This document shows, piece by piece, positions 1 to 64,000 of a stretch of DNA of 64,000 nt; positions within the stretch are counted from its first letter, which is position 1; every line of letters starts with the position of its first letter. The stretch lies in the NCBI GenBank assembly GCA_020184695.1, contig JAANOX010000233.1, positions 62,001 through 126,000 of the forward strand. Reading direction: 5' to 3'. The position numbers and the translations under genes are program-made. The notes under the pieces are model-generated. The model was not told where the DNA came from, searched no databases, and saw nothing but the letters and a program-made list of their open reading frames with translations. The stretch comes from Histomonas meleagridis 2922-C6/04-290x. Taxonomy: Eukaryota; Protista; Parabasalia.

Positions 1-1955
1 ATGCATTCATAAGTGCTGTTTTAAATACTTTAAATAATTTCCAAATATTATTTTGAAATATAAAATTATTAAAATAAACATAAAATAACACAAATAAATA
101 TCTTTACCATTAATATAAATTCTTTCTTGTTCAAGAAGTAATTTAACTATTTCTGTATAACCATTTTCAGATGCTCTAATAAGTGCTGTTTTAAATATTT
201 TAAATAATTTCCAAATATTATTTTGAAATATAAAATTATTAAAATAAACATAAAATAACACAAATAAATATCTTTACCATTAATATAAATTCTTTCTTGT
301 TCAAGAAGTAATTTAACTATTTCTGTATAACCTTTTTCAGATGCTCTAATAAGTGCTGTTTCAAATATTTTAAATAATTTCCAAATATTATTTTGAAATA
401 CCAAATTATTAAAATAAATATTAAATAAAATAAATAAATATCTTTAGCATTAATATCAATTCCTTCTTGTTCAAGAAGTAATTTAACTATTTCTAAAAGA
501 CCATTTTCAGATGCTTTCATAAGTGCTGTTTCAAATAATTTATGTAATTTCCAAATATTATTTTGAAATATTAAATTATTAAAATAAATATTAAATAAAA
601 CAATTAAATATCTTTAGCATTAATATCAATTCCTTCTTGTTCAAGAAGTAATTTAACTATTTCTATATTATTATTTCTAACTGCTATATGAAGTGCTGTA
701 TAAAATTATTTAAATAATTTCCAAATATTATTTTGAAATATTAAATTATTAAAATAAATATTAAATAAAACAAATAAATACCTTTAGCATTAACATAAAA
801 TCCTTTTTGATTTAGAATGTATGTAACAAGTTCAATGTTTCCTGAAAATGAAGCAAAAACTAAAATATTTTCTGGAAGTTGATTATTTTTAAGGAAATAT
901 TTTACAAGAAAAATATTTCCGATTTTTGCTGCTTCATTAATGATATTTTCATTAATTTTCATTCCTTCATTTTCTAAATATGTAAAAATTTCATAATTAA
1001 AATATGAAACACATATTACACCTAATTCTTCTAATTTTTTAATTTTTTCGAATTTGTTTTCATAAATATACTTAAAGACATTATTTCGATGAAACTTGAT
1101 TGCAGCTTCACATGCATTATCAAATGATGAATGATTTTGTTCACATAAATGAACAATTTCAATGTTTCCACCTGCAACTGCATATTTACCTGTGTTTTCT
1201 ACTTCTGCGCCATTCATAAGTAAATATTTAAAACATTTAATTGAAGAAAAAAATGCTGCATAATCAATTAATGTAACATTATCTTTATTAATGAATGAAC
1301 ATCTTTCATAGAGTGATGATTTAATTTTTTGATTAAAATTAAAATCATTTTGTGATGATATTTCTTGAAGTTTGTCGATTTCATCATTTCTAATTATTTT
1401 AGCAATTTCTTTTGGATTAACTCCTTCTTTAATTAATTTCTTATGAAATGCAAAATCATTCTTCGAAAGTTCTTCACAAGCAATATTTTCTTGATAAAAT
1501 GAATATTTATATTTATCAAATTTATCTTGATTAATATGAACAAAAAATGGTTCGCCTTTATTTTAAATGACTTTTGCTTCAAGTAAATTATATTTAATCA
1601 TGTAATTAAGAAAGTAAAATGATTCTTGTGTATTTTTTCTAAGAAGAAATTGAGAAAATAAGTTTATTATTTTTGAAGTGATTTGATTATTTTCTTCAAA
1701 TTTTTCAATTTCCTGTAATAATTTCAAATATATATCGAAATTGTTACTTTTGATCAAAAGGGAATTATATATCATTCGGCTTATACTTATATTATAAGAT
1801 ATTGAATATTCTTTACAAAATTTGCTGATTATAAAATTCGATGATTGAACAAAATTATCTATATTCAAACCAAAGATTGTATTTTTGAGCATTACAAATG
1901 ATTCCCATTCATTTTGAGATTGATTTGCTTCAATTATTTCTCTTTTGTTGTTCAT
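1..1955 (-). CDS. DUF3447-type ankyrin-repeat gene (3' end runs off window); in-frame TAA at 1563-1565 and interrupted ankyrin repeats, so possibly a pseudogene
   Basis: ORFs 1563..1970 and 741..1217 are in the same frame, joined across one TAA. The bridging translation reads KLIKEGVNPKEIAKIIRNDEIDKLQE...LIDYAAFFSSIKCFKYLLMNGA, typical of parabasalid DUF3447-ankyrin proteins. It is followed by TALxxAxxxGxxEIVKLLL ankyrin units. First ATG at 1955. Confidence 0.8.
11..790 (-). repeat. 170-bp tandem repeat: 30 clear ankyrin codons plus an 80-nt AT-rich spacer per unit
   Basis: The anchor aagtgctgt occurs at 11, 181, 351, 521 and 691 (exact 170-nt period). Spacers lie at 20-99, 190-269, 360-439, 530-609 and 700-779. 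Confidence 0.95.
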
Positions 1956-1973
1956 TTTGAATAAATACAAGAT

Positions 1974-2004
1974 ATACCACTTTTTGAGCTTCGCTCAAAA
2001 AGTG
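1974..2004. promoter_or_regulatory. Palindromic CACTTTTTGAGC-ttc-GCTCAAAAAGTG element (initiator-like CACTTTT on both strands) upstream of the ankyrin gene
   Basis: 12-bp perfect stem seen directly. CACTTTT precedes other ATGs in this window, e.g. the 5894 minus-strand gene. Confidence 0.5.
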
Positions 2005-2389
2005 TCTCCGCCATCTTACTAACTTTTTTAATATTAATTAATGATGTAAGTTACATGTTGATCTTCATTAACTTGAAAAAAAAAAAAAACATTAATTATT
2101 AAAATAATATTATTAACTGAGAAAACATATATATTATACCTATTTATAATATGACTAATTTTTGTGAGAGGTATAATAAATAATGTATGAGAATATATAT
2201 ATAGACTATTAAGAATATATATAGACTAAACAAATTAAAATAATTCGAATACTTTTGATTTATAATCTTATAAACTTAAAGGAGAATGATTTTTAGGGAA
2301 TATTCAAAATATCTAATTTATAAAAAATGAATTACTATTAAATAATAAGGATAAAAATTAATAAATAAAAGAAAATTTTATTTTAATAA

Positions 2390-2860
2390 AAGAAGAATAT
2401 CAAATGTAAGAAGAAAATCAACATATGAAAAGCAAACATCAATACAGGGCAGAACCCTTGATGGCTTTTCTCAGCTATGGAGGTTTGATTTAAAATCTTT
2501 AATTTCATCCAAATCCACAAATAAGCAACAGTCGAATTCACCAATCACCGATATCACAGTAAGCGCTGCCATTTTCTGCTTATTTCATCTCGAGCGTAAT
2601 ATGCGGTGGGCCGACTTAAAGTTATCATCACGACATTATTGTTGGACTGATATGAAGAATCGCGACGGTATCCGAAGCTGTAGCGTTTCAACTCCGTAAT
2701 AGTTTAGCAACATATGTCCAAGACAATGTCTTTACATTAATAGATCCATCCCCGAACAAAATCTTACAATTATTTCAACAATTCCAAACATTAGATCCAA
2801 GTAATCGATGTCTTTTCATTTTTAATGGACATGGTACACCAGAACCAGTTACCGAAGATT
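2390..2860 (+). pseudogene. RPTOR: Raptor/KOG1 N-terminal caspase-like domain fragment, frameshifted, no start codon, truncated
   Basis: Manual translation gives ITVSAAIFCLFHL...RHYCWTD [frameshift near 2670] EAVAFQLRNSL...LIDPSPNKILQLF...RCLFIFNGHGTPEP. This parallels Raptor TVSVALVLCL...RLECWID...ETIGANL...LDPT...RVLFHYNGHGVP. Not in the ORF track. Confidence 0.7.
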
Positions 2861-2907
2861 CCTTAATTACAAATTTATTTGATATCCTAAATTGCTTTTC
2901 TTGTTCC

Positions 2908-4713
2908 TTATTTCTTATTTTTGTTCTTCTTTTTATTTTTCTTTTCCTTATCATTATTCTGCTTTTCTTTTCCTTCTTTGTTTGTTTTTTCCTTTTCGTC
3001 TTTGTCTTCGTTGTTATGTTTTTCTTTCTCATCTGTGTTTTTATTGTCTCCATTTTTGTTCTTCTTTTCTTTTTCATTTGGTTTATTTTCATCATTTTTA
3101 TTTTTATTTTTGTTCTTCTTTTCCTTTTCATCTTTATTTTCGTTATTATGTTTTTCTTCATTTTGTTTATTATTTTCATCGTTTTCGTTTTTATTTTCTT
3201 TTTTATTTGGATTTTCATTGTTTTCATTTTTCTTTTCTTTTTTCTTTTTCCCCTTTTGCTCAATATTCGCTAATCGCTTTTCAGCTGAATTAATTCTATT
3301 TTCGATGCATTTTATTCTTTCTGTAAGTTCTTTTCCGCTTAAACACTTTTCATCATAAATTTCATGTATTGATTCGATGCACCATTTGATAATCTTTTCG
3401 TTATGTTCCATTCGCTCAATACAATTAAATTCTTCAATCGAAGATAAACTTTCGAACGCATTTTTGTGTGAATTTACATTCCCTAATGTCGAACTCTTTA
3501 TCATTTCTTTGGTCATATTCATTTTCTCTTCGATTCTTGACTTTATTTCACTGATTTGTTGATCCGTTTGTTGTTGCGCTTTGTCTAAGAATGTGTTACT
3601 TTCTTTGTTAATGTCTTCCATAAGTTCTTTAAGATTTGTCGAATTAGATTCAATTTTTTGTTCTAATGAATCAATTTTGGAGTTTTCTTCCTGCTCCATT
3701 TCAGAGAATTTGCTTTGATATTCAAATGATGATTTTTGAAGACTTGAAATTTGTTCGGTTATCTCGTTTCTTTGTTGTTCAATAATGGAATTAGAACACT
3801 CTATCGTATCTATCGTTGATCGGAGACCGTTTATTTTGGCTTCGCACTTTTCTGACACTTTTTGCGTGGATTCGGTGAACGTTTGCACCGCAATTTGGAT
3901 TTGATTTGGAATAGTTTCATTTTTAAGTGTATCTAGCGCTTGTCGTCCTTCTTCTAGTTCATCCTCAAGTTTTGTTAAACTAATGGAATCTTTGTCTTCT
4001 GTTTGATTACTTTTTGAATCATCATGCTCATTTAGTTTTTCTTCTAATTTTTGTATTCTTGAGTTTATTTCATCAATTTGTTTGTCAAATTGTACTTTTT
4101 GTGAGGAAATGGAATTGTTAGTGTTGAGAATTTGTGATTCGATTTCACTTGTAATATCTTTGATTTGAGCTAGTGATGAATTTGCCGAAGCCAAAGAGTG
4201 ATTGAATTTTGATTTCAACTGCTTGAGATCTTCTTGTATTGGTTTAAGTTTAGAACCAATATCAACTCTAATAAAATGGTTAAGTTTTGAATTTAATTGT
4301 TCAATAGATTGAGAGCTTGCAGATATTTCATCATTTTGAAGTTTTTGTATTCGTGATCGAATTTCATCGATTTGCTTTTGTATAAAAATCTGCTGTTGTT
4401 GAATATTTTGCATCTTTGGCTGTGTTCCCTGTTTAAGTAATGACATTTGAGAGTCTAATTTTTTGATTTCAATTACTTGTTTATTTTCTAACATTTGAAT
4501 TTGATTATTAAATTCCATCTTCGTGCGTTGAATTTCAGCTGTTCTATTTTTATTATTCTTACTTTGAGGTGTTAAAGAAATGATATTATGATTTTTTGGT
4601 GATTGAATTCCATTATTTTGTTTCTTTGGAGTAGCAATAGAAGGCAAATGAGATCTTTCATTTGGTTGTTCTAGTTTTGGTGGTTGTAATTCTTTAATTA
4701 ACACATTTTCCAT
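2908..4713 (-). CDS. Coiled-coil protein with a K/E/N-rich low-complexity C-terminus (601 aa)
   Basis: Long ORF with heptad-like Q/E/K/L composition; GCACTTTT initiator-like motif upstream. Confidence 0.8.
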   Translation of the reverse strand: MENVLIKELQPPKLEQPNERSHLPSIATPKKQNNGIQSPKNHNIISLTPQSKNNKNRTAEIQRTKMEFNNQIQMLENKQVIEIKKLDSQMSLLKQGTQPKMQNIQQQQIFIQKQIDEIRSRIQKLQNDEISASSQSIEQLNSKLNHFIRVDIGSKLKPIQEDLKQLKSKFNHSLASANSSLAQIKDITSEIESQILNTNNSISSQKVQFDKQIDEINSRIQKLEEKLNEHDDSKSNQTEDKDSISLTKLEDELEEGRQALDTLKNETIPNQIQIAVQTFTESTQKVSEKCEAKINGLRSTIDTIECSNSIIEQQRNEITEQISSLQKSSFEYQSKFSEMEQEENSKIDSLEQKIESNSTNLKELMEDINKESNTFLDKAQQQTDQQISEIKSRIEEKMNMTKEMIKSSTLGNVNSHKNAFESLSSIEEFNCIERMEHNEKIIKWCIESIHEIYDEKCLSGKELTERIKCIENRINSAEKRLANIEQKGKKKKEKKNENNENPNKKENKNENDENNKQNEEKHNNENKDEKEKKNKNKNKNDENKPNEKEKKNKNGDNKNTDEKEKHNNEDKDEKEKTNKEGKEKQNNDKEKKNKKKNKNKK

Positions 4714-4799
4714 GCAAAAAAGGATTATAACGTATTTAATTCAATAATTCAATTCTTTACTCCAAAAGTGCGATTCATGGATTTATATTTTTAATTAAT

Positions 4800-5894
4800 C
4801 TATTGAGCTTTACGTAAAAATGAGCTAATTCCTATAGTAAACACATGTATATCTGGTATATTTGGGTGTGCCTCTATGCTTAATGCATTTTTATCCACTT
4901 TCGTCACTGAGACCACAGGATTATCTTCAGCATCTACCAAGATACAATTTTTAATACTGACCAATCCAGCTTTTCCAGTTGATTCGATAACCCATTTTCC
5001 TTTAATTTTTCTGGGTTTTCTACTTCTAATAGATTCCGGGAGACCGTTTATTTTCTTCAAGAAATAAACGGCCACCGACTTGGGTGAATATTCGTCGTCA
5101 CTTTCGCGGAAGAACTTAATGTGCATCACCTCGTCGCCGTACTCGTTCTTGTTCCGAAGGCCATAGCTTTCACCATCATTGGCATACAAAATAGCGGCTT
5201 TATATTCTTTTTTGCTAAAATGCATTTCGGTACCTTCACTAATGTAAATTACTCCATTTTCTTTAGTTGGCTTAAGCTTAGAATGAAGAATAGGTTGGCC
5301 ACATGAAAATAGTTGAAAGTGCGTCCTCTTCCCTTTGAGTGTTCTGTTTTTCTTTCTTTCAATTCTGTATGGAACTAAATCATTAGAATGAGAAACTTCT
5401 TTTGGAATAGGTGGAACTTCAATCTCTTCTTGTGAAGGAAACTGCTGAGGTGGTGGTGATTGGGATGGTGGTTCTTCATTCGGCTTTTGTTCATTGTTTT
5501 TTGTGGATTTTGTTGGCTTAGCTGCTTTAGGGAGAATAACATGAGTGCTTCCCTTTGTGGCTTTGTTTGGCCCCTTTTTAGGCGTGCTGTCTGATTTTTC
5601 TGATGATGATATTGATTCTGAAGATGATTCATCTTTTCTTTTTGTTTTTACGATTACAATTTCACTATCACTGTCGCTGTCAGAACTATAGTAAGAATCG
5701 CTTCCAAGGTCAATGTTTTTAGCAATCATTCTTTGACCAGGCGACAACAATGGTTTTTTAAATGGACTTTGTGGAGCAGGACGATTTGGAGGTTTCCTGA
5801 TATTTGTAGGCTTAGGTGGTGGAGCTACAATTTCTTCACTTGAAGAGTCACTTGTATCTGTATCATCATCAAAAGTTATTGTATAAAGACTCAT
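4800..5894 (-). CDS. Tubby C-terminal domain-like protein with an S/D/P-rich N-terminus
   Basis: C-terminal SIKNCILV...VTKVDKN...VFTIGISSF resembles tubby SVKNFQIV...FAIALSSF. GCACTTTT lies just before the ATG. Confidence 0.7.
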   Translation of the reverse strand: MSLYTITFDDDTDTSDSSSEEIVAPPPKPTNIRKPPNRPAPQSPFKKPLLSPGQRMIAKNIDLGSDSYYSSDSDSDSEIVIVKTKRKDESSSESISSSEKSDSTPKKGPNKATKGSTHVILPKAAKPTKSTKNNEQKPNEEPPSQSPPPQQFPSQEEIEVPPIPKEVSHSNDLVPYRIERKKNRTLKGKRTHFQLFSCGQPILHSKLKPTKENGVIYISEGTEMHFSKKEYKAAILYANDGESYGLRNKNEYGDEVMHIKFFRESDDEYSPKSVAVYFLKKINGLPESIRSRKPRKIKGKWVIESTGKAGLVSIKNCILVDAEDNPVVSVTKVDKNALSIEAHPNIPDIHVFTIGISSFLRKAQ

Positions 5895-6109
5895 CTGCTA
5901 CAAAAGTGCACGTTAAACATCCTTTTTCAATTAACCGTTAAATTTTCAGCGTGCCCTTTAAAATAAACTATTCAATATTTACAGTATGAAAAATAGTCAA
6001 GAAATATGAAAATCATTCATAAGAAAATAATAACTTTTAAAATTAATTAATCGCTTCACTTTTTGCACTAAAACAAAAGTTAATGTCAAATTTTATTTAA
6101 AATGTTTTC

Positions 6110-7279
6110 TTATATTAAAAAAGAAAGAACAGATGATGCCATAAGAAGGAAAATGATGTTAGTTCCAATATTATATAATTTTTTGTCACTAGATACTATC
6201 GGAATTATGTTTGTTGTGGGCATCGAGCTCGAGCTAGGATTTGAAGATGATGGCGATGGTGAAGGGATGGTTATATTAAACAATTCATCTGTTTTCATGG
6301 TATAATTGATATTTTGAGGAATTCCTGTTGTATTAATGAATTTTTGATTTTCCTCAGTAGCAAATAAATTTAATTTAAAGTTTGATACTTTTACCCATTC
6401 GCCCATAAATTTGAAACTTGTTGTGGTATTCCTGATATATCCATTGTTATAATAGAAATATACATCGAAAAATTGTTTGCAGATTTCCTTTAGTATCATC
6501 ATTTGAGGATCATCGAAGTATATATTTAAAGACATTGGGTTTGTAACATTAGGTGCGAGAATCATTTTAATTTCATTTGATATCAATATGTAAGGTGTAA
6601 GCATTAAGGAAATATTTTTATTAATTGTCATATTCTTAGGTACTTTACCAATAGTGGTCTCAAGAGTGATATTGTCTTCATAAAAAAAAATGGATATAGG
6701 AAAGTTATTTTCATTTACCCTGAATATTTTATTTGGTGACTGATGCTTTAAGTCTCCTAAATCATTTATCCTATTTGATATTAAATTATTTGCCTCAAAT
6801 GTCCCGTTTACTTTATCACAATTAAGAAGATATAATGTATTTAATTTTATATGGTTAATGAAATGAATATCGAAGTAATTAGAAACCAAAAGAGGAATGG
6901 ATTTAGAAAGATCAGTTTCATTTGACACAATGTCAATAAATGTGTGTTTACTTTTCAGTTCAATAACCATTTTAGAAACATTTGTTAAGTTGACTGTATA
7001 CAAGTGTTCACCACCAAAATCATAATACACATAATTAAAAGCATGATTATAATCTGACATATTTACAAATTGAGTTTCATCTAATTTATTCTCATAATTT
7101 ATAACAGAAAAAGCATTAGCTGCATCATTGCATAATTGTTGAAAATAAGTATCATTTGGATAACGTTTGGTGTAACTACGAATCAAGGATTCGTAAGTAA
7201 AATTATTTTTTTCTGGATATCCATAATAAACATATTTAGCTAAAACACATGAAATCTCTCCCAACAAACAAAGAAACAT
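6110..7279 (-). CDS. Putative surface protein: signal peptide, Ser/Pro stalk, hydrophobic C-terminal anchor; paralog of 59749..60897
   Basis: N-terminus MFLCLLGEISCV, PSPSPSSSNPS stalk and hydrophobic tail; aligns by eye along its length with the 59749 ORF. Confidence 0.75.
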   Translation of the reverse strand: MFLCLLGEISCVLAKYVYYGYPEKNNFTYESLIRSYTKRYPNDTYFQQLCNDAANAFSVINYENKLDETQFVNMSDYNHAFNYVYYDFGGEHLYTVNLTNVSKMVIELKSKHTFIDIVSNETDLSKSIPLLVSNYFDIHFINHIKLNTLYLLNCDKVNGTFEANNLISNRINDLGDLKHQSPNKIFRVNENNFPISIFFYEDNITLETTIGKVPKNMTINKNISLMLTPYILISNEIKMILAPNVTNPMSLNIYFDDPQMMILKEICKQFFDVYFYYNNGYIRNTTTSFKFMGEWVKVSNFKLNLFATEENQKFINTTGIPQNINYTMKTDELFNITIPSPSPSSSNPSSSSMPTTNIIPIVSSDKKLYNIGTNIIFLLMASSVLSFLI

Positions 7280-7973
7280 TTGAACGATATAGTAAAGAAC
7301 TTATTTTTGATATAATTTGTGTCTTAATATACACATGTAGAAAAGACATACATAAAACCAAAATAAATAAATATTTGTCTTTTTATTGACTTTGAAAATA
7401 AACAAAATATTCCTTTTTATTCTTTTGAAAATGGTTGTATTCAATTAACACCTACTTCTCAAAATTTAATGAATTTGCGTGTCGACTTCCAAACAGAATA
7501 AAATAAAAATGCAAACTCCAATCTTATAAATCTTTTTATGAAAACATTGAAGGACTTGTAATAACTCGGAATTCCTTGGTAATTAATGTAAAGAGTTAAT
7601 GTCTCATCTCAAAATTTTTCTTATAATATTTGTCTTAATGATTTAATTTTTTGAAACAGAACCCAGAAATTATATGTTATAAATGAGGTGGTTTATTCAT
7701 TTAGACAAACAATCTGACACTTGTTCCTTCAATATATATCTATATGAAATAACTCGTTTCATCCAAAATTAATTAATTTTGGAAAAATAATCTCAGAGAA
7801 ATAAAAATAAAAATAAAAAAGTTCATATACTAATTATTTAAACATAACATATTTCTGGTTTCTTGTGGTTTCAAGCCATTTCGAACTTAAAGGATGCCAT
7901 AAATTGAATTTTCATGTTTACTTCACCAAAAATTTCTGAGATTTTGGTCATGATGTAAAGCATTCAAATACAA

Positions 7974-10640
7974 ATGGAGGGAAAAATCGCCGAATTACTT
8001 GAACAGACATTCACTCCAAATGTTAATGCAGCTGAATCAATGCTTTCTTCAATTTCGGGATCAGAAGAATTTATTCCGTCTTTGGTATCACTTGTTTCAA
8101 ATCAATCATTTTCTGAGCGAATTCGTTTATCAGGTATTATTCATCTTCAGATTGTTGTTTCCAACCTATTTGATCGTCCTGGATATGATGCTCTAAAATC
8201 ATTAATTAAAAATTCATTAATAAATTTGATCCAAATTTCACCAGAAAGCCACAGGAAAAATGTTGCACATTATTCCAGAATTGTAATTAATTGTTCATTT
8301 AAACCGATTGAAGGAAATTCATGGCCCGAACTCCCTTCACTTATTTTATCTTTATTTAGTAATGGTGACATAAATTCAATTAGAACAGCATTAACTTTAA
8401 CTCGTTCCATATGCGGTGTCATTAAAATGCCATCACAAGAATTGATTCCGTTTGCAACAGATTTTTCAAATTCAATTTTACCTTTAATTTCACAATTATT
8501 TCAACAGAGTGATTCACTTGAACTCAATTCATTAGGTTTTAGTTGTGCATCTAGAATTTTGCAATCCACGAATATCCCAATTGATTTCCCATCACTGATT
8601 CCACTTTTCCTTCCAATTCTTCAGAAATCATTTTCAATATCAAACGTTAGTTCAGAAAACCCAGAGCTGTATCTCAATTTTTCGTATCGTGCTCTCAAAT
8701 TTTCAATTGCTTTAGTCACAAAATATTGGCAACAAATTGACTTTGAGACCGTTAACAATTATATACAACTTATCCAAGGTTTACTTCGTGCAAATGTTCC
8801 ACCCAAATATAAGTGTCTTCTTCTTCAACTACTATCAAAGATCACAGAGCTAGAGCAGTCGTGGTCGATCATCGAACCGAATCTTCCATTCTTTTTGAAA
8901 GATATGATGGCCCCACTTTTTGCTCTGTCTCAAGAAGAAATTCAAATGGTTGAAAGCGACCCCGCCATGTTTATATCCGAAGTACATAAATCTGGCGATG
9001 AATTCGAAGATGTTCGAACAGCTGCAGCTTCAATTATTTATTCACTTGCAAAAGACCACGAAGATGTAACCAACGTGTCCCGACTCGTTGCAGCCGAAGC
9101 ATTTGTTTGGTATTCTAATCTTCAAAAAGATATCTCAGCACAAGCAATACTTTTTTCAACCTTTTTAATGTTTTCTACAGTGTCAAAGTTCTTATCAGAT
9201 AGCAACCCACAGCTTCTTAGCAACTTCTTTACTTCAGCAGGCGTCTTATTTCAAATTCCAGATAATCTTCCACGCGCTGCCATTTTCATGCTTTTGTCAA
9301 GTGTGTCCAGTACATTTGCCATGTCCAACATTCCAGAGGTTATCACCATATGTATTCAACATCTTATGGATCCATCTCCACTTGTTCGTTATTATTCGGC
9401 AATATCTGCTTCAAATCTTCTTGAGAAGTTCAATGATGCCAAAGCCATTCGTAATGCCTTTCTTCCTTCTCTTCAAGCACTTTTCCAATCAATCTTTCAA
9501 CTTTCGACAATATTTCATCATCGAGATTTAGCACAAGCAATTACTGCTTTAGTGAAAGTATTTTCATCAGACGTAAAGCAAATTGCTGATGGATTAGGCC
9601 ACGAATTGCTATGTCTTCTTGCAAACTCTTCTGAATCAGAAGAAACCGCCGGTGATTTGATTGATTCTTTTGAATTTTTGATCGATGTGATCGTCAAAAG
9701 TGACACGGCACAAACCGTCGGATCGGTTTTGTTTTTAAAGAGTATAGAGCTCTTGAAGTTGCTGAAGAACTCAAGGATTTTTGATTTGTTTGCTATGTCT
9801 GTGAAAAGGCTTCTAGAAAATTGTCATTTTGAAGAAAGTTTTTGGAATGCAGCACCAATAATTATTGAAAGAATACAAACTGATAATGATATCTCAATAA
9901 CTGACTTATGTGAAATAATATCATTGTTAGTCTATAAAGATAATGACTTTGGTAAGAAGCAAGAATTGTCATCAACATTAACACAATTTATAGTCCAACA
10001 ACTTCGGAATTCTATGAATGATTTTGATGTCTGGAATGAATACGCTAAAGTTATATCATCGATAATGCTTAGACTAACTGCTCAAAGTGAACTTGTTGGT
10101 GGAATATTTCCTGATGTGACTCAAATGACGTGCACTCAAATTGAATTCTCAATTCAAAATCCATTTTTTGAATGCATCGGTTTGGACACAATAGTTAACG
10201 TGCTCCTTATTGTAAATGCGGCGGCCGTTAACTCAATTTGTGGAGCTAAATTTGAATGGTTTATAAATTACTGGATTGAAAACCCAAAGTTCCCAGAAAC
10301 CGCCGTATCGGCCATAACGTGCTTCCCAATGTTTTCGGGAAATGCTTCATATCAAACAAAAATATTGGTGACTTTAGCGGAATTATTGTGTACTGATGTT
10401 TTTAATCGTGATCCAATGCATGATAATTTTGATCAAGTAGCTGATTGTGAAACGAATGTTATTTGGTTTGATTATCCTCAGACCCTAAATGCTGTTTACC
10501 AATTATTTGTTGGTGCACAAACAAATGGTTCTGTTTATCAATCATTTGTTCAACAAATACCTCAAGAATGGCTTGCGATGCTGGAAAAAACGCCACAGTT
10601 TGCTGAATTGTATGTGAGAGGAAGCATCCAAGGCATGTAA
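7974..10640 (+). CDS. Importin-beta family HEAT-repeat protein (importin-7/8-like)
   Basis: IBN_N-like start (LLEQTF...NAAESML...RLSGIIHLQ), WPELP motif, EEIQMVESDPAMFISE similar to the importin-7/8 DPxEY region; 888 aa, helical. Confidence 0.65.
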   Translation: MEGKIAELLEQTFTPNVNAAESMLSSISGSEEFIPSLVSLVSNQSFSERIRLSGIIHLQIVVSNLFDRPGYDALKSLIKNSLINLIQISPESHRKNVAHYSRIVINCSFKPIEGNSWPELPSLILSLFSNGDINSIRTALTLTRSICGVIKMPSQELIPFATDFSNSILPLISQLFQQSDSLELNSLGFSCASRILQSTNIPIDFPSLIPLFLPILQKSFSISNVSSENPELYLNFSYRALKFSIALVTKYWQQIDFETVNNYIQLIQGLLRANVPPKYKCLLLQLLSKITELEQSWSIIEPNLPFFLKDMMAPLFALSQEEIQMVESDPAMFISEVHKSGDEFEDVRTAAASIIYSLAKDHEDVTNVSRLVAAEAFVWYSNLQKDISAQAILFSTFLMFSTVSKFLSDSNPQLLSNFFTSAGVLFQIPDNLPRAAIFMLLSSVSSTFAMSNIPEVITICIQHLMDPSPLVRYYSAISASNLLEKFNDAKAIRNAFLPSLQALFQSIFQLSTIFHHRDLAQAITALVKVFSSDVKQIADGLGHELLCLLANSSESEETAGDLIDSFEFLIDVIVKSDTAQTVGSVLFLKSIELLKLLKNSRIFDLFAMSVKRLLENCHFEESFWNAAPIIIERIQTDNDISITDLCEIISLLVYKDNDFGKKQELSSTLTQFIVQQLRNSMNDFDVWNEYAKVISSIMLRLTAQSELVGGIFPDVTQMTCTQIEFSIQNPFFECIGLDTIVNVLLIVNAAAVNSICGAKFEWFINYWIENPKFPETAVSAITCFPMFSGNASYQTKILVTLAELLCTDVFNRDPMHDNFDQVADCETNVIWFDYPQTLNAVYQLFVGAQTNGSVYQSFVQQIPQEWLAMLEKTPQFAELYVRGSIQGM

Positions 10641-10819
10641 TATGAAATATGTTTTATTCTTTTATTATAATAAATTATACATTTCAAAGAATTTAATATT
10701 TTGTCGTTCAGACGGTTATTAATTCAATTTTGAGTCAACAAAATCATTTTTTCAATTCATTCGGTTAACGTTCGATATTTGTTACTTGTAAATCATTCAA
10801 TTTCCATTGGAACAATTAT

Positions 10820-11560
10820 ATGTTTTTGTTTGTTCTGTGCATTATTGGACAACAAAAAACAGAGGACATCCAGAAAAAGGTCAAACTTGTTCATGTGAGT
10901 CGGCCAGGTGGTAAAATAAATACGAAAATCAACCAGAAAATTGTGCTATGCCAAGATAATAACACAGAAGAAACAACAGAACAATCAACAATAGAAGAGC
11001 CAATAGTGAGCACAACAGAAGAAACTACTGAAGAAATATCTGAGCAATCAATTGTTAATTCAACAGAAGCAGCAACAGAGGAAACAACGGAAATTACACC
11101 AGAACAATCAACGGAAATTACACCAGAACAATCAACGGAAAATACTACAGAAGAAACCACTGAAGGAATATCTGAACAATCAATTGTTAATTCAACAGAA
11201 GCAACAACAGAGGAAACAACAATTGCATCAGAACAATTGACAGGAGAAGCATCAGGCAACTCAACAGAATCGGAATCAGATGTGACAACAGTTCAATCAA
11301 CAGAAGAAATTACAGAGCATACAACAGAAGACACCAAATCTGAACAGGAATCCAACACCACATCAAGCTCAGTAGTCATTCCGTCCAATAACTACTCGTC
11401 ACTGATCGCTGTCCTATGCGTATTTATCATAATTGCTGCATTGGGCGTTTACCTATACACCAAAGTAAACTGTAAAAAGTCACCAAATAACGAACCAACC
11501 ATTCAACCATTGGATGTTTTGGATGATGACGATGACATATTTGCAGATATTGATAAATAA
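10820..11560 (+). CDS. Mucin-like T/E/S-rich type I membrane protein
   Basis: Hydrophobic N-terminus, STEETTEE repeats, TM segment LIAVLCVFIIIAALGVYLY, acidic tail. Confidence 0.8.
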   Translation: MFLFVLCIIGQQKTEDIQKKVKLVHVSRPGGKINTKINQKIVLCQDNNTEETTEQSTIEEPIVSTTEETTEEISEQSIVNSTEAATEETTEITPEQSTEITPEQSTENTTEETTEGISEQSIVNSTEATTEETTIASEQLTGEASGNSTESESDVTTVQSTEEITEHTTEDTKSEQESNTTSSSVVIPSNNYSSLIAVLCVFIIIAALGVYLYTKVNCKKSPNNEPTIQPLDVLDDDDDIFADIDK

Positions 11561-12264
11561 ATTTTATTTAATCAAACAAATGTAATGAAAACGAAGTTTT
11601 ATTTGTTGTGTTTTTGTTTTATTTATCATTTTGTAAGAAATTTTTATTATGAAGATGATTTTAATTCTAAGACTAAAGATTATTTATATTATTTTCTTGT
11701 ATTGCTTCAATAAACTATTATTATATACCGGTACATTTCTTTAAATGCAATTAAACATTTCATTTATTCCTTCGCCTGTTTCAACATTTGCTTGAAACAA
11801 TTCAACATACAATTCTTTATCCTTTTTCTTTCCCTTTTAAATTATTTACATTTCCCTTTTTTCATAGATTTTTTATTCCTGCTTAAAAAAATAGTTCAAT
11901 GAAAAGTTTAATATAGATTTTAATAATGTGAAAGAGCTTGTTTTTATTTAACATGAGAAGCAGATAAACAGAATTTATATAAATGTTCTGTAGCTAAACA
12001 TTTACATCCCCTCAAGATAATTAAATGACACTTATGTTATTTTTTAATTATTAATTTGAAGTTCCTTCAATACTGAGAGATTGTTAACATTCATTCACAA
12101 CAAATAACAATGTCAGAATTTCGTTAATTGTTTGGAAGGTTTGATCTGATTTAGCAAATCTTCCATTCTAGAACACATCTTAATCACCAAAAATGAAATC
12201 CGTTTGAAACTAATTTATTAAATAAATAGCGCTTTATTATCGAATACACAACCTAAACATTCAT

Positions 12265-15200
12265 CTACAGCCATGGCGACCATCCCTTGAACATTCGGCA
12301 CAAGTTCTTTGGATCCATTGCCTGATTTATTAGAGCGTTCACTTGTTCGGTCACTTTGAGTCTTGTTGTTTGCAAGAAGTCTCTTCCATTTAATTTGTCC
12401 AAAATTCGATTGACAACTTTAATCACTTGATTCGAATTTTTTTCATCTTTTTCATTTTCTGTCCATTGCATTAAAGGGTCATAAATGAATGCCTCCAAAA
12501 GTTCCATTATATGTGCACCATTACTCCTCAGTAAAGACATTGAATTTTCACAACAGCTCCTAAACGTTCCCTCGATTTGGGACACCTCTAAACCGTTAAC
12601 GAGGACCCGAGTTAACCGAAATGGCACTTTTTCTGGATATGATTCCCTTTTGGTCGCAACCTCGAAACAATCGCCAAAGTCAATGTGCACCAATTTAGCA
12701 GTTTTGTTGTTCATCATTATGTTACATAGATGTCTATCACCTAGTCCTAAGATATATCCGGCCATTGAGTTCATTGCTAAAGATGTAGAATAATTTGTTC
12801 TTCTTTCTAACCAATCATGAGAACTCCGAGCTCCTTCAAATAGCAAATGCTTTATGTCATTACCATCATTAGAAGCTAAACCTTTTTCAAAGGCTTCTCT
12901 CTTTTTTGATAATGGCAAGTTATCATAATTCGGAAACATCTTCTTAATATTAATATATTCTTCTTCTATTTGTATCCCATGTTTAGCCCTATATTGCTTG
13001 ATCAAATCAAACAATGTCGTGCATTGGGGCACCCAACCGATCAAACCGACCTTAACGGTCAACGGAATCACTTTATAAGTCGAAATTGTTAATCGTGATT
13101 TTAATGGAAAATTACTACTTTCTACAAGTGTATTAATGTATGAGAAAAGTTGCATAACTCGTTCATCTAATCGTGTATCTTCATTTGCTTTAAGTAAAAA
13201 TGTATATTTCTGTCCATTGTTTCCATATATTCCCATCTTTCGTGGCCTTTGCTTGGATTTTATTAAGTGTAATGTCTTCTTGAAACTTTGAATTGTGATT
13301 AATTGTTCATTAAATGCATACATTCCTGGTACGGCTATTTCGCAATTGTTAAGATTGTAAAGTAATGGCGATGCATCTTCGAGTGGAACAGTGTCCATTC
13401 CTTTTGTAATACCTCGAAGTTTGTTAAATAAGATAATTAATAATTGCCATGATTGATGAAGGGCACGTTCGTCTCGCTTTTCTTTGTAAATCTGCATCCA
13501 TCTGTCTGCGTGATAAAGAGTTTGACCAAATTGTGATAAAAATGATACCTCATAAAATGTTTTTGGAGAACTTTGTGAAATTTCATGAAGTGGTGCTAAC
13601 AATGATAACATAGCTTCAGGGTCTTTATGAACAAAGAAAGCACGAGAAGCATCGTCAATGTTATTTTGAACAATTTCCCACCAAGAAACAGCAACTCGCA
13701 TTAATTCCCTAGCAAGTCGTAATACACCATCAACAATTACAGGGTACTTTAATCTAAGCTTATCAAAAGATTCTTTTGCAATACAACTTTTGTCAGAATT
13801 ATCAGATTTATATGGAACAAGCAATGAATAAAGTACTACTTGTGGATGTTCTTCCCCAATTGAACATATAAGATTATTAACGATCCTTCTTAACTCAGGA
13901 ATACCAGATGTTAATCTCGCAATTAATTGAGGTATGACTTCAACCCAAATATGAACAGGTATCTGTGACACTTTTGTTTCAAAAATTTCGTAAATTTCAG
14001 TGTTTCCTTTTCTGAATAAAGTTGACAAAACTCGTAAGGCGTACGTTAAAGGACTTGATATTGTACTAAAGTTCGATAACAAATCCATTGAAGTCTTAAA
14101 TGATTCAGATAAATAATGTGGTTCTTTAGTAACTTCATAAAGAATCATATTAACACGAGACCAAGTTAATGAAGCTTCATTATGTATTATGTTACCATTA
14201 TTTTTAAGTAATTCATAAGCATCTGGATAACGTTTATCTTCTATCAGCCAATCACATAAGGTAGTTATTGCTTTACTTAAGAAAGATTCATCTTTAATTG
14301 TTGATATTAAATTTGATAATTCAGAAACAGCTCCTGGCTTTGATTCTTCCCGTTTTAATATACTTTCATAATATTTAAGTTTAGTATTAAACTTAGAAGT
14401 AGGTTTAATTTTTGATTGGAGATATTGAATAGTAGATGAAGCAATTGAAAAATCTTTTTTATCAATTGCTGCTTCAATAAATCGTATAAAATGGTTTTTA
14501 GTTTGTTTTAATCCCAAAATGAATGTTTCAATTGTTAAAAATTGATACATAATACCAGTTTCATCATGAGTAATATTAAACAATACATCCCACTTTTTGA
14601 TAAAGTTGTCAATTCTCTTTGTTGCGTAATTTCTTTCATTTGGAATTGGACTTTTTTGTAATTTTAACATTTTTTTGTATGTTATAGCTTGTTCTAATAA
14701 AGATATTGAAGAAACATATGAAAAATCGGATATAATTCTTTCATAATCCTCTGAAATAATTGGGAATAATTTATCGATATAATCATTTTGTATTAACGAA
14801 ATCATTTCTTTTGATTTATCAAATTCATCAATCATTAAATAATAAATTGCTTTAAAATATTTTTCATCTTTTTCATTTAATTTTTCGACAATATTTTTAA
14901 ATCGTTCATAATCCATTAAATTCCATGCTGCAGAAGCCTCATAAACTGTACCTGAGTTTAAAGTAATTTCATTTAATTCTTTAAACTTTAATAATTCCTT
15001 TAAACAATGAAGTTTCCTATGATATAACTTCGAATCATTTGGCGATTCTTTTAACTTTAATTCGTATGAATTTAATGCGTCTTTCCATAAACCCAATTTT
15101 TCACTTAAGACATCTTTTGGTGTGTTTGGTTTTGCAGATCGTAATATACCATTAGCAGCAAGTGTTAGTCCTAATTTTTGATTAATTTGTATCAAGTTTT

Positions 15201-18200
15201 CAGTGGATTCATTATCGCCTTTAGCAAATAACGTTTCATAAGCTCTTAATGATTGTTCTAAGAAGCCGACGTTATAAGAAGCTATAGCTATAGTTTTAAT
15301 ATCTATTGGAATTGGAACTTGTAATACTTCCATTATCTCTATCGCCGACAAAAAATGCCGTAAAATGTTTTGTGGGATATTTTTACTTTTAAAGATACGT
15401 TTTAAGATTTTTTTCATTGTTTTATTATCTTTATCTTGTTGTAAATAGGCTAAAACAAATGATAAAGGATATAATATATTACTAATTCGTGAATAACGTT
15501 CTGTCAATTGAGAACATACACTAATAGCTCTCGATGTAGAATATCGAATTAATGAAGGAAATGTATTCATTCCCCATGTATACCATTGGACATCTTTCCA
15601 ATCCTTTTGTGGAATATTTATTGATATTGGAGTTAAATTAGAACGTGTTGAAGCTGGTGTAGTAAATACATGTGAAGAAGGTAAATTCTTTTTAGATTTC
15701 GTTTCAGGATATACAAGATTTAATGCATCCCCATTTAATGGGATATTCATTTTTAAACATTTTATTACTTCTGATAACAATGGGTTTTGATCGATTTTTA
15801 ATACAGTTTCAATACGAGGTAAATATAATAAAAAATATTCGGTGTTTTGAACTGCGACAACATTTAATATCTCTAATAATTTTGCATGTAAATTATGATT
15901 TAACGGTGCTATTAATATTATCGTACGTATAATTTGTGAATTAAAATTTTCGGTTCCAGAATTTATTAATATTTGTTTAAATTTCGATAAGATTTCATTA
16001 CATATAGAAGTCTTAGATGTATTAAAATATATCCAATTTAATAATGGCGGATATATAATGAAATCTGCTGTTTTAACTAATTTATTAAATGAAACAAATG
16101 CCGAAAATATATTATCAACAATTTTATCATTATAAGATTCAAAATTACTACAAAATAATGTTGCGATTTGTAAGAAATATTTGCTAAATTCTTCTTCGAC
16201 ATATATCATTAACCATTCTGTAATTCGAATTAATGTTGATTTATCTGTTTTGTTCCATTTTTGACATACGAAATCAACAACATGAGGAATTAAAGGTGAA
16301 AACTTTTTCCCTAAAACTGATAAAATCGTTGACATATTCGTTAATAATAATGAAACAGATGAAGGTGAACCATTTATAACTAAATAATTAATTTGTGTTA
16401 ATAACCAATCAATCATAGAATCACCCATTTGTCGATATGTTCTAAATATAGTGAACAATGATTCAATTGCAGATGTATGTAATGTTGATAAAGTTTCATC
16501 TTTTAATATATTAAATATTATACTTAACGCTACACCTACAGATGCATACATTAATGATTGATAAGGATCATTCATATTCGATTGATGAATAAAGAAATTA
16601 ACTGTTTTCAAATGTGGTTTTTGTTTAATGTTTTCATGTTTCTTCTTTAATGACATTATTATTGAAGGTTTAATTGCACCTATTAATGTTAATGTCTTTA
16701 ATAATAATTTCCGTGATATTTCAGACTCAGAAAGTCGTGAAATGTTTATAAGATTAATAAATAAATATGAAAATTTGGTATATATTAATGTACCTAATTC
16801 AGTAAATTCTAATGCATTACATAATAATGATAACGCTGAACTTAATTTTCGTTTTGATGAATTAATTATTAATGAATTATTTAAATGATTAACTAATTTT
16901 TGGATATCAATAACTTCTGGTGCTAAATGTAATATTTCCGCTAATAATTGTAATGAATCAGATGAAAGTTTATTCGGAAAATTTAATATATTTTTAATTA
17001 AATAATGTGAAAACAATTTAAGAAATTCATTATTTTCGCCTAACGTTTGAGATACATTTAAAAAGCAGCCAATATCTTCACTTGTTATACTTTTTTGATC
17101 AGTAATTTTCTCGAGTAGAAATTGTTTTAATATTAATTCAACTTTCGGATCATCAAGTAATAATGTCAATGATTTTAATGCTTCTCTTCGAACATTCATA
17201 TCGAAGTCATGTAATAATGCATGTAATAAACTAATGATACCAGGAATTGCACTATTTTTAACATTAGATAATATTTCTAATCGTAATTTAGAATTAGGTT
17301 CCGAACAAGCAGCAACAAGTAATAATTGTGCGATATCTGGTGATTCTGTTTTAGTTTGATATGAAAGACAAAACTTAACAACAATTTCTCGTATTTTTAA
17401 ATCTTCATGTGTTAAATATGAAGAAAAATGGATAACTAATGGTAATGTTAATAATGAGATATCAATGTTCATCTTAACCATTGTTTGAAATGCTAATAGA
17501 ACTCGTTCTTTTTGTGGGTTTTGTGAAAACAATTTTATTGATATTATTGATAATATTTGTTTATGTATCGATTTCTTTGAATCCGGATGAATGTTTAAAT
17601 ATTGTATTAATCCTTTTACCATTAATTTGTTTAAAGGATGTGAAAATACTAATGAAAAATCATTATAATATTGTTTCTCATTAGTTGATATTATAGATAT
17701 TAATGCATATACACTTTCCGAATCTAATAAATCAATAATAATCGATCGACAATTATCAATAATTTCTAATTCTGCTTTAGTTAATGAATTACTTCGTAAA
17801 AAAATATATTTACCTAATGATACTAATGCACATTTTCGTGATTGTGATCTTCTTCCAATTAAATTTTTATATTGCGTTAATAATTTGATATTCGTTTCAT
17901 CAGAAAATACTGGCGAAGCTGTTAATAATGCAAATGGTATTAAATTTAATATCGAGTTTTGAATGTTTAAATCTCGTTCTTGTAATAAGCTGATTTGTAA
18001 TTCATTAAAGATAAAACAACCCGAAATTTCTGGATTTCGTTTAAGAATAGAATATGATGCTTTAAGTGCAATGTCATATAAATTCCATGAGTCACTATTT
18101 AATAAGACAAAAAGTTTTGCAGAAATACAAATAATTATAAATTTGAAAATTGGTGATTTCGATTGTTTTAAAATGACTTTAAAACAATGATATGTTTCAT

Positions 18201-18789
18201 TAACAACTTCTTGATTATCAGAAGAAAAACCTGTAATGATTACTTCTTCCATTTTTTGGAGTTGATCAATAGAAGATGAAAAATATGTTATCATTAAAGA
18301 ATATAATTTTAGCCCTGAAATAAATTGGTCTGAATCACTACTACTACAATATCGACTGGCCATCGTAAGAAACGGATTTACAATAAGATGAAGAAAACTT
18401 TTTAATGATCGAGATAACCATTGTAAAATTTGAGATAATAAATCCCAAAGTAATGGATCTGGACTAAGTTGTATATTTACAAGATCACGCGCAATTCGAT
18501 TAGCAGTTGAAACCTTATTTCCAAGTTTAACATCAATTAATGCAGCAAGTAAAGTTAAATAATTAATTGTGTTTTGATTAAGTTGAGGAAGAGAAATTGC
18601 CATAAATAATTCATCGATGAAAAATGATTCTTCATTAGAATCTTGTGCCTCTTTAAATTGATTTGCTACAAAGAGTTGAAATTGACTTATAGCAACTGAG
18701 TATTCAATTGTCCCAAACTTCCGTGCCAAACTCGTAACTTTATTGATATGATTTTGAAGAGTTTGGCCTATGAGCGGGTTGTGCTGCAT
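12265..18789 (-). CDS. TOR: TOR serine/threonine kinase (HEAT, FAT, FRB, PIKK, FATC)
   Basis: FLLKANEDTRLDERVMQLF, GYILGLGDRH, HIDFGDCFE and EKVPFRLTR kinase motifs; FRB VSWWE...ASRAFF; terminal FATC; 2174 aa. Confidence 0.97.
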   Translation of the reverse strand: MQHNPLIGQTLQNHINKVTSLARKFGTIEYSVAISQFQLFVANQFKEAQDSNEESFFIDELFMAISLPQLNQNTINYLTLLAALIDVKLGNKVSTANRIARDLVNIQLSPDPLLWDLLSQILQWLSRSLKSFLHLIVNPFLTMASRYCSSSDSDQFISGLKLYSLMITYFSSSIDQLQKMEEVIITGFSSDNQEVVNETYHCFKVILKQSKSPIFKFIIICISAKLFVLLNSDSWNLYDIALKASYSILKRNPEISGCFIFNELQISLLQERDLNIQNSILNLIPFALLTASPVFSDETNIKLLTQYKNLIGRRSQSRKCALVSLGKYIFLRSNSLTKAELEIIDNCRSIIIDLLDSESVYALISIISTNEKQYYNDFSLVFSHPLNKLMVKGLIQYLNIHPDSKKSIHKQILSIISIKLFSQNPQKERVLLAFQTMVKMNIDISLLTLPLVIHFSSYLTHEDLKIREIVVKFCLSYQTKTESPDIAQLLLVAACSEPNSKLRLEILSNVKNSAIPGIISLLHALLHDFDMNVRREALKSLTLLLDDPKVELILKQFLLEKITDQKSITSEDIGCFLNVSQTLGENNEFLKLFSHYLIKNILNFPNKLSSDSLQLLAEILHLAPEVIDIQKLVNHLNNSLIINSSKRKLSSALSLLCNALEFTELGTLIYTKFSYLFINLINISRLSESEISRKLLLKTLTLIGAIKPSIIMSLKKKHENIKQKPHLKTVNFFIHQSNMNDPYQSLMYASVGVALSIIFNILKDETLSTLHTSAIESLFTIFRTYRQMGDSMIDWLLTQINYLVINGSPSSVSLLLTNMSTILSVLGKKFSPLIPHVVDFVCQKWNKTDKSTLIRITEWLMIYVEEEFSKYFLQIATLFCSNFESYNDKIVDNIFSAFVSFNKLVKTADFIIYPPLLNWIYFNTSKTSICNEILSKFKQILINSGTENFNSQIIRTIILIAPLNHNLHAKLLEILNVVAVQNTEYFLLYLPRIETVLKIDQNPLLSEVIKCLKMNIPLNGDALNLVYPETKSKKNLPSSHVFTTPASTRSNLTPISINIPQKDWKDVQWYTWGMNTFPSLIRYSTSRAISVCSQLTERYSRISNILYPLSFVLAYLQQDKDNKTMKKILKRIFKSKNIPQNILRHFLSAIEIMEVLQVPIPIDIKTIAIASYNVGFLEQSLRAYETLFAKGDNESTENLIQINQKLGLTLAANGILRSAKPNTPKDVLSEKLGLWKDALNSYELKLKESPNDSKLYHRKLHCLKELLKFKELNEITLNSGTVYEASAAWNLMDYERFKNIVEKLNEKDEKYFKAIYYLMIDEFDKSKEMISLIQNDYIDKLFPIISEDYERIISDFSYVSSISLLEQAITYKKMLKLQKSPIPNERNYATKRIDNFIKKWDVLFNITHDETGIMYQFLTIETFILGLKQTKNHFIRFIEAAIDKKDFSIASSTIQYLQSKIKPTSKFNTKLKYYESILKREESKPGAVSELSNLISTIKDESFLSKAITTLCDWLIEDKRYPDAYELLKNNGNIIHNEASLTWSRVNMILYEVTKEPHYLSESFKTSMDLLSNFSTISSPLTYALRVLSTLFRKGNTEIYEIFETKVSQIPVHIWVEVIPQLIARLTSGIPELRRIVNNLICSIGEEHPQVVLYSLLVPYKSDNSDKSCIAKESFDKLRLKYPVIVDGVLRLARELMRVAVSWWEIVQNNIDDASRAFFVHKDPEAMLSLLAPLHEISQSSPKTFYEVSFLSQFGQTLYHADRWMQIYKEKRDERALHQSWQLLIILFNKLRGITKGMDTVPLEDASPLLYNLNNCEIAVPGMYAFNEQLITIQSFKKTLHLIKSKQRPRKMGIYGNNGQKYTFLLKANEDTRLDERVMQLFSYINTLVESSNFPLKSRLTISTYKVIPLTVKVGLIGWVPQCTTLFDLIKQYRAKHGIQIEEEYINIKKMFPNYDNLPLSKKREAFEKGLASNDGNDIKHLLFEGARSSHDWLERRTNYSTSLAMNSMAGYILGLGDRHLCNIMMNNKTAKLVHIDFGDCFEVATKRESYPEKVPFRLTRVLVNGLEVSQIEGTFRSCCENSMSLLRSNGAHIMELLEAFIYDPLMQWTENEKDEKNSNQVIKVVNRILDKLNGRDFLQTTRLKVTEQVNALINQAMDPKNLCRMFKGWSPWL

Positions 18790-19240
18790 TCCTTGGGATA
18801 CGTTTAATATTCAAAAAATGTACCCTCTCAAATATACATTTGTCATCTAACATTAAAATTTCTAATTTCTAAGAAGATATAATTTAAATTATGATATATT
18901 TTTATTATAAAATGAGTGTCTCTGACTAAACAATGTTTTATAAAACATTATCATATGATATTTTTAAATGATTAGAATAAGGGAACAAAATGAAGGACAT
19001 TTGGAAAGCTTTCAGATTTACACTCCATTCAAAAAGTGTATTATCGTCTGATATACGTTATTTTTTATGAGGGCAAGTATTTAAAAATTAATATCGTTAA
19101 AGTAACCGCTATTATTTGAATGCAATAAAAAGGTTTGAATTAAATTGATCTAACTTTTTCATTATTGTTCTAAAAATATTCTATGAGCTCTATCAAAAAG
19201 TGTCATCACAAAATGCATCAAAAGATTGATGTTATAATAT

Positions 19241-22042
19241 ATGAGTAATTCGATTCAAGATCTTGTTTCCTATTTAAACATTGTGGTTAATCTTGAAAAG
19301 GGAGGTAAGAAATTCATGGAATTCTCAGATAAAATCAGAAGAAAAGCAGCGCCATATGGAGAATATCCAGGAATATTAAAGAATTTAGATGATTCATTAC
19401 TTAAAGTAATTGGTGAAGTTCTTAGACAATTTAGTTGTTGCTTATTAAAAGGGGATGAAATTCAAGAAAAAAAATTTTGTTTAGCAATTGATGCATTATG
19501 TACAGCATCATTATCTTTTTCATGTTTATACATTCGAGATAAGAATCCACAAACATTTAATCGAGCATTTTCTACATTAGAAAAAGCAAGTCAAATTGGC
19601 TCAAGTGTCACATCTAAATATGGAAACATTTGTTTATCGTCTGGATTTAACATCGGCGCTTATTTATTCAAGGAAAAATTTTATGATTCCTCATTAATAT
19701 TAATGAATTTCATCATAAAAAACGCTGAAAGATCCGGATTCGATCATTTATTAGGGAAATCATATCGATTAAAAGCATTATGTTTAGTAGCAAATCAAAT
19801 TCCTAATGAAAATGAGTTTTATGATTCCATTATTAAATCAGACTCAAGAATAACAATATTATATGCATGGATTTCATTAATTCCGCCTAAAAATCCGGAA
19901 CTTGTATATCAATTCATAACACCAGAAATGGATATCACGAAATTATTACCATATTTTGTATTGAATGGCTTTTTTTCTGTTATCAAAGATACTGAATTTG
20001 AAGTAATTTATCCGAATTTAAACATTCCAAATATCAATTTAATGAGTAGTCAAAATCTTGAAGTAACTTTACGACGTTTAAATGAATTATTTAATAATGC
20101 GATGTATTATGAATGTATTCAATCGGGAATTAATTTATTAAAAATATTTCCAATATCAAAAGTTAAACCACTTGAAATGATTGCGTTATTATTTATCTAT
20201 TATTGGATCATTGAATCGAACATATGTTTAGAGCGAATCGAAATTAGTGAATGGTATTCTAAAGAAATGCAAAATGTATTTAAGAAATATCCATTTACTA
20301 AAGGCTTTGGTAAATTTTTAGAGATCAAATGTAAAATCAAAAGATCGAAATTTAATGACATTAATATTCAAATACCGAAATTACAATTTGAGAATTTCAT
20401 TAATTGGAATTGTATTAAAACGTTATTAGATGCCATCTATTTATCGATTCATTATGACGAACGATGTTTTTATTATTATCAAAAAGTATTTGAAGATAAT
20501 AATATCATTATCAAAAGAGAAGCATTTCATTATTATGTTACATCATGTCGATTATTTTCTATTTCTCCAGATTTAAATTCATTTTATGACTTATGTCAAA
20601 GTAGTAATGAAACTAAGTCATTATATTTATATCATTCAGTTATCGAAATGTTAAAATATGAAAATATTAATGAATTTTGGTCTTATCATAATATTATTGA
20701 ACCACCATTAAAACTTATACAAATGTTAGATCGAGCTATATCTTATGTCCCTTGCAATTGTATCATATTACGAAGATTATATCAATTAAAAGCATTAATT
20801 ATCGGAACAAGTAATACCATTCAAACAGTGAATTTAATTACTTCTTCTTTATCATTATCAATTGATATATATTTAGACAAATATTTAATTGATCCACATT
20901 TCAAAATCCCTTTTTCGATATTATCAATAGTATATATTAATATTCCGGGATTAGATAAATGTTTATTATTTGCTTTAAGTCATCCATACTCGAAACCTTT
21001 AGTTGTACGTATAATAACAAATGATAAATTCGATGAAATAATTGAAGACTTTGATGAGATACAATCGAACTCAATGAATATCTCGAGCTCATTATCAAAT
21101 GAAATTTGGTGGCATCAAAAGTTCCAACTTAATCAATCATTTGAACAAACTCTAACAAAACTTGAATCACTTTTAGATATATGGAATGGGTTATTTGCTC
21201 CATTAAAATTTTCTCCAACACAAAACGCTTTTACTAGTACATTATATTCGACTTTATTTAAATATCCAAATCTCAAACATAAAATCGATGAAATCCTTAT
21301 CACAAATAATACAAATAAGCCAACAATCGTTGGTAAAATTCCATTAACGTTAATCCTTGGGAAAAAAGTACATAAAATTCCTTGGGAATCATTAAAGATA
21401 GTTAATGAATATCAAATAGTAATAACGCGAATTCCATCGATGAAATTAATAGCGTTACAAAGCCAAAAGAATATACCAATACATATAAACCCGAAATCCG
21501 CATTCTACATACTAAATCCAAAAGGTGATTTACAAGATACTGAAAACACGTTCCAGAAATTATTCGACGAATTTAATTGGAAAGGAATTACCAGAATACT
21601 TCCAAACCCGATGGATATCGAAAACGCAATAAAAACAATGGACTTATTCATATACTGCGGTCATGGAAGTGGTAATGAATATTTCGATTATCATAACTTA
21701 GTCGAAAAGAATATACACTGCAGAGCAACAATGTTTTTGATGGGTTGTTGTAGCGGTGAATTAATTGACGATGGCGAAATCGACCCAAAAGGCGTCCCGT
21801 ACTACTGCAACATCGCGGGCTCTGGTTCGGTGTTAGCGAATTTGTGGAACGTGACGGATAAAGATATCGACAGATTTCTGAAACAATTATTGGAAAATAT
21901 GAGACAAAGCGAATTCTGTAGCCTGGAAGAGGCCGTGATGGCGGCAAGAAGCGCCTGCAAGTTGAGGTACTTAACTGGCGCCGCGCCTGTGATTTATGGG
22001 TTTCCGACTGTGATACATGTTCCGGAAGAAGTGTGCCAATGA
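19241..22042 (+). CDS. ESP1: Separase (peptidase C50)
   Basis: DLFIYCGHGSG (catalytic His), FLMGCCSG (catalytic Cys), ANLWNVTDKDIDRF. Confidence 0.95.
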   Translation: MSNSIQDLVSYLNIVVNLEKGGKKFMEFSDKIRRKAAPYGEYPGILKNLDDSLLKVIGEVLRQFSCCLLKGDEIQEKKFCLAIDALCTASLSFSCLYIRDKNPQTFNRAFSTLEKASQIGSSVTSKYGNICLSSGFNIGAYLFKEKFYDSSLILMNFIIKNAERSGFDHLLGKSYRLKALCLVANQIPNENEFYDSIIKSDSRITILYAWISLIPPKNPELVYQFITPEMDITKLLPYFVLNGFFSVIKDTEFEVIYPNLNIPNINLMSSQNLEVTLRRLNELFNNAMYYECIQSGINLLKIFPISKVKPLEMIALLFIYYWIIESNICLERIEISEWYSKEMQNVFKKYPFTKGFGKFLEIKCKIKRSKFNDINIQIPKLQFENFINWNCIKTLLDAIYLSIHYDERCFYYYQKVFEDNNIIIKREAFHYYVTSCRLFSISPDLNSFYDLCQSSNETKSLYLYHSVIEMLKYENINEFWSYHNIIEPPLKLIQMLDRAISYVPCNCIILRRLYQLKALIIGTSNTIQTVNLITSSLSLSIDIYLDKYLIDPHFKIPFSILSIVYINIPGLDKCLLFALSHPYSKPLVVRIITNDKFDEIIEDFDEIQSNSMNISSSLSNEIWWHQKFQLNQSFEQTLTKLESLLDIWNGLFAPLKFSPTQNAFTSTLYSTLFKYPNLKHKIDEILITNNTNKPTIVGKIPLTLILGKKVHKIPWESLKIVNEYQIVITRIPSMKLIALQSQKNIPIHINPKSAFYILNPKGDLQDTENTFQKLFDEFNWKGITRILPNPMDIENAIKTMDLFIYCGHGSGNEYFDYHNLVEKNIHCRATMFLMGCCSGELIDDGEIDPKGVPYYCNIAGSGSVLANLWNVTDKDIDRFLKQLLENMRQSEFCSLEEAVMAARSACKLRYLTGAAPVIYGFPTVIHVPEEVCQ

Positions 22043-22353
22043 TTTTCTGAGGAATTATTTATGTCATATCGTCATTTGTCCTCAAAAAGTGGTTTGATCA
22101 CTTGTTTTTGACACTTTGCAATGCAACTGGTCAAAAACAATGATATGTTTTTTGTACAAACTGATCAAATGAACAACAAACAATCTTCATTCAAAAAATT
22201 GGTGGATTTCTTTCACTAACCCAAACATTTACGAAACAGAATTCATTCATTCGAATAAGCTCAAAATTGTTTGTATGATTTTCATCGAAAACTGTTGAGA
22301 GATCTTAATGATAATTTTTATTTAATCACTTAATTATGTGGTGATTTTTTTAA

Positions 22354-22470
22354 CCCGTTATTGTATGGGGATAACCAATAACAACAACAAAATGATTACC
22401 CATTAATGTATGGGAAAAATAACAACCAAAAAAATGTTGTCCCATTAATGTATGGGGAAAAAACACAAAC
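22354..22470 (+). repeat. Three copies of CCCRTTAWTGTATGGG at 42-45-nt spacing
   Basis: Copies at about 22354, 22399 and 22441; translate as PL(L/M)YG in one frame that contains a stop. Confidence 0.7.
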
Positions 22471-22985
22471 AACAACATCAAAAAAGAAATGTTTACCCAT
22501 GCGATGGAATGCATCGAGTCATTGACGAGATGGAGGAATGCAAGCGAGAAGTAGGTATTTATCAAAAACGAATTGGAAAGAAAAGTTAAATAGACATCCG
22601 TCATGCGATAGGGCATAAATAAGTAAAAAATAAAATTGTTTTTATATCAAAAATTGTGAAATTAATACAAAATTTTTTGTCGAAAAATTTCATAGGAATG
22701 AGAAAAGAAAAGTTCATTCGATATAAAGCATTTAAAAATTAATATAAGAATAAGATGCATATAATAAAAGAATAAGATTTGCATATAATATGATTTTTTG
22801 TGGAATTTAAGCATAAATATATTAATATACTATTCATATTTATCAATGCATTTTTTACCTATGAAACTTAAAATTATCCTATCAAACAATTTAAACACAA
22901 AACATTTTACATAAAAATAAAATATTATGCAAATTTAAACTAAAATTATATTTATTAAAACATATTTTCTTTAACGAGAAAAAAA

Positions 22986-24860
22986 TTACACATTTACAAT
23001 AAACTGTTCTTCTTTAAAATCGGCTGCAAAAGGATCTTCTTCAACATTAGCAACAGATAATCCGGCAGAAAAGTTATTATTTGTTTCTTTATCATTTTGA
23101 AAATCATTTTCATTTTCATATTCGATGCTGTTTACTTTTTGTTTTCTTTTACGTAAAACAAAAATAACGATAACGAAAGCGATTATTATTACAACAACTG
23201 CAACACAAACTCCAATAATTATTCCATTATCATTACGATTATTTGAATTCTTAGCGTCTTGTTTTAATATTGTATATAAATCAGAATAAAATGGGAAAAA
23301 TGAAGAATATTCAACTATTATATATTCATAATAAACAATCGTATTAACGTAAGTATAAATTGAATTAAGAATTGAAATTGTAATAGTATTTGTGGACTTA
23401 TTTATTACTATAAATGTTTTCGTAATTGAATTCGAAAAAATCTTAACAAAGGAATGAGATAAAATTTCATCATCTTGTAATGATTTTGTAAATGTATTTG
23501 ACTTAGTGAATATATTAGAATTAGTAAATGTATTTGAATATGTATTTGACCCTGTAAATGTACATGAAAATGTATTTGATTTTGTAAATGTATTTGAATC
23601 AGTAAAAGAATTTGATTGTGTAAATGAATTCGAAAATGTATCTGATTGTGAAAATGTGGTTGTCGGCCATAGATCACATCCTTCAACAATTGAATTTTTT
23701 ATTACTTCTAATGAACCAAAAGATGAATAGTGATAAGTGCTTAACGTCATAACTTTTTCTAATGAACAATCAGTGAAAGTATTTGAAGTATCAGATGGAT
23801 TTGAATCCCCATAATAATAGAAACATTTGAGATTATAACATCTTCGAAATGCATAGTTTCCCATGCTGACTATATTACCTTTAACAATAATTGTTTGTAA
23901 GTTGGAACATGAATAAAATGAAAATTGATTCAATGTGGTGGATGAACCTGTAATTGTGAGTTTTATTAGTGAGTTACATGTATAAAATGTATGAAATAAT
24001 AATTCATTTACTGTGCTTATAATTTCAAAGTTTGCGTTCTTTTTTGCAGCAGGATAACATATAATTGTAGTACGAGTGTTGTCATAAAGAACTCCATCAT
24101 TTTCATAATTACTAAAAGAAGGATTCCCGTCTTCGACGTCAATAAATTGAAGATTTGTACACCCAGAAAAACATACATTCCCCATTTCAGAAACTGATTT
24201 TGGAATTGTAATATTTGGTAATGAAGAACAAGAAGCAAATACACTTATGCCAATCTTTGTTACATTTCCTTGGATTGAAATCGATTCTAAACCAGAACAT
24301 GAATTAAATGCATAACTGCCTATTTCCTTTAATGAATAAGGAAGTTCAATATGTTTTAATGATACACAAGAATAAAAGGAAGATTCACCAATCGTTTCCA
24401 ATGATTTTCCAAATGAAACTGTTTTCAAATTACTGCAATAATAAAATGAATAATATTCAAGTGAAATAATGGAATTACCAATTTCTACAGAAATCAAAGG
24501 CCATTCATTAAATGCATAATTTGTAATCGAGGTAATGCCATCAACAATAAGATAATTAGTTTTATCTCGGTATTGGATTCTTCCTGCAAAATCATCAGAA
24601 TTGTTAATAACTAAAGTTCCTGGAGAAATAAATTCTTCAATCGAATGTAATAAAAAAAGATAAAAAATGAGAAAAGTAAAATTTTTGCGATCTTTACACC
24701 TGGAACCAACATTGTGATGAATAGTATATTTAATATATAGAACTGTAAGGATAAACAAATTGATTAAAATTACAAGAAGCAAATTGAATTGAGATGTCCT
24801 ACCCAAAGCCGCGAAATGGCTCAATGGGAAAAGATGAGTGAAAAATGATATAATGTTCAT
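22986..24860 (-). CDS. BspA-like (TpLRR/LRR_5) surface protein with S/T/N stalk, TM helix and acidic cytoplasmic tail
   Basis: IxxIGxxAFxxCxxLxxIxIP repeats, SNTFTKSNTF stalk, TM IIIGVCVAVVVIIIAFVIVIFVL, DPFAADF tail. Start codon uncertain. Confidence 0.92.
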   Translation of the reverse strand: MNIISFFTHLFPLSHFAALGRTSQFNLLLVILINLFILTVLYIKYTIHHNVGSRCKDRKNFTFLIFYLFLLHSIEEFISPGTLVINNSDDFAGRIQYRDKTNYLIVDGITSITNYAFNEWPLISVEIGNSIISLEYYSFYYCSNLKTVSFGKSLETIGESSFYSCVSLKHIELPYSLKEIGSYAFNSCSGLESISIQGNVTKIGISVFASCSSLPNITIPKSVSEMGNVCFSGCTNLQFIDVEDGNPSFSNYENDGVLYDNTRTTIICYPAAKKNANFEIISTVNELLFHTFYTCNSLIKLTITGSSTTLNQFSFYSCSNLQTIIVKGNIVSMGNYAFRRCYNLKCFYYYGDSNPSDTSNTFTDCSLEKVMTLSTYHYSSFGSLEVIKNSIVEGCDLWPTTTFSQSDTFSNSFTQSNSFTDSNTFTKSNTFSCTFTGSNTYSNTFTNSNIFTKSNTFTKSLQDDEILSHSFVKIFSNSITKTFIVINKSTNTITISILNSIYTYVNTIVYYEYIIVEYSSFFPFYSDLYTILKQDAKNSNNRNDNGIIIGVCVAVVVIIIAFVIVIFVLRKRKQKVNSIEYENENDFQNDKETNNNFSAGLSVANVEEDPFAADFKEEQFIVNV

Positions 24861-25017
24861 TTGATGGGATGATACAAAGAGTTTAACAAGCCTTCAGAAC
24901 AATATGTAAACAATACAATGAGCAAAAATCCGGTTTAACTTTTGTATATATATTGAATAGATGACACAAATTTCAATAAAAGAGACTTGAATTGTTCACG
25001 ATCAGACCCTGACAGTC

Positions 25018-26496
25018 GTGATGACAGTTTTTGTAAACATCATAATTTCTATGGTTTATTATGTAAAAGGAACAATTAAGTTAAACGGTTCCCAACCCCA
25101 AATGAAGTTCAAAAAGGAAAAAATTGGAAATCATTCAAAGGAAAGAGCCCAATTCTTTATTCAAGATAACAGTGAATCTGACATTGATTTTGTTCCTTCT
25201 AACAATTACGATGAATTTCAAGATGAAGATTTTAGAAGAATAATTTTTTCTTTAGACTCACCAAATGAATTTGATTTATTACCAGGGCTCCGTATTATAG
25301 GTGAGCTTATAAAAATGCATCATTATTTTGATCCACAAGTTATTGATAAATTAATTTTTCTTTCAACTTCAGAAAATATTACTATTGCTGAACTCGCTCA
25401 GGAAGTTCTTAAGTGTTTTTTTAAACTTCACCCTGAAAGTTCAAATTTTGAAAATGATAATTTATTATCCTTATTTTTATCACCAAATAAAATTCACAGC
25501 ACAGTTTCTCTTTTTGTAACTCTCCTAAGAATCAATGATTTCCAAGATTTTATCCTGGGAATTGAAGGATATTTGAATCAATTTTTTGATATTTTTCAGC
25601 ATTTACAAATCGATGGACCACCTTTTCTATTCAACCTGCGACTTTTAAACTATTTAGTTCATGCATGTAAGGAGAAACTTATTGGACACAAAGAAATCCT
25701 TCAAATGCTTCTTATACATTTTTTACAGTTTTTTAAAATACAAATTCCACCCGACACATTTGATGAAATTCTAATTTATGCCTCGTTAATCCCTTTTTAT
25801 GCTGATGACGAGAGTAAATTTGTGTTGGATTTTGTTAAGAGTGATTTATTCGAGATATTTTTTTCATGTATTAACATCGCAAATGAAAAACAGCGAACTC
25901 GAATTTTCCAATTTTTATGTTTTTTAACAAGTTGTTCTCATGAGGTTACTCTGTGTTTATATTCCAACAAAATTTTAAATGTTTTTAATGAGTTAATATT
26001 ACATATGAATAACTTTGATCGTGAGAAAGATCGACAATGTAATTTGTTGATTAAATCGATACGAAACATGTTTAATTCTGTGGAAGAGTTTCGATTTGAC
26101 TTTTTTAAATCGGAAACTTTTAAATATTTATTGGAACTTCAATATAATTCTTCTTATCATACCAAAAGAGGAATTATGAAATTGTTTTGTGCTATGATAT
26201 ATTATTTGAAGATTCCTTTCTTGGAAGTGTTTTTAAGTACAAATATGATTGAGTCGTTTTTGGAATGTTTCGAATCGGAAGATACAAAACTTGCTAAATA
26301 TTTATTGACCGCGCTCGATTGTGTTGTACGTATAATTGTAACACATGAGGGAACAGAATTGTCGAAGGAACTGATGGATAATTTGAAAAATGAGAGATTT
26401 TATAACGCATTGGATTTGGTATATGAACAGGGTGAAGATGAAAAAGAAGTAGTAGCTGCAATTAGAATTAAAGATGCAATTTTTAATGAAATTTGA
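25018..26496 (+). CDS. ARM/HEAT-like helical repeat protein (probable start at ATG 25102)
   Basis: 492-aa ORF rich in Leu/Ile/Phe helices; family assignment by composition only. Confidence 0.55.
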   Translation: MMTVFVNIIISMVYYVKGTIKLNGSQPQMKFKKEKIGNHSKERAQFFIQDNSESDIDFVPSNNYDEFQDEDFRRIIFSLDSPNEFDLLPGLRIIGELIKMHHYFDPQVIDKLIFLSTSENITIAELAQEVLKCFFKLHPESSNFENDNLLSLFLSPNKIHSTVSLFVTLLRINDFQDFILGIEGYLNQFFDIFQHLQIDGPPFLFNLRLLNYLVHACKEKLIGHKEILQMLLIHFLQFFKIQIPPDTFDEILIYASLIPFYADDESKFVLDFVKSDLFEIFFSCINIANEKQRTRIFQFLCFLTSCSHEVTLCLYSNKILNVFNELILHMNNFDREKDRQCNLLIKSIRNMFNSVEEFRFDFFKSETFKYLLELQYNSSYHTKRGIMKLFCAMIYYLKIPFLEVFLSTNMIESFLECFESEDTKLAKYLLTALDCVVRIIVTHEGTELSKELMDNLKNERFYNALDLVYEQGEDEKEVVAAIRIKDAIFNEI

Positions 26497-26672
26497 TGAT
26501 TAATTAGATTCAAAAAAAATTGTTTTTATTAAATATATAGAATAATATTCTAATAAAGAGTTGTTTGAACAAGAAATTTTATTTTGCATTTTCAGCAGGA
26601 TAAAGTTTAATGATTTCTAGAATTTTGGATAATTAAATATTTTTATATAATTTATAATTTTGTGTATTCCAG

Positions 26673-26745
26673 GGTCTCGTAGCTCAGTCGGTAGAGCGTT
26701 GTGCTGATAACGCAAAGGTCTAGGGTTCAAGTCCCTGCGGGACCA
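26673..26745 (+). tRNA. tRNA-Ile (anticodon GAU)
   Basis: Cloverleaf: acceptor GGTCTCG/CGGGACC, D arm, anticodon stem TTGTG/CGCAA with loop CTGATAA (GAT at 26706-26708), T loop TTCAAGT, discriminator A, downstream T-run. Confidence 0.95.
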
Positions 26746-26866
26746 TTTTTTATCTTTTTACATTGGTGGATTTCTTATTTCAAACATTTGAAAGACTCAT
26801 TCTTTTATTTGTCTCAAATTTAAATTTATTTTGAAGATATTATAATCAAATATTTCTATTTTCATT

Positions 26867-29818
26867 TTATGGTTTACTTATGCTAATATTTTTTATAGAA
26901 TTTGGAGTATATTCAAATTCCCATTGTTCAGATGCTTTTAATCCTTCATACTTATTTCTCATTATTTGTTCTCTTAATTGACGATTTGCTTCCAATCTTT
27001 CAGATGTTATATCTTTTATAGGAATAAACCTAATTATTACCCCAGCAAAAAGTGTTCCTAATGCAAAGGAAGCACATGTTATCCATTCTTTCCAATCCAA
27101 CTTGCATGTATCAAAAACACTTCCTGCAAATTCAATAATTATTGCTTGTAAAATACATAAACATATAAATATAATAACAAAAAATGGATTCTTAAACAAA
27201 CCATCCAAAACACTAATATTTGGACCTGAAACTCTTGCATTAATAAGATTAAATATTTGACAATATACAAATGTATTAAATATCATTGTGGTTTTAACAT
27301 TATTTTTTTCATTCTCATTAAATCCAAAAATTGATTTAAATCCAAATAATATTAGGAAAAGTACAACCATTTGATAAAAAATATGACCAAAGATATTTCT
27401 AATCATTAATCGCGAGATAATTGGGTCTGATTCACCATATGGACACCTATTTAATAAAGAATCACGTGGTCTATTTGTAGCAAGTGCTAATGCGCCTATT
27501 GCACCAACAATTAAATTGGTCCATAATAATTGTATTGCTTTTAATGGAGATGTTTGTAAAAAGCATGAACCAACAAAAGCAACAATCATTGCACAAATAT
27601 TAACTGTTAATTGATATTGAAGAAAGCTTCTGATATTTTCATAAACACATCTACCCCATTTAAGGGCAACAACAATTGAGCTAAAATTATCATCTAAAAT
27701 TACAATATCAGAAGACATTTTTGCTAGCTCAGTCCCACACATACCCATTGATAAACCGACATTTGCACGTTTTAATGCAGCAGAATCATTTGAACCATCA
27801 CCAGTTACTGCAACAACTTCACCTGCTTCCATTAATAAACCAACTAATCTATATTTGTCACGAGGTGAAGATCTTGCTAAAACTTGGATTTTTGGAAGCA
27901 TTGGTAATAATTCAAGCTTTGAAAGTGAACTAAATTCATAACCTATCATACATACTCCATCATCATTAAGAATACCACATTCACGAGCAATAGCTTTAGC
28001 AGTATTAATATAATCACCTGTAACCATCCTTACAACAACTCCAGCAGTTTTACATTGATTAATTGCATGTTTAACTTCTGGACGTAAGGGATCCATAATT
28101 CCCGCAATTCCAATCATTGTAAGATTAAATTCTACGTTATCCGGATCATTCCATGCTTCATTTCTCTCAAATCCTTCTAAATCTCTATAAGCAATTAATA
28201 TTGTACGCAAAGCGCCATCAGCATATTCGATAACTTTATCAAGAATATGATTTCGTATATCTTGATTAAGTTCAATTTCTTGTCCTTGATCAGTTAAATA
28301 ATGAGAGCACCTTTCAAGTAAAAGATCAGGTGCACCTTTTGAATAAACTCTCCATACATCATTACGATGTATAACTGTAGACATTCTTTTTCGTGTTGAA
28401 TTAAATTCATGAAGAAATACTATTGGAAATATTTCTCTTATTTTTCTATAATCAATTCCAATTTGTTTATGAACCATTTGAAGTAATGCGCATTCTGATG
28501 ATTGACCAACAAATTTTTCAGTCATTTCATCTTTATTTTGACAAATATAAGCTGATGTATTAATTGAAATTGCTTCTGCAAGAAGTTCTTTCATTTCAGA
28601 ACTTATAGAAGAAACATTATCACTTTCATCATTACCCATAAAAAATTTAACAACAGTCATATTATTTTGGGTTAATGTTCCTGTTTTATCACTACAAATT
28701 GTTGTAGCACCTCCCATTGTTTCACATGAATTTAAATGCCGAACAAATATATGATCTTTAACCATCCATTTCATTGAAAATCCTAATGATAATGTAACTG
28801 CTAATGGTAAACCTTCTGGTACTGCACAAATAAAAATTGTAACTCCAACCATTAAATGTTCAATTAAAGTATTAATATATGAATTTTTCCATTGTTTTTT
28901 TGATATATCAAAAATCCAAATGATCAATAAAACTATAAATGTTAATGAAGCACCAAAAACTCCCATCCATGTCAATCTTATTGCAACTTTATCAAGTTTC
29001 TTTTCTAAAGGAGATTTCATATGTTGTTGTGATATTTGATGTATTTTCATCATATTTGCTCCTGATTGAGATTTTTCTCCTACTGCACAAACTAAAATAT
29101 GTGCATCACCACTTTCAACAGCACTCCCTCCTAAAACAAATGGTTTTTCTTCATTTACTTCAACAGGAACACTTTCACCTGTTTCTTGTGATGTATCAAT
29201 CTTTAATGAATGACCTGTTATATACAGTCCATCAGCTGCAACTCTATCACCATTTTTGAGAGAAAGAATATCCCCTACATATAAATCTGTATTCATAATT
29301 TGCATTTCTTCACCTAGTCTAATTACATTTACATTAAAATGGTTTTTTAATTGATTTATTTCTATATAACTCTTCTGTTGAACATAATTTGTTTGGGCTT
29401 GTACTATAGCAACAATTATTACAGCTGAAAAAATTGAAAGCGTATCAATAAAGTCAATCCATCTTGATTGATTTGGATTTTCAGGTGGAAATGCTATTGT
29501 TAAAACCAGTGAAATAATTGCAGCTATAAGCAATATTTGTAATGTGAGATTTTGAAAAGATTCCCAAAACATTTTCCACCAAGATTTCTTAGGCGGATCT
29601 GGAAGTACATTTCTTCCAAAACGTGCAATTCTTTTTTGATAATTAGAATTTTTATCTGTTTCTCCAAGTCCATTTACGCAGTCTGTTTCAAACTCTGCTT
29701 CAAATGCAGATAGTCCTCCTAGAATGCGATAATGCTCTATGTTTTGTCGTTCAAATAACTCAATGATGGTATTCGGTGTTATTTCATGAGGATACTCTGT
29801 TTCGATATTTTGGTTCAT
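26867..29818 (-). CDS. P-type ATPase, PMCA (P2B)-like
   Basis: TGES, PEGLPLA, DKTGTLT, MVTGD and GDGSND motifs. TM6 reads WTNLIVG (conserved Asp absent). Confidence 0.95.
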   Translation of the reverse strand: MNQNIETEYPHEITPNTIIELFERQNIEHYRILGGLSAFEAEFETDCVNGLGETDKNSNYQKRIARFGRNVLPDPPKKSWWKMFWESFQNLTLQILLIAAIISLVLTIAFPPENPNQSRWIDFIDTLSIFSAVIIVAIVQAQTNYVQQKSYIEINQLKNHFNVNVIRLGEEMQIMNTDLYVGDILSLKNGDRVAADGLYITGHSLKIDTSQETGESVPVEVNEEKPFVLGGSAVESGDAHILVCAVGEKSQSGANMMKIHQISQQHMKSPLEKKLDKVAIRLTWMGVFGASLTFIVLLIIWIFDISKKQWKNSYINTLIEHLMVGVTIFICAVPEGLPLAVTLSLGFSMKWMVKDHIFVRHLNSCETMGGATTICSDKTGTLTQNNMTVVKFFMGNDESDNVSSISSEMKELLAEAISINTSAYICQNKDEMTEKFVGQSSECALLQMVHKQIGIDYRKIREIFPIVFLHEFNSTRKRMSTVIHRNDVWRVYSKGAPDLLLERCSHYLTDQGQEIELNQDIRNHILDKVIEYADGALRTILIAYRDLEGFERNEAWNDPDNVEFNLTMIGIAGIMDPLRPEVKHAINQCKTAGVVVRMVTGDYINTAKAIARECGILNDDGVCMIGYEFSSLSKLELLPMLPKIQVLARSSPRDKYRLVGLLMEAGEVVAVTGDGSNDSAALKRANVGLSMGMCGTELAKMSSDIVILDDNFSSIVVALKWGRCVYENIRSFLQYQLTVNICAMIVAFVGSCFLQTSPLKAIQLLWTNLIVGAIGALALATNRPRDSLLNRCPYGESDPIISRLMIRNIFGHIFYQMVVLFLILFGFKSIFGFNENEKNNVKTTMIFNTFVYCQIFNLINARVSGPNISVLDGLFKNPFFVIIFICLCILQAIIIEFAGSVFDTCKLDWKEWITCASFALGTLFAGVIIRFIPIKDITSERLEANRQLREQIMRNKYEGLKASEQWEFEYTPNSIKNISISKP

Positions 29819-30096
29819 AAATTTTTATAATGCTAAAGTTTTTACATATAATTCTCTAAATTGAATCGAAATTTTTTGAAAATTGAGGCAATATCTAACG
29901 AAAAATTGTTGAGGAAATTTAAAAAAAACAAAACTTTTGTTGTTGATGCATTTTATTATGAATATGTTTTTTATGTTTGGAAAGAATATGCCATAAATCG
30001 AAGAAAATGTATTTCAAAATTATTAATTTATATTAAGTAACTTTTATCAAAATTAGTGTTTTGAAAGTTTCTCTAATTTGCAATATGTCGAAATTT

Positions 30097-30255
30097 AATA
30101 ATTTCAAATGTTTTTATTGTTGTAGGGATTCAGAATCAACTGTTACTTTAAATACTTTCGCTGATTGTTCATTAGAAAAAGTTATGGCATTAAACGCTTA
30201 TCATGATTCAACTTTCGGTTCATTAGAGGGAATAAAAGATTCAATAGTTGAATCC
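30097..30255 (+). pseudogene. Relic fragment of the BspA gene at 22986..24860
   Basis: FKCFYCCRDSESTVTLNTFADCSLEKVMALNAYHDSTFGSLEGIKDSIVE aligns with LKCFYYYGDSNPSDTSNTFTDCSLEKVMTLSTYHYSSFGSLEVIKNSIVE. Confidence 0.8.
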
Positions 30256-30745
30256 ATGTCCAACATCCACATTTTCGAATATATTTCCACAATCAAAAAT
30301 ATATTTAAATACATGAACGGAATCATATTTAACCATTTTTTTAAATTCATCTAATTCCCTTTTATGTAAAACTTACATGTAATAATTTATTTATTTTTGT
30401 TATCTTCATATAAACACACTTACCATATGTATTAATTATAATACTTGTGGTGTCAATGCAGAAATTTTTTTGATTGTTGGAATTATTAATTTTTTATTTC
30501 CTAAAAACAAAAAGAAATTCAGAATTCGGAGTTTTACATTGATTTTCTAAAACTCATTCCATCAAATGGTAAGAAAAAACTGACCACATCTCAAACGAAC
30601 TAACTATGAATGATAATGACCAACAGATACAAAACAACAAATTTTGGACATCTTTATCAAATAAAAACCTTTGCTTACATATAACATAATTTTCATTTAC
30701 AAAAAAATTTTCAACAAAAAGAAAAAATATTTAAATATCAAATTT

Positions 30746-31192
30746 TTAATGATTTACAACTTTTTGTTTCTTTTTGTCCTTGTGGTTAAGGGCCCATCTC
30801 ACAACGAGTAATTTCCCTTCCAAAAATTTGCCATTAAGTGCATTTATTGCGGAGACTGCGCTTTTGTGGTCCGCCATCATGCACAACGCAGTTCCCTCCT
30901 TCATAAGAAATGGAGATTTGACAGTGCCAAACTGCGAGAACATATCGGCAAGATCGTCGTTTGTCTTGATGTCTGACGGAAGATTTTGAATATATAATTT
31001 GCTATAAAAATGCTTAAATTTCTGATTTTGTTTTGATCTTGGTTTTTTGAAATTATTATGAGCATTATTCATTGCATTAGGTTGTGGATTTTGCTGGTTT
31101 GAGTAGTCCATTTGTTGACTTGGAATTAATATTTGCTGGGATCCTAAGTGTAGCATTTGCTGAGATGTGTAGGCATTATTTTGGCCAAACAT
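30746..31192 (-). CDS. Single-RRM RNA-binding protein with a Q/N-rich N-terminus
   Basis: RNP2-like LYIQNLP; LADMFSQFGTV; AVSAINALNGKFLEGKLLVVRWA. Confidence 0.9.
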   Translation of the reverse strand: MFGQNNAYTSQQMLHLGSQQILIPSQQMDYSNQQNPQPNAMNNAHNNFKKPRSKQNQKFKHFYSKLYIQNLPSDIKTNDDLADMFSQFGTVKSPFLMKEGTALCMMADHKSAVSAINALNGKFLEGKLLVVRWALNHKDKKKQKVVNH

Positions 31193-31392
31193 TTATAATT
31201 ATAGATCTTTGCCACCAGATTATTTTAGCCACTGCAAACATTTAACAACGGTTATGAACGTTAAAAGCAAAAGACGATAATATTTTATTCAATTTTTTTG
31301 AACTTCAAATAAAGTTTTGAAAAAAATACGTTTTGTAAGCAAATATTTTGCCCAAAGATTTATGAAATCTTTGGTTTTTTTTAAGCATTTAT

Positions 31393-31965
31393 TTATACAC
31401 AAACATTTTGAACAGATGTAGACATATTGTTAGCGTCGAACTTAAGTTGTAATGCTGTTCTAGGAATTGGGGGAAGATGATCTATTATTAATTGGGAAAA
31501 AAGAGAACCCGAAATAGTTTCATCAATTACATCTGTTGGTTCGTCATTAAAATGTAAGGAAATACTTGGGACACCATATAATAAATATGCAGTAAGACCA
31601 CATGCCATCAAACAAACACACTCAGTTTGAATGACTTTGCTAAATATTTCCATGTTCGCGTTGAATAGACACACATAGTCATAATTTTGGAAGTTATTAA
31701 AGTTATCATCATGAATAACAGTTAATGGGCAATATGGATTTAAAGTCTTTAAGAACTCAACATAGTTTGCAAACGCCATTTCAGTATTTGAACTATCTAA
31801 AACATGGACAAATGAAGCTCCTGCTAAAATGAGATTTTTCATGCATTCTAATGATGAATTTGTAATTCCATAAAATAGAAACTTACAAGCTTTGAGTTTG
31901 TTCTGAGTTTCAAAACCCCATGCCCGTATTTGTCTGTCATACCTATTGAGTTCGTTGTTTTCCAT
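31393..31965 (-). CDS. SAE1: SUMO/ubiquitin-like E1 subunit (SAE1/AOS1-like, ThiF fold), short
   Basis: RYDRQIRAWGFETQNKL and CMKNLILAG match the E1 adenylation-domain N-terminus. Confidence 0.8.
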   Translation of the reverse strand: MENNELNRYDRQIRAWGFETQNKLKACKFLFYGITNSSLECMKNLILAGASFVHVLDSSNTEMAFANYVEFLKTLNPYCPLTVIHDDNFNNFQNYDYVCLFNANMEIFSKVIQTECVCLMACGLTAYLLYGVPSISLHFNDEPTDVIDETISGSLFSQLIIDHLPPIPRTALQLKFDANNMSTSVQNVCV

Positions 31966-32032
31966 CTTTAAATTGACCGTTTGCTGTGTTTGGGATTATG
32001 ACGGCAAAAAGCGCTCAAAGCAAAAAGCAGAA

Positions 32033-32299
32033 ATGGGGTCGAACATTTGCTGCTGTAACAAAGATAATGAAATTTCAGATGACAAGTTACCCTTAAAACC
32101 TTTCTTATCAACGAAAATAGGGTATGTTAAACCAGAAGACCAACGCTTACAAATGCCCCTAAGAAACTCATTTATTGATCCTTCAATTGAAGATATTATA
32201 TGCCAAATCAGTTCAGAAGATGATGATGTTGATCCAGAGTTTCAACATCAAAATGAAAAATATGGACAAATGTTAAAGATTATTGATGATGGAATTTGA
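32033..32299 (+). CDS. Small protein with a predicted N-myristoylation/palmitoylation start (MGSNICCC)
   Basis: Internal ATG at 32033 gives the MG plus Cys cluster typical of dually acylated proteins. Confidence 0.55.
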   Translation: MGSNICCCNKDNEISDDKLPLKPFLSTKIGYVKPEDQRLQMPLRNSFIDPSIEDIICQISSEDDDVDPEFQHQNEKYGQMLKIIDDGI

Positions 32300-33000
32300 T
32301 AGAATTATATTATTTTGTATTCTTTCCTGTATACCAAAGGTAAAAATTATTAGTTTAAAAAGAAATCGGTTTTGAACTTGTTTGATAGAGATTATAATTT
32401 ATAAATGTAAATATTCATATATTTTCTTATAAATTATTTTTATTTTTACATTATTACGAATAAATTAGAAAGTTTTCTAACATTTTTTTAATGAAATTAA
32501 TTTTTCTTATGCACAACTTTATAAAATAGATATCACGCATTGGAATTTAATAACACTAATAATTGTAATGAAATATATGTTTGGTGATAACAAAATTTTA
32601 TGATTGGATACAATTTTATTGACGTATCAAAATTAATTTTGTAAGATTTGAAAATTAGCTATATACATTTATAGGATATGACACAGAAAGTAATAACATC
32701 TTAAAACTATTCCGAATTAATCAAAGAATGAATAACAATCGCTCAAATTAAAATCAATTTTTATTTACAATAACATTTTATAAAATATTTAGAGTATAAT
32801 CAAGCCGCACATTTTTTCTAATTAAAATTTCTTTTCTGATTTGATAATACAAAAATGCAATAAGTTCAGAAATTGAAAAGGGTTGCAACTGAAGGGGTTT
32901 TGCCAGCGACCTGGTAAACGTTAATTGAATGAGTAGAACTGCCGGCCTTGAAACTTTTTCTATTTAACCTCATTATCCTATCGTTTAACCACATTTAGAT

Positions 33001-35955
33001 ATGAAAAGCATCACCATAGACCACCTCGCTGAATTTTTCGAGCGTGGGAATGCTTCTGAATTAGCTGAGTTTGGTGGTATTGAAGGACTTGTCAATGAAT
33101 TTCAAACTGATCTTCATAATGGAATTTCGGCCACAGAAGAAGCTTCAGGGTATAAAGAAAGGAAAGAGAAATGGGGTGTCAATATTATACCAGATCCACC
33201 CACTCGTTCATGGTGTGGATTTTTCCTTCTTACATTCAAAGATTTAATGTTGAAAATTCTTGTAATCATTTCCCTTATTTCCATTGTACTTACTGCCATA
33301 TTTAGTTATGATCAAGGTTGGGTTCATTTTATTGATCCTGTTGCTATTCTTTTATGTTCCTTAATTGTCAGTTGTGTTACAGCGCAAATTAACTATACGC
33401 AACAGAAAGCATTTATAGGGGTAAGTCGTCTAAAGAATGAATTTCTTGTGAATGTCATTCGAGCCGGTGAAGAAAAACAAATTTTATCAACAGAAATTTT
33501 AGTTGGAGACATATTATCCCTTAAAAACGGAGACGCCATTCCAGTTGATGGTATCTATATCTCAGGGCATGCCTTCTATGTTGATAATTCCCAAACCACT
33601 GGTGAAAGTGTCCCAATTCGTGTTAATGAACAAAACCCAGTTGTGTTTTCAGGCACAGCTGTTGACTCTGGTGATGCCATGATCTTAGTATGTGCAGTTG
33701 GTAATCATTCACAAAGTGGAATTACGATGTTGAAACTTAATGAGATTAGTTCTGCTGGTGAGAAGACACCATTAGAGAAGAAACTTGATGATGTTGCAGT
33801 TAAGATCACATACATGGGACTTGTTGGTGCTATTTTAACATTTGTTGTATTGTTGATCTTATGGATTCGAAACATTGTTGGTAAGAAATGGGAACGTAAA
33901 TTCCTTACGTCATTAATGGATAATTTAATGGTATCATTTACTATATTCATTGGTGCAGTTCCAGAAGGTTTACCATTAGCTGTTGTTATATCATTAGGAT
34001 TTTCTATGAAGAAGATGATGCGTGATAATAACTTCGTACGTAATATGTCTGCATGTGAAACTATGGGTGGCGCAACAACAATTTGTTCGGATAAAACAGG
34101 TACACTTACACAGAATAAGATGACTGTTGTTAAGTTTTATATGGATGGCCAAGACTTCGATGATAATCCAGCTAATGGTATACCGAAAGAAGTCATGAAT
34201 TTAATGGCTGATTCGATTGCATGTAATACTAATGCTTATATGACTGTTAAGCCAGGAGATACCAAACCTTCATATGTCGGCAAAAGTACCGAATGTGCAT
34301 TATTACAAATGATTACAGAAGCAGGTTATGACTATAAAGAAATTCGAGAATTACATCCAACAGCAGTATTACATGACTTTAATTCTACACGTAAGAGAAT
34401 GTCATCAGTAGTACCACATGATAATGGATATAGAGTATATGCTAAAGGTGCACCAGAAATATTAATTAAGAAATGTACACATTATATTAATTTGTCAAAT
34501 GAAATTAAGGAATTAGATGAAGTTACATCAGAAGATATCATTCAACGTGTTAATGAATTTGCAGATGATCAATTACGTACAATGTTAATTACATATGGCG
34601 AATTAGAAGGTACTGAATTCGATGATGATTGGAATGATCCAGCTAATGTCGAATGTAATTTAATTGTCATAGGTGTTTGTGGTATTCGAGATCCATTAAG
34701 ACCAGAAGTACCACATGCTATCGAACAATGTAAACAAGCCGGTGTTTTAGTTCGTATGGTTACCGGTGATAATATTAACACAGCTGTATCTATTGCAAGA
34801 CAATGTGGTATCTTAACAGAAGATGGACATGCAATGCTCGGAAAAGAATTCTCGTCAATGTCAAAGGTACAATTAATTGATCGATTACCTAAGTTACAAG
34901 TATTAGCACGTTCTTCCCCACTTGATAAGTATCGATTAGTATCATTATTAATGGAATGTGGTGAAGTCGTTGCTGTTACAGGTGATGGCTCAAATGATTC
35001 TACAGCGTTACGTAAAGCTAATGTTGGATTAGCTATGGGACAATGTGGTACAGAGTTAGCTAAGATGGCCTCTGATATAGTTATATTAGATGATAACTTT
35101 AATAGTATTGTCTCTGCATTAAAATGGGGGCGATGTATCTATGATAATGTCCGAAGTTTCTTACAATTCCAATTAACAGTTAATGTTTGTGCATTAATTA
35201 TCTCATTTGTCGGCTCATGTATATTACAAGGTTCACCATTTAGAGCTATCCAACTTTTATGGGTGTCATTAATTATGGACTCTATTGGAGCTTTAGCATT
35301 AGCTACTAAAGGTCCAATAGAATCATTATTAGATCGACCACCATATGGAGAAAGTGGTGCATTAATATCACGCTTAATGTATCGTAACATCATTGTCCAT
35401 GCATTATGGCAAACAGGTTTATGTTTACTTGTGTTATTTGGTGCTGAGAAGTTCTTCGAATTAGATACATCGAATGACAAAGCACAAAGCACATTCTTAT
35501 GGAACACATTTGTCTTTTGCCAAGTGTTTAACTTATTGAACTCACGCGTAACTGATCAATCGCAATCATTCTTCGAAGGATTCTTCTCTAACCCATACTT
35601 CTGGGGTTTGTTCGTGCTAATTGTCGTCGTGCAAGTCATTTTGGTGGAATTCGGTGGTGACGTGTTCGGTTGCATCGGATTGGGTTGGAAACAATGGCTG
35701 TACTCAGTCGGATTCGCATTGACTGAACTAATCGTAGGAGCGATATTGAGATTGATACCAATACACGATGACACAAGCGAAAGATTAATCGTAAATAGAG
35801 AAAAGAAGAGAGAAATAATGAGAAGAAGATACACCGGAATGACGCCGTCTATGATGTGGAGAGCACCAGACGTACCAGACGATATACCGGATAAGAAGGA
35901 TAATAAGAAGAAAGGAAAAGATAAAGGAAAAAATGACGAAATAGTATATACATAA
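33001..35955 (+). CDS. P-type ATPase, PMCA (P2B)-like, paralog of 26867..29818
   Basis: TGES, PEGLPLA, DKTGTLT, MVTGD and GDGSND motifs. TM6 reads WVSLIMD. Confidence 0.95.
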   Translation: MKSITIDHLAEFFERGNASELAEFGGIEGLVNEFQTDLHNGISATEEASGYKERKEKWGVNIIPDPPTRSWCGFFLLTFKDLMLKILVIISLISIVLTAIFSYDQGWVHFIDPVAILLCSLIVSCVTAQINYTQQKAFIGVSRLKNEFLVNVIRAGEEKQILSTEILVGDILSLKNGDAIPVDGIYISGHAFYVDNSQTTGESVPIRVNEQNPVVFSGTAVDSGDAMILVCAVGNHSQSGITMLKLNEISSAGEKTPLEKKLDDVAVKITYMGLVGAILTFVVLLILWIRNIVGKKWERKFLTSLMDNLMVSFTIFIGAVPEGLPLAVVISLGFSMKKMMRDNNFVRNMSACETMGGATTICSDKTGTLTQNKMTVVKFYMDGQDFDDNPANGIPKEVMNLMADSIACNTNAYMTVKPGDTKPSYVGKSTECALLQMITEAGYDYKEIRELHPTAVLHDFNSTRKRMSSVVPHDNGYRVYAKGAPEILIKKCTHYINLSNEIKELDEVTSEDIIQRVNEFADDQLRTMLITYGELEGTEFDDDWNDPANVECNLIVIGVCGIRDPLRPEVPHAIEQCKQAGVLVRMVTGDNINTAVSIARQCGILTEDGHAMLGKEFSSMSKVQLIDRLPKLQVLARSSPLDKYRLVSLLMECGEVVAVTGDGSNDSTALRKANVGLAMGQCGTELAKMASDIVILDDNFNSIVSALKWGRCIYDNVRSFLQFQLTVNVCALIISFVGSCILQGSPFRAIQLLWVSLIMDSIGALALATKGPIESLLDRPPYGESGALISRLMYRNIIVHALWQTGLCLLVLFGAEKFFELDTSNDKAQSTFLWNTFVFCQVFNLLNSRVTDQSQSFFEGFFSNPYFWGLFVLIVVVQVILVEFGGDVFGCIGLGWKQWLYSVGFALTELIVGAILRLIPIHDDTSERLIVNREKKREIMRRRYTGMTPSMMWRAPDVPDDIPDKKDNKKKGKDKGKNDEIVYT

Positions 35956-36040
35956 TCAATAACTATTAAAATAAAGAATTAAATGAATAAACAAATAAAT
36001 TGAAATAATTCAGTTTTGGTAAATAAAGAATTCAAATGAA

Positions 36041-36285
36041 GTTGCGCACCTTCAAATTGTTCAACAAATTAACACACAAATGTTTTGTTTAAGAATTGTG
36101 AAACAGCGTTATGTTGCACACCTTAAATGATAAATTAACACAGAAATATTTATATGTTTAAGGAATTGTGAAACAGCGTTATGTTGCGCACCTTAAATGA
36201 AAATTAACACAGAAATATTTATATGTTTAAGGAATTGTGTAACAACGTTATGTTGCAAACCTTACATGATAAATCAAACATTTTT
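36041..36285. repeat. About 69-70-bp intergenic tandem repeat, about 3.5 copies
   Basis: The unit aaacagcgttatgttgc(a/g)caccttaaatga...gtttaaggaattgtg starts at 36101 and 36171, with degenerate flanking copies. Confidence 0.85.
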
Positions 36286-36608
36286 GAAAAAATATGTAAT
36301 TTCCTATGTAAGGTAGTTTGCTTTTTGATAAAATGGTATAGTCATATTTCTTCTCGACCTGAAACAAATAAAAAACTCCAGTTGAATTAGTTGAGTTGAT
36401 TATAAGTAATTTTACTCTCGATGGAACAATCTTATGCAATTCAGCGTGATCAATACGATAAAAAACCGTTAACAAAATCCGCTCAAAATTGGATAACAAC
36501 CGCCACGCTGTTTTTTGAAAATGAGGCAATGTAAAAAACCAATTGAAAAAGTCGTTCGATTGTGATGATAGAAAATTTTGACCGTTCCGGCCACTAAAAT
36601 CACATCCA

Positions 36609-37517
36609 ATGAAGATTTACGAGTTCAGGATTATACTCCCGACTTCTGTAACACAGTACAAAATAGGTAATTTATACATGACCGCTCAGAGATCAAAAGA
36701 AGAATCAGAACAAGTTAAGGGCGAAGGAATTGAAACCATCACAAACGAACCTTTCCAAAACGAAAATGAATCTGGACAATACACATACAAGATAATGCAC
36801 TTTAAGACAAGGATCCCTGCTTTCCTCCGTTGGGCTCTTCCCGACAAATATTGTCATTGTCATGAGAAATCATGGAATTCTTACCCTCATTACCACACCG
36901 AGTATGCAGTACCAGGATTAGGTGACGATTTTCTAATGGAAATCGATTCACAACATTTTCCATATGAAAAAAACGGTAAAATACCAGAAAATGCTCTTAA
37001 CTTGAGCAAAAAGGAACTAAAGAAACGTAAGATTGTATATCTCGATATCCTTGACAGCAAGCCTAAACCAGATAAGAGTGAATATGATCTCCACGGTTTT
37101 GTCTGCCCTGAAGCAGGAATCACAACACCTCTTCAAGGAAGCCCTAAGAGAGCGAAAGCTAACGAGGAAAAACCACCTTTATGGTCAACACATTATGATG
37201 GTGAAATGATGATAGCAATTAAAGTTGTTAAATTTATGTTCCATTGGAAAGGCCTCCAAACAATAGCCGAGAAGTTTGCAATGAACACATTTTATCATAA
37301 TCTCTTTCTTGATACACATCGTCAATTGATGCGACTTGCTGATAAGTGGTATCCAATGACTATTGATGACGTCAGAGCGTTTGAAAATCAAATCATAGAG
37401 GAGTCACGTCAACTTGAGTTCGACCGCGACGAAGACAAAGAAGACGAAGAAATCCCTGATAAACCGCCAGAAGGCATTCAAATTCCACCCGAAGAACCGT
37501 CAACAAGTTCAAGCTGA
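36609..37517 (+). CDS. Phosphatidylinositol transfer protein (PITP)
   Basis: EFRIILP, GEGIE...NEPF, GQYTYK, EKSWNSYP, KVVKF motifs. Confidence 0.93.
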   Translation: MKIYEFRIILPTSVTQYKIGNLYMTAQRSKEESEQVKGEGIETITNEPFQNENESGQYTYKIMHFKTRIPAFLRWALPDKYCHCHEKSWNSYPHYHTEYAVPGLGDDFLMEIDSQHFPYEKNGKIPENALNLSKKELKKRKIVYLDILDSKPKPDKSEYDLHGFVCPEAGITTPLQGSPKRAKANEEKPPLWSTHYDGEMMIAIKVVKFMFHWKGLQTIAEKFAMNTFYHNLFLDTHRQLMRLADKWYPMTIDDVRAFENQIIEESRQLEFDRDEDKEDEEIPDKPPEGIQIPPEEPSTSSS

Positions 37518-38051
37518 AAACTGATTTTATAAACACATATAAGTGTTATATGCATTTTAAAATTTTATTTTTTGAATTTTCCAAGAGCAATCTGATACAT
37601 ATTTACATAAGTATGTTGTAATTTACGGTAAATTACAGTGTCCCCGAAGATGAAATTTTTTTCTTATTATAAATTTATAATAATTTATCTATAGATGATG
37701 ACTGAGTCATCATGAACAAAACGCTTTAAATTAGGCCCTAATTTAACTAGGAAAGTTTCATCTTGAAATATCGTGTTAATCTTGAATAAAATCGGTGATT
37801 TAAAAAACACGTTAATTGGCCTTAACGTGCAAAAATGGGAGCCAGCGAACTTTGAGGACAGAAGGGTAAGTAAAAATATTTATATATATATGTACAATTT
37901 TCTTTTTTTCTTTCCCAATGCTGTAGAAAAGTTTGTGTTTCAAAAGATAATGACTCGAAAGAAATGTTTACTGAATAATTTAAAATAAATAAAAACCGAT
38001 AAACTATTAAAATAATTATCGCTTCCCGTTCTACTTAGTTAACAATTCGAT

Positions 38052-39116
38052 CTAATTATCATCAATTTGGTAATATTGCTGATTATTAGGACAATAATAA
38101 CAATCAAGAGCCTCAATATAAACAAGCTCTAACTCCTCTTCTTCAGTTTCTAAGTTTGATTCTCTTATTGGCATCTTCCCTAAAAAAGCTTCATCTGATG
38201 ATGAATCATATTCAAAATCATTTTCAAACGTAATTTTTGCAGTTTTATTGCGTTTCACTTCGGGCTTCTTTATCTCGTGCTGGGATCCACCTGTTTTTGC
38301 CCTTTTTGTTCCTTTACTTTTTGATCCTTGGGAATAAATCGGTATTTTGGATTTTCGCTCTACCTTAGGTTGTGGATCTGAGATAAGAACTGTTGATTGC
38401 GGAAGAGTTCCAATGAGCTTCATTTTGTTTGGAACATCTGATCCTGATAATTCGGGTCTTAAAGGACTGGATATTCCAAATATATAGCGAATAAGACAAG
38501 TAGGCGTTATTTCAATGCTGTGCACTGAGTCAAATTCGCCATTAGGCCAATAATTTGTAACAATATATTGAATATCAAAACATAAATTAACCCAAACATC
38601 ATGTGGTATTTTAGGAAGGAGTATATTCCTTGAGTTTTTTTGAATGATTTTTTGTGGTTTTTTCTCTATAGTCGAAAATGAAAATTTGAATATTGTATTT
38701 AATCCGCGTACTGAGATTCTTATATTCACTGGATCATTTGCTTTGTGAAAAATTTGTATAACAAAATATTTTTGTTTTATTTCTAATGAATCATTAGGAT
38801 TTTCAGGGAAACGAAAAATTTTTATCCCAGATATATTATATGAGGCAGTTCGTGTATTTGCAACATATTCGAATTTGTAAGATGGATTTATATTTGGACC
38901 AAAAACAATAGTTGGTTTTTGCTCCATTTCTGATGAAAGCCGTTTTAATGTAGCTAAACGGTCAAAATGTGACAATAAGTTTTCACGAAAATTTTTTCTT
39001 TTATTTAAATCTCCAAGATAAAACATAAATATTCTGGTGAACGAGAAAACTATACTAGGCAGTGATAAGTTGCATACACAAATTTTTTTCCTCATTTTTT
39101 TTTCATTTATTGCCAA
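38052..39116 (-). CDS. CFAP20/DUF667-domain protein (CFAP20DC-like); start probably downstream, e.g. ATG 38927
   Basis: YFVIQI...WVNLCFDI...FDSVHSIEITPTCLIRYIF resembles the DUF667 C-terminus; followed by a basic/acidic tail. Confidence 0.6.
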   Translation of the reverse strand: MAINEKKMRKKICVCNLSLPSIVFSFTRIFMFYLGDLNKRKNFRENLLSHFDRLATLKRLSSEMEQKPTIVFGPNINPSYKFEYVANTRTASYNISGIKIFRFPENPNDSLEIKQKYFVIQIFHKANDPVNIRISVRGLNTIFKFSFSTIEKKPQKIIQKNSRNILLPKIPHDVWVNLCFDIQYIVTNYWPNGEFDSVHSIEITPTCLIRYIFGISSPLRPELSGSDVPNKMKLIGTLPQSTVLISDPQPKVERKSKIPIYSQGSKSKGTKRAKTGGSQHEIKKPEVKRNKTAKITFENDFEYDSSSDEAFLGKMPIRESNLETEEEELELVYIEALDCYYCPNNQQYYQIDDN

Positions 39117-39398
39117 ATTTTTTGGATGAAACTAACTTATTTTCTATTACCAACTGTTGTTCAAACCAGGCAATCATTCTATCTTTCATTTTCATAAATA
39201 CACATAAAATATTTCAAGCTCCATGATAGACTGCCGTGAAAAGCTTGTTGCCTACACATGTAACATTGTTCATAGAGCACGTATTTACTCATTTCACTCG
39301 TTAACATTATAAAATCTTTTTCTCGATTTTTTTTTTTTACATATTTTAGATAATTCAAATTTTTGGGACTGAATATATGTTAAAACTTCAATTTACTA

Positions 39399-40949
39399 TA
39401 CCATTTTCACATCATGTTGGCCATTTTCTGTTTCAATATGGCCATTTTCCGTTTCAAGGTGGCCAACCGTTTTCTATCGTAAATCTTAAAATTCAAGATT
39501 TAAAAAACCGAATTTTTTTTTGAGTGAAGCATCTTTTAAATTCTATGTTGTAAAATGTTGTATTTGTTTATTATTTTAAAATGTGTATGCCTAGATATAT
39601 GCCTCGTGTCAAAGATTTAGAGGCTTTAACAAAAACAATTGTGAATGGTGAAGATCCTAATGTAGTAGGATCAGCTCTTGGAATGTCTTCAAGGACAATT
39701 AGAAGAAGAACTCACCAAATTATGGAGAATAATTTTAATTGTCCACCAATTTCAAATAGAGGAGGTCCTCATCATCAAATCGTTACTCCTGAGATGGAAG
39801 AATTTATTATAAATTATGTGGAAGAAAACAGTGCATCAACACTTCTCGAAATCAAAAATGCTTTATTAAAACACTTTAAAATACCAAATGATCAGATATA
39901 TTTATCTACAATTCACTGTCATTTGGATGGAAATTTTGTTTCTTATGAAAAGCTTCGCTATGTTTCTGCAAATGCAAATACACCAGAAATAATTCAACAG
40001 CGAGTAAATTATTTAAATCAATTGACAAATTTATCAGAGAGTATTCAACAAATTTACATTGATGAATCAAATTTTACAATTTTGACGAGAAGAAATATGG
40101 GAAGATCTAAATTTGGAAAAAGAGCAGTTCAATCATCATTAATCGATGGATGTAGAAAAATCAATATTTTAGCAGCTGTTAGTCCAAATTATGGTTGGGT
40201 ATACCATGAAACTGAAACAAATAATGTTGATGCAATTCGATTTGAAGAATATTTTAAAAATTTAATTAATGATTTAAAGACAAAATATCCAAATCAAAAA
40301 TTTGTCTTAATTTTAGATGATTATTCAATTCATCGACAATATGAACTACTTAAATTATGCCAAAAAGCTCAGTTTGTACTTTTATTTCTACCACCATATT
40401 CCCCATATCTTAATCCAATTGAAAGATGTTTTAGTCAAACTAAAGCATATGTAAAAAGATATTTACAAGAGAAAAATCAAATTCTTCTGAGTACAATTAA
40501 TCTTCCTTTTGGGAAAAAAGGAGTTGTTCGATTTCAGGTTCTCGAAGAAGCAATAAATGATGCAATTCAAAATGTTACGAGGGAAAATGTACAAAATTAT
40601 TTGAATTATTCATACAAATTTTATCCTATAATATTTCAAATGATACCAATCATAATTGTAAAAATACTCTTTTTAATTATTTATATTATTTTATATGAAA
40701 AAAATTAGAATGTACATATAAAAAATATCGATATTTTTTGGAATACAACATTTTACAACATAGAATTTAAAAGATGCTTCACTCAAAAAAAAATTCGGTT
40801 TTTTAAATCTTGAATTTTAAGATTTACGATAGAAAACGGTTGGCCACCTTGAAACGGAAAATGGCCATAATGAAACAGAAAATGGCCATATTGAAACAGA
40901 AAATGGCCATATTGAAACGGAAAATGGCCAACATGATGTGAAAATGGTA
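39399..40949 (+). mobile_element. Tc1/IS630-superfamily DNA transposon, 1551 bp, long TIRs, TA target duplication
   Basis: Termini TACCATTTTCAC...GTGAAAATGGTA; TA at 39397-39398 and 40950-40951; TIRs at about 39399-39564 and 40742-40949. Confidence 0.95.
39581..40708 (+). CDS. DD34E transposase, intact ORF
   Basis: YIDES, LILDDYSIH and YSPYLNPIE; 34 residues between the second D and the E; N-terminal HTH region. Confidence 0.95.
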   Translation: MCMPRYMPRVKDLEALTKTIVNGEDPNVVGSALGMSSRTIRRRTHQIMENNFNCPPISNRGGPHHQIVTPEMEEFIINYVEENSASTLLEIKNALLKHFKIPNDQIYLSTIHCHLDGNFVSYEKLRYVSANANTPEIIQQRVNYLNQLTNLSESIQQIYIDESNFTILTRRNMGRSKFGKRAVQSSLIDGCRKINILAAVSPNYGWVYHETETNNVDAIRFEEYFKNLINDLKTKYPNQKFVLILDDYSIHRQYELLKLCQKAQFVLLFLPPYSPYLNPIERCFSQTKAYVKRYLQEKNQILLSTINLPFGKKGVVRFQVLEEAINDAIQNVTRENVQNYLNYSYKFYPIIFQMIPIIIVKILFLIIYIILYEKN

Positions 40950-41145
40950 TAATAAAGTATATAAAAATTTAGATTTATCTAAAATTTTGTTATTGGTCTA
41001 CAGGTTTTTTCACGGCAGTTTAGGAATCATTACTGGAGACCTAATAAGAAATAAATTAAATTTAATTCAGGTACAAAGTAATTTAATTAAAATTTGCGAT
41101 ATTCGAATATGATTAATCATTAAAAATTAATTTAAAAACAATTAT

Positions 41146-42498
41146 TTATTTCTTACTAAACAGAGAGTCATAACCCATTACTAATGGCTCAAGTGCTTCC
41201 GCAATTCCTTCTTCGCCTTCAAATTGTTCGGCTGGTATTTTCGGTGGTACGTCCAATATTCTGTCTACGATTATATCAACTGTTTGTAACGCAAATTTTG
41301 GCTCATCAATTTCCATTAACTGCGGAGTTCCCCCTTTTCGATAATAATTTACTCCATTTTGAGCGATTCTTTCTTGAAATGGAAGAGTATTAGAGCATTG
41401 CTGTGCACCTGTTTCATATATTTTCCTTGCCATTGCGTGATCTCCTGTACTTTCACAGATATATCCAAGATTTAACCAAGCCTCAGGAATATCAGTATGA
41501 TTTCCTATAGCTCTTTGGAAAGCGATCTTAGCGTCTTCATATTGTTCACTCTTAAAGTAAAGAATACCAAGACCACACCAAAAAAGTGGTGATTCGCACC
41601 AATAGTTTGAACATTCGCAATATTTTTGATAGGCAAGCGTGAGGTTTTGTTGTTTCATTGCAATGCGTGCAGAAATAAGCTTGATAACAGGACTAGTGGT
41701 TTGGTCTTCGCTGAGATTGTTGAGGATATCGTTCGCGACCGTTAAATATTGATCGGCGTTTTGAAATGACAGAAACCAAAGAAACTGTTGAATTACACAG
41801 TCAGAGCGAGGATATTTAGCATAAAGTTTGGCGTACAGTTGATAAGCACTATATGTTAGGCCAGAGCATTGATATGTAAATGCAATTTGGAAATTGATGT
41901 CATCTTCAACAAGATTAGCTGGTGGATGAGCAAGAACGTTTTGAAGAAAACCAATGCCTTCCTCGTATCGTGAAAGTTGCCTGTAGCTGATGGAAAGATG
42001 AAATAAAAGATCGTTGATTTCAGGGAATTTAGGAGCAATTTGGATAACTTTCGCAAAAAATCGTATTGCTTCTTCATTATACCTGAAATGTTGATAGACA
42101 ATACCTGAACAATACCAAAAATATGGATTTTGAATTTTATCTGTTATTCTGTGAACATGAGAATAAGATGAATAAGCATTTGGGAAATCATTTAAAACAA
42201 GGTAACAATGCCCAAGCAAAATCCAAGATTGAACATTATTTAAATCTTCTTCAACAAGTTTAGAATGTTTTTGAATAATTTTTGATATTGTTTCCGATGA
42301 TTTTTTTATTTTTGGAAATTCATTTGAAACAGGTTCACTTGTTGGATTGTAAGAAATAATTTTATGTGCACTAAAAACAGAATCTTCTTCAAATGGTAAG
42401 TTCTTTGTTGTCTTCATCATTGTAGTCCAAGATCTCTCGAATTCTAAGCATGCAATTGATATGCGTTGCCTAAGAGCATCAGAGAGTTGTGCAACCAT
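41146..42498 (-). CDS. TPR-repeat protein, Cyc8/Ssn6-like
   Basis: Tandem TPRs, including WILLGHCYL...AYSSY and FWYCSGIVYQHF, which resemble Cyc8/UTX TPRs. Confidence 0.8.
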   Translation of the reverse strand: MVAQLSDALRQRISIACLEFERSWTTMMKTTKNLPFEEDSVFSAHKIISYNPTSEPVSNEFPKIKKSSETISKIIQKHSKLVEEDLNNVQSWILLGHCYLVLNDFPNAYSSYSHVHRITDKIQNPYFWYCSGIVYQHFRYNEEAIRFFAKVIQIAPKFPEINDLLFHLSISYRQLSRYEEGIGFLQNVLAHPPANLVEDDINFQIAFTYQCSGLTYSAYQLYAKLYAKYPRSDCVIQQFLWFLSFQNADQYLTVANDILNNLSEDQTTSPVIKLISARIAMKQQNLTLAYQKYCECSNYWCESPLFWCGLGILYFKSEQYEDAKIAFQRAIGNHTDIPEAWLNLGYICESTGDHAMARKIYETGAQQCSNTLPFQERIAQNGVNYYRKGGTPQLMEIDEPKFALQTVDIIVDRILDVPPKIPAEQFEGEEGIAEALEPLVMGYDSLFSKK

Positions 42499-42808
42499 AT
42501 TTATGTGTTGGTCACACCAGAAATATTTTAAGGATGCCCTAATTCGTACGTTTTTATTTCAGATAGACTTTGTAAATCATCATTCCTATTTTTCATTCAA
42601 TACATGTCTTCTAAATTTCAATTCGATTGAAAATTGAATATAAACCAAAGAAAATATCTCTATTATTGAACTATCATTTTTGGATTTTTGGCCAAACAAG
42701 CTTAGTCAATTTCTTGACGATGGACATGCAGTTGTGATTTGCTTAATCAATTTTTGAATGTTCAATTCAATTGATTTATATACTTTACTTTTTATATTTC
42801 GCCAATAA

Positions 42809-43164
42809 TGATTTGTTGGTTGTCATTTGAATCATTATAAGATCAAGAAACTGTCGTATTATGACTTGCTGATTGTCAAGGTCACCCGGATTTTTCTTTG
42901 ATTTACGCAGCATATTTCGAAAAAGTGACATTACCCACTTTTGCTTATATGGAGGTTAATTGCAAATAATGATTTGTTGGTTGTCCTATCGTAGTGACAC
43001 TTTTTGTATTTCTGTGTTTTATGGCATTTTATGATTTGCTTGTTGCCATAACCGACGCACACTTTTTATTTTTGATAAGTTTATAGTCATTTGTGATTTG
43101 CTTGATGCCATTTCAGTCAATTCCTCTCAATTTTTTTCAATAAAAAATGATTTGTTCATTGCCA
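42809..43164 (+). promoter_or_regulatory. Array of six same-orientation 17-mers (TGAYTTGYTNRWTGYCM) upstream of the Myb gene
   Basis: Copies start at 42809, 42862, 42970, 43032, 43094 and 43148, with a partial copy at 42735. Confidence 0.6.
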
Positions 43165-43214
43165 AACGCATTCAAAAAAGATAGTGAAAAAAATGTTTCA
43201 TTTTCATACTTAGA

Positions 43215-43826
43215 ATGTTCTTTACAAATGCACTTTTACAACAAATGGAAACACCACAACCAAGTACAAACATAAGAAACTTCAAACCTCATGCGAAGTT
43301 TAACGAAGAAGAAGATGAGCGCTTAAAAGAAGTTGTCTCACGTCTTGGTGATTATGATTGGAATCTTATTGCACAAGAAATGCCTGGTCGTAATGCACGT
43401 CAATGCAAAGAGCGCTGGAGTTATTACTTATCTCCATCACTCAATACTTCCCCATGGACAGAAGAAGAAGATAAATTGCTTCTCTTAAAGCAGCGTGAGC
43501 TTGGCTCCAAATGGGTTAAGATATCGAAATTCTTCCTTAATCGCACAGATGCTATGGTTAAAAACAGATTCCAAGTTCTCATGAGAAAGATGAAGAAAGG
43601 ATGTCTTACTTTCCCATATGAACAGAAGCAACCGGTTTACCAAATTTCCAATGTTCCATCAATTGTTAGTGTAAATCATACAGATGTGATAACACAACAA
43701 CCAGAAAACAGAAGTGACCCTTCATCTCCAATTGAATCGTCAGCGGAACCAAGTATTTTTGATACTGATTTTGATGATTTGTTTCAAGGTGATGATTTTG
43801 TTTTCGATAACTTTATTGATTTCTAA
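43215..43826 (+). CDS. R2R3 Myb transcription factor
   Basis: KFNEEED...WNLIAQEMPGRNARQCKERW and PWTEEED...W...NRTDAMVKNRF. Confidence 0.96.
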   Translation: MFFTNALLQQMETPQPSTNIRNFKPHAKFNEEEDERLKEVVSRLGDYDWNLIAQEMPGRNARQCKERWSYYLSPSLNTSPWTEEEDKLLLLKQRELGSKWVKISKFFLNRTDAMVKNRFQVLMRKMKKGCLTFPYEQKQPVYQISNVPSIVSVNHTDVITQQPENRSDPSSPIESSAEPSIFDTDFDDLFQGDDFVFDNFIDF

Positions 43827-44667
43827 TTTGTCAAATAGAGCGTTAAAATAAATTATCTTCTATCCATATTTCATTTTTCTTATCGATCTGAACAAGGTTC
43901 CGCTTGGTAATTCATTATTTTCATTTACATTTAACTTTATATTTAACCATAACTGTAAATTGATTGAAAATTCATATACAGCATTTTCAGGAGGTTACGA
44001 AAAAGTCACAGGAAGTTACTGATTGTGTTGAGAATCAATTCAAACGGTTTCTTAACTTCGATTATGCTATAAAAAATAAAAATGAATATGATGTTTATTT
44101 TCTATTTTCTGATGCTAAGAATATCTTATGCAAAGCTTAGCATATAATGCCAAAATTGCAACACAATTGACGAATCAATTTTTAAAATTGCATTTTGAAG
44201 TGCACATTGTGCGATAAAGCAATATAAAAGAATATAATAGCAGATAAGGACATCAACAATTTGTATAAATACAGACAGTTTATTTAGCTTATAAAAGATC
44301 CATGGTTACTGGGTATTCACACTGATAATTGTTGACGCAACTGTTTGTTGTTTTCTTATAACCATTTGTTGTAACCTCCTGAAAAATGCCATAAAAATGA
44401 ACTTTTAGACCAGATATCTGGATACTGAATATAAAATAGAAATATCTCGAAAATAAACTAACAATTTTTAATATGATTCGAAATAAATATTTTACTCAAA
44501 TTGTTTTTTAATATTTCGAATTTTAATAATATTTTTATTTAATAATTGCTCGGAAAACTGATATTAAGAATATTGAATGAAAGGGGTATTTTTTACCCAT
44601 TTTTTCTTAAAGATCTGAAATTTCTGAACCTGTTTCAATTAACTTGATTAATTAACTTGAAAGTCAA

Positions 44668-45714
44668 ATGAGCAAGGAAGAAAGAATCGAATTCGACGAT
44701 TTAGATCTTCCACCACCACCACCTACTCCAAAAGCAACCAAAAAGGGTAGTTCGGAAAATCGAAAAATTCCTTGGGTGGCAATTATCATAAGTGCATTCT
44801 TCATGATTTTTTTCACGTTATTATTCTTTTGTTCATTCTTCATTCCTCGAAGCAAATACCTTAAAGCTAAAGAAGAACATCCAGATCTAGATTTTTATGA
44901 TGTTTCAACAACTCCAATTGCCTTATATTGGACATATTATTGTGTTATCCTTATATTTTTTGTTGTTTTGCCCTTATTTTTATATTACTGCAATCTTCTT
45001 TTAATCGAAATATTTACATTCTCAAGTTCGGCAGTCATTCTTTTTGGCATTTTGTGTCCCATATATATTCGCATAGAAGAAGCAGTTGACAATGTATTAA
45101 GTAATTCTTATAATTTTTCATCATATGAAAATGATATTAATGAAACAAATAATTGATGATTAATGGCCATTCCATATCTTGAAATTGGTTATACAGGCCT
45201 CTCAAAAGCCCGAGTTGGTAAAAGAACATATCATTACTATTGTAACCCCCCAACGATTGTAAATTATTCAACAAATGCAACAACGTCATATTATCTACCC
45301 GAATTTGGTGACTACGCATGGGTGCAGGTCGAGTTAAACGCGACTTTTTCGCCAGAAGTTTTAGAATATTTTAACAAATACCGTGAAATATATCGGCTTG
45401 CTTTACCAGAAAATGATCAAAACGGAAGAAAAATCACGTGGACAGATATCAGTGGATATAAAATGAAAACTTATAACCCGAATATTGTTTTTGTCAAGAA
45501 AAAAGAATTATCTGGTCGATTGGACCCAGACGTTGGTAAGACAACGATGGCGCTCTGGACAGGGTTTGTTTACGTTTATGAGCTCCTTTCAATACCTATA
45601 TACCGCCCTGTGATTACAAAGTCAAATATTGAAATCAATCTTTCAGTTGATGACATACCAAAGGAAGGCGCGTACTTCTATGAAATATTGAATATGACAA
45701 ACTGTACAAGATGA
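44668..45714 (+). pseudogene. Multi-TM membrane protein gene split by in-frame TGA TGA (45154-45159); paralog of 46814..47873
   Basis: ORFs 44668..45156 and 45163..45714 share a frame. Relative to the paralog there are about 12 extra nt at the stops. Faint TMEM151-like layout (tentative). Confidence 0.7.
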
Positions 45715-46813
45715 TTTATGTCTTCAATAAAACGTTTTGAAATTTTTTGATTCTTGCAAAATTACATTACCGTCTACTAATTTGTGATTTCAAAATAATA
45801 TTTGGTTCAAGTGTAAGGTTTTTTTATGAGGTTTTCATTGATGAGTTTACTTTTTTCATTTGTTATATGACTTCATCTCAATGATATTTTCTAATATCCC
45901 CATGAGAATATGTGAAATTAATTTAAAACATGAAAATATGATATGAAACACGAAAGTTTCACCTAATTTTTCTATTTTGTATTTCATATCATAATCATAC
46001 TGATGAAATATTATATCGGAAAATCTATTTCACAGTAACAAAAATGATACAAACCCCCGTTTATGACGACCGTTATGCCATGGAAATACGATTTAATTTT
46101 TGGTTTTTGCCCAGAGGCGGGGGCAAAAATTAACTTTGGGAGAAATTTGCCAAGTATAGCACAATATGAATTTATATCACAAAGTCATGAATTTATGTTT
46201 CTTTCTCTAATTAATATACGATATTTATTCATTGTTTTAAAAAACAATGCACGATCAAAAATCATTCAAAAAGTAGCTTCGGGATGCATCCACGGGATGT
46301 GGAAACTATACCCAATAAATATATGAATTAAGAAAAAATTTAAATTTTAATGATTTATTGAGAAGATCATTCCAATTTCTTAAAGTAAGTAATGTTTATT
46401 CTGTCCTCTCTTTTTTTTGTTATATGTAGTGAAGGTTGGTTTCACGTCGACGACTTTTCAGATATTAAAAAATAGGAATATTCATAGATAGAATCTGCTC
46501 ATGCGGTGGCATAAAGCTTTCAAAAATCAAACGAAACAGTAATTTCATTATGTTTATAATGAAGAGTGCAAAAAAGAACGTTAAATTCAATTGAATCATT
46601 AAGAAAACATGTTTTCCTATATATTAATATTTAAATTATTTACATTAAAAAAGATTAATATTTATATAAATTAGATTCATTATCTTAATTTTATTATTTT
46701 CAATTTTATATCAGATATTATATAATTTATACACACACATGAATGTGAATGCATGCTAATCTTTATCATAACTTTTTATCACCACTCACTTCGCATTATT
46801 TAATATCATCGTG

Positions 46814-47873
46814 TTAACACCTATAGCAGCGCGTTTCCTTCAGTTTGGTATAAAAGTAATCTCCTTCTTTTGGAACCATGTCAATTGAAACATTAATTTC
46901 AATATTATTTTTAGTTATTACTGGGCGGTATATTGGCGCGGAAAGTATATCATATAAGTATCCAAGGCCTGCCCAAAACGCTATCATTGCCTTCGCCGCG
47001 GCCGGATTCTTGGCTTTTTTACTCACTAAAATGTAGTGCGTTTTATGCGTTTTCATTTTATAGCCACTTATGTCCTTCCATGCGATAGCTCTGCCATTTT
47101 GATCGTTTTCTGGCAAAGATTTCTGATACAGATCGCGAAATGTGGTCAAATAATCCAAAACTTCTGATGAATATGACACGTTTAGCTCAGTTTGGACCCA
47201 TGCGTAGTCTCCAATGTCAGGTAGATAATATGATGTTGTTGCATTTGTCGAATTAATTTTAACAGTGGAGGGAGTACACATATAATAAATGACATGTTTG
47301 CCGCCCTTTCTTGAAGTGCCTGTGAAACCTACTTCAAGATATGGAAAGCCATTAATCATTTCATTAAGATCACTTTCATATGATGATAAAGATTGAGAAT
47401 AACTTAGTGCATAATTTACAACTTTTAAATCACTTATAAAAATAGGGGTAATAATTCCAAACGAAAGTATAATACCAAAACTTGATGATAAAAGAATTAA
47501 TATTAAATTTGGATGACTAACTATACTCAATACGCAAGAACTGCAAGGGTAAAAAAACAAAAAATACAATAATGCTACAATAATGTAGCCAATAAATTAC
47601 TGTTATTCCAGGATCGTCTTCAAAGAATTCAAGATCTGGATGCTCTTTTTTGGATTTAAGGTACTTGCTCCGGGAAATAAAGAACGAGCAAAAGAAAAGT
47701 AATGTGAAATAAATAATGAAGAAGGCACTTATAAGGATTGCAATTCCAGGATTTTTTTTTTTTTCGTTTTTTTCAGCTTTATCATTATTTTCTGGTGGAC
47801 CCTGTGATGGGAGAACTAAACCGTTGAGATTGCTTTCTTGCTCATCAAGGGATTCTAAATTCATTTCGAACAT
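46814..47873 (-). pseudogene. Multi-TM membrane protein gene with a frameshift near 47520; inverted paralog of 44668..45714
   Basis: ORFs 47517..47900 and 46814..47569 together align with the 44668-45714 product (AILISAFFIIYFTLLFFCSFFI; PYLEVGFTG; YRPVITKNNIEI). Confidence 0.7.
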
Positions 47874-47925
47874 TTGAGTTTGACGATCATAACCCACCAA
47901 TTAAAAACGGGTAGGTATATAATGC

Positions 47926-48002
47926 GGTCGGGAATGATCACGAGGTCCCTAGGGGCCCCGCCCCCGGCGGGGCCCCTAGGGACCTCGTGATCATTCCCGA
48001 CC
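47926..48002. repeat. Perfect 37-bp inverted repeat with a 3-nt loop (GC-rich hairpin) at the left end of the element
   Basis: ggtcgggaatgatcacgaggtccctaggggccccgcc-ccc-ggcggggcccctagggacctcgtgatcattcccgacc, checked base by base. Confidence 0.98.
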
Positions 48003-48447
48003 TTTACTTTTCACTGGGGGGATTTCCGGGGTCTTCGACCCCCGGAGGTGCCCTTCGGACCCCTCCGGAGGTCTCAGACCCCTTCAATCCCCGAGTGTGC
48101 TCGCTCCGCTCGCAACAAAAATCAAAATGATTTTTGTGAGCCATACAATTCGATAGAAAATTTGAATGAGCATTCAATTTTTGAGAGAACGCGAAACTTT
48201 TTCATAGGGACGATAGCACTTTTTATACCACTTTTCGCATAAACCTATCAAAAACCTCGTATAACCAGCACAAAATGTCCCCGGTTATGTTTGGCCGGAC
48301 ATTTATCCTATTCAATTTATCTTTGGTCAGAGGTTTGTAGTCAAAAAGCGACGGTTATATTGTTTGGTCGCATGGCAAACTTTATTTTTATAAACGAATG
48401 GTCAGAATACACAATTTTAAAAATGTCACATCATCACTTCACTCTTT

Positions 48448-48906
48448 ATGAATACAGATTACTATTCAGTTACAAAACTTGCAGATTTTATGAAAGAAAA
48501 AGATCCAGATGCTACAGCGGTTGCTTTATTTTTTGAACCCAAAGATGACAAACTTGGTAATTTTAACAATTTTATAATCAAGCCAATTGGCATGATCATC
48601 AAACATAGAAATTTCCAAGATTTTTATTTTGTTCATAAAGAGTTGATCGAATTCTTCAAACAAAGAAATATCAAAGTTTCAGTACCAATAACTGATAACA
48701 AAAAGCCACCACTTACTAATAATATTCATTATTTAGAGATTCATTTAACTCTATTAGAGAGTAATTTTGGAAGATGGTATCATGCATTTCTATATGAATC
48801 AACGAACACTGAAGTTAATAATATACTCATTTCAAATAAAATACCTGATAATAATGAATTCCAAACAGTATTTGACATGAATTCAATCGATCCTGATAGT
48901 TTTTAA
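48448..48906 (+). CDS. Element-encoded hypothetical protein (152 aa)
   Basis: Intact ORF preceded by TCACTTCACT initiator-like sequence; no motif recognised. Confidence 0.6.
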   Translation: MNTDYYSVTKLADFMKEKDPDATAVALFFEPKDDKLGNFNNFIIKPIGMIIKHRNFQDFYFVHKELIEFFKQRNIKVSVPITDNKKPPLTNNIHYLEIHLTLLESNFGRWYHAFLYESTNTEVNNILISNKIPDNNEFQTVFDMNSIDPDSF

Positions 48907-49387
48907 AGCTCTAGTTTGAATAAAAAAAACAATAATCACTTCATTTTTTTTTTGTCTTTTGATGAATTTCTTTTTACATTTGATTTCTATAATGATTATT
49001 TCAATAATTTTAACACTTCACCTGTTGACAATGCTCAAAGCAATACGAAAAAGACAATATATATTAATAATGTTTTTTCTTCATTATGGTCAGTAGAAAA
49101 AATTGTTAAAGATTTAAATAAACAAAGAAACAATGTTTTTTATTTTTATTTATTTTCTTTTTCATAAGGTATAACATATATTTCACTATTTTGTCTTAAA
49201 GCTGAAAATGATATTGGTTGTTCAAATATAATTGCATTTGTAAATGACACTCTTCTCTGTTTTTCTATATCTTTTAAATTTCTAATTTCAGGAATATCTA
49301 ACCTATTTTTTTGTTGTAATAGGTTTCTATAACCTCAGGTTTATAATTCGACATTTATAAAAATGATTTAAATTTTAACAAAATTAC

Positions 49388-49480
49388 TTTGAATTTTTGA
49401 AACTAAAATATACCAAATTGGACGCAGGCGTCCTTTAAGGACGCCTGGGATTTGGTATATTTTAGTTTCAAAAATTCAAA
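49388..49480. repeat. Long palindrome: 31-bp perfect outer arms plus an 11-bp GC-rich inner palindrome
   Basis: Arms 49388-49418 and 49450-49480 are exact reverse complements; inner caggcgtcctt-t-aaggacgcctg. Confidence 0.95.
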
Positions 49481-49572
49481 AAACAATATATATATATAAA
49501 TAATATTTTATTATTTCTTTTGTCCAACTAGTGCATTAGCTACACCATCTATCACAGGTGAGAATTTATCTG

Positions 49573-49716
49573 CTATTTTAATTCCTTTTGAGGTTTAGCT
49601 ACTTTATTCCAAACATTTCCAATAAATCTACCGACTGGTTTAATAATTTTATTTTTAATCCAAGCACCAGCTTTTTTAAATCCGTTTTTAATTTTGTTCC
49701 AAAAACCCCACGCCAT
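49573..49716 (-). CDS. 47-aa cationic amphipathic peptide (MAWGFWNKIKNGFKKAGAWIKNKIIKPVGRFIGNVWNKVAKP...)
   Basis: Manual translation from ATG 49716 to TAG 49573; below the ORF-track length cutoff. It may extend through a frameshift. Confidence 0.7.
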   Translation of the reverse strand: MAWGFWNKIKNGFKKAGAWIKNKIIKPVGRFIGNVWNKVAKPQKELK

Positions 49717-49746
49717 AAATAATAATAAAAATAAATAATTATTTCT

Positions 49747-49965
49747 TTATTTATAAAATGCAGGATGTAAATTAGAAAAGATCTTATCATTTGCTTCCAT
49801 ACCTACTGGTTTGAATATAGGAGCTATTCTATCACCTACTTCAAATATTTTATCTACAGGTAATTTCTTTAAAGGTCCTATCTTTTTAATATCTTCTTTA
49901 TGTTGTTTTGCAAATTCATAACCTTTTGCAATATGAGGACTAATTTTTGCGAATCCTTCTTTCAC
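49747..49965 (-). CDS. Small basic amphipathic protein (GTG start; ATG possibly lost)
   Basis: GFAKISPHIAKGYEFAKQHK...KIFEVGDRIAPIFK shows helical amphipathy; lies divergent from the capsid gene. Confidence 0.5.
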   Translation of the reverse strand: MKEGFAKISPHIAKGYEFAKQHKEDIKKIGPLKKLPVDKIFEVGDRIAPIFKPVGMEANDKIFSNLHPAFYK

Positions 49966-49978
49966 TTTTTATATAAAA

Positions 49979-51581
49979 ATGAACAAAATGATCAAGGTAA
50001 TGTTGGAGCTTATTTTGATCGTCTTAAAGATTTAATTGCTAAAAATGATGGTACTCGTTCTTTTATTTTAAGAACTGAAGATTGTCATGATCAAAATGCA
50101 CCATTTAATCAATCACAAGAAACTAGATTAAGAATTACTCATGGTGATCATATGATTTCACAAATAACTGAAGGTTTTATTAATTTTAAACTTAGAATAA
50201 CTGTACAATTATCAAAAGCTATTTCATCTGGTAATTTAACAGATCCAGAAAATTTAGCTAAAATATTTATAGGTTTTAAGAGTTCTAATCAATTATTAGA
50301 TCAATTACAAATTATGTCTAATAATATTTCTACTGGTTATCAACAAAAATGAATGTTGTCGTGAAGGTTATTGTAATTGTACAAGTAAACCCTTATGCTG
50401 AAAAGAAAAACTAGGAAAATATACACATTCTTTATATGAAAATGTTTCAGAATATTCTCAATCTGTTTGTGGTACTTATGTTGATTTAAATACAATTGCA
50501 GATGGAAATAAACATGATATCGAATTTGAAATGAATCTTCCATTTGAAGATATATTAGCTTTACAAGCATTTGATTTATATCCAAATAGATTAGTTGGTG
50601 ATATTGAATTAAAGTTTTATGTTAAACAAAATGGTTTAGTATGGTGTCAAGTAGATCCACGTAAAATTAAAGAAGTGAAAGAATTTTTAGAAGATTCTTC
50701 TATTAATGCTACATTTAAATAATTTACCTTTATTCACTCATGGTTTTACTCAAATAGGTAATTCTGCTAATGTAACTACTACATTTAAATGTGGTACTGA
50801 AACTAATCATACTATTGATACTGCAACTGAGAATGTTTCTTTATATTGTACAGGTTTAACAGTAGTTTCATGTAAATCTAATATGTTTGGTTTTGGAGTT
50901 AAAGAAGAAACTTTAAATCAAATAGCTCAAATACTTCAACAACCTGGAGGTTTAGTAATTCCTTCACAACAATTAGATTATAATGCATTTGCTTTAGCTG
51001 CTACTGAATCTGGTATACAATCTACTATTAATATGCCATTATTTAATGTTACAACTATTACAGTTGTATTTCCAAAACATGCTAATGATTATACTTGTTT
51101 CGATAATCCTATTTATAATAATGTTCAATTAACTATTGCAGGTCAAAATTATCCTGATGAACCTATTTCTACTTTAGGTGCTAGATTTTTACAATATCAA
51201 TTAGTTGCTTCTGATTTAGATGGTGGTATACAATGTACTAAAGAATTTGAAGATTCTTTAACTATGGATAGAAATGCTTCAAATGGTACTAGATATAATA
51301 ATACATTAAGTGATGCTACTTCATTTATGCTTAATATACAATGTGAACGTTCACGTGGTGGTTACGTATTTGATGGTTTAGATTCTAACGGTCAAAATAT
51401 ACCAATACAAATTAAAGGTCAACCTATTTATACTCAAGCTAATGATACTTATTATAATGTTGATGATGCTGGAAATCATCCACCACCACCACAATTATTC
51501 ATTTGTCGTGATACTTATTTTACATTAGATTTACACAATGGTTTGAAATACCATGCTAATGGTACACCAGATGGTTATTAA
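49979..51581 (+). CDS. Probable major capsid protein (double jelly-roll), about 530 aa, broken by several +1 frameshifts
   Basis: Segments 49900..50352, 50531..50722 and 50706..51581 join into one beta-rich reading (IFIGFKSSNQ; FEMNLPF; GDIELKFY; ITVVFP; VQLTIAGQNYPD). Size and context next to an A32 ATPase fit an MCP. Fold inferred. Confidence 0.7.
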
Positions 51582-52628
51582 ATAAACATTTATATTTATA
51601 AAATATTATCAAATTTTTGACTAAAACCTTTGTGGCAAAGTTATTTGATATAATTTAAAAAATATAATCTTGCTCAGGTACCACTAACGTCCTCCGCAAG
51701 ATGAAGGCCTAGCAAAAATTATTTTTATTTTTAAACGTCCTCAAATAACGGTCTTTTGAAAAATAAAATTAAACCTAACCCCCACTACTAGCACACTTTA
51801 TACTGATCACCTGTCTACGCCCTTTTATAAAAAAGTGCTCCGCGGAGTCGGGCTTCGGCAGGTTTGTGATAAATGCACTCATTCGCCATTAGGGCTCTCT
51901 TTGGGGGGAGGGGGGGATTAATTTTATAAAATAAAGAAAAATTAAAAAAGAAAATTTAATAGCCCATTGAGCGAACAAACTTTGTTATTAACACTCATGT
52001 GCATAGTCAAAAAGAAAAAAAAGTTATATCGAAAAAAAACCTATAGATAAAAAGAAATGTTTTTACAACTGACTAAACATCAAATTAAAAAAATTAATTG
52101 AAAAAATGTCAAAAACACATCAAAAAAGCAAATTTAACTACGTACGATAAAAATTGAATAAAATTACAAATGTCACAATAAATTTAAAAATTTTAAATAT
52201 GTCAGTTATCGTTAAAAATAAAAAAGGTATGTCAAATAACTAGGTGAAAGTAACTGTCAAACCATCGATTGTAAGAGCTTAGATTGATTACTGATTCCAT
52301 TCCTTGGATACTTTACTAAAGAGAAATAAGTTATATAAAAAATCGAACAGTGTTAGTCAATTACTATTGGCAATTAAGAGAATGAAAAAGTGACAAAAAG
52401 GAAATATCATATGAAAAACATCATATTTACTAATATCAATTGAATGGTTTACACGAAAAGTGACAATATAATCATCTTGGGAAAAGTGGATAAGATAATA
52501 TGATGCCAAATGGAGTATAACATTGAATGGAACACATCATAACTTTGCCACAAAAGTATGATTATAGAATTTAAATATTTCAAAAAGTCGAATGACCAAA
52601 GAAGAAAAAAAATAGTGTCATTTCATTT

Positions 52629-52838
52629 ATGGAATACGAAATCAACAAGATAATAGACCATGAAATAAGATATAACTACACGGAAAATAAGTACATAGTA
52701 TGGTTCAAAGTGGAGTGGAGTTGCGATAACACTAGATCATGGATAAGATATGAAGACCTTAATGCCGATTATCTACTAAACAATTACATGTTCAAACTAA
52801 CAAATGAAGAAGTAGAAGAAGTAATGAAAAACATTTAG
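52629..52838 (+). CDS. Stand-alone chromodomain protein (69 aa)
   Basis: YEINKIIDH...FKVEW...SWIRYEDL...LLNNY matches the chromo consensus YEVEKILDH...YLVKW...TWEPEENL...LLxxY; TCATTT initiator before the ATG. Confidence 0.85.
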   Translation: MEYEINKIIDHEIRYNYTENKYIVWFKVEWSCDNTRSWIRYEDLNADYLLNNYMFKLTNEEVEEVMKNI

Positions 52839-53097
52839 TAAACATCTAAATAATAAAAAGAATTATCTAATTCATTAAAAGTAAATAAACAAATGAGATA
52901 AAAATGAGAATAAAAACATCAAATTACAATTTCTAAATGTAAAGTATTGAAATATTATCATATAATAGAAAAGTGACAGAAATACCCCCATCTAAAGGTG
53001 GTTACGCCTAGGACAAGACCTCAACTTTCACGAAAGAGTCCTAAAAGGCCACAAGATCCACCAGAAAGTCATTAAATAAATAAAAAATGACTTACTC

Positions 53098-53132
<35 letters not shown>

Positions 53133-53437
53133 TTTTTATTAATAATTATTTTCATTTTGAGTGTTTTCTTCTTGAGTTTGTTGAGTTAATGTATTAGCGT
53201 ATTGTTGCAATACATTTAATTTACCTAAGTAAGCATTATATTTATTTAAATCATTATTAAATATTTGATTTAACAATTCCATTTTAGATATTTGATAAGC
53301 TTGATCCAATTGTTCAGGCGTTATATTTTGCTATAGAAAAGGAAGGTTTAATATTAATTTCACTAAAATCACAATCTTTAAATTCTTGTGCAAAGCATGT
53401 AATAAGATATTACATTAAAAACTAATGAAGTGATAGA

Positions 53438-54276
53438 ATGCATTTGATGAAAATTATTTTTATTTTATGGAAAAACGATATTAATATTGATGCATTAGAT
53501 AATATGATTGATTATTGTTTATATAAAAATAAACCTAAATTAAATGAAGAATTAATAAGTGAAATTCATCCAGAAGTGAATGTACCTTATAATTCTTTAA
53601 ATATAGCAGTAGGTAGACAAAGAAGTGGGAAAACTCAATGTATAATTAGAGAAATTATTAAAATTAGTAATATTAGTCCTAGAACTCATTTATTAATTTA
53701 TATTAATAAAAAAAAAATAAAAAATGATCCTACATTTGAATCATTAAAACCTTTAATTAAAATCCCAATTTATATATGTAGCTGAAAAACAAGCAGAAGA
53801 TATAGTTAAAGATATATTAAAAATGGAAACAATTTTATAATGAAATTAAAAAAAATAATCATTGGGAAAATAAAAATAGTAGATAATCAAATAACTGAAT
53901 TATTTGAAAAAAATTATATATTTATAATTTTAATGATTTAACTTTACATACGATAATATTTTTTGAAGATTGTGCTAATAGTCCTTTATTTAAAAATCCT
54001 ACTAATTATTTTAATCAATTATTTACTAAATTAGCTCATATTCAATGTTCTGTATTTTTCGCTGTTCAATTTTGGAAATCTTTACCTGCTGAAGTTAAAG
54101 CTAATGTAAGTACTATATTTATATTTCCTAATTTCTCTAAACAACAATTAAGATATATGATTGAACAAATACCATTACCTTATACTAAAGATCAAATTTA
54201 TTCAGTTTATCAAAAATTAACTGGTCATCAAAAAATGATTATTGATGTTAATAATCAAAATATAAAAATTGAATAA
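53438..54276 (+). CDS. A32/FtsK-HerA-family genome-packaging ATPase, frameshifted
   Basis: Walker A GRQRSGKT, Walker B IIFFED, and a downstream KLAH...FAVQFWKSLPAEVKAN motif; stop at 54276; start uncertain. Confidence 0.88.
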
Positions 54277-54306
54277 AATAATTTTTTATAAAATCATTTT
54301 TTTTTA

Positions 54307-55368
54307 ATGCAACAAGATGTAACATATGGAACGCGTAGACCACGAAATGAAGATGGTACACGTATATATCCACCAATTATTAAAAAAGAACGTGAAAGAT
54401 ATGTTACAGAGGGTGATGCTAAATATATTTTTGATGATGATTTAAGTCATTATAAATATCATGGTGCTGATAGTACATTAATTGATGAGAATATGAAAGC
54501 TTTAGCACATCTAATTCTTGATTTAAAGAAAGATGTTAGAAAAGTTAGAGATGCACAAACATATAATGGTGCTTTGGAATATGTTAACAAACATAATGAT
54601 GGTAAAGATCCAAGATATCATTGGTCAGTAAAACAAGAAGATATTAATGAAGATGGAATTCCAGATATTATTATAAGAGATCAACATAAAAGAGCTAAAT
54701 TTGTTAATGGATGGACAGTCAAAAAACAAGATCCTTATCAAGTAGCATATATGGAATATTTACAAAATAATTATGGTAATCCTACAAAAAGAAGACAACA
54801 TAGAGCAGATGGAAAGAAGATTAAATCTTTCAATGAATGGCTAGATAGTGAAGTAAGAACAGTAAAATATGATAAACCATTCGATGATCCAACTGTCCAA
54901 TATAATCCTGAATATGATGAATTTAGGGAAAAAGTGAAAAGGGCTAATGATAACTATTATAGAGATACTGGTGTTATGAATATTTATAAATTACATAGTA
55001 CTCAAGAAGAAGGTCAGCAAATGCAGTATTTACAAGTTTACTTGTTAAAGATGCATATAAAACTTTCGTTGATAAATATGAAGGTAATAGTGAATATCAA
55101 GGAAGAATTAGGGGTTATTGTCCAATACTTCAATTATCTGCTGCATTATACAAAATTAATGGTAATTCCTAAAGTAGAAGAACTATTAAAAAAACGTAAT
55201 ATTCCAAATATTGAAGCAGGTAAAAAATATAAATTGGAGACAGGTGAAAGTTATTATTCAACTGCTTGTAAAAAAGTTGTTACTGATTTGTTAGAAGATC
55301 CTAACCATGAACAAATAATGTTAGATGCAGTTAAAAAAATATGTAGTAAGTATAATTGGTACACCTAA
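54307..55368 (+). CDS. Element-encoded hypothetical protein with a DxNxDG Ca-binding-like motif
   Basis: EDINEDGIPDIIIRD within a 353-aa hydrophilic ORF; the middle section may contain compensating frameshifts. Confidence 0.6.
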   Translation: MQQDVTYGTRRPRNEDGTRIYPPIIKKERERYVTEGDAKYIFDDDLSHYKYHGADSTLIDENMKALAHLILDLKKDVRKVRDAQTYNGALEYVNKHNDGKDPRYHWSVKQEDINEDGIPDIIIRDQHKRAKFVNGWTVKKQDPYQVAYMEYLQNNYGNPTKRRQHRADGKKIKSFNEWLDSEVRTVKYDKPFDDPTVQYNPEYDEFREKVKRANDNYYRDTGVMNIYKLHSTQEEGQQMQYLQVYLLKMHIKLSLINMKVIVNIKEELGVIVQYFNYLLHYTKLMVIPKVEELLKKRNIPNIEAGKKYKLETGESYYSTACKKVVTDLLEDPNHEQIMLDAVKKICSKYNWYT

Positions 55369-55425
55369 TGGATTAGCAGATGAGTAAGTTAATAAACAAA
55401 AATTTTTAAAATCATTATTTTTTTA

Positions 55426-55950
55426 TGATTAAAAATAAGTGATTTCTCACCCCATGTAGGGAAGAATAATACTGAACATAATAGTTCTAGTGCTAATTGT
55501 AAAGTTATTATTAATAATAACAATAGTGAAACACCAGCACATTATCCTGAAGTTAATGAAGAAACATCAAAAATAATTACAAGAGAAACTGATCTTAATA
55601 CTGATAATGCTAGTGCTTTATATAAACATATAGCTTTAACATTTAGTGCGATATTAAAAACAAATAATATGAAATTAATAGCAAATTTAATTGATAATAG
55701 TGGTAAAAATTATAATTAATGCTAATGATTTAGTACAAGCTATAAGTTTAATTTTTAGAAATTGATTTTTAATCAAGTTAGATTAAGTTATGAAGATCCT
55801 GAACCTGGATGTTTAAAACATGTAAATCCAATTAAAAAAAGTTAATTCAATTAAGATTAATGGGTATGATTTTTAATTCTCAATATAATAAAGAATATAA
55901 CACATTAATGGATGAATTTAATATTTCCTTAGAAAAAGTATTTATTTATT
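55426..55950 (+). pseudogene. Fragmented element-encoded gene of unknown function
   Basis: Coding-like segments in shifting frames (TDNASALYKHIALTF; YEDPEPGCLKHVNP; YNKEYNTLMDEFNISLEKVF). Confidence 0.45.
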
Positions 55951-57080
55951 AATAAAACATCATTGGATCTTTTTCTTTTGAAGGTATAATAATTGCATTT
56001 GGAACTGGATTTAATAAATATCTTGGTACTGACATTTTTATTCCTTTATCATTATGAATATTAAATTTACCTTTTTCAAAATTATCTACTATATAAATAT
56101 CTGGTAATATTTTTGATCTCTTTTTTAATTGATCTGTGTTATAAACTGTTACTGTTGTACCAGGAGGTAAATAAAATCCTTTTTGTTTCATAATATTATA
56201 ATTTAATTTATGTAAGAATAAACCAAAAAATTTTTGTTTTATTTTGACTTCATATGGTGATATTTTTTTATGATTTAATTTAGATAATGTTTTATGATAA
56301 GTATAATTATAATTATGTATAATTTTATTCATATCATGAGGTTGAATATATTCTAAACCCATATTATCAGCCATATCTCTAATAGTTCTACAAATTCTAT
56401 TAATTATAGCTAAAGATGAATGTATAGGATAAGATTTATTTTTAATTATTATTCTCTCAACAGGAATTATTTTTAGTACCAATTAAATGATTTGAAATAT
56501 ATTGTAAAGGTTTTTGATATAAAAATGTTGTTTCTGAATCACAATGAATAATTTTAGGATTAAATAAACCTGTACCATAAAGTTCAAATAAAGCTTTAGC
56601 TACACTTTCAATTGATTTTTTACTATGTTTATCGTTTATTTTAATATTAGTGAAAGTACCAAATAAATATCTAGTTTGTACTTCTACAGCTAATAAATAA
56701 CAATAATCATAATCAAATTCATCACTATGTGAAAAAAATAAATCCATTTGATATTCTCCATTACCTCCAATATATTTTAATTGATATTTTTTATTTAATT
56801 TGAAAGGAAAATAATTTATATTCGGTTTTATTATATTTAATTTTTTTAAATAAATATTTATTTTTTTATTTAAAGTTTTAAAAACCTGTATTAATATTTT
56901 GGTTTATCTTCATAAATATTGTAAGAATCATTTGGAGTTACATATCTAAAATGATAAAAATAATATAAAAGATATAATGAATAAGCATAATCTAATGGAA
57001 TATTTTTCTGTTATATTTGAGTTACTTAATTTTTGTAATTAAGAAATTAATAAATTCTTGTATAGTTTTAGGTTTCCCAT
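55949..57080 (-). CDS. Retroviral-type (rve) integrase, Polinton-like, frameshifted
   Basis: YQMDLFF (first D), AVEVQTRY, IIHCDSE (second D), HSSLAIINRICRTIRD, NYNYTYHKTL...ISPYEV. N-terminal part reconstructed from ATG 57080. Confidence 0.85.
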
Positions 57081-57097
57081 TTTTTTAAAATCATTTT

Positions 57098-57619
57098 CTA
57101 CTTCTTTTTGCAAATATTTTTATGAAGTAATTTTCTTAAAGGTGTATATTTTAGAATAATAGATTTATAATAGTTATAATATTCATTTAATGGATATAAA
57201 CCTATATGTCCATCAATATAATCTATATTATATTTTTTAATAATATCATTAATTAATTTCTTAAATTCATCAAAATCTAAATTTGTATTAATTTGGGTTT
57301 TTTTGAAAAAATTTATAATAAAACTATTAATAATGATTTGATAATATTCTTTCATAGACTTAAATTGAATTCTATATGTGGGTGATATTGGAACCCCATT
57401 TCTAACAGATTTTGTTGCTTCATCCATTAGTTTTAAAAAATTATTTAATGATAAATCAAATTTCAAAATACGAAAAATCACTCTTAAATTTTGCATTAAA
57501 AATTCGTAAAAAGAAGGCTGTTTTTCAGGTCCTTTATCATTAAGTAGAGCTAATCGTCGTACTTCATCTAATGGAGATTTATTGATGCTAGGTTCTTTTT
57601 TTGGTTCACGTTCTTCCAT
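57098..57619 (-). CDS. Element-encoded hypothetical protein (173 aa)
   Basis: Intact ORF with a TCATTTTT initiator-like motif upstream; no motif recognised. Confidence 0.6.
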   Translation of the reverse strand: MEEREPKKEPSINKSPLDEVRRLALLNDKGPEKQPSFYEFLMQNLRVIFRILKFDLSLNNFLKLMDEATKSVRNGVPISPTYRIQFKSMKEYYQIIINSFIINFFKKTQINTNLDFDEFKKLINDIIKKYNIDYIDGHIGLYPLNEYYNYYKSIILKYTPLRKLLHKNICKKK

Positions 57620-57652
57620 TCTAAAAAAATAAAAATGAAATAAAAATATTTT

Positions 57653-58997
57653 TTATTCTTTAAATATACTTAATAAATGATCATCTATTTTACCTGTTAC
57701 TTTACCAACTATTGAATTTAATATTGTAGTTAAAGCATAAACATTACCTGTTAAAAATACAGGTGAACCAATTTGAAATTGTGTTAAGTCTTCTTCAACA
57801 GGTGCATTATGAGTAATAGTTGTATTTATTTGCTCTTGTCCTCCATTATCAGTAATATAATATTCATTTCCTTCTTTTGATATAAAAGTTAATTCTGTGG
57901 TAGTACATTGTATTCTCCATGCATAATCACCTCCAAGACCATCCTTACTATGCATATCTATATAAGGACCTGTTTCTAAAACACCATCGTTTTTAATAAC
58001 TGCAATTGAAGGTACACTAATATCTACATTCGAATATGAAGGAGAAGAATTTAAAGCAAAACCATTAATTGTTGAACATGTGATATTTTCTGGATTTGAT
58101 ACTGTAGGAATATCTGTTAATTCATTATAACTATGTGTATGATTTGTAGCAGCATATTTTGTATCATGATTATGATCTTTCAGAGCATACTCCGTATGTG
58201 TATGTACTGAGGGTGGAAATGTTTCAGGTTTATCAGATAAATCATTATAACTATGCGTATGTTCTGAAGGTGGGAATGTTTCAGGTTTATCATTTAAGTC
58301 ATTATAACTATGAGTATGAACTGTAGGTGGAAATGTTTCAGGTTTATCATTTAAATCGTTATAACTATGAGTATGTTCTGTTGAAGCATAGTTTGTATGT
58401 TCATGATCTTTTTTAGCATAAATCTCATCATGATTATGATCATTTAAAGATATTTTAGTTGTGTCTACGTTATAAATAGTTGCACATTGAATATTGCCAT
58501 TACTACCAAAACTTAATAATGAACCAGTTTTTGATTTAAAATCTAATGAATTAGTATTAGCAGTTATTCTCCATGTATTATCTTTATCATAATCTGCATT
58601 ATTATGCATATCAATATATTGTCCAACTTCTACAACACCATCTTCTTTTAATGTAATAATAGATGGCACATATAATTTTGTATCCCATTTACCACCTTCT
58701 GAAGTTGCCAATTGACAACCATCTAAAGAAGTAACTTGTACATTCCCCATTTACTGTTAAATCATTATTTATTGTATTATGAGTATGACTTTTTTTTTAT
58801 TTTTTTTCATCTGATTGCGATTTATTATAATATAATTGAGGTAATGTAATCGAAGTTATAGTATTAAGTTTTTCTGTTATTTGATCATTTGTAGGATAAT
58901 TTTCTAAAAGTTCTTGTAAGTCATCTTTATCAATAATTTCAGGAGCAGCAACAACATTAGTTTTTATACCTTTCGTAGCATTCTCAATACTAAACAT
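57653..58997 (-). CDS. Virion fibre-like protein with phage tail-fibre motifs, frameshifted near 58750-58800
   Basis: Three 19-aa HTHSYNDLxDKPETFPPxx repeats, several HxH motifs and a duplicated DGVxExGxYIDMH...W/YRI module; ORFs 58797..58997 and 57653..58750 join. Confidence 0.75.
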
Positions 58998-59019
58998 TGA
59001 TAAAAAATGATTTTTTTAT

Positions 59020-59371
59020 TTAATAAATTAATAATAATTCTAACATAAAATATTCTGGATCAATTTCTTTACCATTCATTTCTTTAAACCATATTTTCAA
59101 ATTTTGGTTTTTCTACTTTTTATATTCATATTTCTTATATTTAGTCCTGTTTTTCATTTGTATAAATACAAAAAAAATAATCTTCATAATGGTCACGTTC
59201 AATAAAATCAGCATGCATTGAAACATCAGATACTAAATAATCCTTAAATTTACACTTACATTGCTGTACTACAATATATCTAGGATTTTTGAGAATCGAC
59301 AAATTCAGGCGGAAAACGGTTTTTTTATTTTGTGAACTACAAAAATACGTTTTAGTCACAGGTTTAAGCAT
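59020..59371 (-). CDS. Probable minor capsid (penton-like single jelly-roll) protein, about 117 codons, frameshifted
   Basis: ORF 59141..59371 continues after a frameshift to LKIWFKEMNGKEIDPEYFMLELLLIY (stop 59020). The beta-rich pattern resembles Polinton/PLV penton C-termini. Confidence 0.55.
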
Positions 59372-59748
59372 TTATAAAAATGAAGTTTGCCGTGCGACCA
59401 TACCTACCAAAACGCATAATGAAAAGTGACAAAAACGAATTAATTTGTGTTTTCTTATATTGAAGTTGAATTAAGAAAAAATTATTTCAAAGCAAAAAAT
59501 GCAATTATTTTTAAGCTTTCTAATTTGCTTAGGGAGCAAGGAAAATTTACAGAAACAATAATAATACAAAAAAATGATAAATTTTGATTAAAAATTCATT
59601 TATTGCTGAATAACATCCAAGTGATGATTGTGTCTAATATATGTATACTCAATTTTTCAAAACTTTTTTATTTTGATGTTGGCTTTATCTTTTACTAAAA
59701 CAAATATACAAAATCTTTGTAATCTTAGCTTTTAGAATGAATTTTTTC

Positions 59749-60897
59749 TTACATTATATAAGAAAATATTATTGATGTCATAAGAAGAAGAACTACACCA
59801 TATGCAAGATTATCAAATCTTTTACCACTGGATACAGGCGATATTGGTAACGAGTTTGATCCTGATGCTGACATAGGTGTAGAAGATGTTGATGTTGGTG
59901 AATCGAAGGATATATTAAACAACTCATCATTTTTCAAAGTATAAGTAATATTTTGTGGAAATCCTGTTGTATTAATGAATTTTTGATTATTCTCTGTAGC
60001 AAGTAAATCCAATGTGAAGTTTTGTACTTTCTCCCATTCACCTATAAATTTAAAACCAATTGTGGCATTGCGAATATATTTATTTTGATCATAGAATTCT
60101 AACTCAAAATATTGATCGAAGATTTTTATATATGTCAATAAATCAGGATCTTCAAAGTAAATCTTTAAAGACATTGGTCTTGTAACATTGGGTGCAAGAA
60201 TCATATCAATTACGGCTGATTCATATCGGTATGGTGAAAGCATTAAAGAAATATTTTTATTAATTGTTGAATTTTTAATTTTATGGGTTAATGTGATATT
60301 ATCTTCATTAAAGATAATTGAACTAGGGAAATGATTATTTGGATAAAAAATTTTTAATTGTGATCGATGTGAAAAGTCATTTAAATTGCTTGTGATTAAG
60401 TTTTTTGCTTCAAATGTTCCATGTACACTATAACAATTAACAAAATATACTGTATTAAGTTTCACATAGCTAGTGAAATTAACATCAAGGAGATAAAAAT
60501 ACAAAAAAGGTATGGAATCTGTAAGATCGGTTTCATTTGACAAAATGTTAATGATTGGACCTCTTCTAGATTTTATCACAATATCCATATCAGAAGCATG
60601 AGTTAAGTCAACTGTATAATTATGTTTAGTATAAAAATCATAAAAAATATGGTTAAAAGCTTTATCATATTCTGATACATTTATAGTTTTAGTTTCATTC
60701 ACTTTATTTTCATAATTAATAACAGAAAAAGCTTTTGCTGCATCAGTGCATAATTTTTCAAAATATTTATCACCTGGATGTCTTTGGATGTAAACGCGCA
60801 TCGTATCTTCTAATGTTTCATTAATTATTTCTGGGTATCCATAATAAACATATTTAACTGAAACGCATGAAATCTCCCCTAACAAACAAAGAAACAT
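59749..60897 (-). CDS. Putative surface protein, paralog of 6110..7279
   Basis: Same MFLCLLGEISCV start, shared YENKxxET and NQKFINTTG motifs, S/T/P stalk, hydrophobic tail. Confidence 0.75.
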   Translation of the reverse strand: MFLCLLGEISCVSVKYVYYGYPEIINETLEDTMRVYIQRHPGDKYFEKLCTDAAKAFSVINYENKVNETKTINVSEYDKAFNHIFYDFYTKHNYTVDLTHASDMDIVIKSRRGPIINILSNETDLTDSIPFLYFYLLDVNFTSYVKLNTVYFVNCYSVHGTFEAKNLITSNLNDFSHRSQLKIFYPNNHFPSSIIFNEDNITLTHKIKNSTINKNISLMLSPYRYESAVIDMILAPNVTRPMSLKIYFEDPDLLTYIKIFDQYFELEFYDQNKYIRNATIGFKFIGEWEKVQNFTLDLLATENNQKFINTTGFPQNITYTLKNDELFNISFDSPTSTSSTPMSASGSNSLPISPVSSGKRFDNLAYGVVLLLMTSIIFSYIM

Positions 60898-61322
60898 TTG
60901 AAGTGATAAAATAAATAACTCATTTTTCTGATAACTTCTGCCTTTTTATATTTATGTAGAAAAAAAGACATACAAATAAAACAAAAAATAAATAAATATT
61001 ATAAAATAAAAATAAATAAATATATTATTTGTCTTTACATCCATAATTTTAGATGAGCTTTATCTCATCATTTCATGATATTAAAAATTAGAATATATAA
61101 AATGCATAATGTTACATTTGTAAAAATATCGATTTCATGCTTTTTGATAATGATTTACAAAAGATCAAAAAGATTTGTTTCAACTTTTTTCATTATTATT
61201 AGCTAAAATTTATAATTTAGTTTGACTTATAATTCTTATTTTTTTTGAAAGAATATGATATTAATAATATCTTCACTAAGGTACATTTTCATAGCATTTT
61301 TTTATATATTTTTAGGCTTGCA

Positions 61323-61762
61323 TTAGAATTCCCGATCAATTTTTTTCCCAACATGAAGTATTCCCTTTAGAGCCAATGTATATGGCATTCCTGCATTCAT
61401 AGGTTTTTTCGAATAGATTGCAAATCTTCTATGGCTCATGTGAGAACAGACATTATTTTTGGATTGCGTGGTGCATGTGAGGCAAATGGAGCCATTGTAT
61501 CTGTGCAAGATAAATTCATATTAGAATTTGCATCTAGTATGTTTATTAAAGCAGAAAAAAGATCATTACGAAGATATCTTTGGTGAAAGCTTTCTGCAAA
61601 AAACATAATATTTTTCATTTGAGATCTTCTTTCACAATCAACAGCTGTTACTGCTTCCAAAGGAAGTTCATAAATGTTTGTTCCATATGCATCATCAATT
61701 GCTAATGTGTCTATAGTAAGTAATTACTGATAATATTACTGATGAAGATAGACTCTTTGCAT
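61323..61762 (-). pseudogene. Degraded gene fragment of unknown product
   Basis: The ATG 61762 frame contains several in-frame stops but reads as protein-like between them. Confidence 0.3.
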
Positions 61763-62084
61763 TTTTTTGAATTTAACGTACGAAAACGACAATTTATTAA
61801 TCCGAAGGCTTTCTTCTTGATTTGTTCATAATATGTTTAAAAAGACACTAGCGGGAAAAACCCCCCTAAATAGAAAAACTATATTTAAGATCAAGACTGG
61901 CAAGTGCTACAAAACATTTCCACTTGTTTTTCTCATCATAGTAAACTATTGAAATTCATTTTTTCAAACGATCAATATTGATTGCTTTATAAAACGGCCG
62001 ATTATGATCATTATCAATTGAAAATGTTTTCTTAATTTATTTGACCGCATTATGCCATGTTGTATACCATATTGTTCGTCGTGC

Positions 62085-63810
62085 TGTTGCAAGAGAAAAA
62101 GCGCCTGACTTCACTTTCTCCACTTTTTGAATGAACTCATAGAATTGTTTGTATGAGATGATTCAAAAAGTGGATTTTACAACGAGTAAAAGAAAATTTC
62201 ATATGAGATTTATCAAAAAGTGAACTTTGTACTGAATTTTTAATTCCCTTCACTTTTTGATGGAACTCATAGAATTGTTTGTATATGAGAATTCAAAAGT
62301 TTATTCCGTCACTTTCTTGTTGTTTATATGAGGGGGTGCCCCATTGTATCGTTTCCACTTTTTCAATGGTTTATTTTTCAATGAAGAAGAACTCAAGTAA
62401 CGACGATCCGAGAAATGGCATCGATATCCAAGCATTCCGTCAATCAATTAATGACAATGGAGTCGAAGATACACGGAAAATATTCCATATCAGTCGAGAG
62501 AAGATCCATGCAATTTGCAAACTCGAGGGGATAGCAATTCCTAGCCGAGGGAGACCGTCAAAGGAAATCAAAGAAGAGAAGTTAATTTTTGCCTCGACTA
62601 CAAAGACAAATACCATGTTGGCTACCAACGAACTGCTGAGTCTGCTAAGCGACATAACATTGCAACTACTGAGTGGTCAGTTAGGAAGATATTTACTGAA
62701 CAGAAACTGCTTTGTTACAAGAAACCTGAAAAGCTCCCCAAAGAACATCTCCGTCTTTTCGTTGCAAAATATGCTAATCAGTTATGGCATGCAGATATTC
62801 ACTATGTTACCATTGAAGGAGAACAATTTTATCTCCTTGGATTCATTGATGATCGTTCTCGCTTCCTGATCTATTATGAAGTCCTATCAAGTAAGACTTC
62901 TGAAGCTTGTGCCACGGCGCTTATTAAAGCTCTAGGTTCTGTTGTACATCGACCTAAAATGCTGACTATTGATAATGGGGGAGAATTTACCGGCAATCCA
63001 TTTCAATTTATACTCCAGCTTTATGGTATTGAAGATTACCGTACTCACCCCTATACTCCAGAGGAGAATGGGAAAATAGAACGTTTTTGGTTGACGATTG
63101 AACGTGCCAAAGGACCAAATGTTGCATGGAGCATTCCTAAGATTAATAGCATAATTCATGAATATAATTATTTTTGGACGCATCGAAGTTTGAGAAAACT
63201 CACTCACCAATCCTCAACACCCTATGAAGCATGGCGCACAATGGATAGGTATACAGGTCAAACTGATGCTTGCATTGAAATGATTAAATAATTCCATCTC
63301 ATTTGATTTTTATTATTTTTTATGTTTACTTATATTATATAAGCCTAGTACTGATATGAACAACGATTGCTTAATTTTCATGTGCTTAATCGAACTGGAT
63401 GCATCCAGCTAGCTTGTGCTACTATATATTAATATATTGGTATTTTTTCTTCTATTATCAATATATGCCGATACCACTTTTTGAATATAACATTCAAAAA
63501 GTGGTATCGGCATGTTTTGTAAACCATTCAATTTTTAAATTTCGATGCACACATATAATATATTCGCTTAGTATCATTAAAAAGTTGCGACTACAAGCAG
63601 GATTAATAGTCGTTCACAGGCACGGACGGGCCGATACCACTTTTTGAGGGCACTCAAAAAGTGGTATCGGCGATCATTTCGGGGCCCCCTGTCGTAAATG
63701 CAATTCAAAAAGTTCGTATGATATTTTTTTCTATTAACAAATAGAATTTATTCTATGAGATCATTCAAAAAGTGGAGAAAGTGAAGTCAGGCGCTTTTTT
63801 TCTTACCACA
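62085..63810 (+). mobile_element. IS481EU/Banshee-like DNA transposon, 1726 bp
   Basis: TGT...ACA termini; about 61-bp imperfect TIRs (62085-62145, 63750-63810); 15-bp TSD TATTG(T/A)TCGTCGTGC at 62070-62084 and 63811-63825; rve transposase. Confidence 0.9.
62381..63291 (+). CDS. IS481-like DDE transposase; HTH and catalytic parts offset by a -1 frameshift at about 62545-62590
   Basis: The -1 frame reads WHADIHY (D), FIDDRSR, LTIDNGGEF (D), YTPEENGKIERFW (E), YNYFWTHRSL. Confidence 0.9.
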
Positions 63811-64000
63811 TATTGATCGTCGTGCTACCTTTCGATAAAGTATACAATTCGATCGTCATCCCCTGTCGACTCAATATAATTATGTAAATCATTCAAATTG
63901 ATTGAGAATTTTTTCATTAGTGGGCATTTTAAAAAAAAGTACTTACCAAACAATGGAGAAATACAAAAAAATCAAAATAATCCATAAAGACAAGAGTTCT

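Follow-up and report, generated by a model that had tools for sequence, protein, structure and literature searches.

The virus-like element described here, from the parabasalid poultry parasite Histomonas meleagridis, is best read, with moderate confidence, as one decayed, non-autonomous copy of a Maverick/Polinton-type element that is present in multiple copies; this copy has no polymerase gene and was probably mobilised by the protein-primed DNA polymerase B (pPolB) of a related element. It lies in a window of 64,000 nucleotides (contig JAANOX010000233.1), to which all positions refer. As assembled, the window copy cannot now move, replicate or package itself with its own genes. A polymerase of their own and long TIRs define Mavericks, whose replication, to our knowledge, has never been directly demonstrated. 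The capsid, packaging and integrase genes of the element are predicted ones. Its boundaries are marked by the following features:

47910..59408: the element, 11,499 bp, flanked by a 6-bp TSD
47904..47909, unstranded: left TSD AAAACG, a sequence match to the right TSD
59409..59414, unstranded: right TSD AAAACG, a sequence match to the left TSD
47910..47918, + strand: left 9-bp TIR GGTAGGTAT, with a GGTA tandem pair
59400..59408, - strand: right 9-bp TIR

The TIR pairing of GGTAGGTAT stops at the tenth base. In this AT-rich window 20 pairs of a 9-bp TIR with a 6-bp TSD occur at distances of 3-30 kb, two of the 20 with at least four G/C, and therefore TIR and TSD alone are not beyond chance. The motif GGTAGGWAT is present at both element ends and nowhere else in the window (0.34 expected; 3 of 100 shuffles reach two). 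Contig depth summed over two DNA runs is 55,773-371,110 in the core bins, and 613-1,666 and 34-192 in the bins of the left and right flanks, respectively; the element is multi-copy. Because two contigs of run X6 depart exactly at 47910 into unlike sequence, the left end is common to other insertion sites, the sharing of ends among copies being read from contig junctions. TSD, TIR and a depth far above the flanks over 47910-59408 thus agree with the exact boundaries of the original prediction and with the 6-bp TSD and 9-bp terminal inverted repeats that it named. Functionally, however, the element is not complete as had been claimed: the major capsid gene is in three ORF pieces, the ATPase, integrase, fibre and penton genes are broken, and pPolB is absent.

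The capsid, penton, fibre and amphipathic genes are arranged as follows:

49972..51581, + strand: major capsid protein (MCP), three ORF pieces in the window copy, matching the intact relative P0012
59023..59371, - strand: minimal penton (minor capsid protein), broken, 45-60% to relatives of 113-143 aa
57653..58997, - strand: fibre/tail-repeat protein, two pieces, PHROGs tail families at E 1e-7
49573..49716, - strand: small basic amphipathic protein of the MAWGFWNKIK type, kept in relatives
49747..49968, - strand: second small amphipathic-type ORF, weakly similar to 97-aa ORFs in relatives

The three capsid pieces are 75%, 75% and 73% identical to P0012, whose structure model (pLDDT 91.8) is a double jelly roll that Foldseek matches to the MCPs of PBCV-1, SGIV and Sputnik (E 1e-13); the jelly-roll fold expected of the capsid is therefore seen in an intact relative. 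The start of the penton gene lies 37 bp inside the right end. A 115-aa relative of its product was modelled as a single jelly roll, in line with the penton-like call, with the mavirus penton as the best match (a middling Z of 7.7, r.m.s.d. 2.7, 104 aligned); the top seven structure matches are all viral pentons or capsid proteins. The fibre call is borne out by the PHROGs matches and by 96-97% identity to P0125, an H. meleagridis “minor tail protein”. The fibre gene contains a 57-bp repeat (x3.3), and the window fibre is about 75 codons shorter than its sister copy. The hydrophobic moment of the conserved amphipathic peptide, which had also been predicted, was equalled by 4 of 1000 shuffles, and the protein is a candidate membrane-active virion protein. 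The 5' end of the second small ORF overlaps the capsid start region. Two runs, presumed to be RNA ones, have contigs over the capsid and DxNxDG genes, and in both these end at 51590, immediately beyond the stop codon of the capsid gene; they were not counted as expression.

The remaining genes are the packaging ATPase, the integrase and a set of orphans:

53438..54276, + strand: A32-like packaging ATPase, broken, Walker A and B in alignment
55949..56903, - strand: rve-type integrase broken into two frames, with a sub-threshold Pfam rve score (E 0.008)
57098..57619, - strand: 173-aa orphan
48448..48906, + strand: 152-aa conserved orphan, weak phmmer matches (E about 1e-3)
54307..55368, + strand: conserved orphan with DxNxDG motif, 23-36% to relatives
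55426..55880, + strand: broken orphan ORF
53139..53330, - strand: remnant of a conserved 123-131-aa gene, which in relatives faces the ATPase gene head to head

Both predicted enzymes were recovered, although broken. The ATPase is 57-64% identical to its relatives and scores below the Pfam cut-off (Pox_A32, E 0.012); its profile found no relative in the PDB. The integrase scores are weak, the profile matching the HTLV-2 integrase at E 0.11, and in the alignment the third catalytic position is acidic in five relatives but not in the window copy. The long N-termini of integrases in relatives suggest that the 173-aa orphan may be an N-terminal extension which the integrase has lost. The 152-aa orphan matches ORFs of 130-154 aa in the relatives L001, L028, L042 and L003, and the DxNxDG protein is 94-97% identical to two named H. 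meleagridis proteins; neither was assigned a family by Pfam, Atlas or PHROGs. Among the orphans there was no Atlas match of at least 0.9 and no PHROGs match. The remnant at 53139 is matched by phmmer to L018 (E 3e-6) and L001 (E 3e-4), and the ORF at 55426 has no significant match among relatives. A by-eye likeness of the latter to a 160-aa family of L027, L030 and L052 failed the profile test. Pfam matched no adenain-like protease in 21 ORF pieces. The predicted chromodomain was not supported: Pfam Chromo does not match the 69-aa ORF concerned (52629-52838) at any E up to 5, and the PDB holds no meaningful match, the resemblance being one by eye, and it sits in a low-copy segment, not in the multi-copy core.

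According to searches with a profile of 60 related pPolBs in --max mode and by tblastn with 120, no pPolB is present in the element, in which there is no room for one, and the profile matched nothing in the rest of the window either; this polymerase-less state was read from one host copy. The helicase, dNMP kinase, HNH and 897-aa protein of relatives likewise had no match in the element. The position at which relatives have pPolB (in L001/L042 and L018, downstream of the gene paired with the ATPase) is occupied by a single feature:

51582..53138, unstranded: variable low-copy segment, no stop-free frame of more than 80 codons

Over about 1.4 kb the depth of this segment is 5- to 50-fold below that of the core, and the chromodomain-like ORF is covered by a zero-difference contig at single-copy depth. 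The slot in which pPolB would be expected differs between copies. Of 47 relative loci the pPolB profile matches 5, and it matches one more among 7 further loci. Ten loci reach at least 7 kb; 6 of these carry pPolB, and the other 4 are open-ended contigs. In the MCP phylogeny that had been suggested as a check, the window MCP groups at 100/98 with pPolB-carrying gut elements. Since these kin, as well as the more distant L027 and L052, carry pPolB, its absence is most simply a loss. The one pPolB found in H. meleagridis itself, a 410-aa fragment that may go with this family or with the second MCP type of the host, is 60% identical to the pPolB of L001. Named Histomonas pPolB was found only among shorter proteins, the best 120 of 713 full-length pPolB matches including no named Histomonas protein. 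The H. meleagridis repeat table lists 11 Polinton-1_TV rows of 1.6-2.2 kb among 264 rows, which may represent pPolB.

Was pPolB lost only after insertion? The family could be an autonomous Maverick of ~15 kb, of which the window copy was inserted whole and later, during decay, lost pPolB through deletion or replacement in the low-copy segment; we consider this rather unlikely, but worth weighing. Such decay would fit a slot that is partly copy-specific, a majority of broken genes and an internally deleted fibre, and a 15.6-kb host contig with a 94% sister gene may carry a 2.2-kb Polinton match. In T. vaginalis, too, Mavericks are often without genes, with pPolB in 74.3% of TvMav3 copies (PMC12289875). 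On the other hand, several copies share the initial 400 bp of the slot (17 contigs at 51792), which contain no pPolB remnant, and long Polinton matches (11) are far fewer than MCP matches (61) in the species. If the polymerase had simply been lost from one copy, the element would be an ordinary decayed Maverick with unusual ends.

These ends are built from the following structures:

47926..48002, unstranded: perfect 37-bp GC-rich hairpin with a 3-nt loop, left end only, z -13
48012..48095, unstranded: second GC-rich fold-back, imperfect
48366..48394, + strand: 29-nt block, 27/29 complementary to 59371-59399, inner part of the split TIR
49388..49480, unstranded: internal hairpin, 93 nt, 31-bp perfect outer stem, z -14.2

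The TIRs are unusually short, as originally noted, at 9 bp, or 38 bp when counted in two pieces: the right end pairs with the left as two stretches (9 + 29 bp), which on the left side are set apart by 447 bp. The 29-nt block has no other match of at least 20/29 in the window. The left-hairpin bin has the depth of the core, and the right end does not fold (z -0.15). For the hairpins, Rfam gave look-alikes below threshold and nothing else. The left hairpin and the split TIR were absent from the original prediction. In L001, a pPolB-bearing relative, GGTAGGAAT at the inferred left end is followed by a 28-bp hairpin of unrelated sequence; L001 shares the left-end design of the element. The comparison is with this one relative end, L001 being the only one of 47 loci with a GGTAGGAAT-type motif and hairpin. 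Very short ends with a one-sided hairpin seem to be undescribed in the Maverick group.

Could the left hairpin replace pPolB altogether? It might prime copying by host enzymes after excision, as has been proposed for PLVs and virophages with palindromic ends, with pPolB loss reflecting the switch, a possibility that we regard as improbable. It would account for a very stable one-sided hairpin beside a TIR that has too few bases to form a stable panhandle, and in the part of the Halocafeteria study available to us terminal palindromes accompany non-pPolB replication genes (10.64898/2026.07.28.741278). However, because the pPolB-bearing L001 has the same design, the hairpin is no mark of pPolB independence; moreover, it begins 16 nt inside the element end, and no nickase, helicase or primase was found in the element. 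It is very improbable that the assembly merged several copies into a chimeric middle of the element, with the missing polymerase and many breaks as artefacts: no single contig spans the element, false consensus in such repeats is documented in the accessible part of PMC10120064, and the breaks cluster within the element whereas host ORFs of 600-2174 aa are open, but the TSD agrees on both sides and a 360-nt contig without differences covers the unique part at single-copy depth, so this sequence exists.

For a polymerase-less copy spread by a helper, the following course can be proposed. The family integrase would have excised and inserted the element, leaving the 6-bp TSD, and pPolB from a related element in the same cell would have used the GGTA-GGTA ends for priming. 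For Polintons the literature describes slide-back priming at tandem repeats of this short terminal kind. As a single strand, the element could close into a panhandle of 9 + 29 bp with the hairpin segment looped out, and the capsid, penton, ATPase and fibre of the family could package the element. The 9-bp TIR, the split panhandle and the one-sided hairpin common to a pPolB-bearing relative offer specific cis-signals that can be tested in a culturable protist. A wider picture is possible, if still doubtful: a clade of gut-parabasalid Mavericks in which a 9-bp terminus and a one-sided hairpin origin, conserved in structure and not in sequence, have replaced long TIRs, together with Histomonas satellite proviruses of 10-11 kb that carry the virion module and integrase without a replication enzyme, spread by a helper polymerase and possibly supply capsids to the helper.

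Elements of this kind would be overlooked by TIR filters of at least 100 bp, such as that used in PMC12220804. In the H. meleagridis genome paper DNA transposons amount to 0.22%, whereas the MCP count in the accessible part of PMC10120064 implies ~3%; these elements are therefore under-annotated. In gut metagenomes close relatives are frequent, and they sit there, mislabelled, in bacterial MAGs.

The element, with its jelly-roll capsids and unusually short TIRs, is a Polinton/Maverick-like endogenous virus of a parabasalid, in agreement with the original proposal. Maverick/Polinton features have been given as a 5-8-bp TSD, TIRs of 100-1500 bp, a length of 13-25 kb, pPolB, rve integrase, A32-like ATPase, double and single jelly-roll capsids and an adenain-like protease (10.1101/2023.08.22.554363). 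The element has the 6-bp TSD, rve integrase, A32-like ATPase and, via relatives, both jelly-roll capsids, but its TIR is 9 bp, its length 11,499 bp and pPolB is missing. At group level it falls within a known Maverick/PLV family, the Metamonada (MMN) group, cluster MMPC_40 (Bellas et al. 2023, PMC10120064), whose hosts are metamonads or Evosea: its MCP is 38% identical to an MCP of Streblomastix strix (E 2e-55) and linked by BLASTP to metamonad MCP references, and for two proteins of the element and one of the host the 90%-identity clusters have members named H. meleagridis. In the part of that paper available to us, MMPC_40 includes MCPs of S. strix, T. vaginalis and Entamoeba, and H. meleagridis is already credited with 61-72 MCP matches, 25-38 of them in a cluster that we read as MMPC_40; that part counts MCP genes and gives no Histomonas element ends or gene content. 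The second MCP type of the host (MMPC_41 reference) was not seen, by motif, among the collected relatives. Of the small, distinct virus family originally proposed, the distinctness of the ends stands, these ends appearing unlike those of the trichomonad Mavericks described so far; the capsid belongs to a published group, and since the absent pPolB explains the small size, we regard the element as a polymerase-less derivative and not a free-standing small family. No relative was found among viral contigs. The literature searched, without Repbase and most subscription papers, gave no account of this architecture, and an earlier description is possible.

TvMav3 of T. vaginalis (Sullivan et al. 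2025, PMC12289875) resembles the element in its integrase, A32 ATPase, capsid-like and phage tail-repeat proteins, with no protease listed, and the canonical ends of T. vaginalis Maverick classes 1/2 have a similar four-base tandem, AGTTAGTA. TvMav3, however, spans 15-26 kb with 100-130-bp TIRs and carries pPolB (74%), primase (92%) and KilA (82%), whereas the window element has 11.5 kb, a 9-bp TIR and no pPolB, primase, KilA or DUF4106. The virophages/PLVs of Halocafeteria seosinensis share a palindrome beside the TSD of an rve-integrating jelly-roll element; in the accessible part of their description (10.64898/2026.07.28.741278) the palindromes are embedded in long TIRs (485-808 bp on average) at both ends and accompany non-pPolB replication genes, while the window element has a hairpin at one end and no replication gene was found in it. 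The gut metagenome elements L001, L042, L018 and L007, whose hosts are likely gut parabasalids, differ in carrying pPolB and in gene order, and L007 also has a DUF5906 helicase-like gene. With the window element they share the MCP (73-78%), ATPase, integrase, penton and fibre, as well as the amphipathic pair, the DxNxDG protein and two orphan families.

We conclude that the element at 47910-59408 is real, well bounded and a member of a known virus group, and that it most likely works like a non-autonomous Maverick. Its ends carry a target-site duplication (TSD) and terminal inverted repeats (TIRs) in the sequence of the window:

47904-47909, left TSD, AAAACG
47910-47918, left TIR, 9 bp, GGTAGGTAT
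59400-59408, right TIR, 9 bp, GGTAGGTAT inverted
59409-59414, right TSD, AAAACG

By itself such a pair is weak evidence, because 20 pairs of 9-bp TIR and 6-bp TSD at 3-30 kb spacing occur in the window (two of the 20 with at least four G/C). Independent support for the ends comes from contigs assembled from DNA runs X1 and X2. Their summed depth, which does not equal copy number, was 613-1,666 in three bins of the left flank, 34-192 in two bins of the right flank and 55,773-371,110 in the core bins, and the steps are located in the very bins that contain the two element ends. The ends, TSD and TIR of the original prediction are thereby borne out. Two contigs of a further run, X6, part from the window precisely at 47910 and continue in dissimilar DNA (agreement 0.68), and therefore the left end is common to other insertions, as had been expected of other copies.

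The capsid and penton genes that had been proposed, including their jelly-roll folds, were confirmed through predicted models of relatives. The major capsid protein (MCP) gene consists of three ORF pieces with 75%, 75% and 73% identity to an intact relative, P0012. The model of P0012 (folded from a 64-row alignment, pLDDT 91.8) matches the double jelly rolls of PBCV-1, SGIV, Sputnik and mavirus with E values of 1e-13 to 1e-9 in structure comparison, and a viral structure library likewise gave double jelly-roll matches. A 115-aa relative of the right-end ORF is predicted to form a single jelly roll (pLDDT 75); the top 7 of 48,161 chains are all viral pentons or capsid proteins, the best with a middling Z of 7.7 (rmsd 2.7, 104 aligned). 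Support was also obtained for the fibre (matches in PHROGs tail families; a “minor tail protein” of Histomonas is 96-97% identical), for the amphipathic peptide at 49573-49716, a small, basic and conserved protein whose amphipathicity is reached in 4 of 1000 shuffles, and for the A32-like ATPase, which is 57-64% identical to relatives and shows Walker A and Walker B, but scores under the Pfam A32 cut-off. The integrase prediction held in part: an rve-type gene is present (weak match to rve), but divided between two frames, with a non-acidic residue at the third catalytic position, where all five aligned relatives have Asp. At several gene breaks the majority of aligned contigs disagree with the window (among the 12 of 87 indel rows listed), which makes uninterrupted frames likely at these points in other copies; in the window copy the breaks may reflect decay or assembly error.

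A profile built from 60 related protein-primed DNA polymerases B (pPolBs), searched in six frames with filters off, had no match anywhere in the window, and tblastn with 120 pPolBs gave a single weak match, which falls in a gene of the host and not in the element. The same profile matches 5 of the 47 loci first collected (L001, L042, L027, L018 and L007) and, among the seven added, L052. Of loci of at least 7 kb, 6 of 10 hold pPolB or a piece thereof; the remaining four are open-ended. In L001/L042 and L018 the pPolB gene follows a small gene head to head with the ATPase, a slot taken in the window element by a variable segment. There, depth is 3,859-41,148 (bins 51637-53037), no stop-free frame exceeds 80 codons, and 52577-52936 is covered by one contig only, with zero differences and the depth of single-copy flank contigs. 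An inverted repeat (51611-51644/52539-52572, perfect core of about 17 bp, no clear TSD) bounds part of the segment and is perhaps the remnant of a nested element. The segment's 69-aa ORF resembles a chromodomain motif, by eye only; neither Pfam nor PDB backs this identity, and the claim was not upheld.

An MCP phylogeny, suggested with the original prediction, comprised 24 C-terminal parts (from 10 of the 47 loci and 13 selected proteins; midpoint root). In it, the window MCP clusters with those of seven gut loci and with P0001 (support 100/98), L027 is in a separate clade, and the deeper branching is tentative. Since pPolB occurs on both sides of this tree, its loss is the simplest reading. 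That the element belongs to an autonomous 15-kb family and lost pPolB after insertion we consider unlikely, if a serious contender. A Histomonas pPolB fragment is 60% identical to the L001 pPolB, and the link of its contig to the element family is putative. P0123, sister of the product of 54307-55368, is encoded on a host contig of 15,577 bp. In the repeat table of the species, a Polinton-1_TV match of 2.2 kb ends at position 15,579 of a contig; should the two contigs be identical, the family would have a pPolB-bearing member in the host.

The relatives exchange accessory modules: a dNMP kinase (PF21448; L003 3838-4464), a DUF5906 helicase-like gene (L007 6222-7634) and an HNH endonuclease (L027 11616-12197); L003 also has an 897-aa coiled-coil protein ahead of the integrase. 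L048-L054, near-identical to gut elements, were found in three bacterial MAGs, likely as eukaryotic contamination, and the junctions of element genes with bacterial genes in L012 and L019 are likely misassemblies.

A perfect 37-bp hairpin (z -13) starts 7 nt past the left TIR; the right end shows no folding (z -0.15). Read inward, the right TIR runs straight into a 29-nt block, 27 positions of which agree with 48366-48394; on the left, therefore, 447 bp at core depth appear to separate the two parts of the TIR. This block has no further match of at least 20 within the window; because a gene lies downstream of it at both ends, it could be a promoter common to the two ends and not what is left of a TIR. 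GGTAGGWAT is carried by L001 alone among the 47 loci, followed by an imperfect 28-bp hairpin of unrelated sequence (3-nt loop, z -7.5), and this end adjoins a DDE_1 transposase flank. Copying primed by such a hairpin, independent of pPolB, is improbable and is weakened because L001 carries both hairpin and pPolB. Inside the element, at core depth, a 93-nt hairpin (49388-49480, z -14.2) separates the amphipathic genes from an orphan; it might act as a signal of the terminator type or represent a very small insertion. Host DNA contains several hairpins whose arms carry CACTTTTTGA/TCAAAAAGTG (62119-63671 and 1978-2004), and gut relatives have repeats of the TCAAAAAGTG word close to their left ends (L001 2500-2560, L008 1-340, L009 1-230).

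We somewhat favor a non-autonomous Maverick, inserted by integrase and copied via a helper pPolB. The family integrase would insert the element, and the helper would prime at the GGTA tandem ends and copy it; a panhandle of 9 + 29 bp would be possible. The priming would be of the slide-back kind described for short terminal tandem repeats of Polintons. An assembly chimera is highly improbable, although no contig aligned to the window spans the whole element. As to the host, the genes on either side are eukaryotic and have long open frames. Two proteins of the element and one encoded by the host belong to clusters at 90% identity in which the named members come from Histomonas meleagridis.

The element lies 37 bp ahead of the start codon of a host gene (47517-47873). 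Together with its neighbor (46814-47359), this gene seems to be a duplicated, inverted copy of the pair at 44668-45714. Elsewhere the host DNA holds a 375-aa ORF (39581-40708), a putative IS630/Tc1-type transposase judging by its motifs, paralogous secreted or membrane proteins of 380-390 aa with no Pfam family (6110-7279 and 59749-60897), and a tandem repeat (9-809; 170-bp unit, 4.7 copies, 92% matches).

The label of a complete Polinton/Maverick-like virus stands for the boundaries and the virus group, but the element is not a full Maverick: it departs from the definition (10.1101/2023.08.22.554363) in its polymerase, TIR and size. The accessible text of PMC10120064 defines a Metamonada group of MCPs, and its supplementary tables give 61 and 72 MCP hits for two assemblies of Histomonas, distributed over two clusters, which we read as MMPC_40 and 41. 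Because it is 38% identical to an S. strix MCP, the window MCP would probably belong to MMPC_40. The proposed distinct family is thus qualified by a capsid probably of a published group, but the end design, compared with one end of one relative (L001), seems to be new. The available part of 10.64898/2026.07.28.741278 describes PLVs and virophages with palindromes at their termini, as well as remnants that depend on a helper, and that of PMC8529796 lists Polinton-1/2_TV only as RepeatMasker fragments. T. vaginalis Mavericks, as given in the accessible portion of PMC12289875, show frequent gene loss and measure 15-26 kb with TIRs of 100-900 bp, whereas the TIR of the window element is 9 bp.
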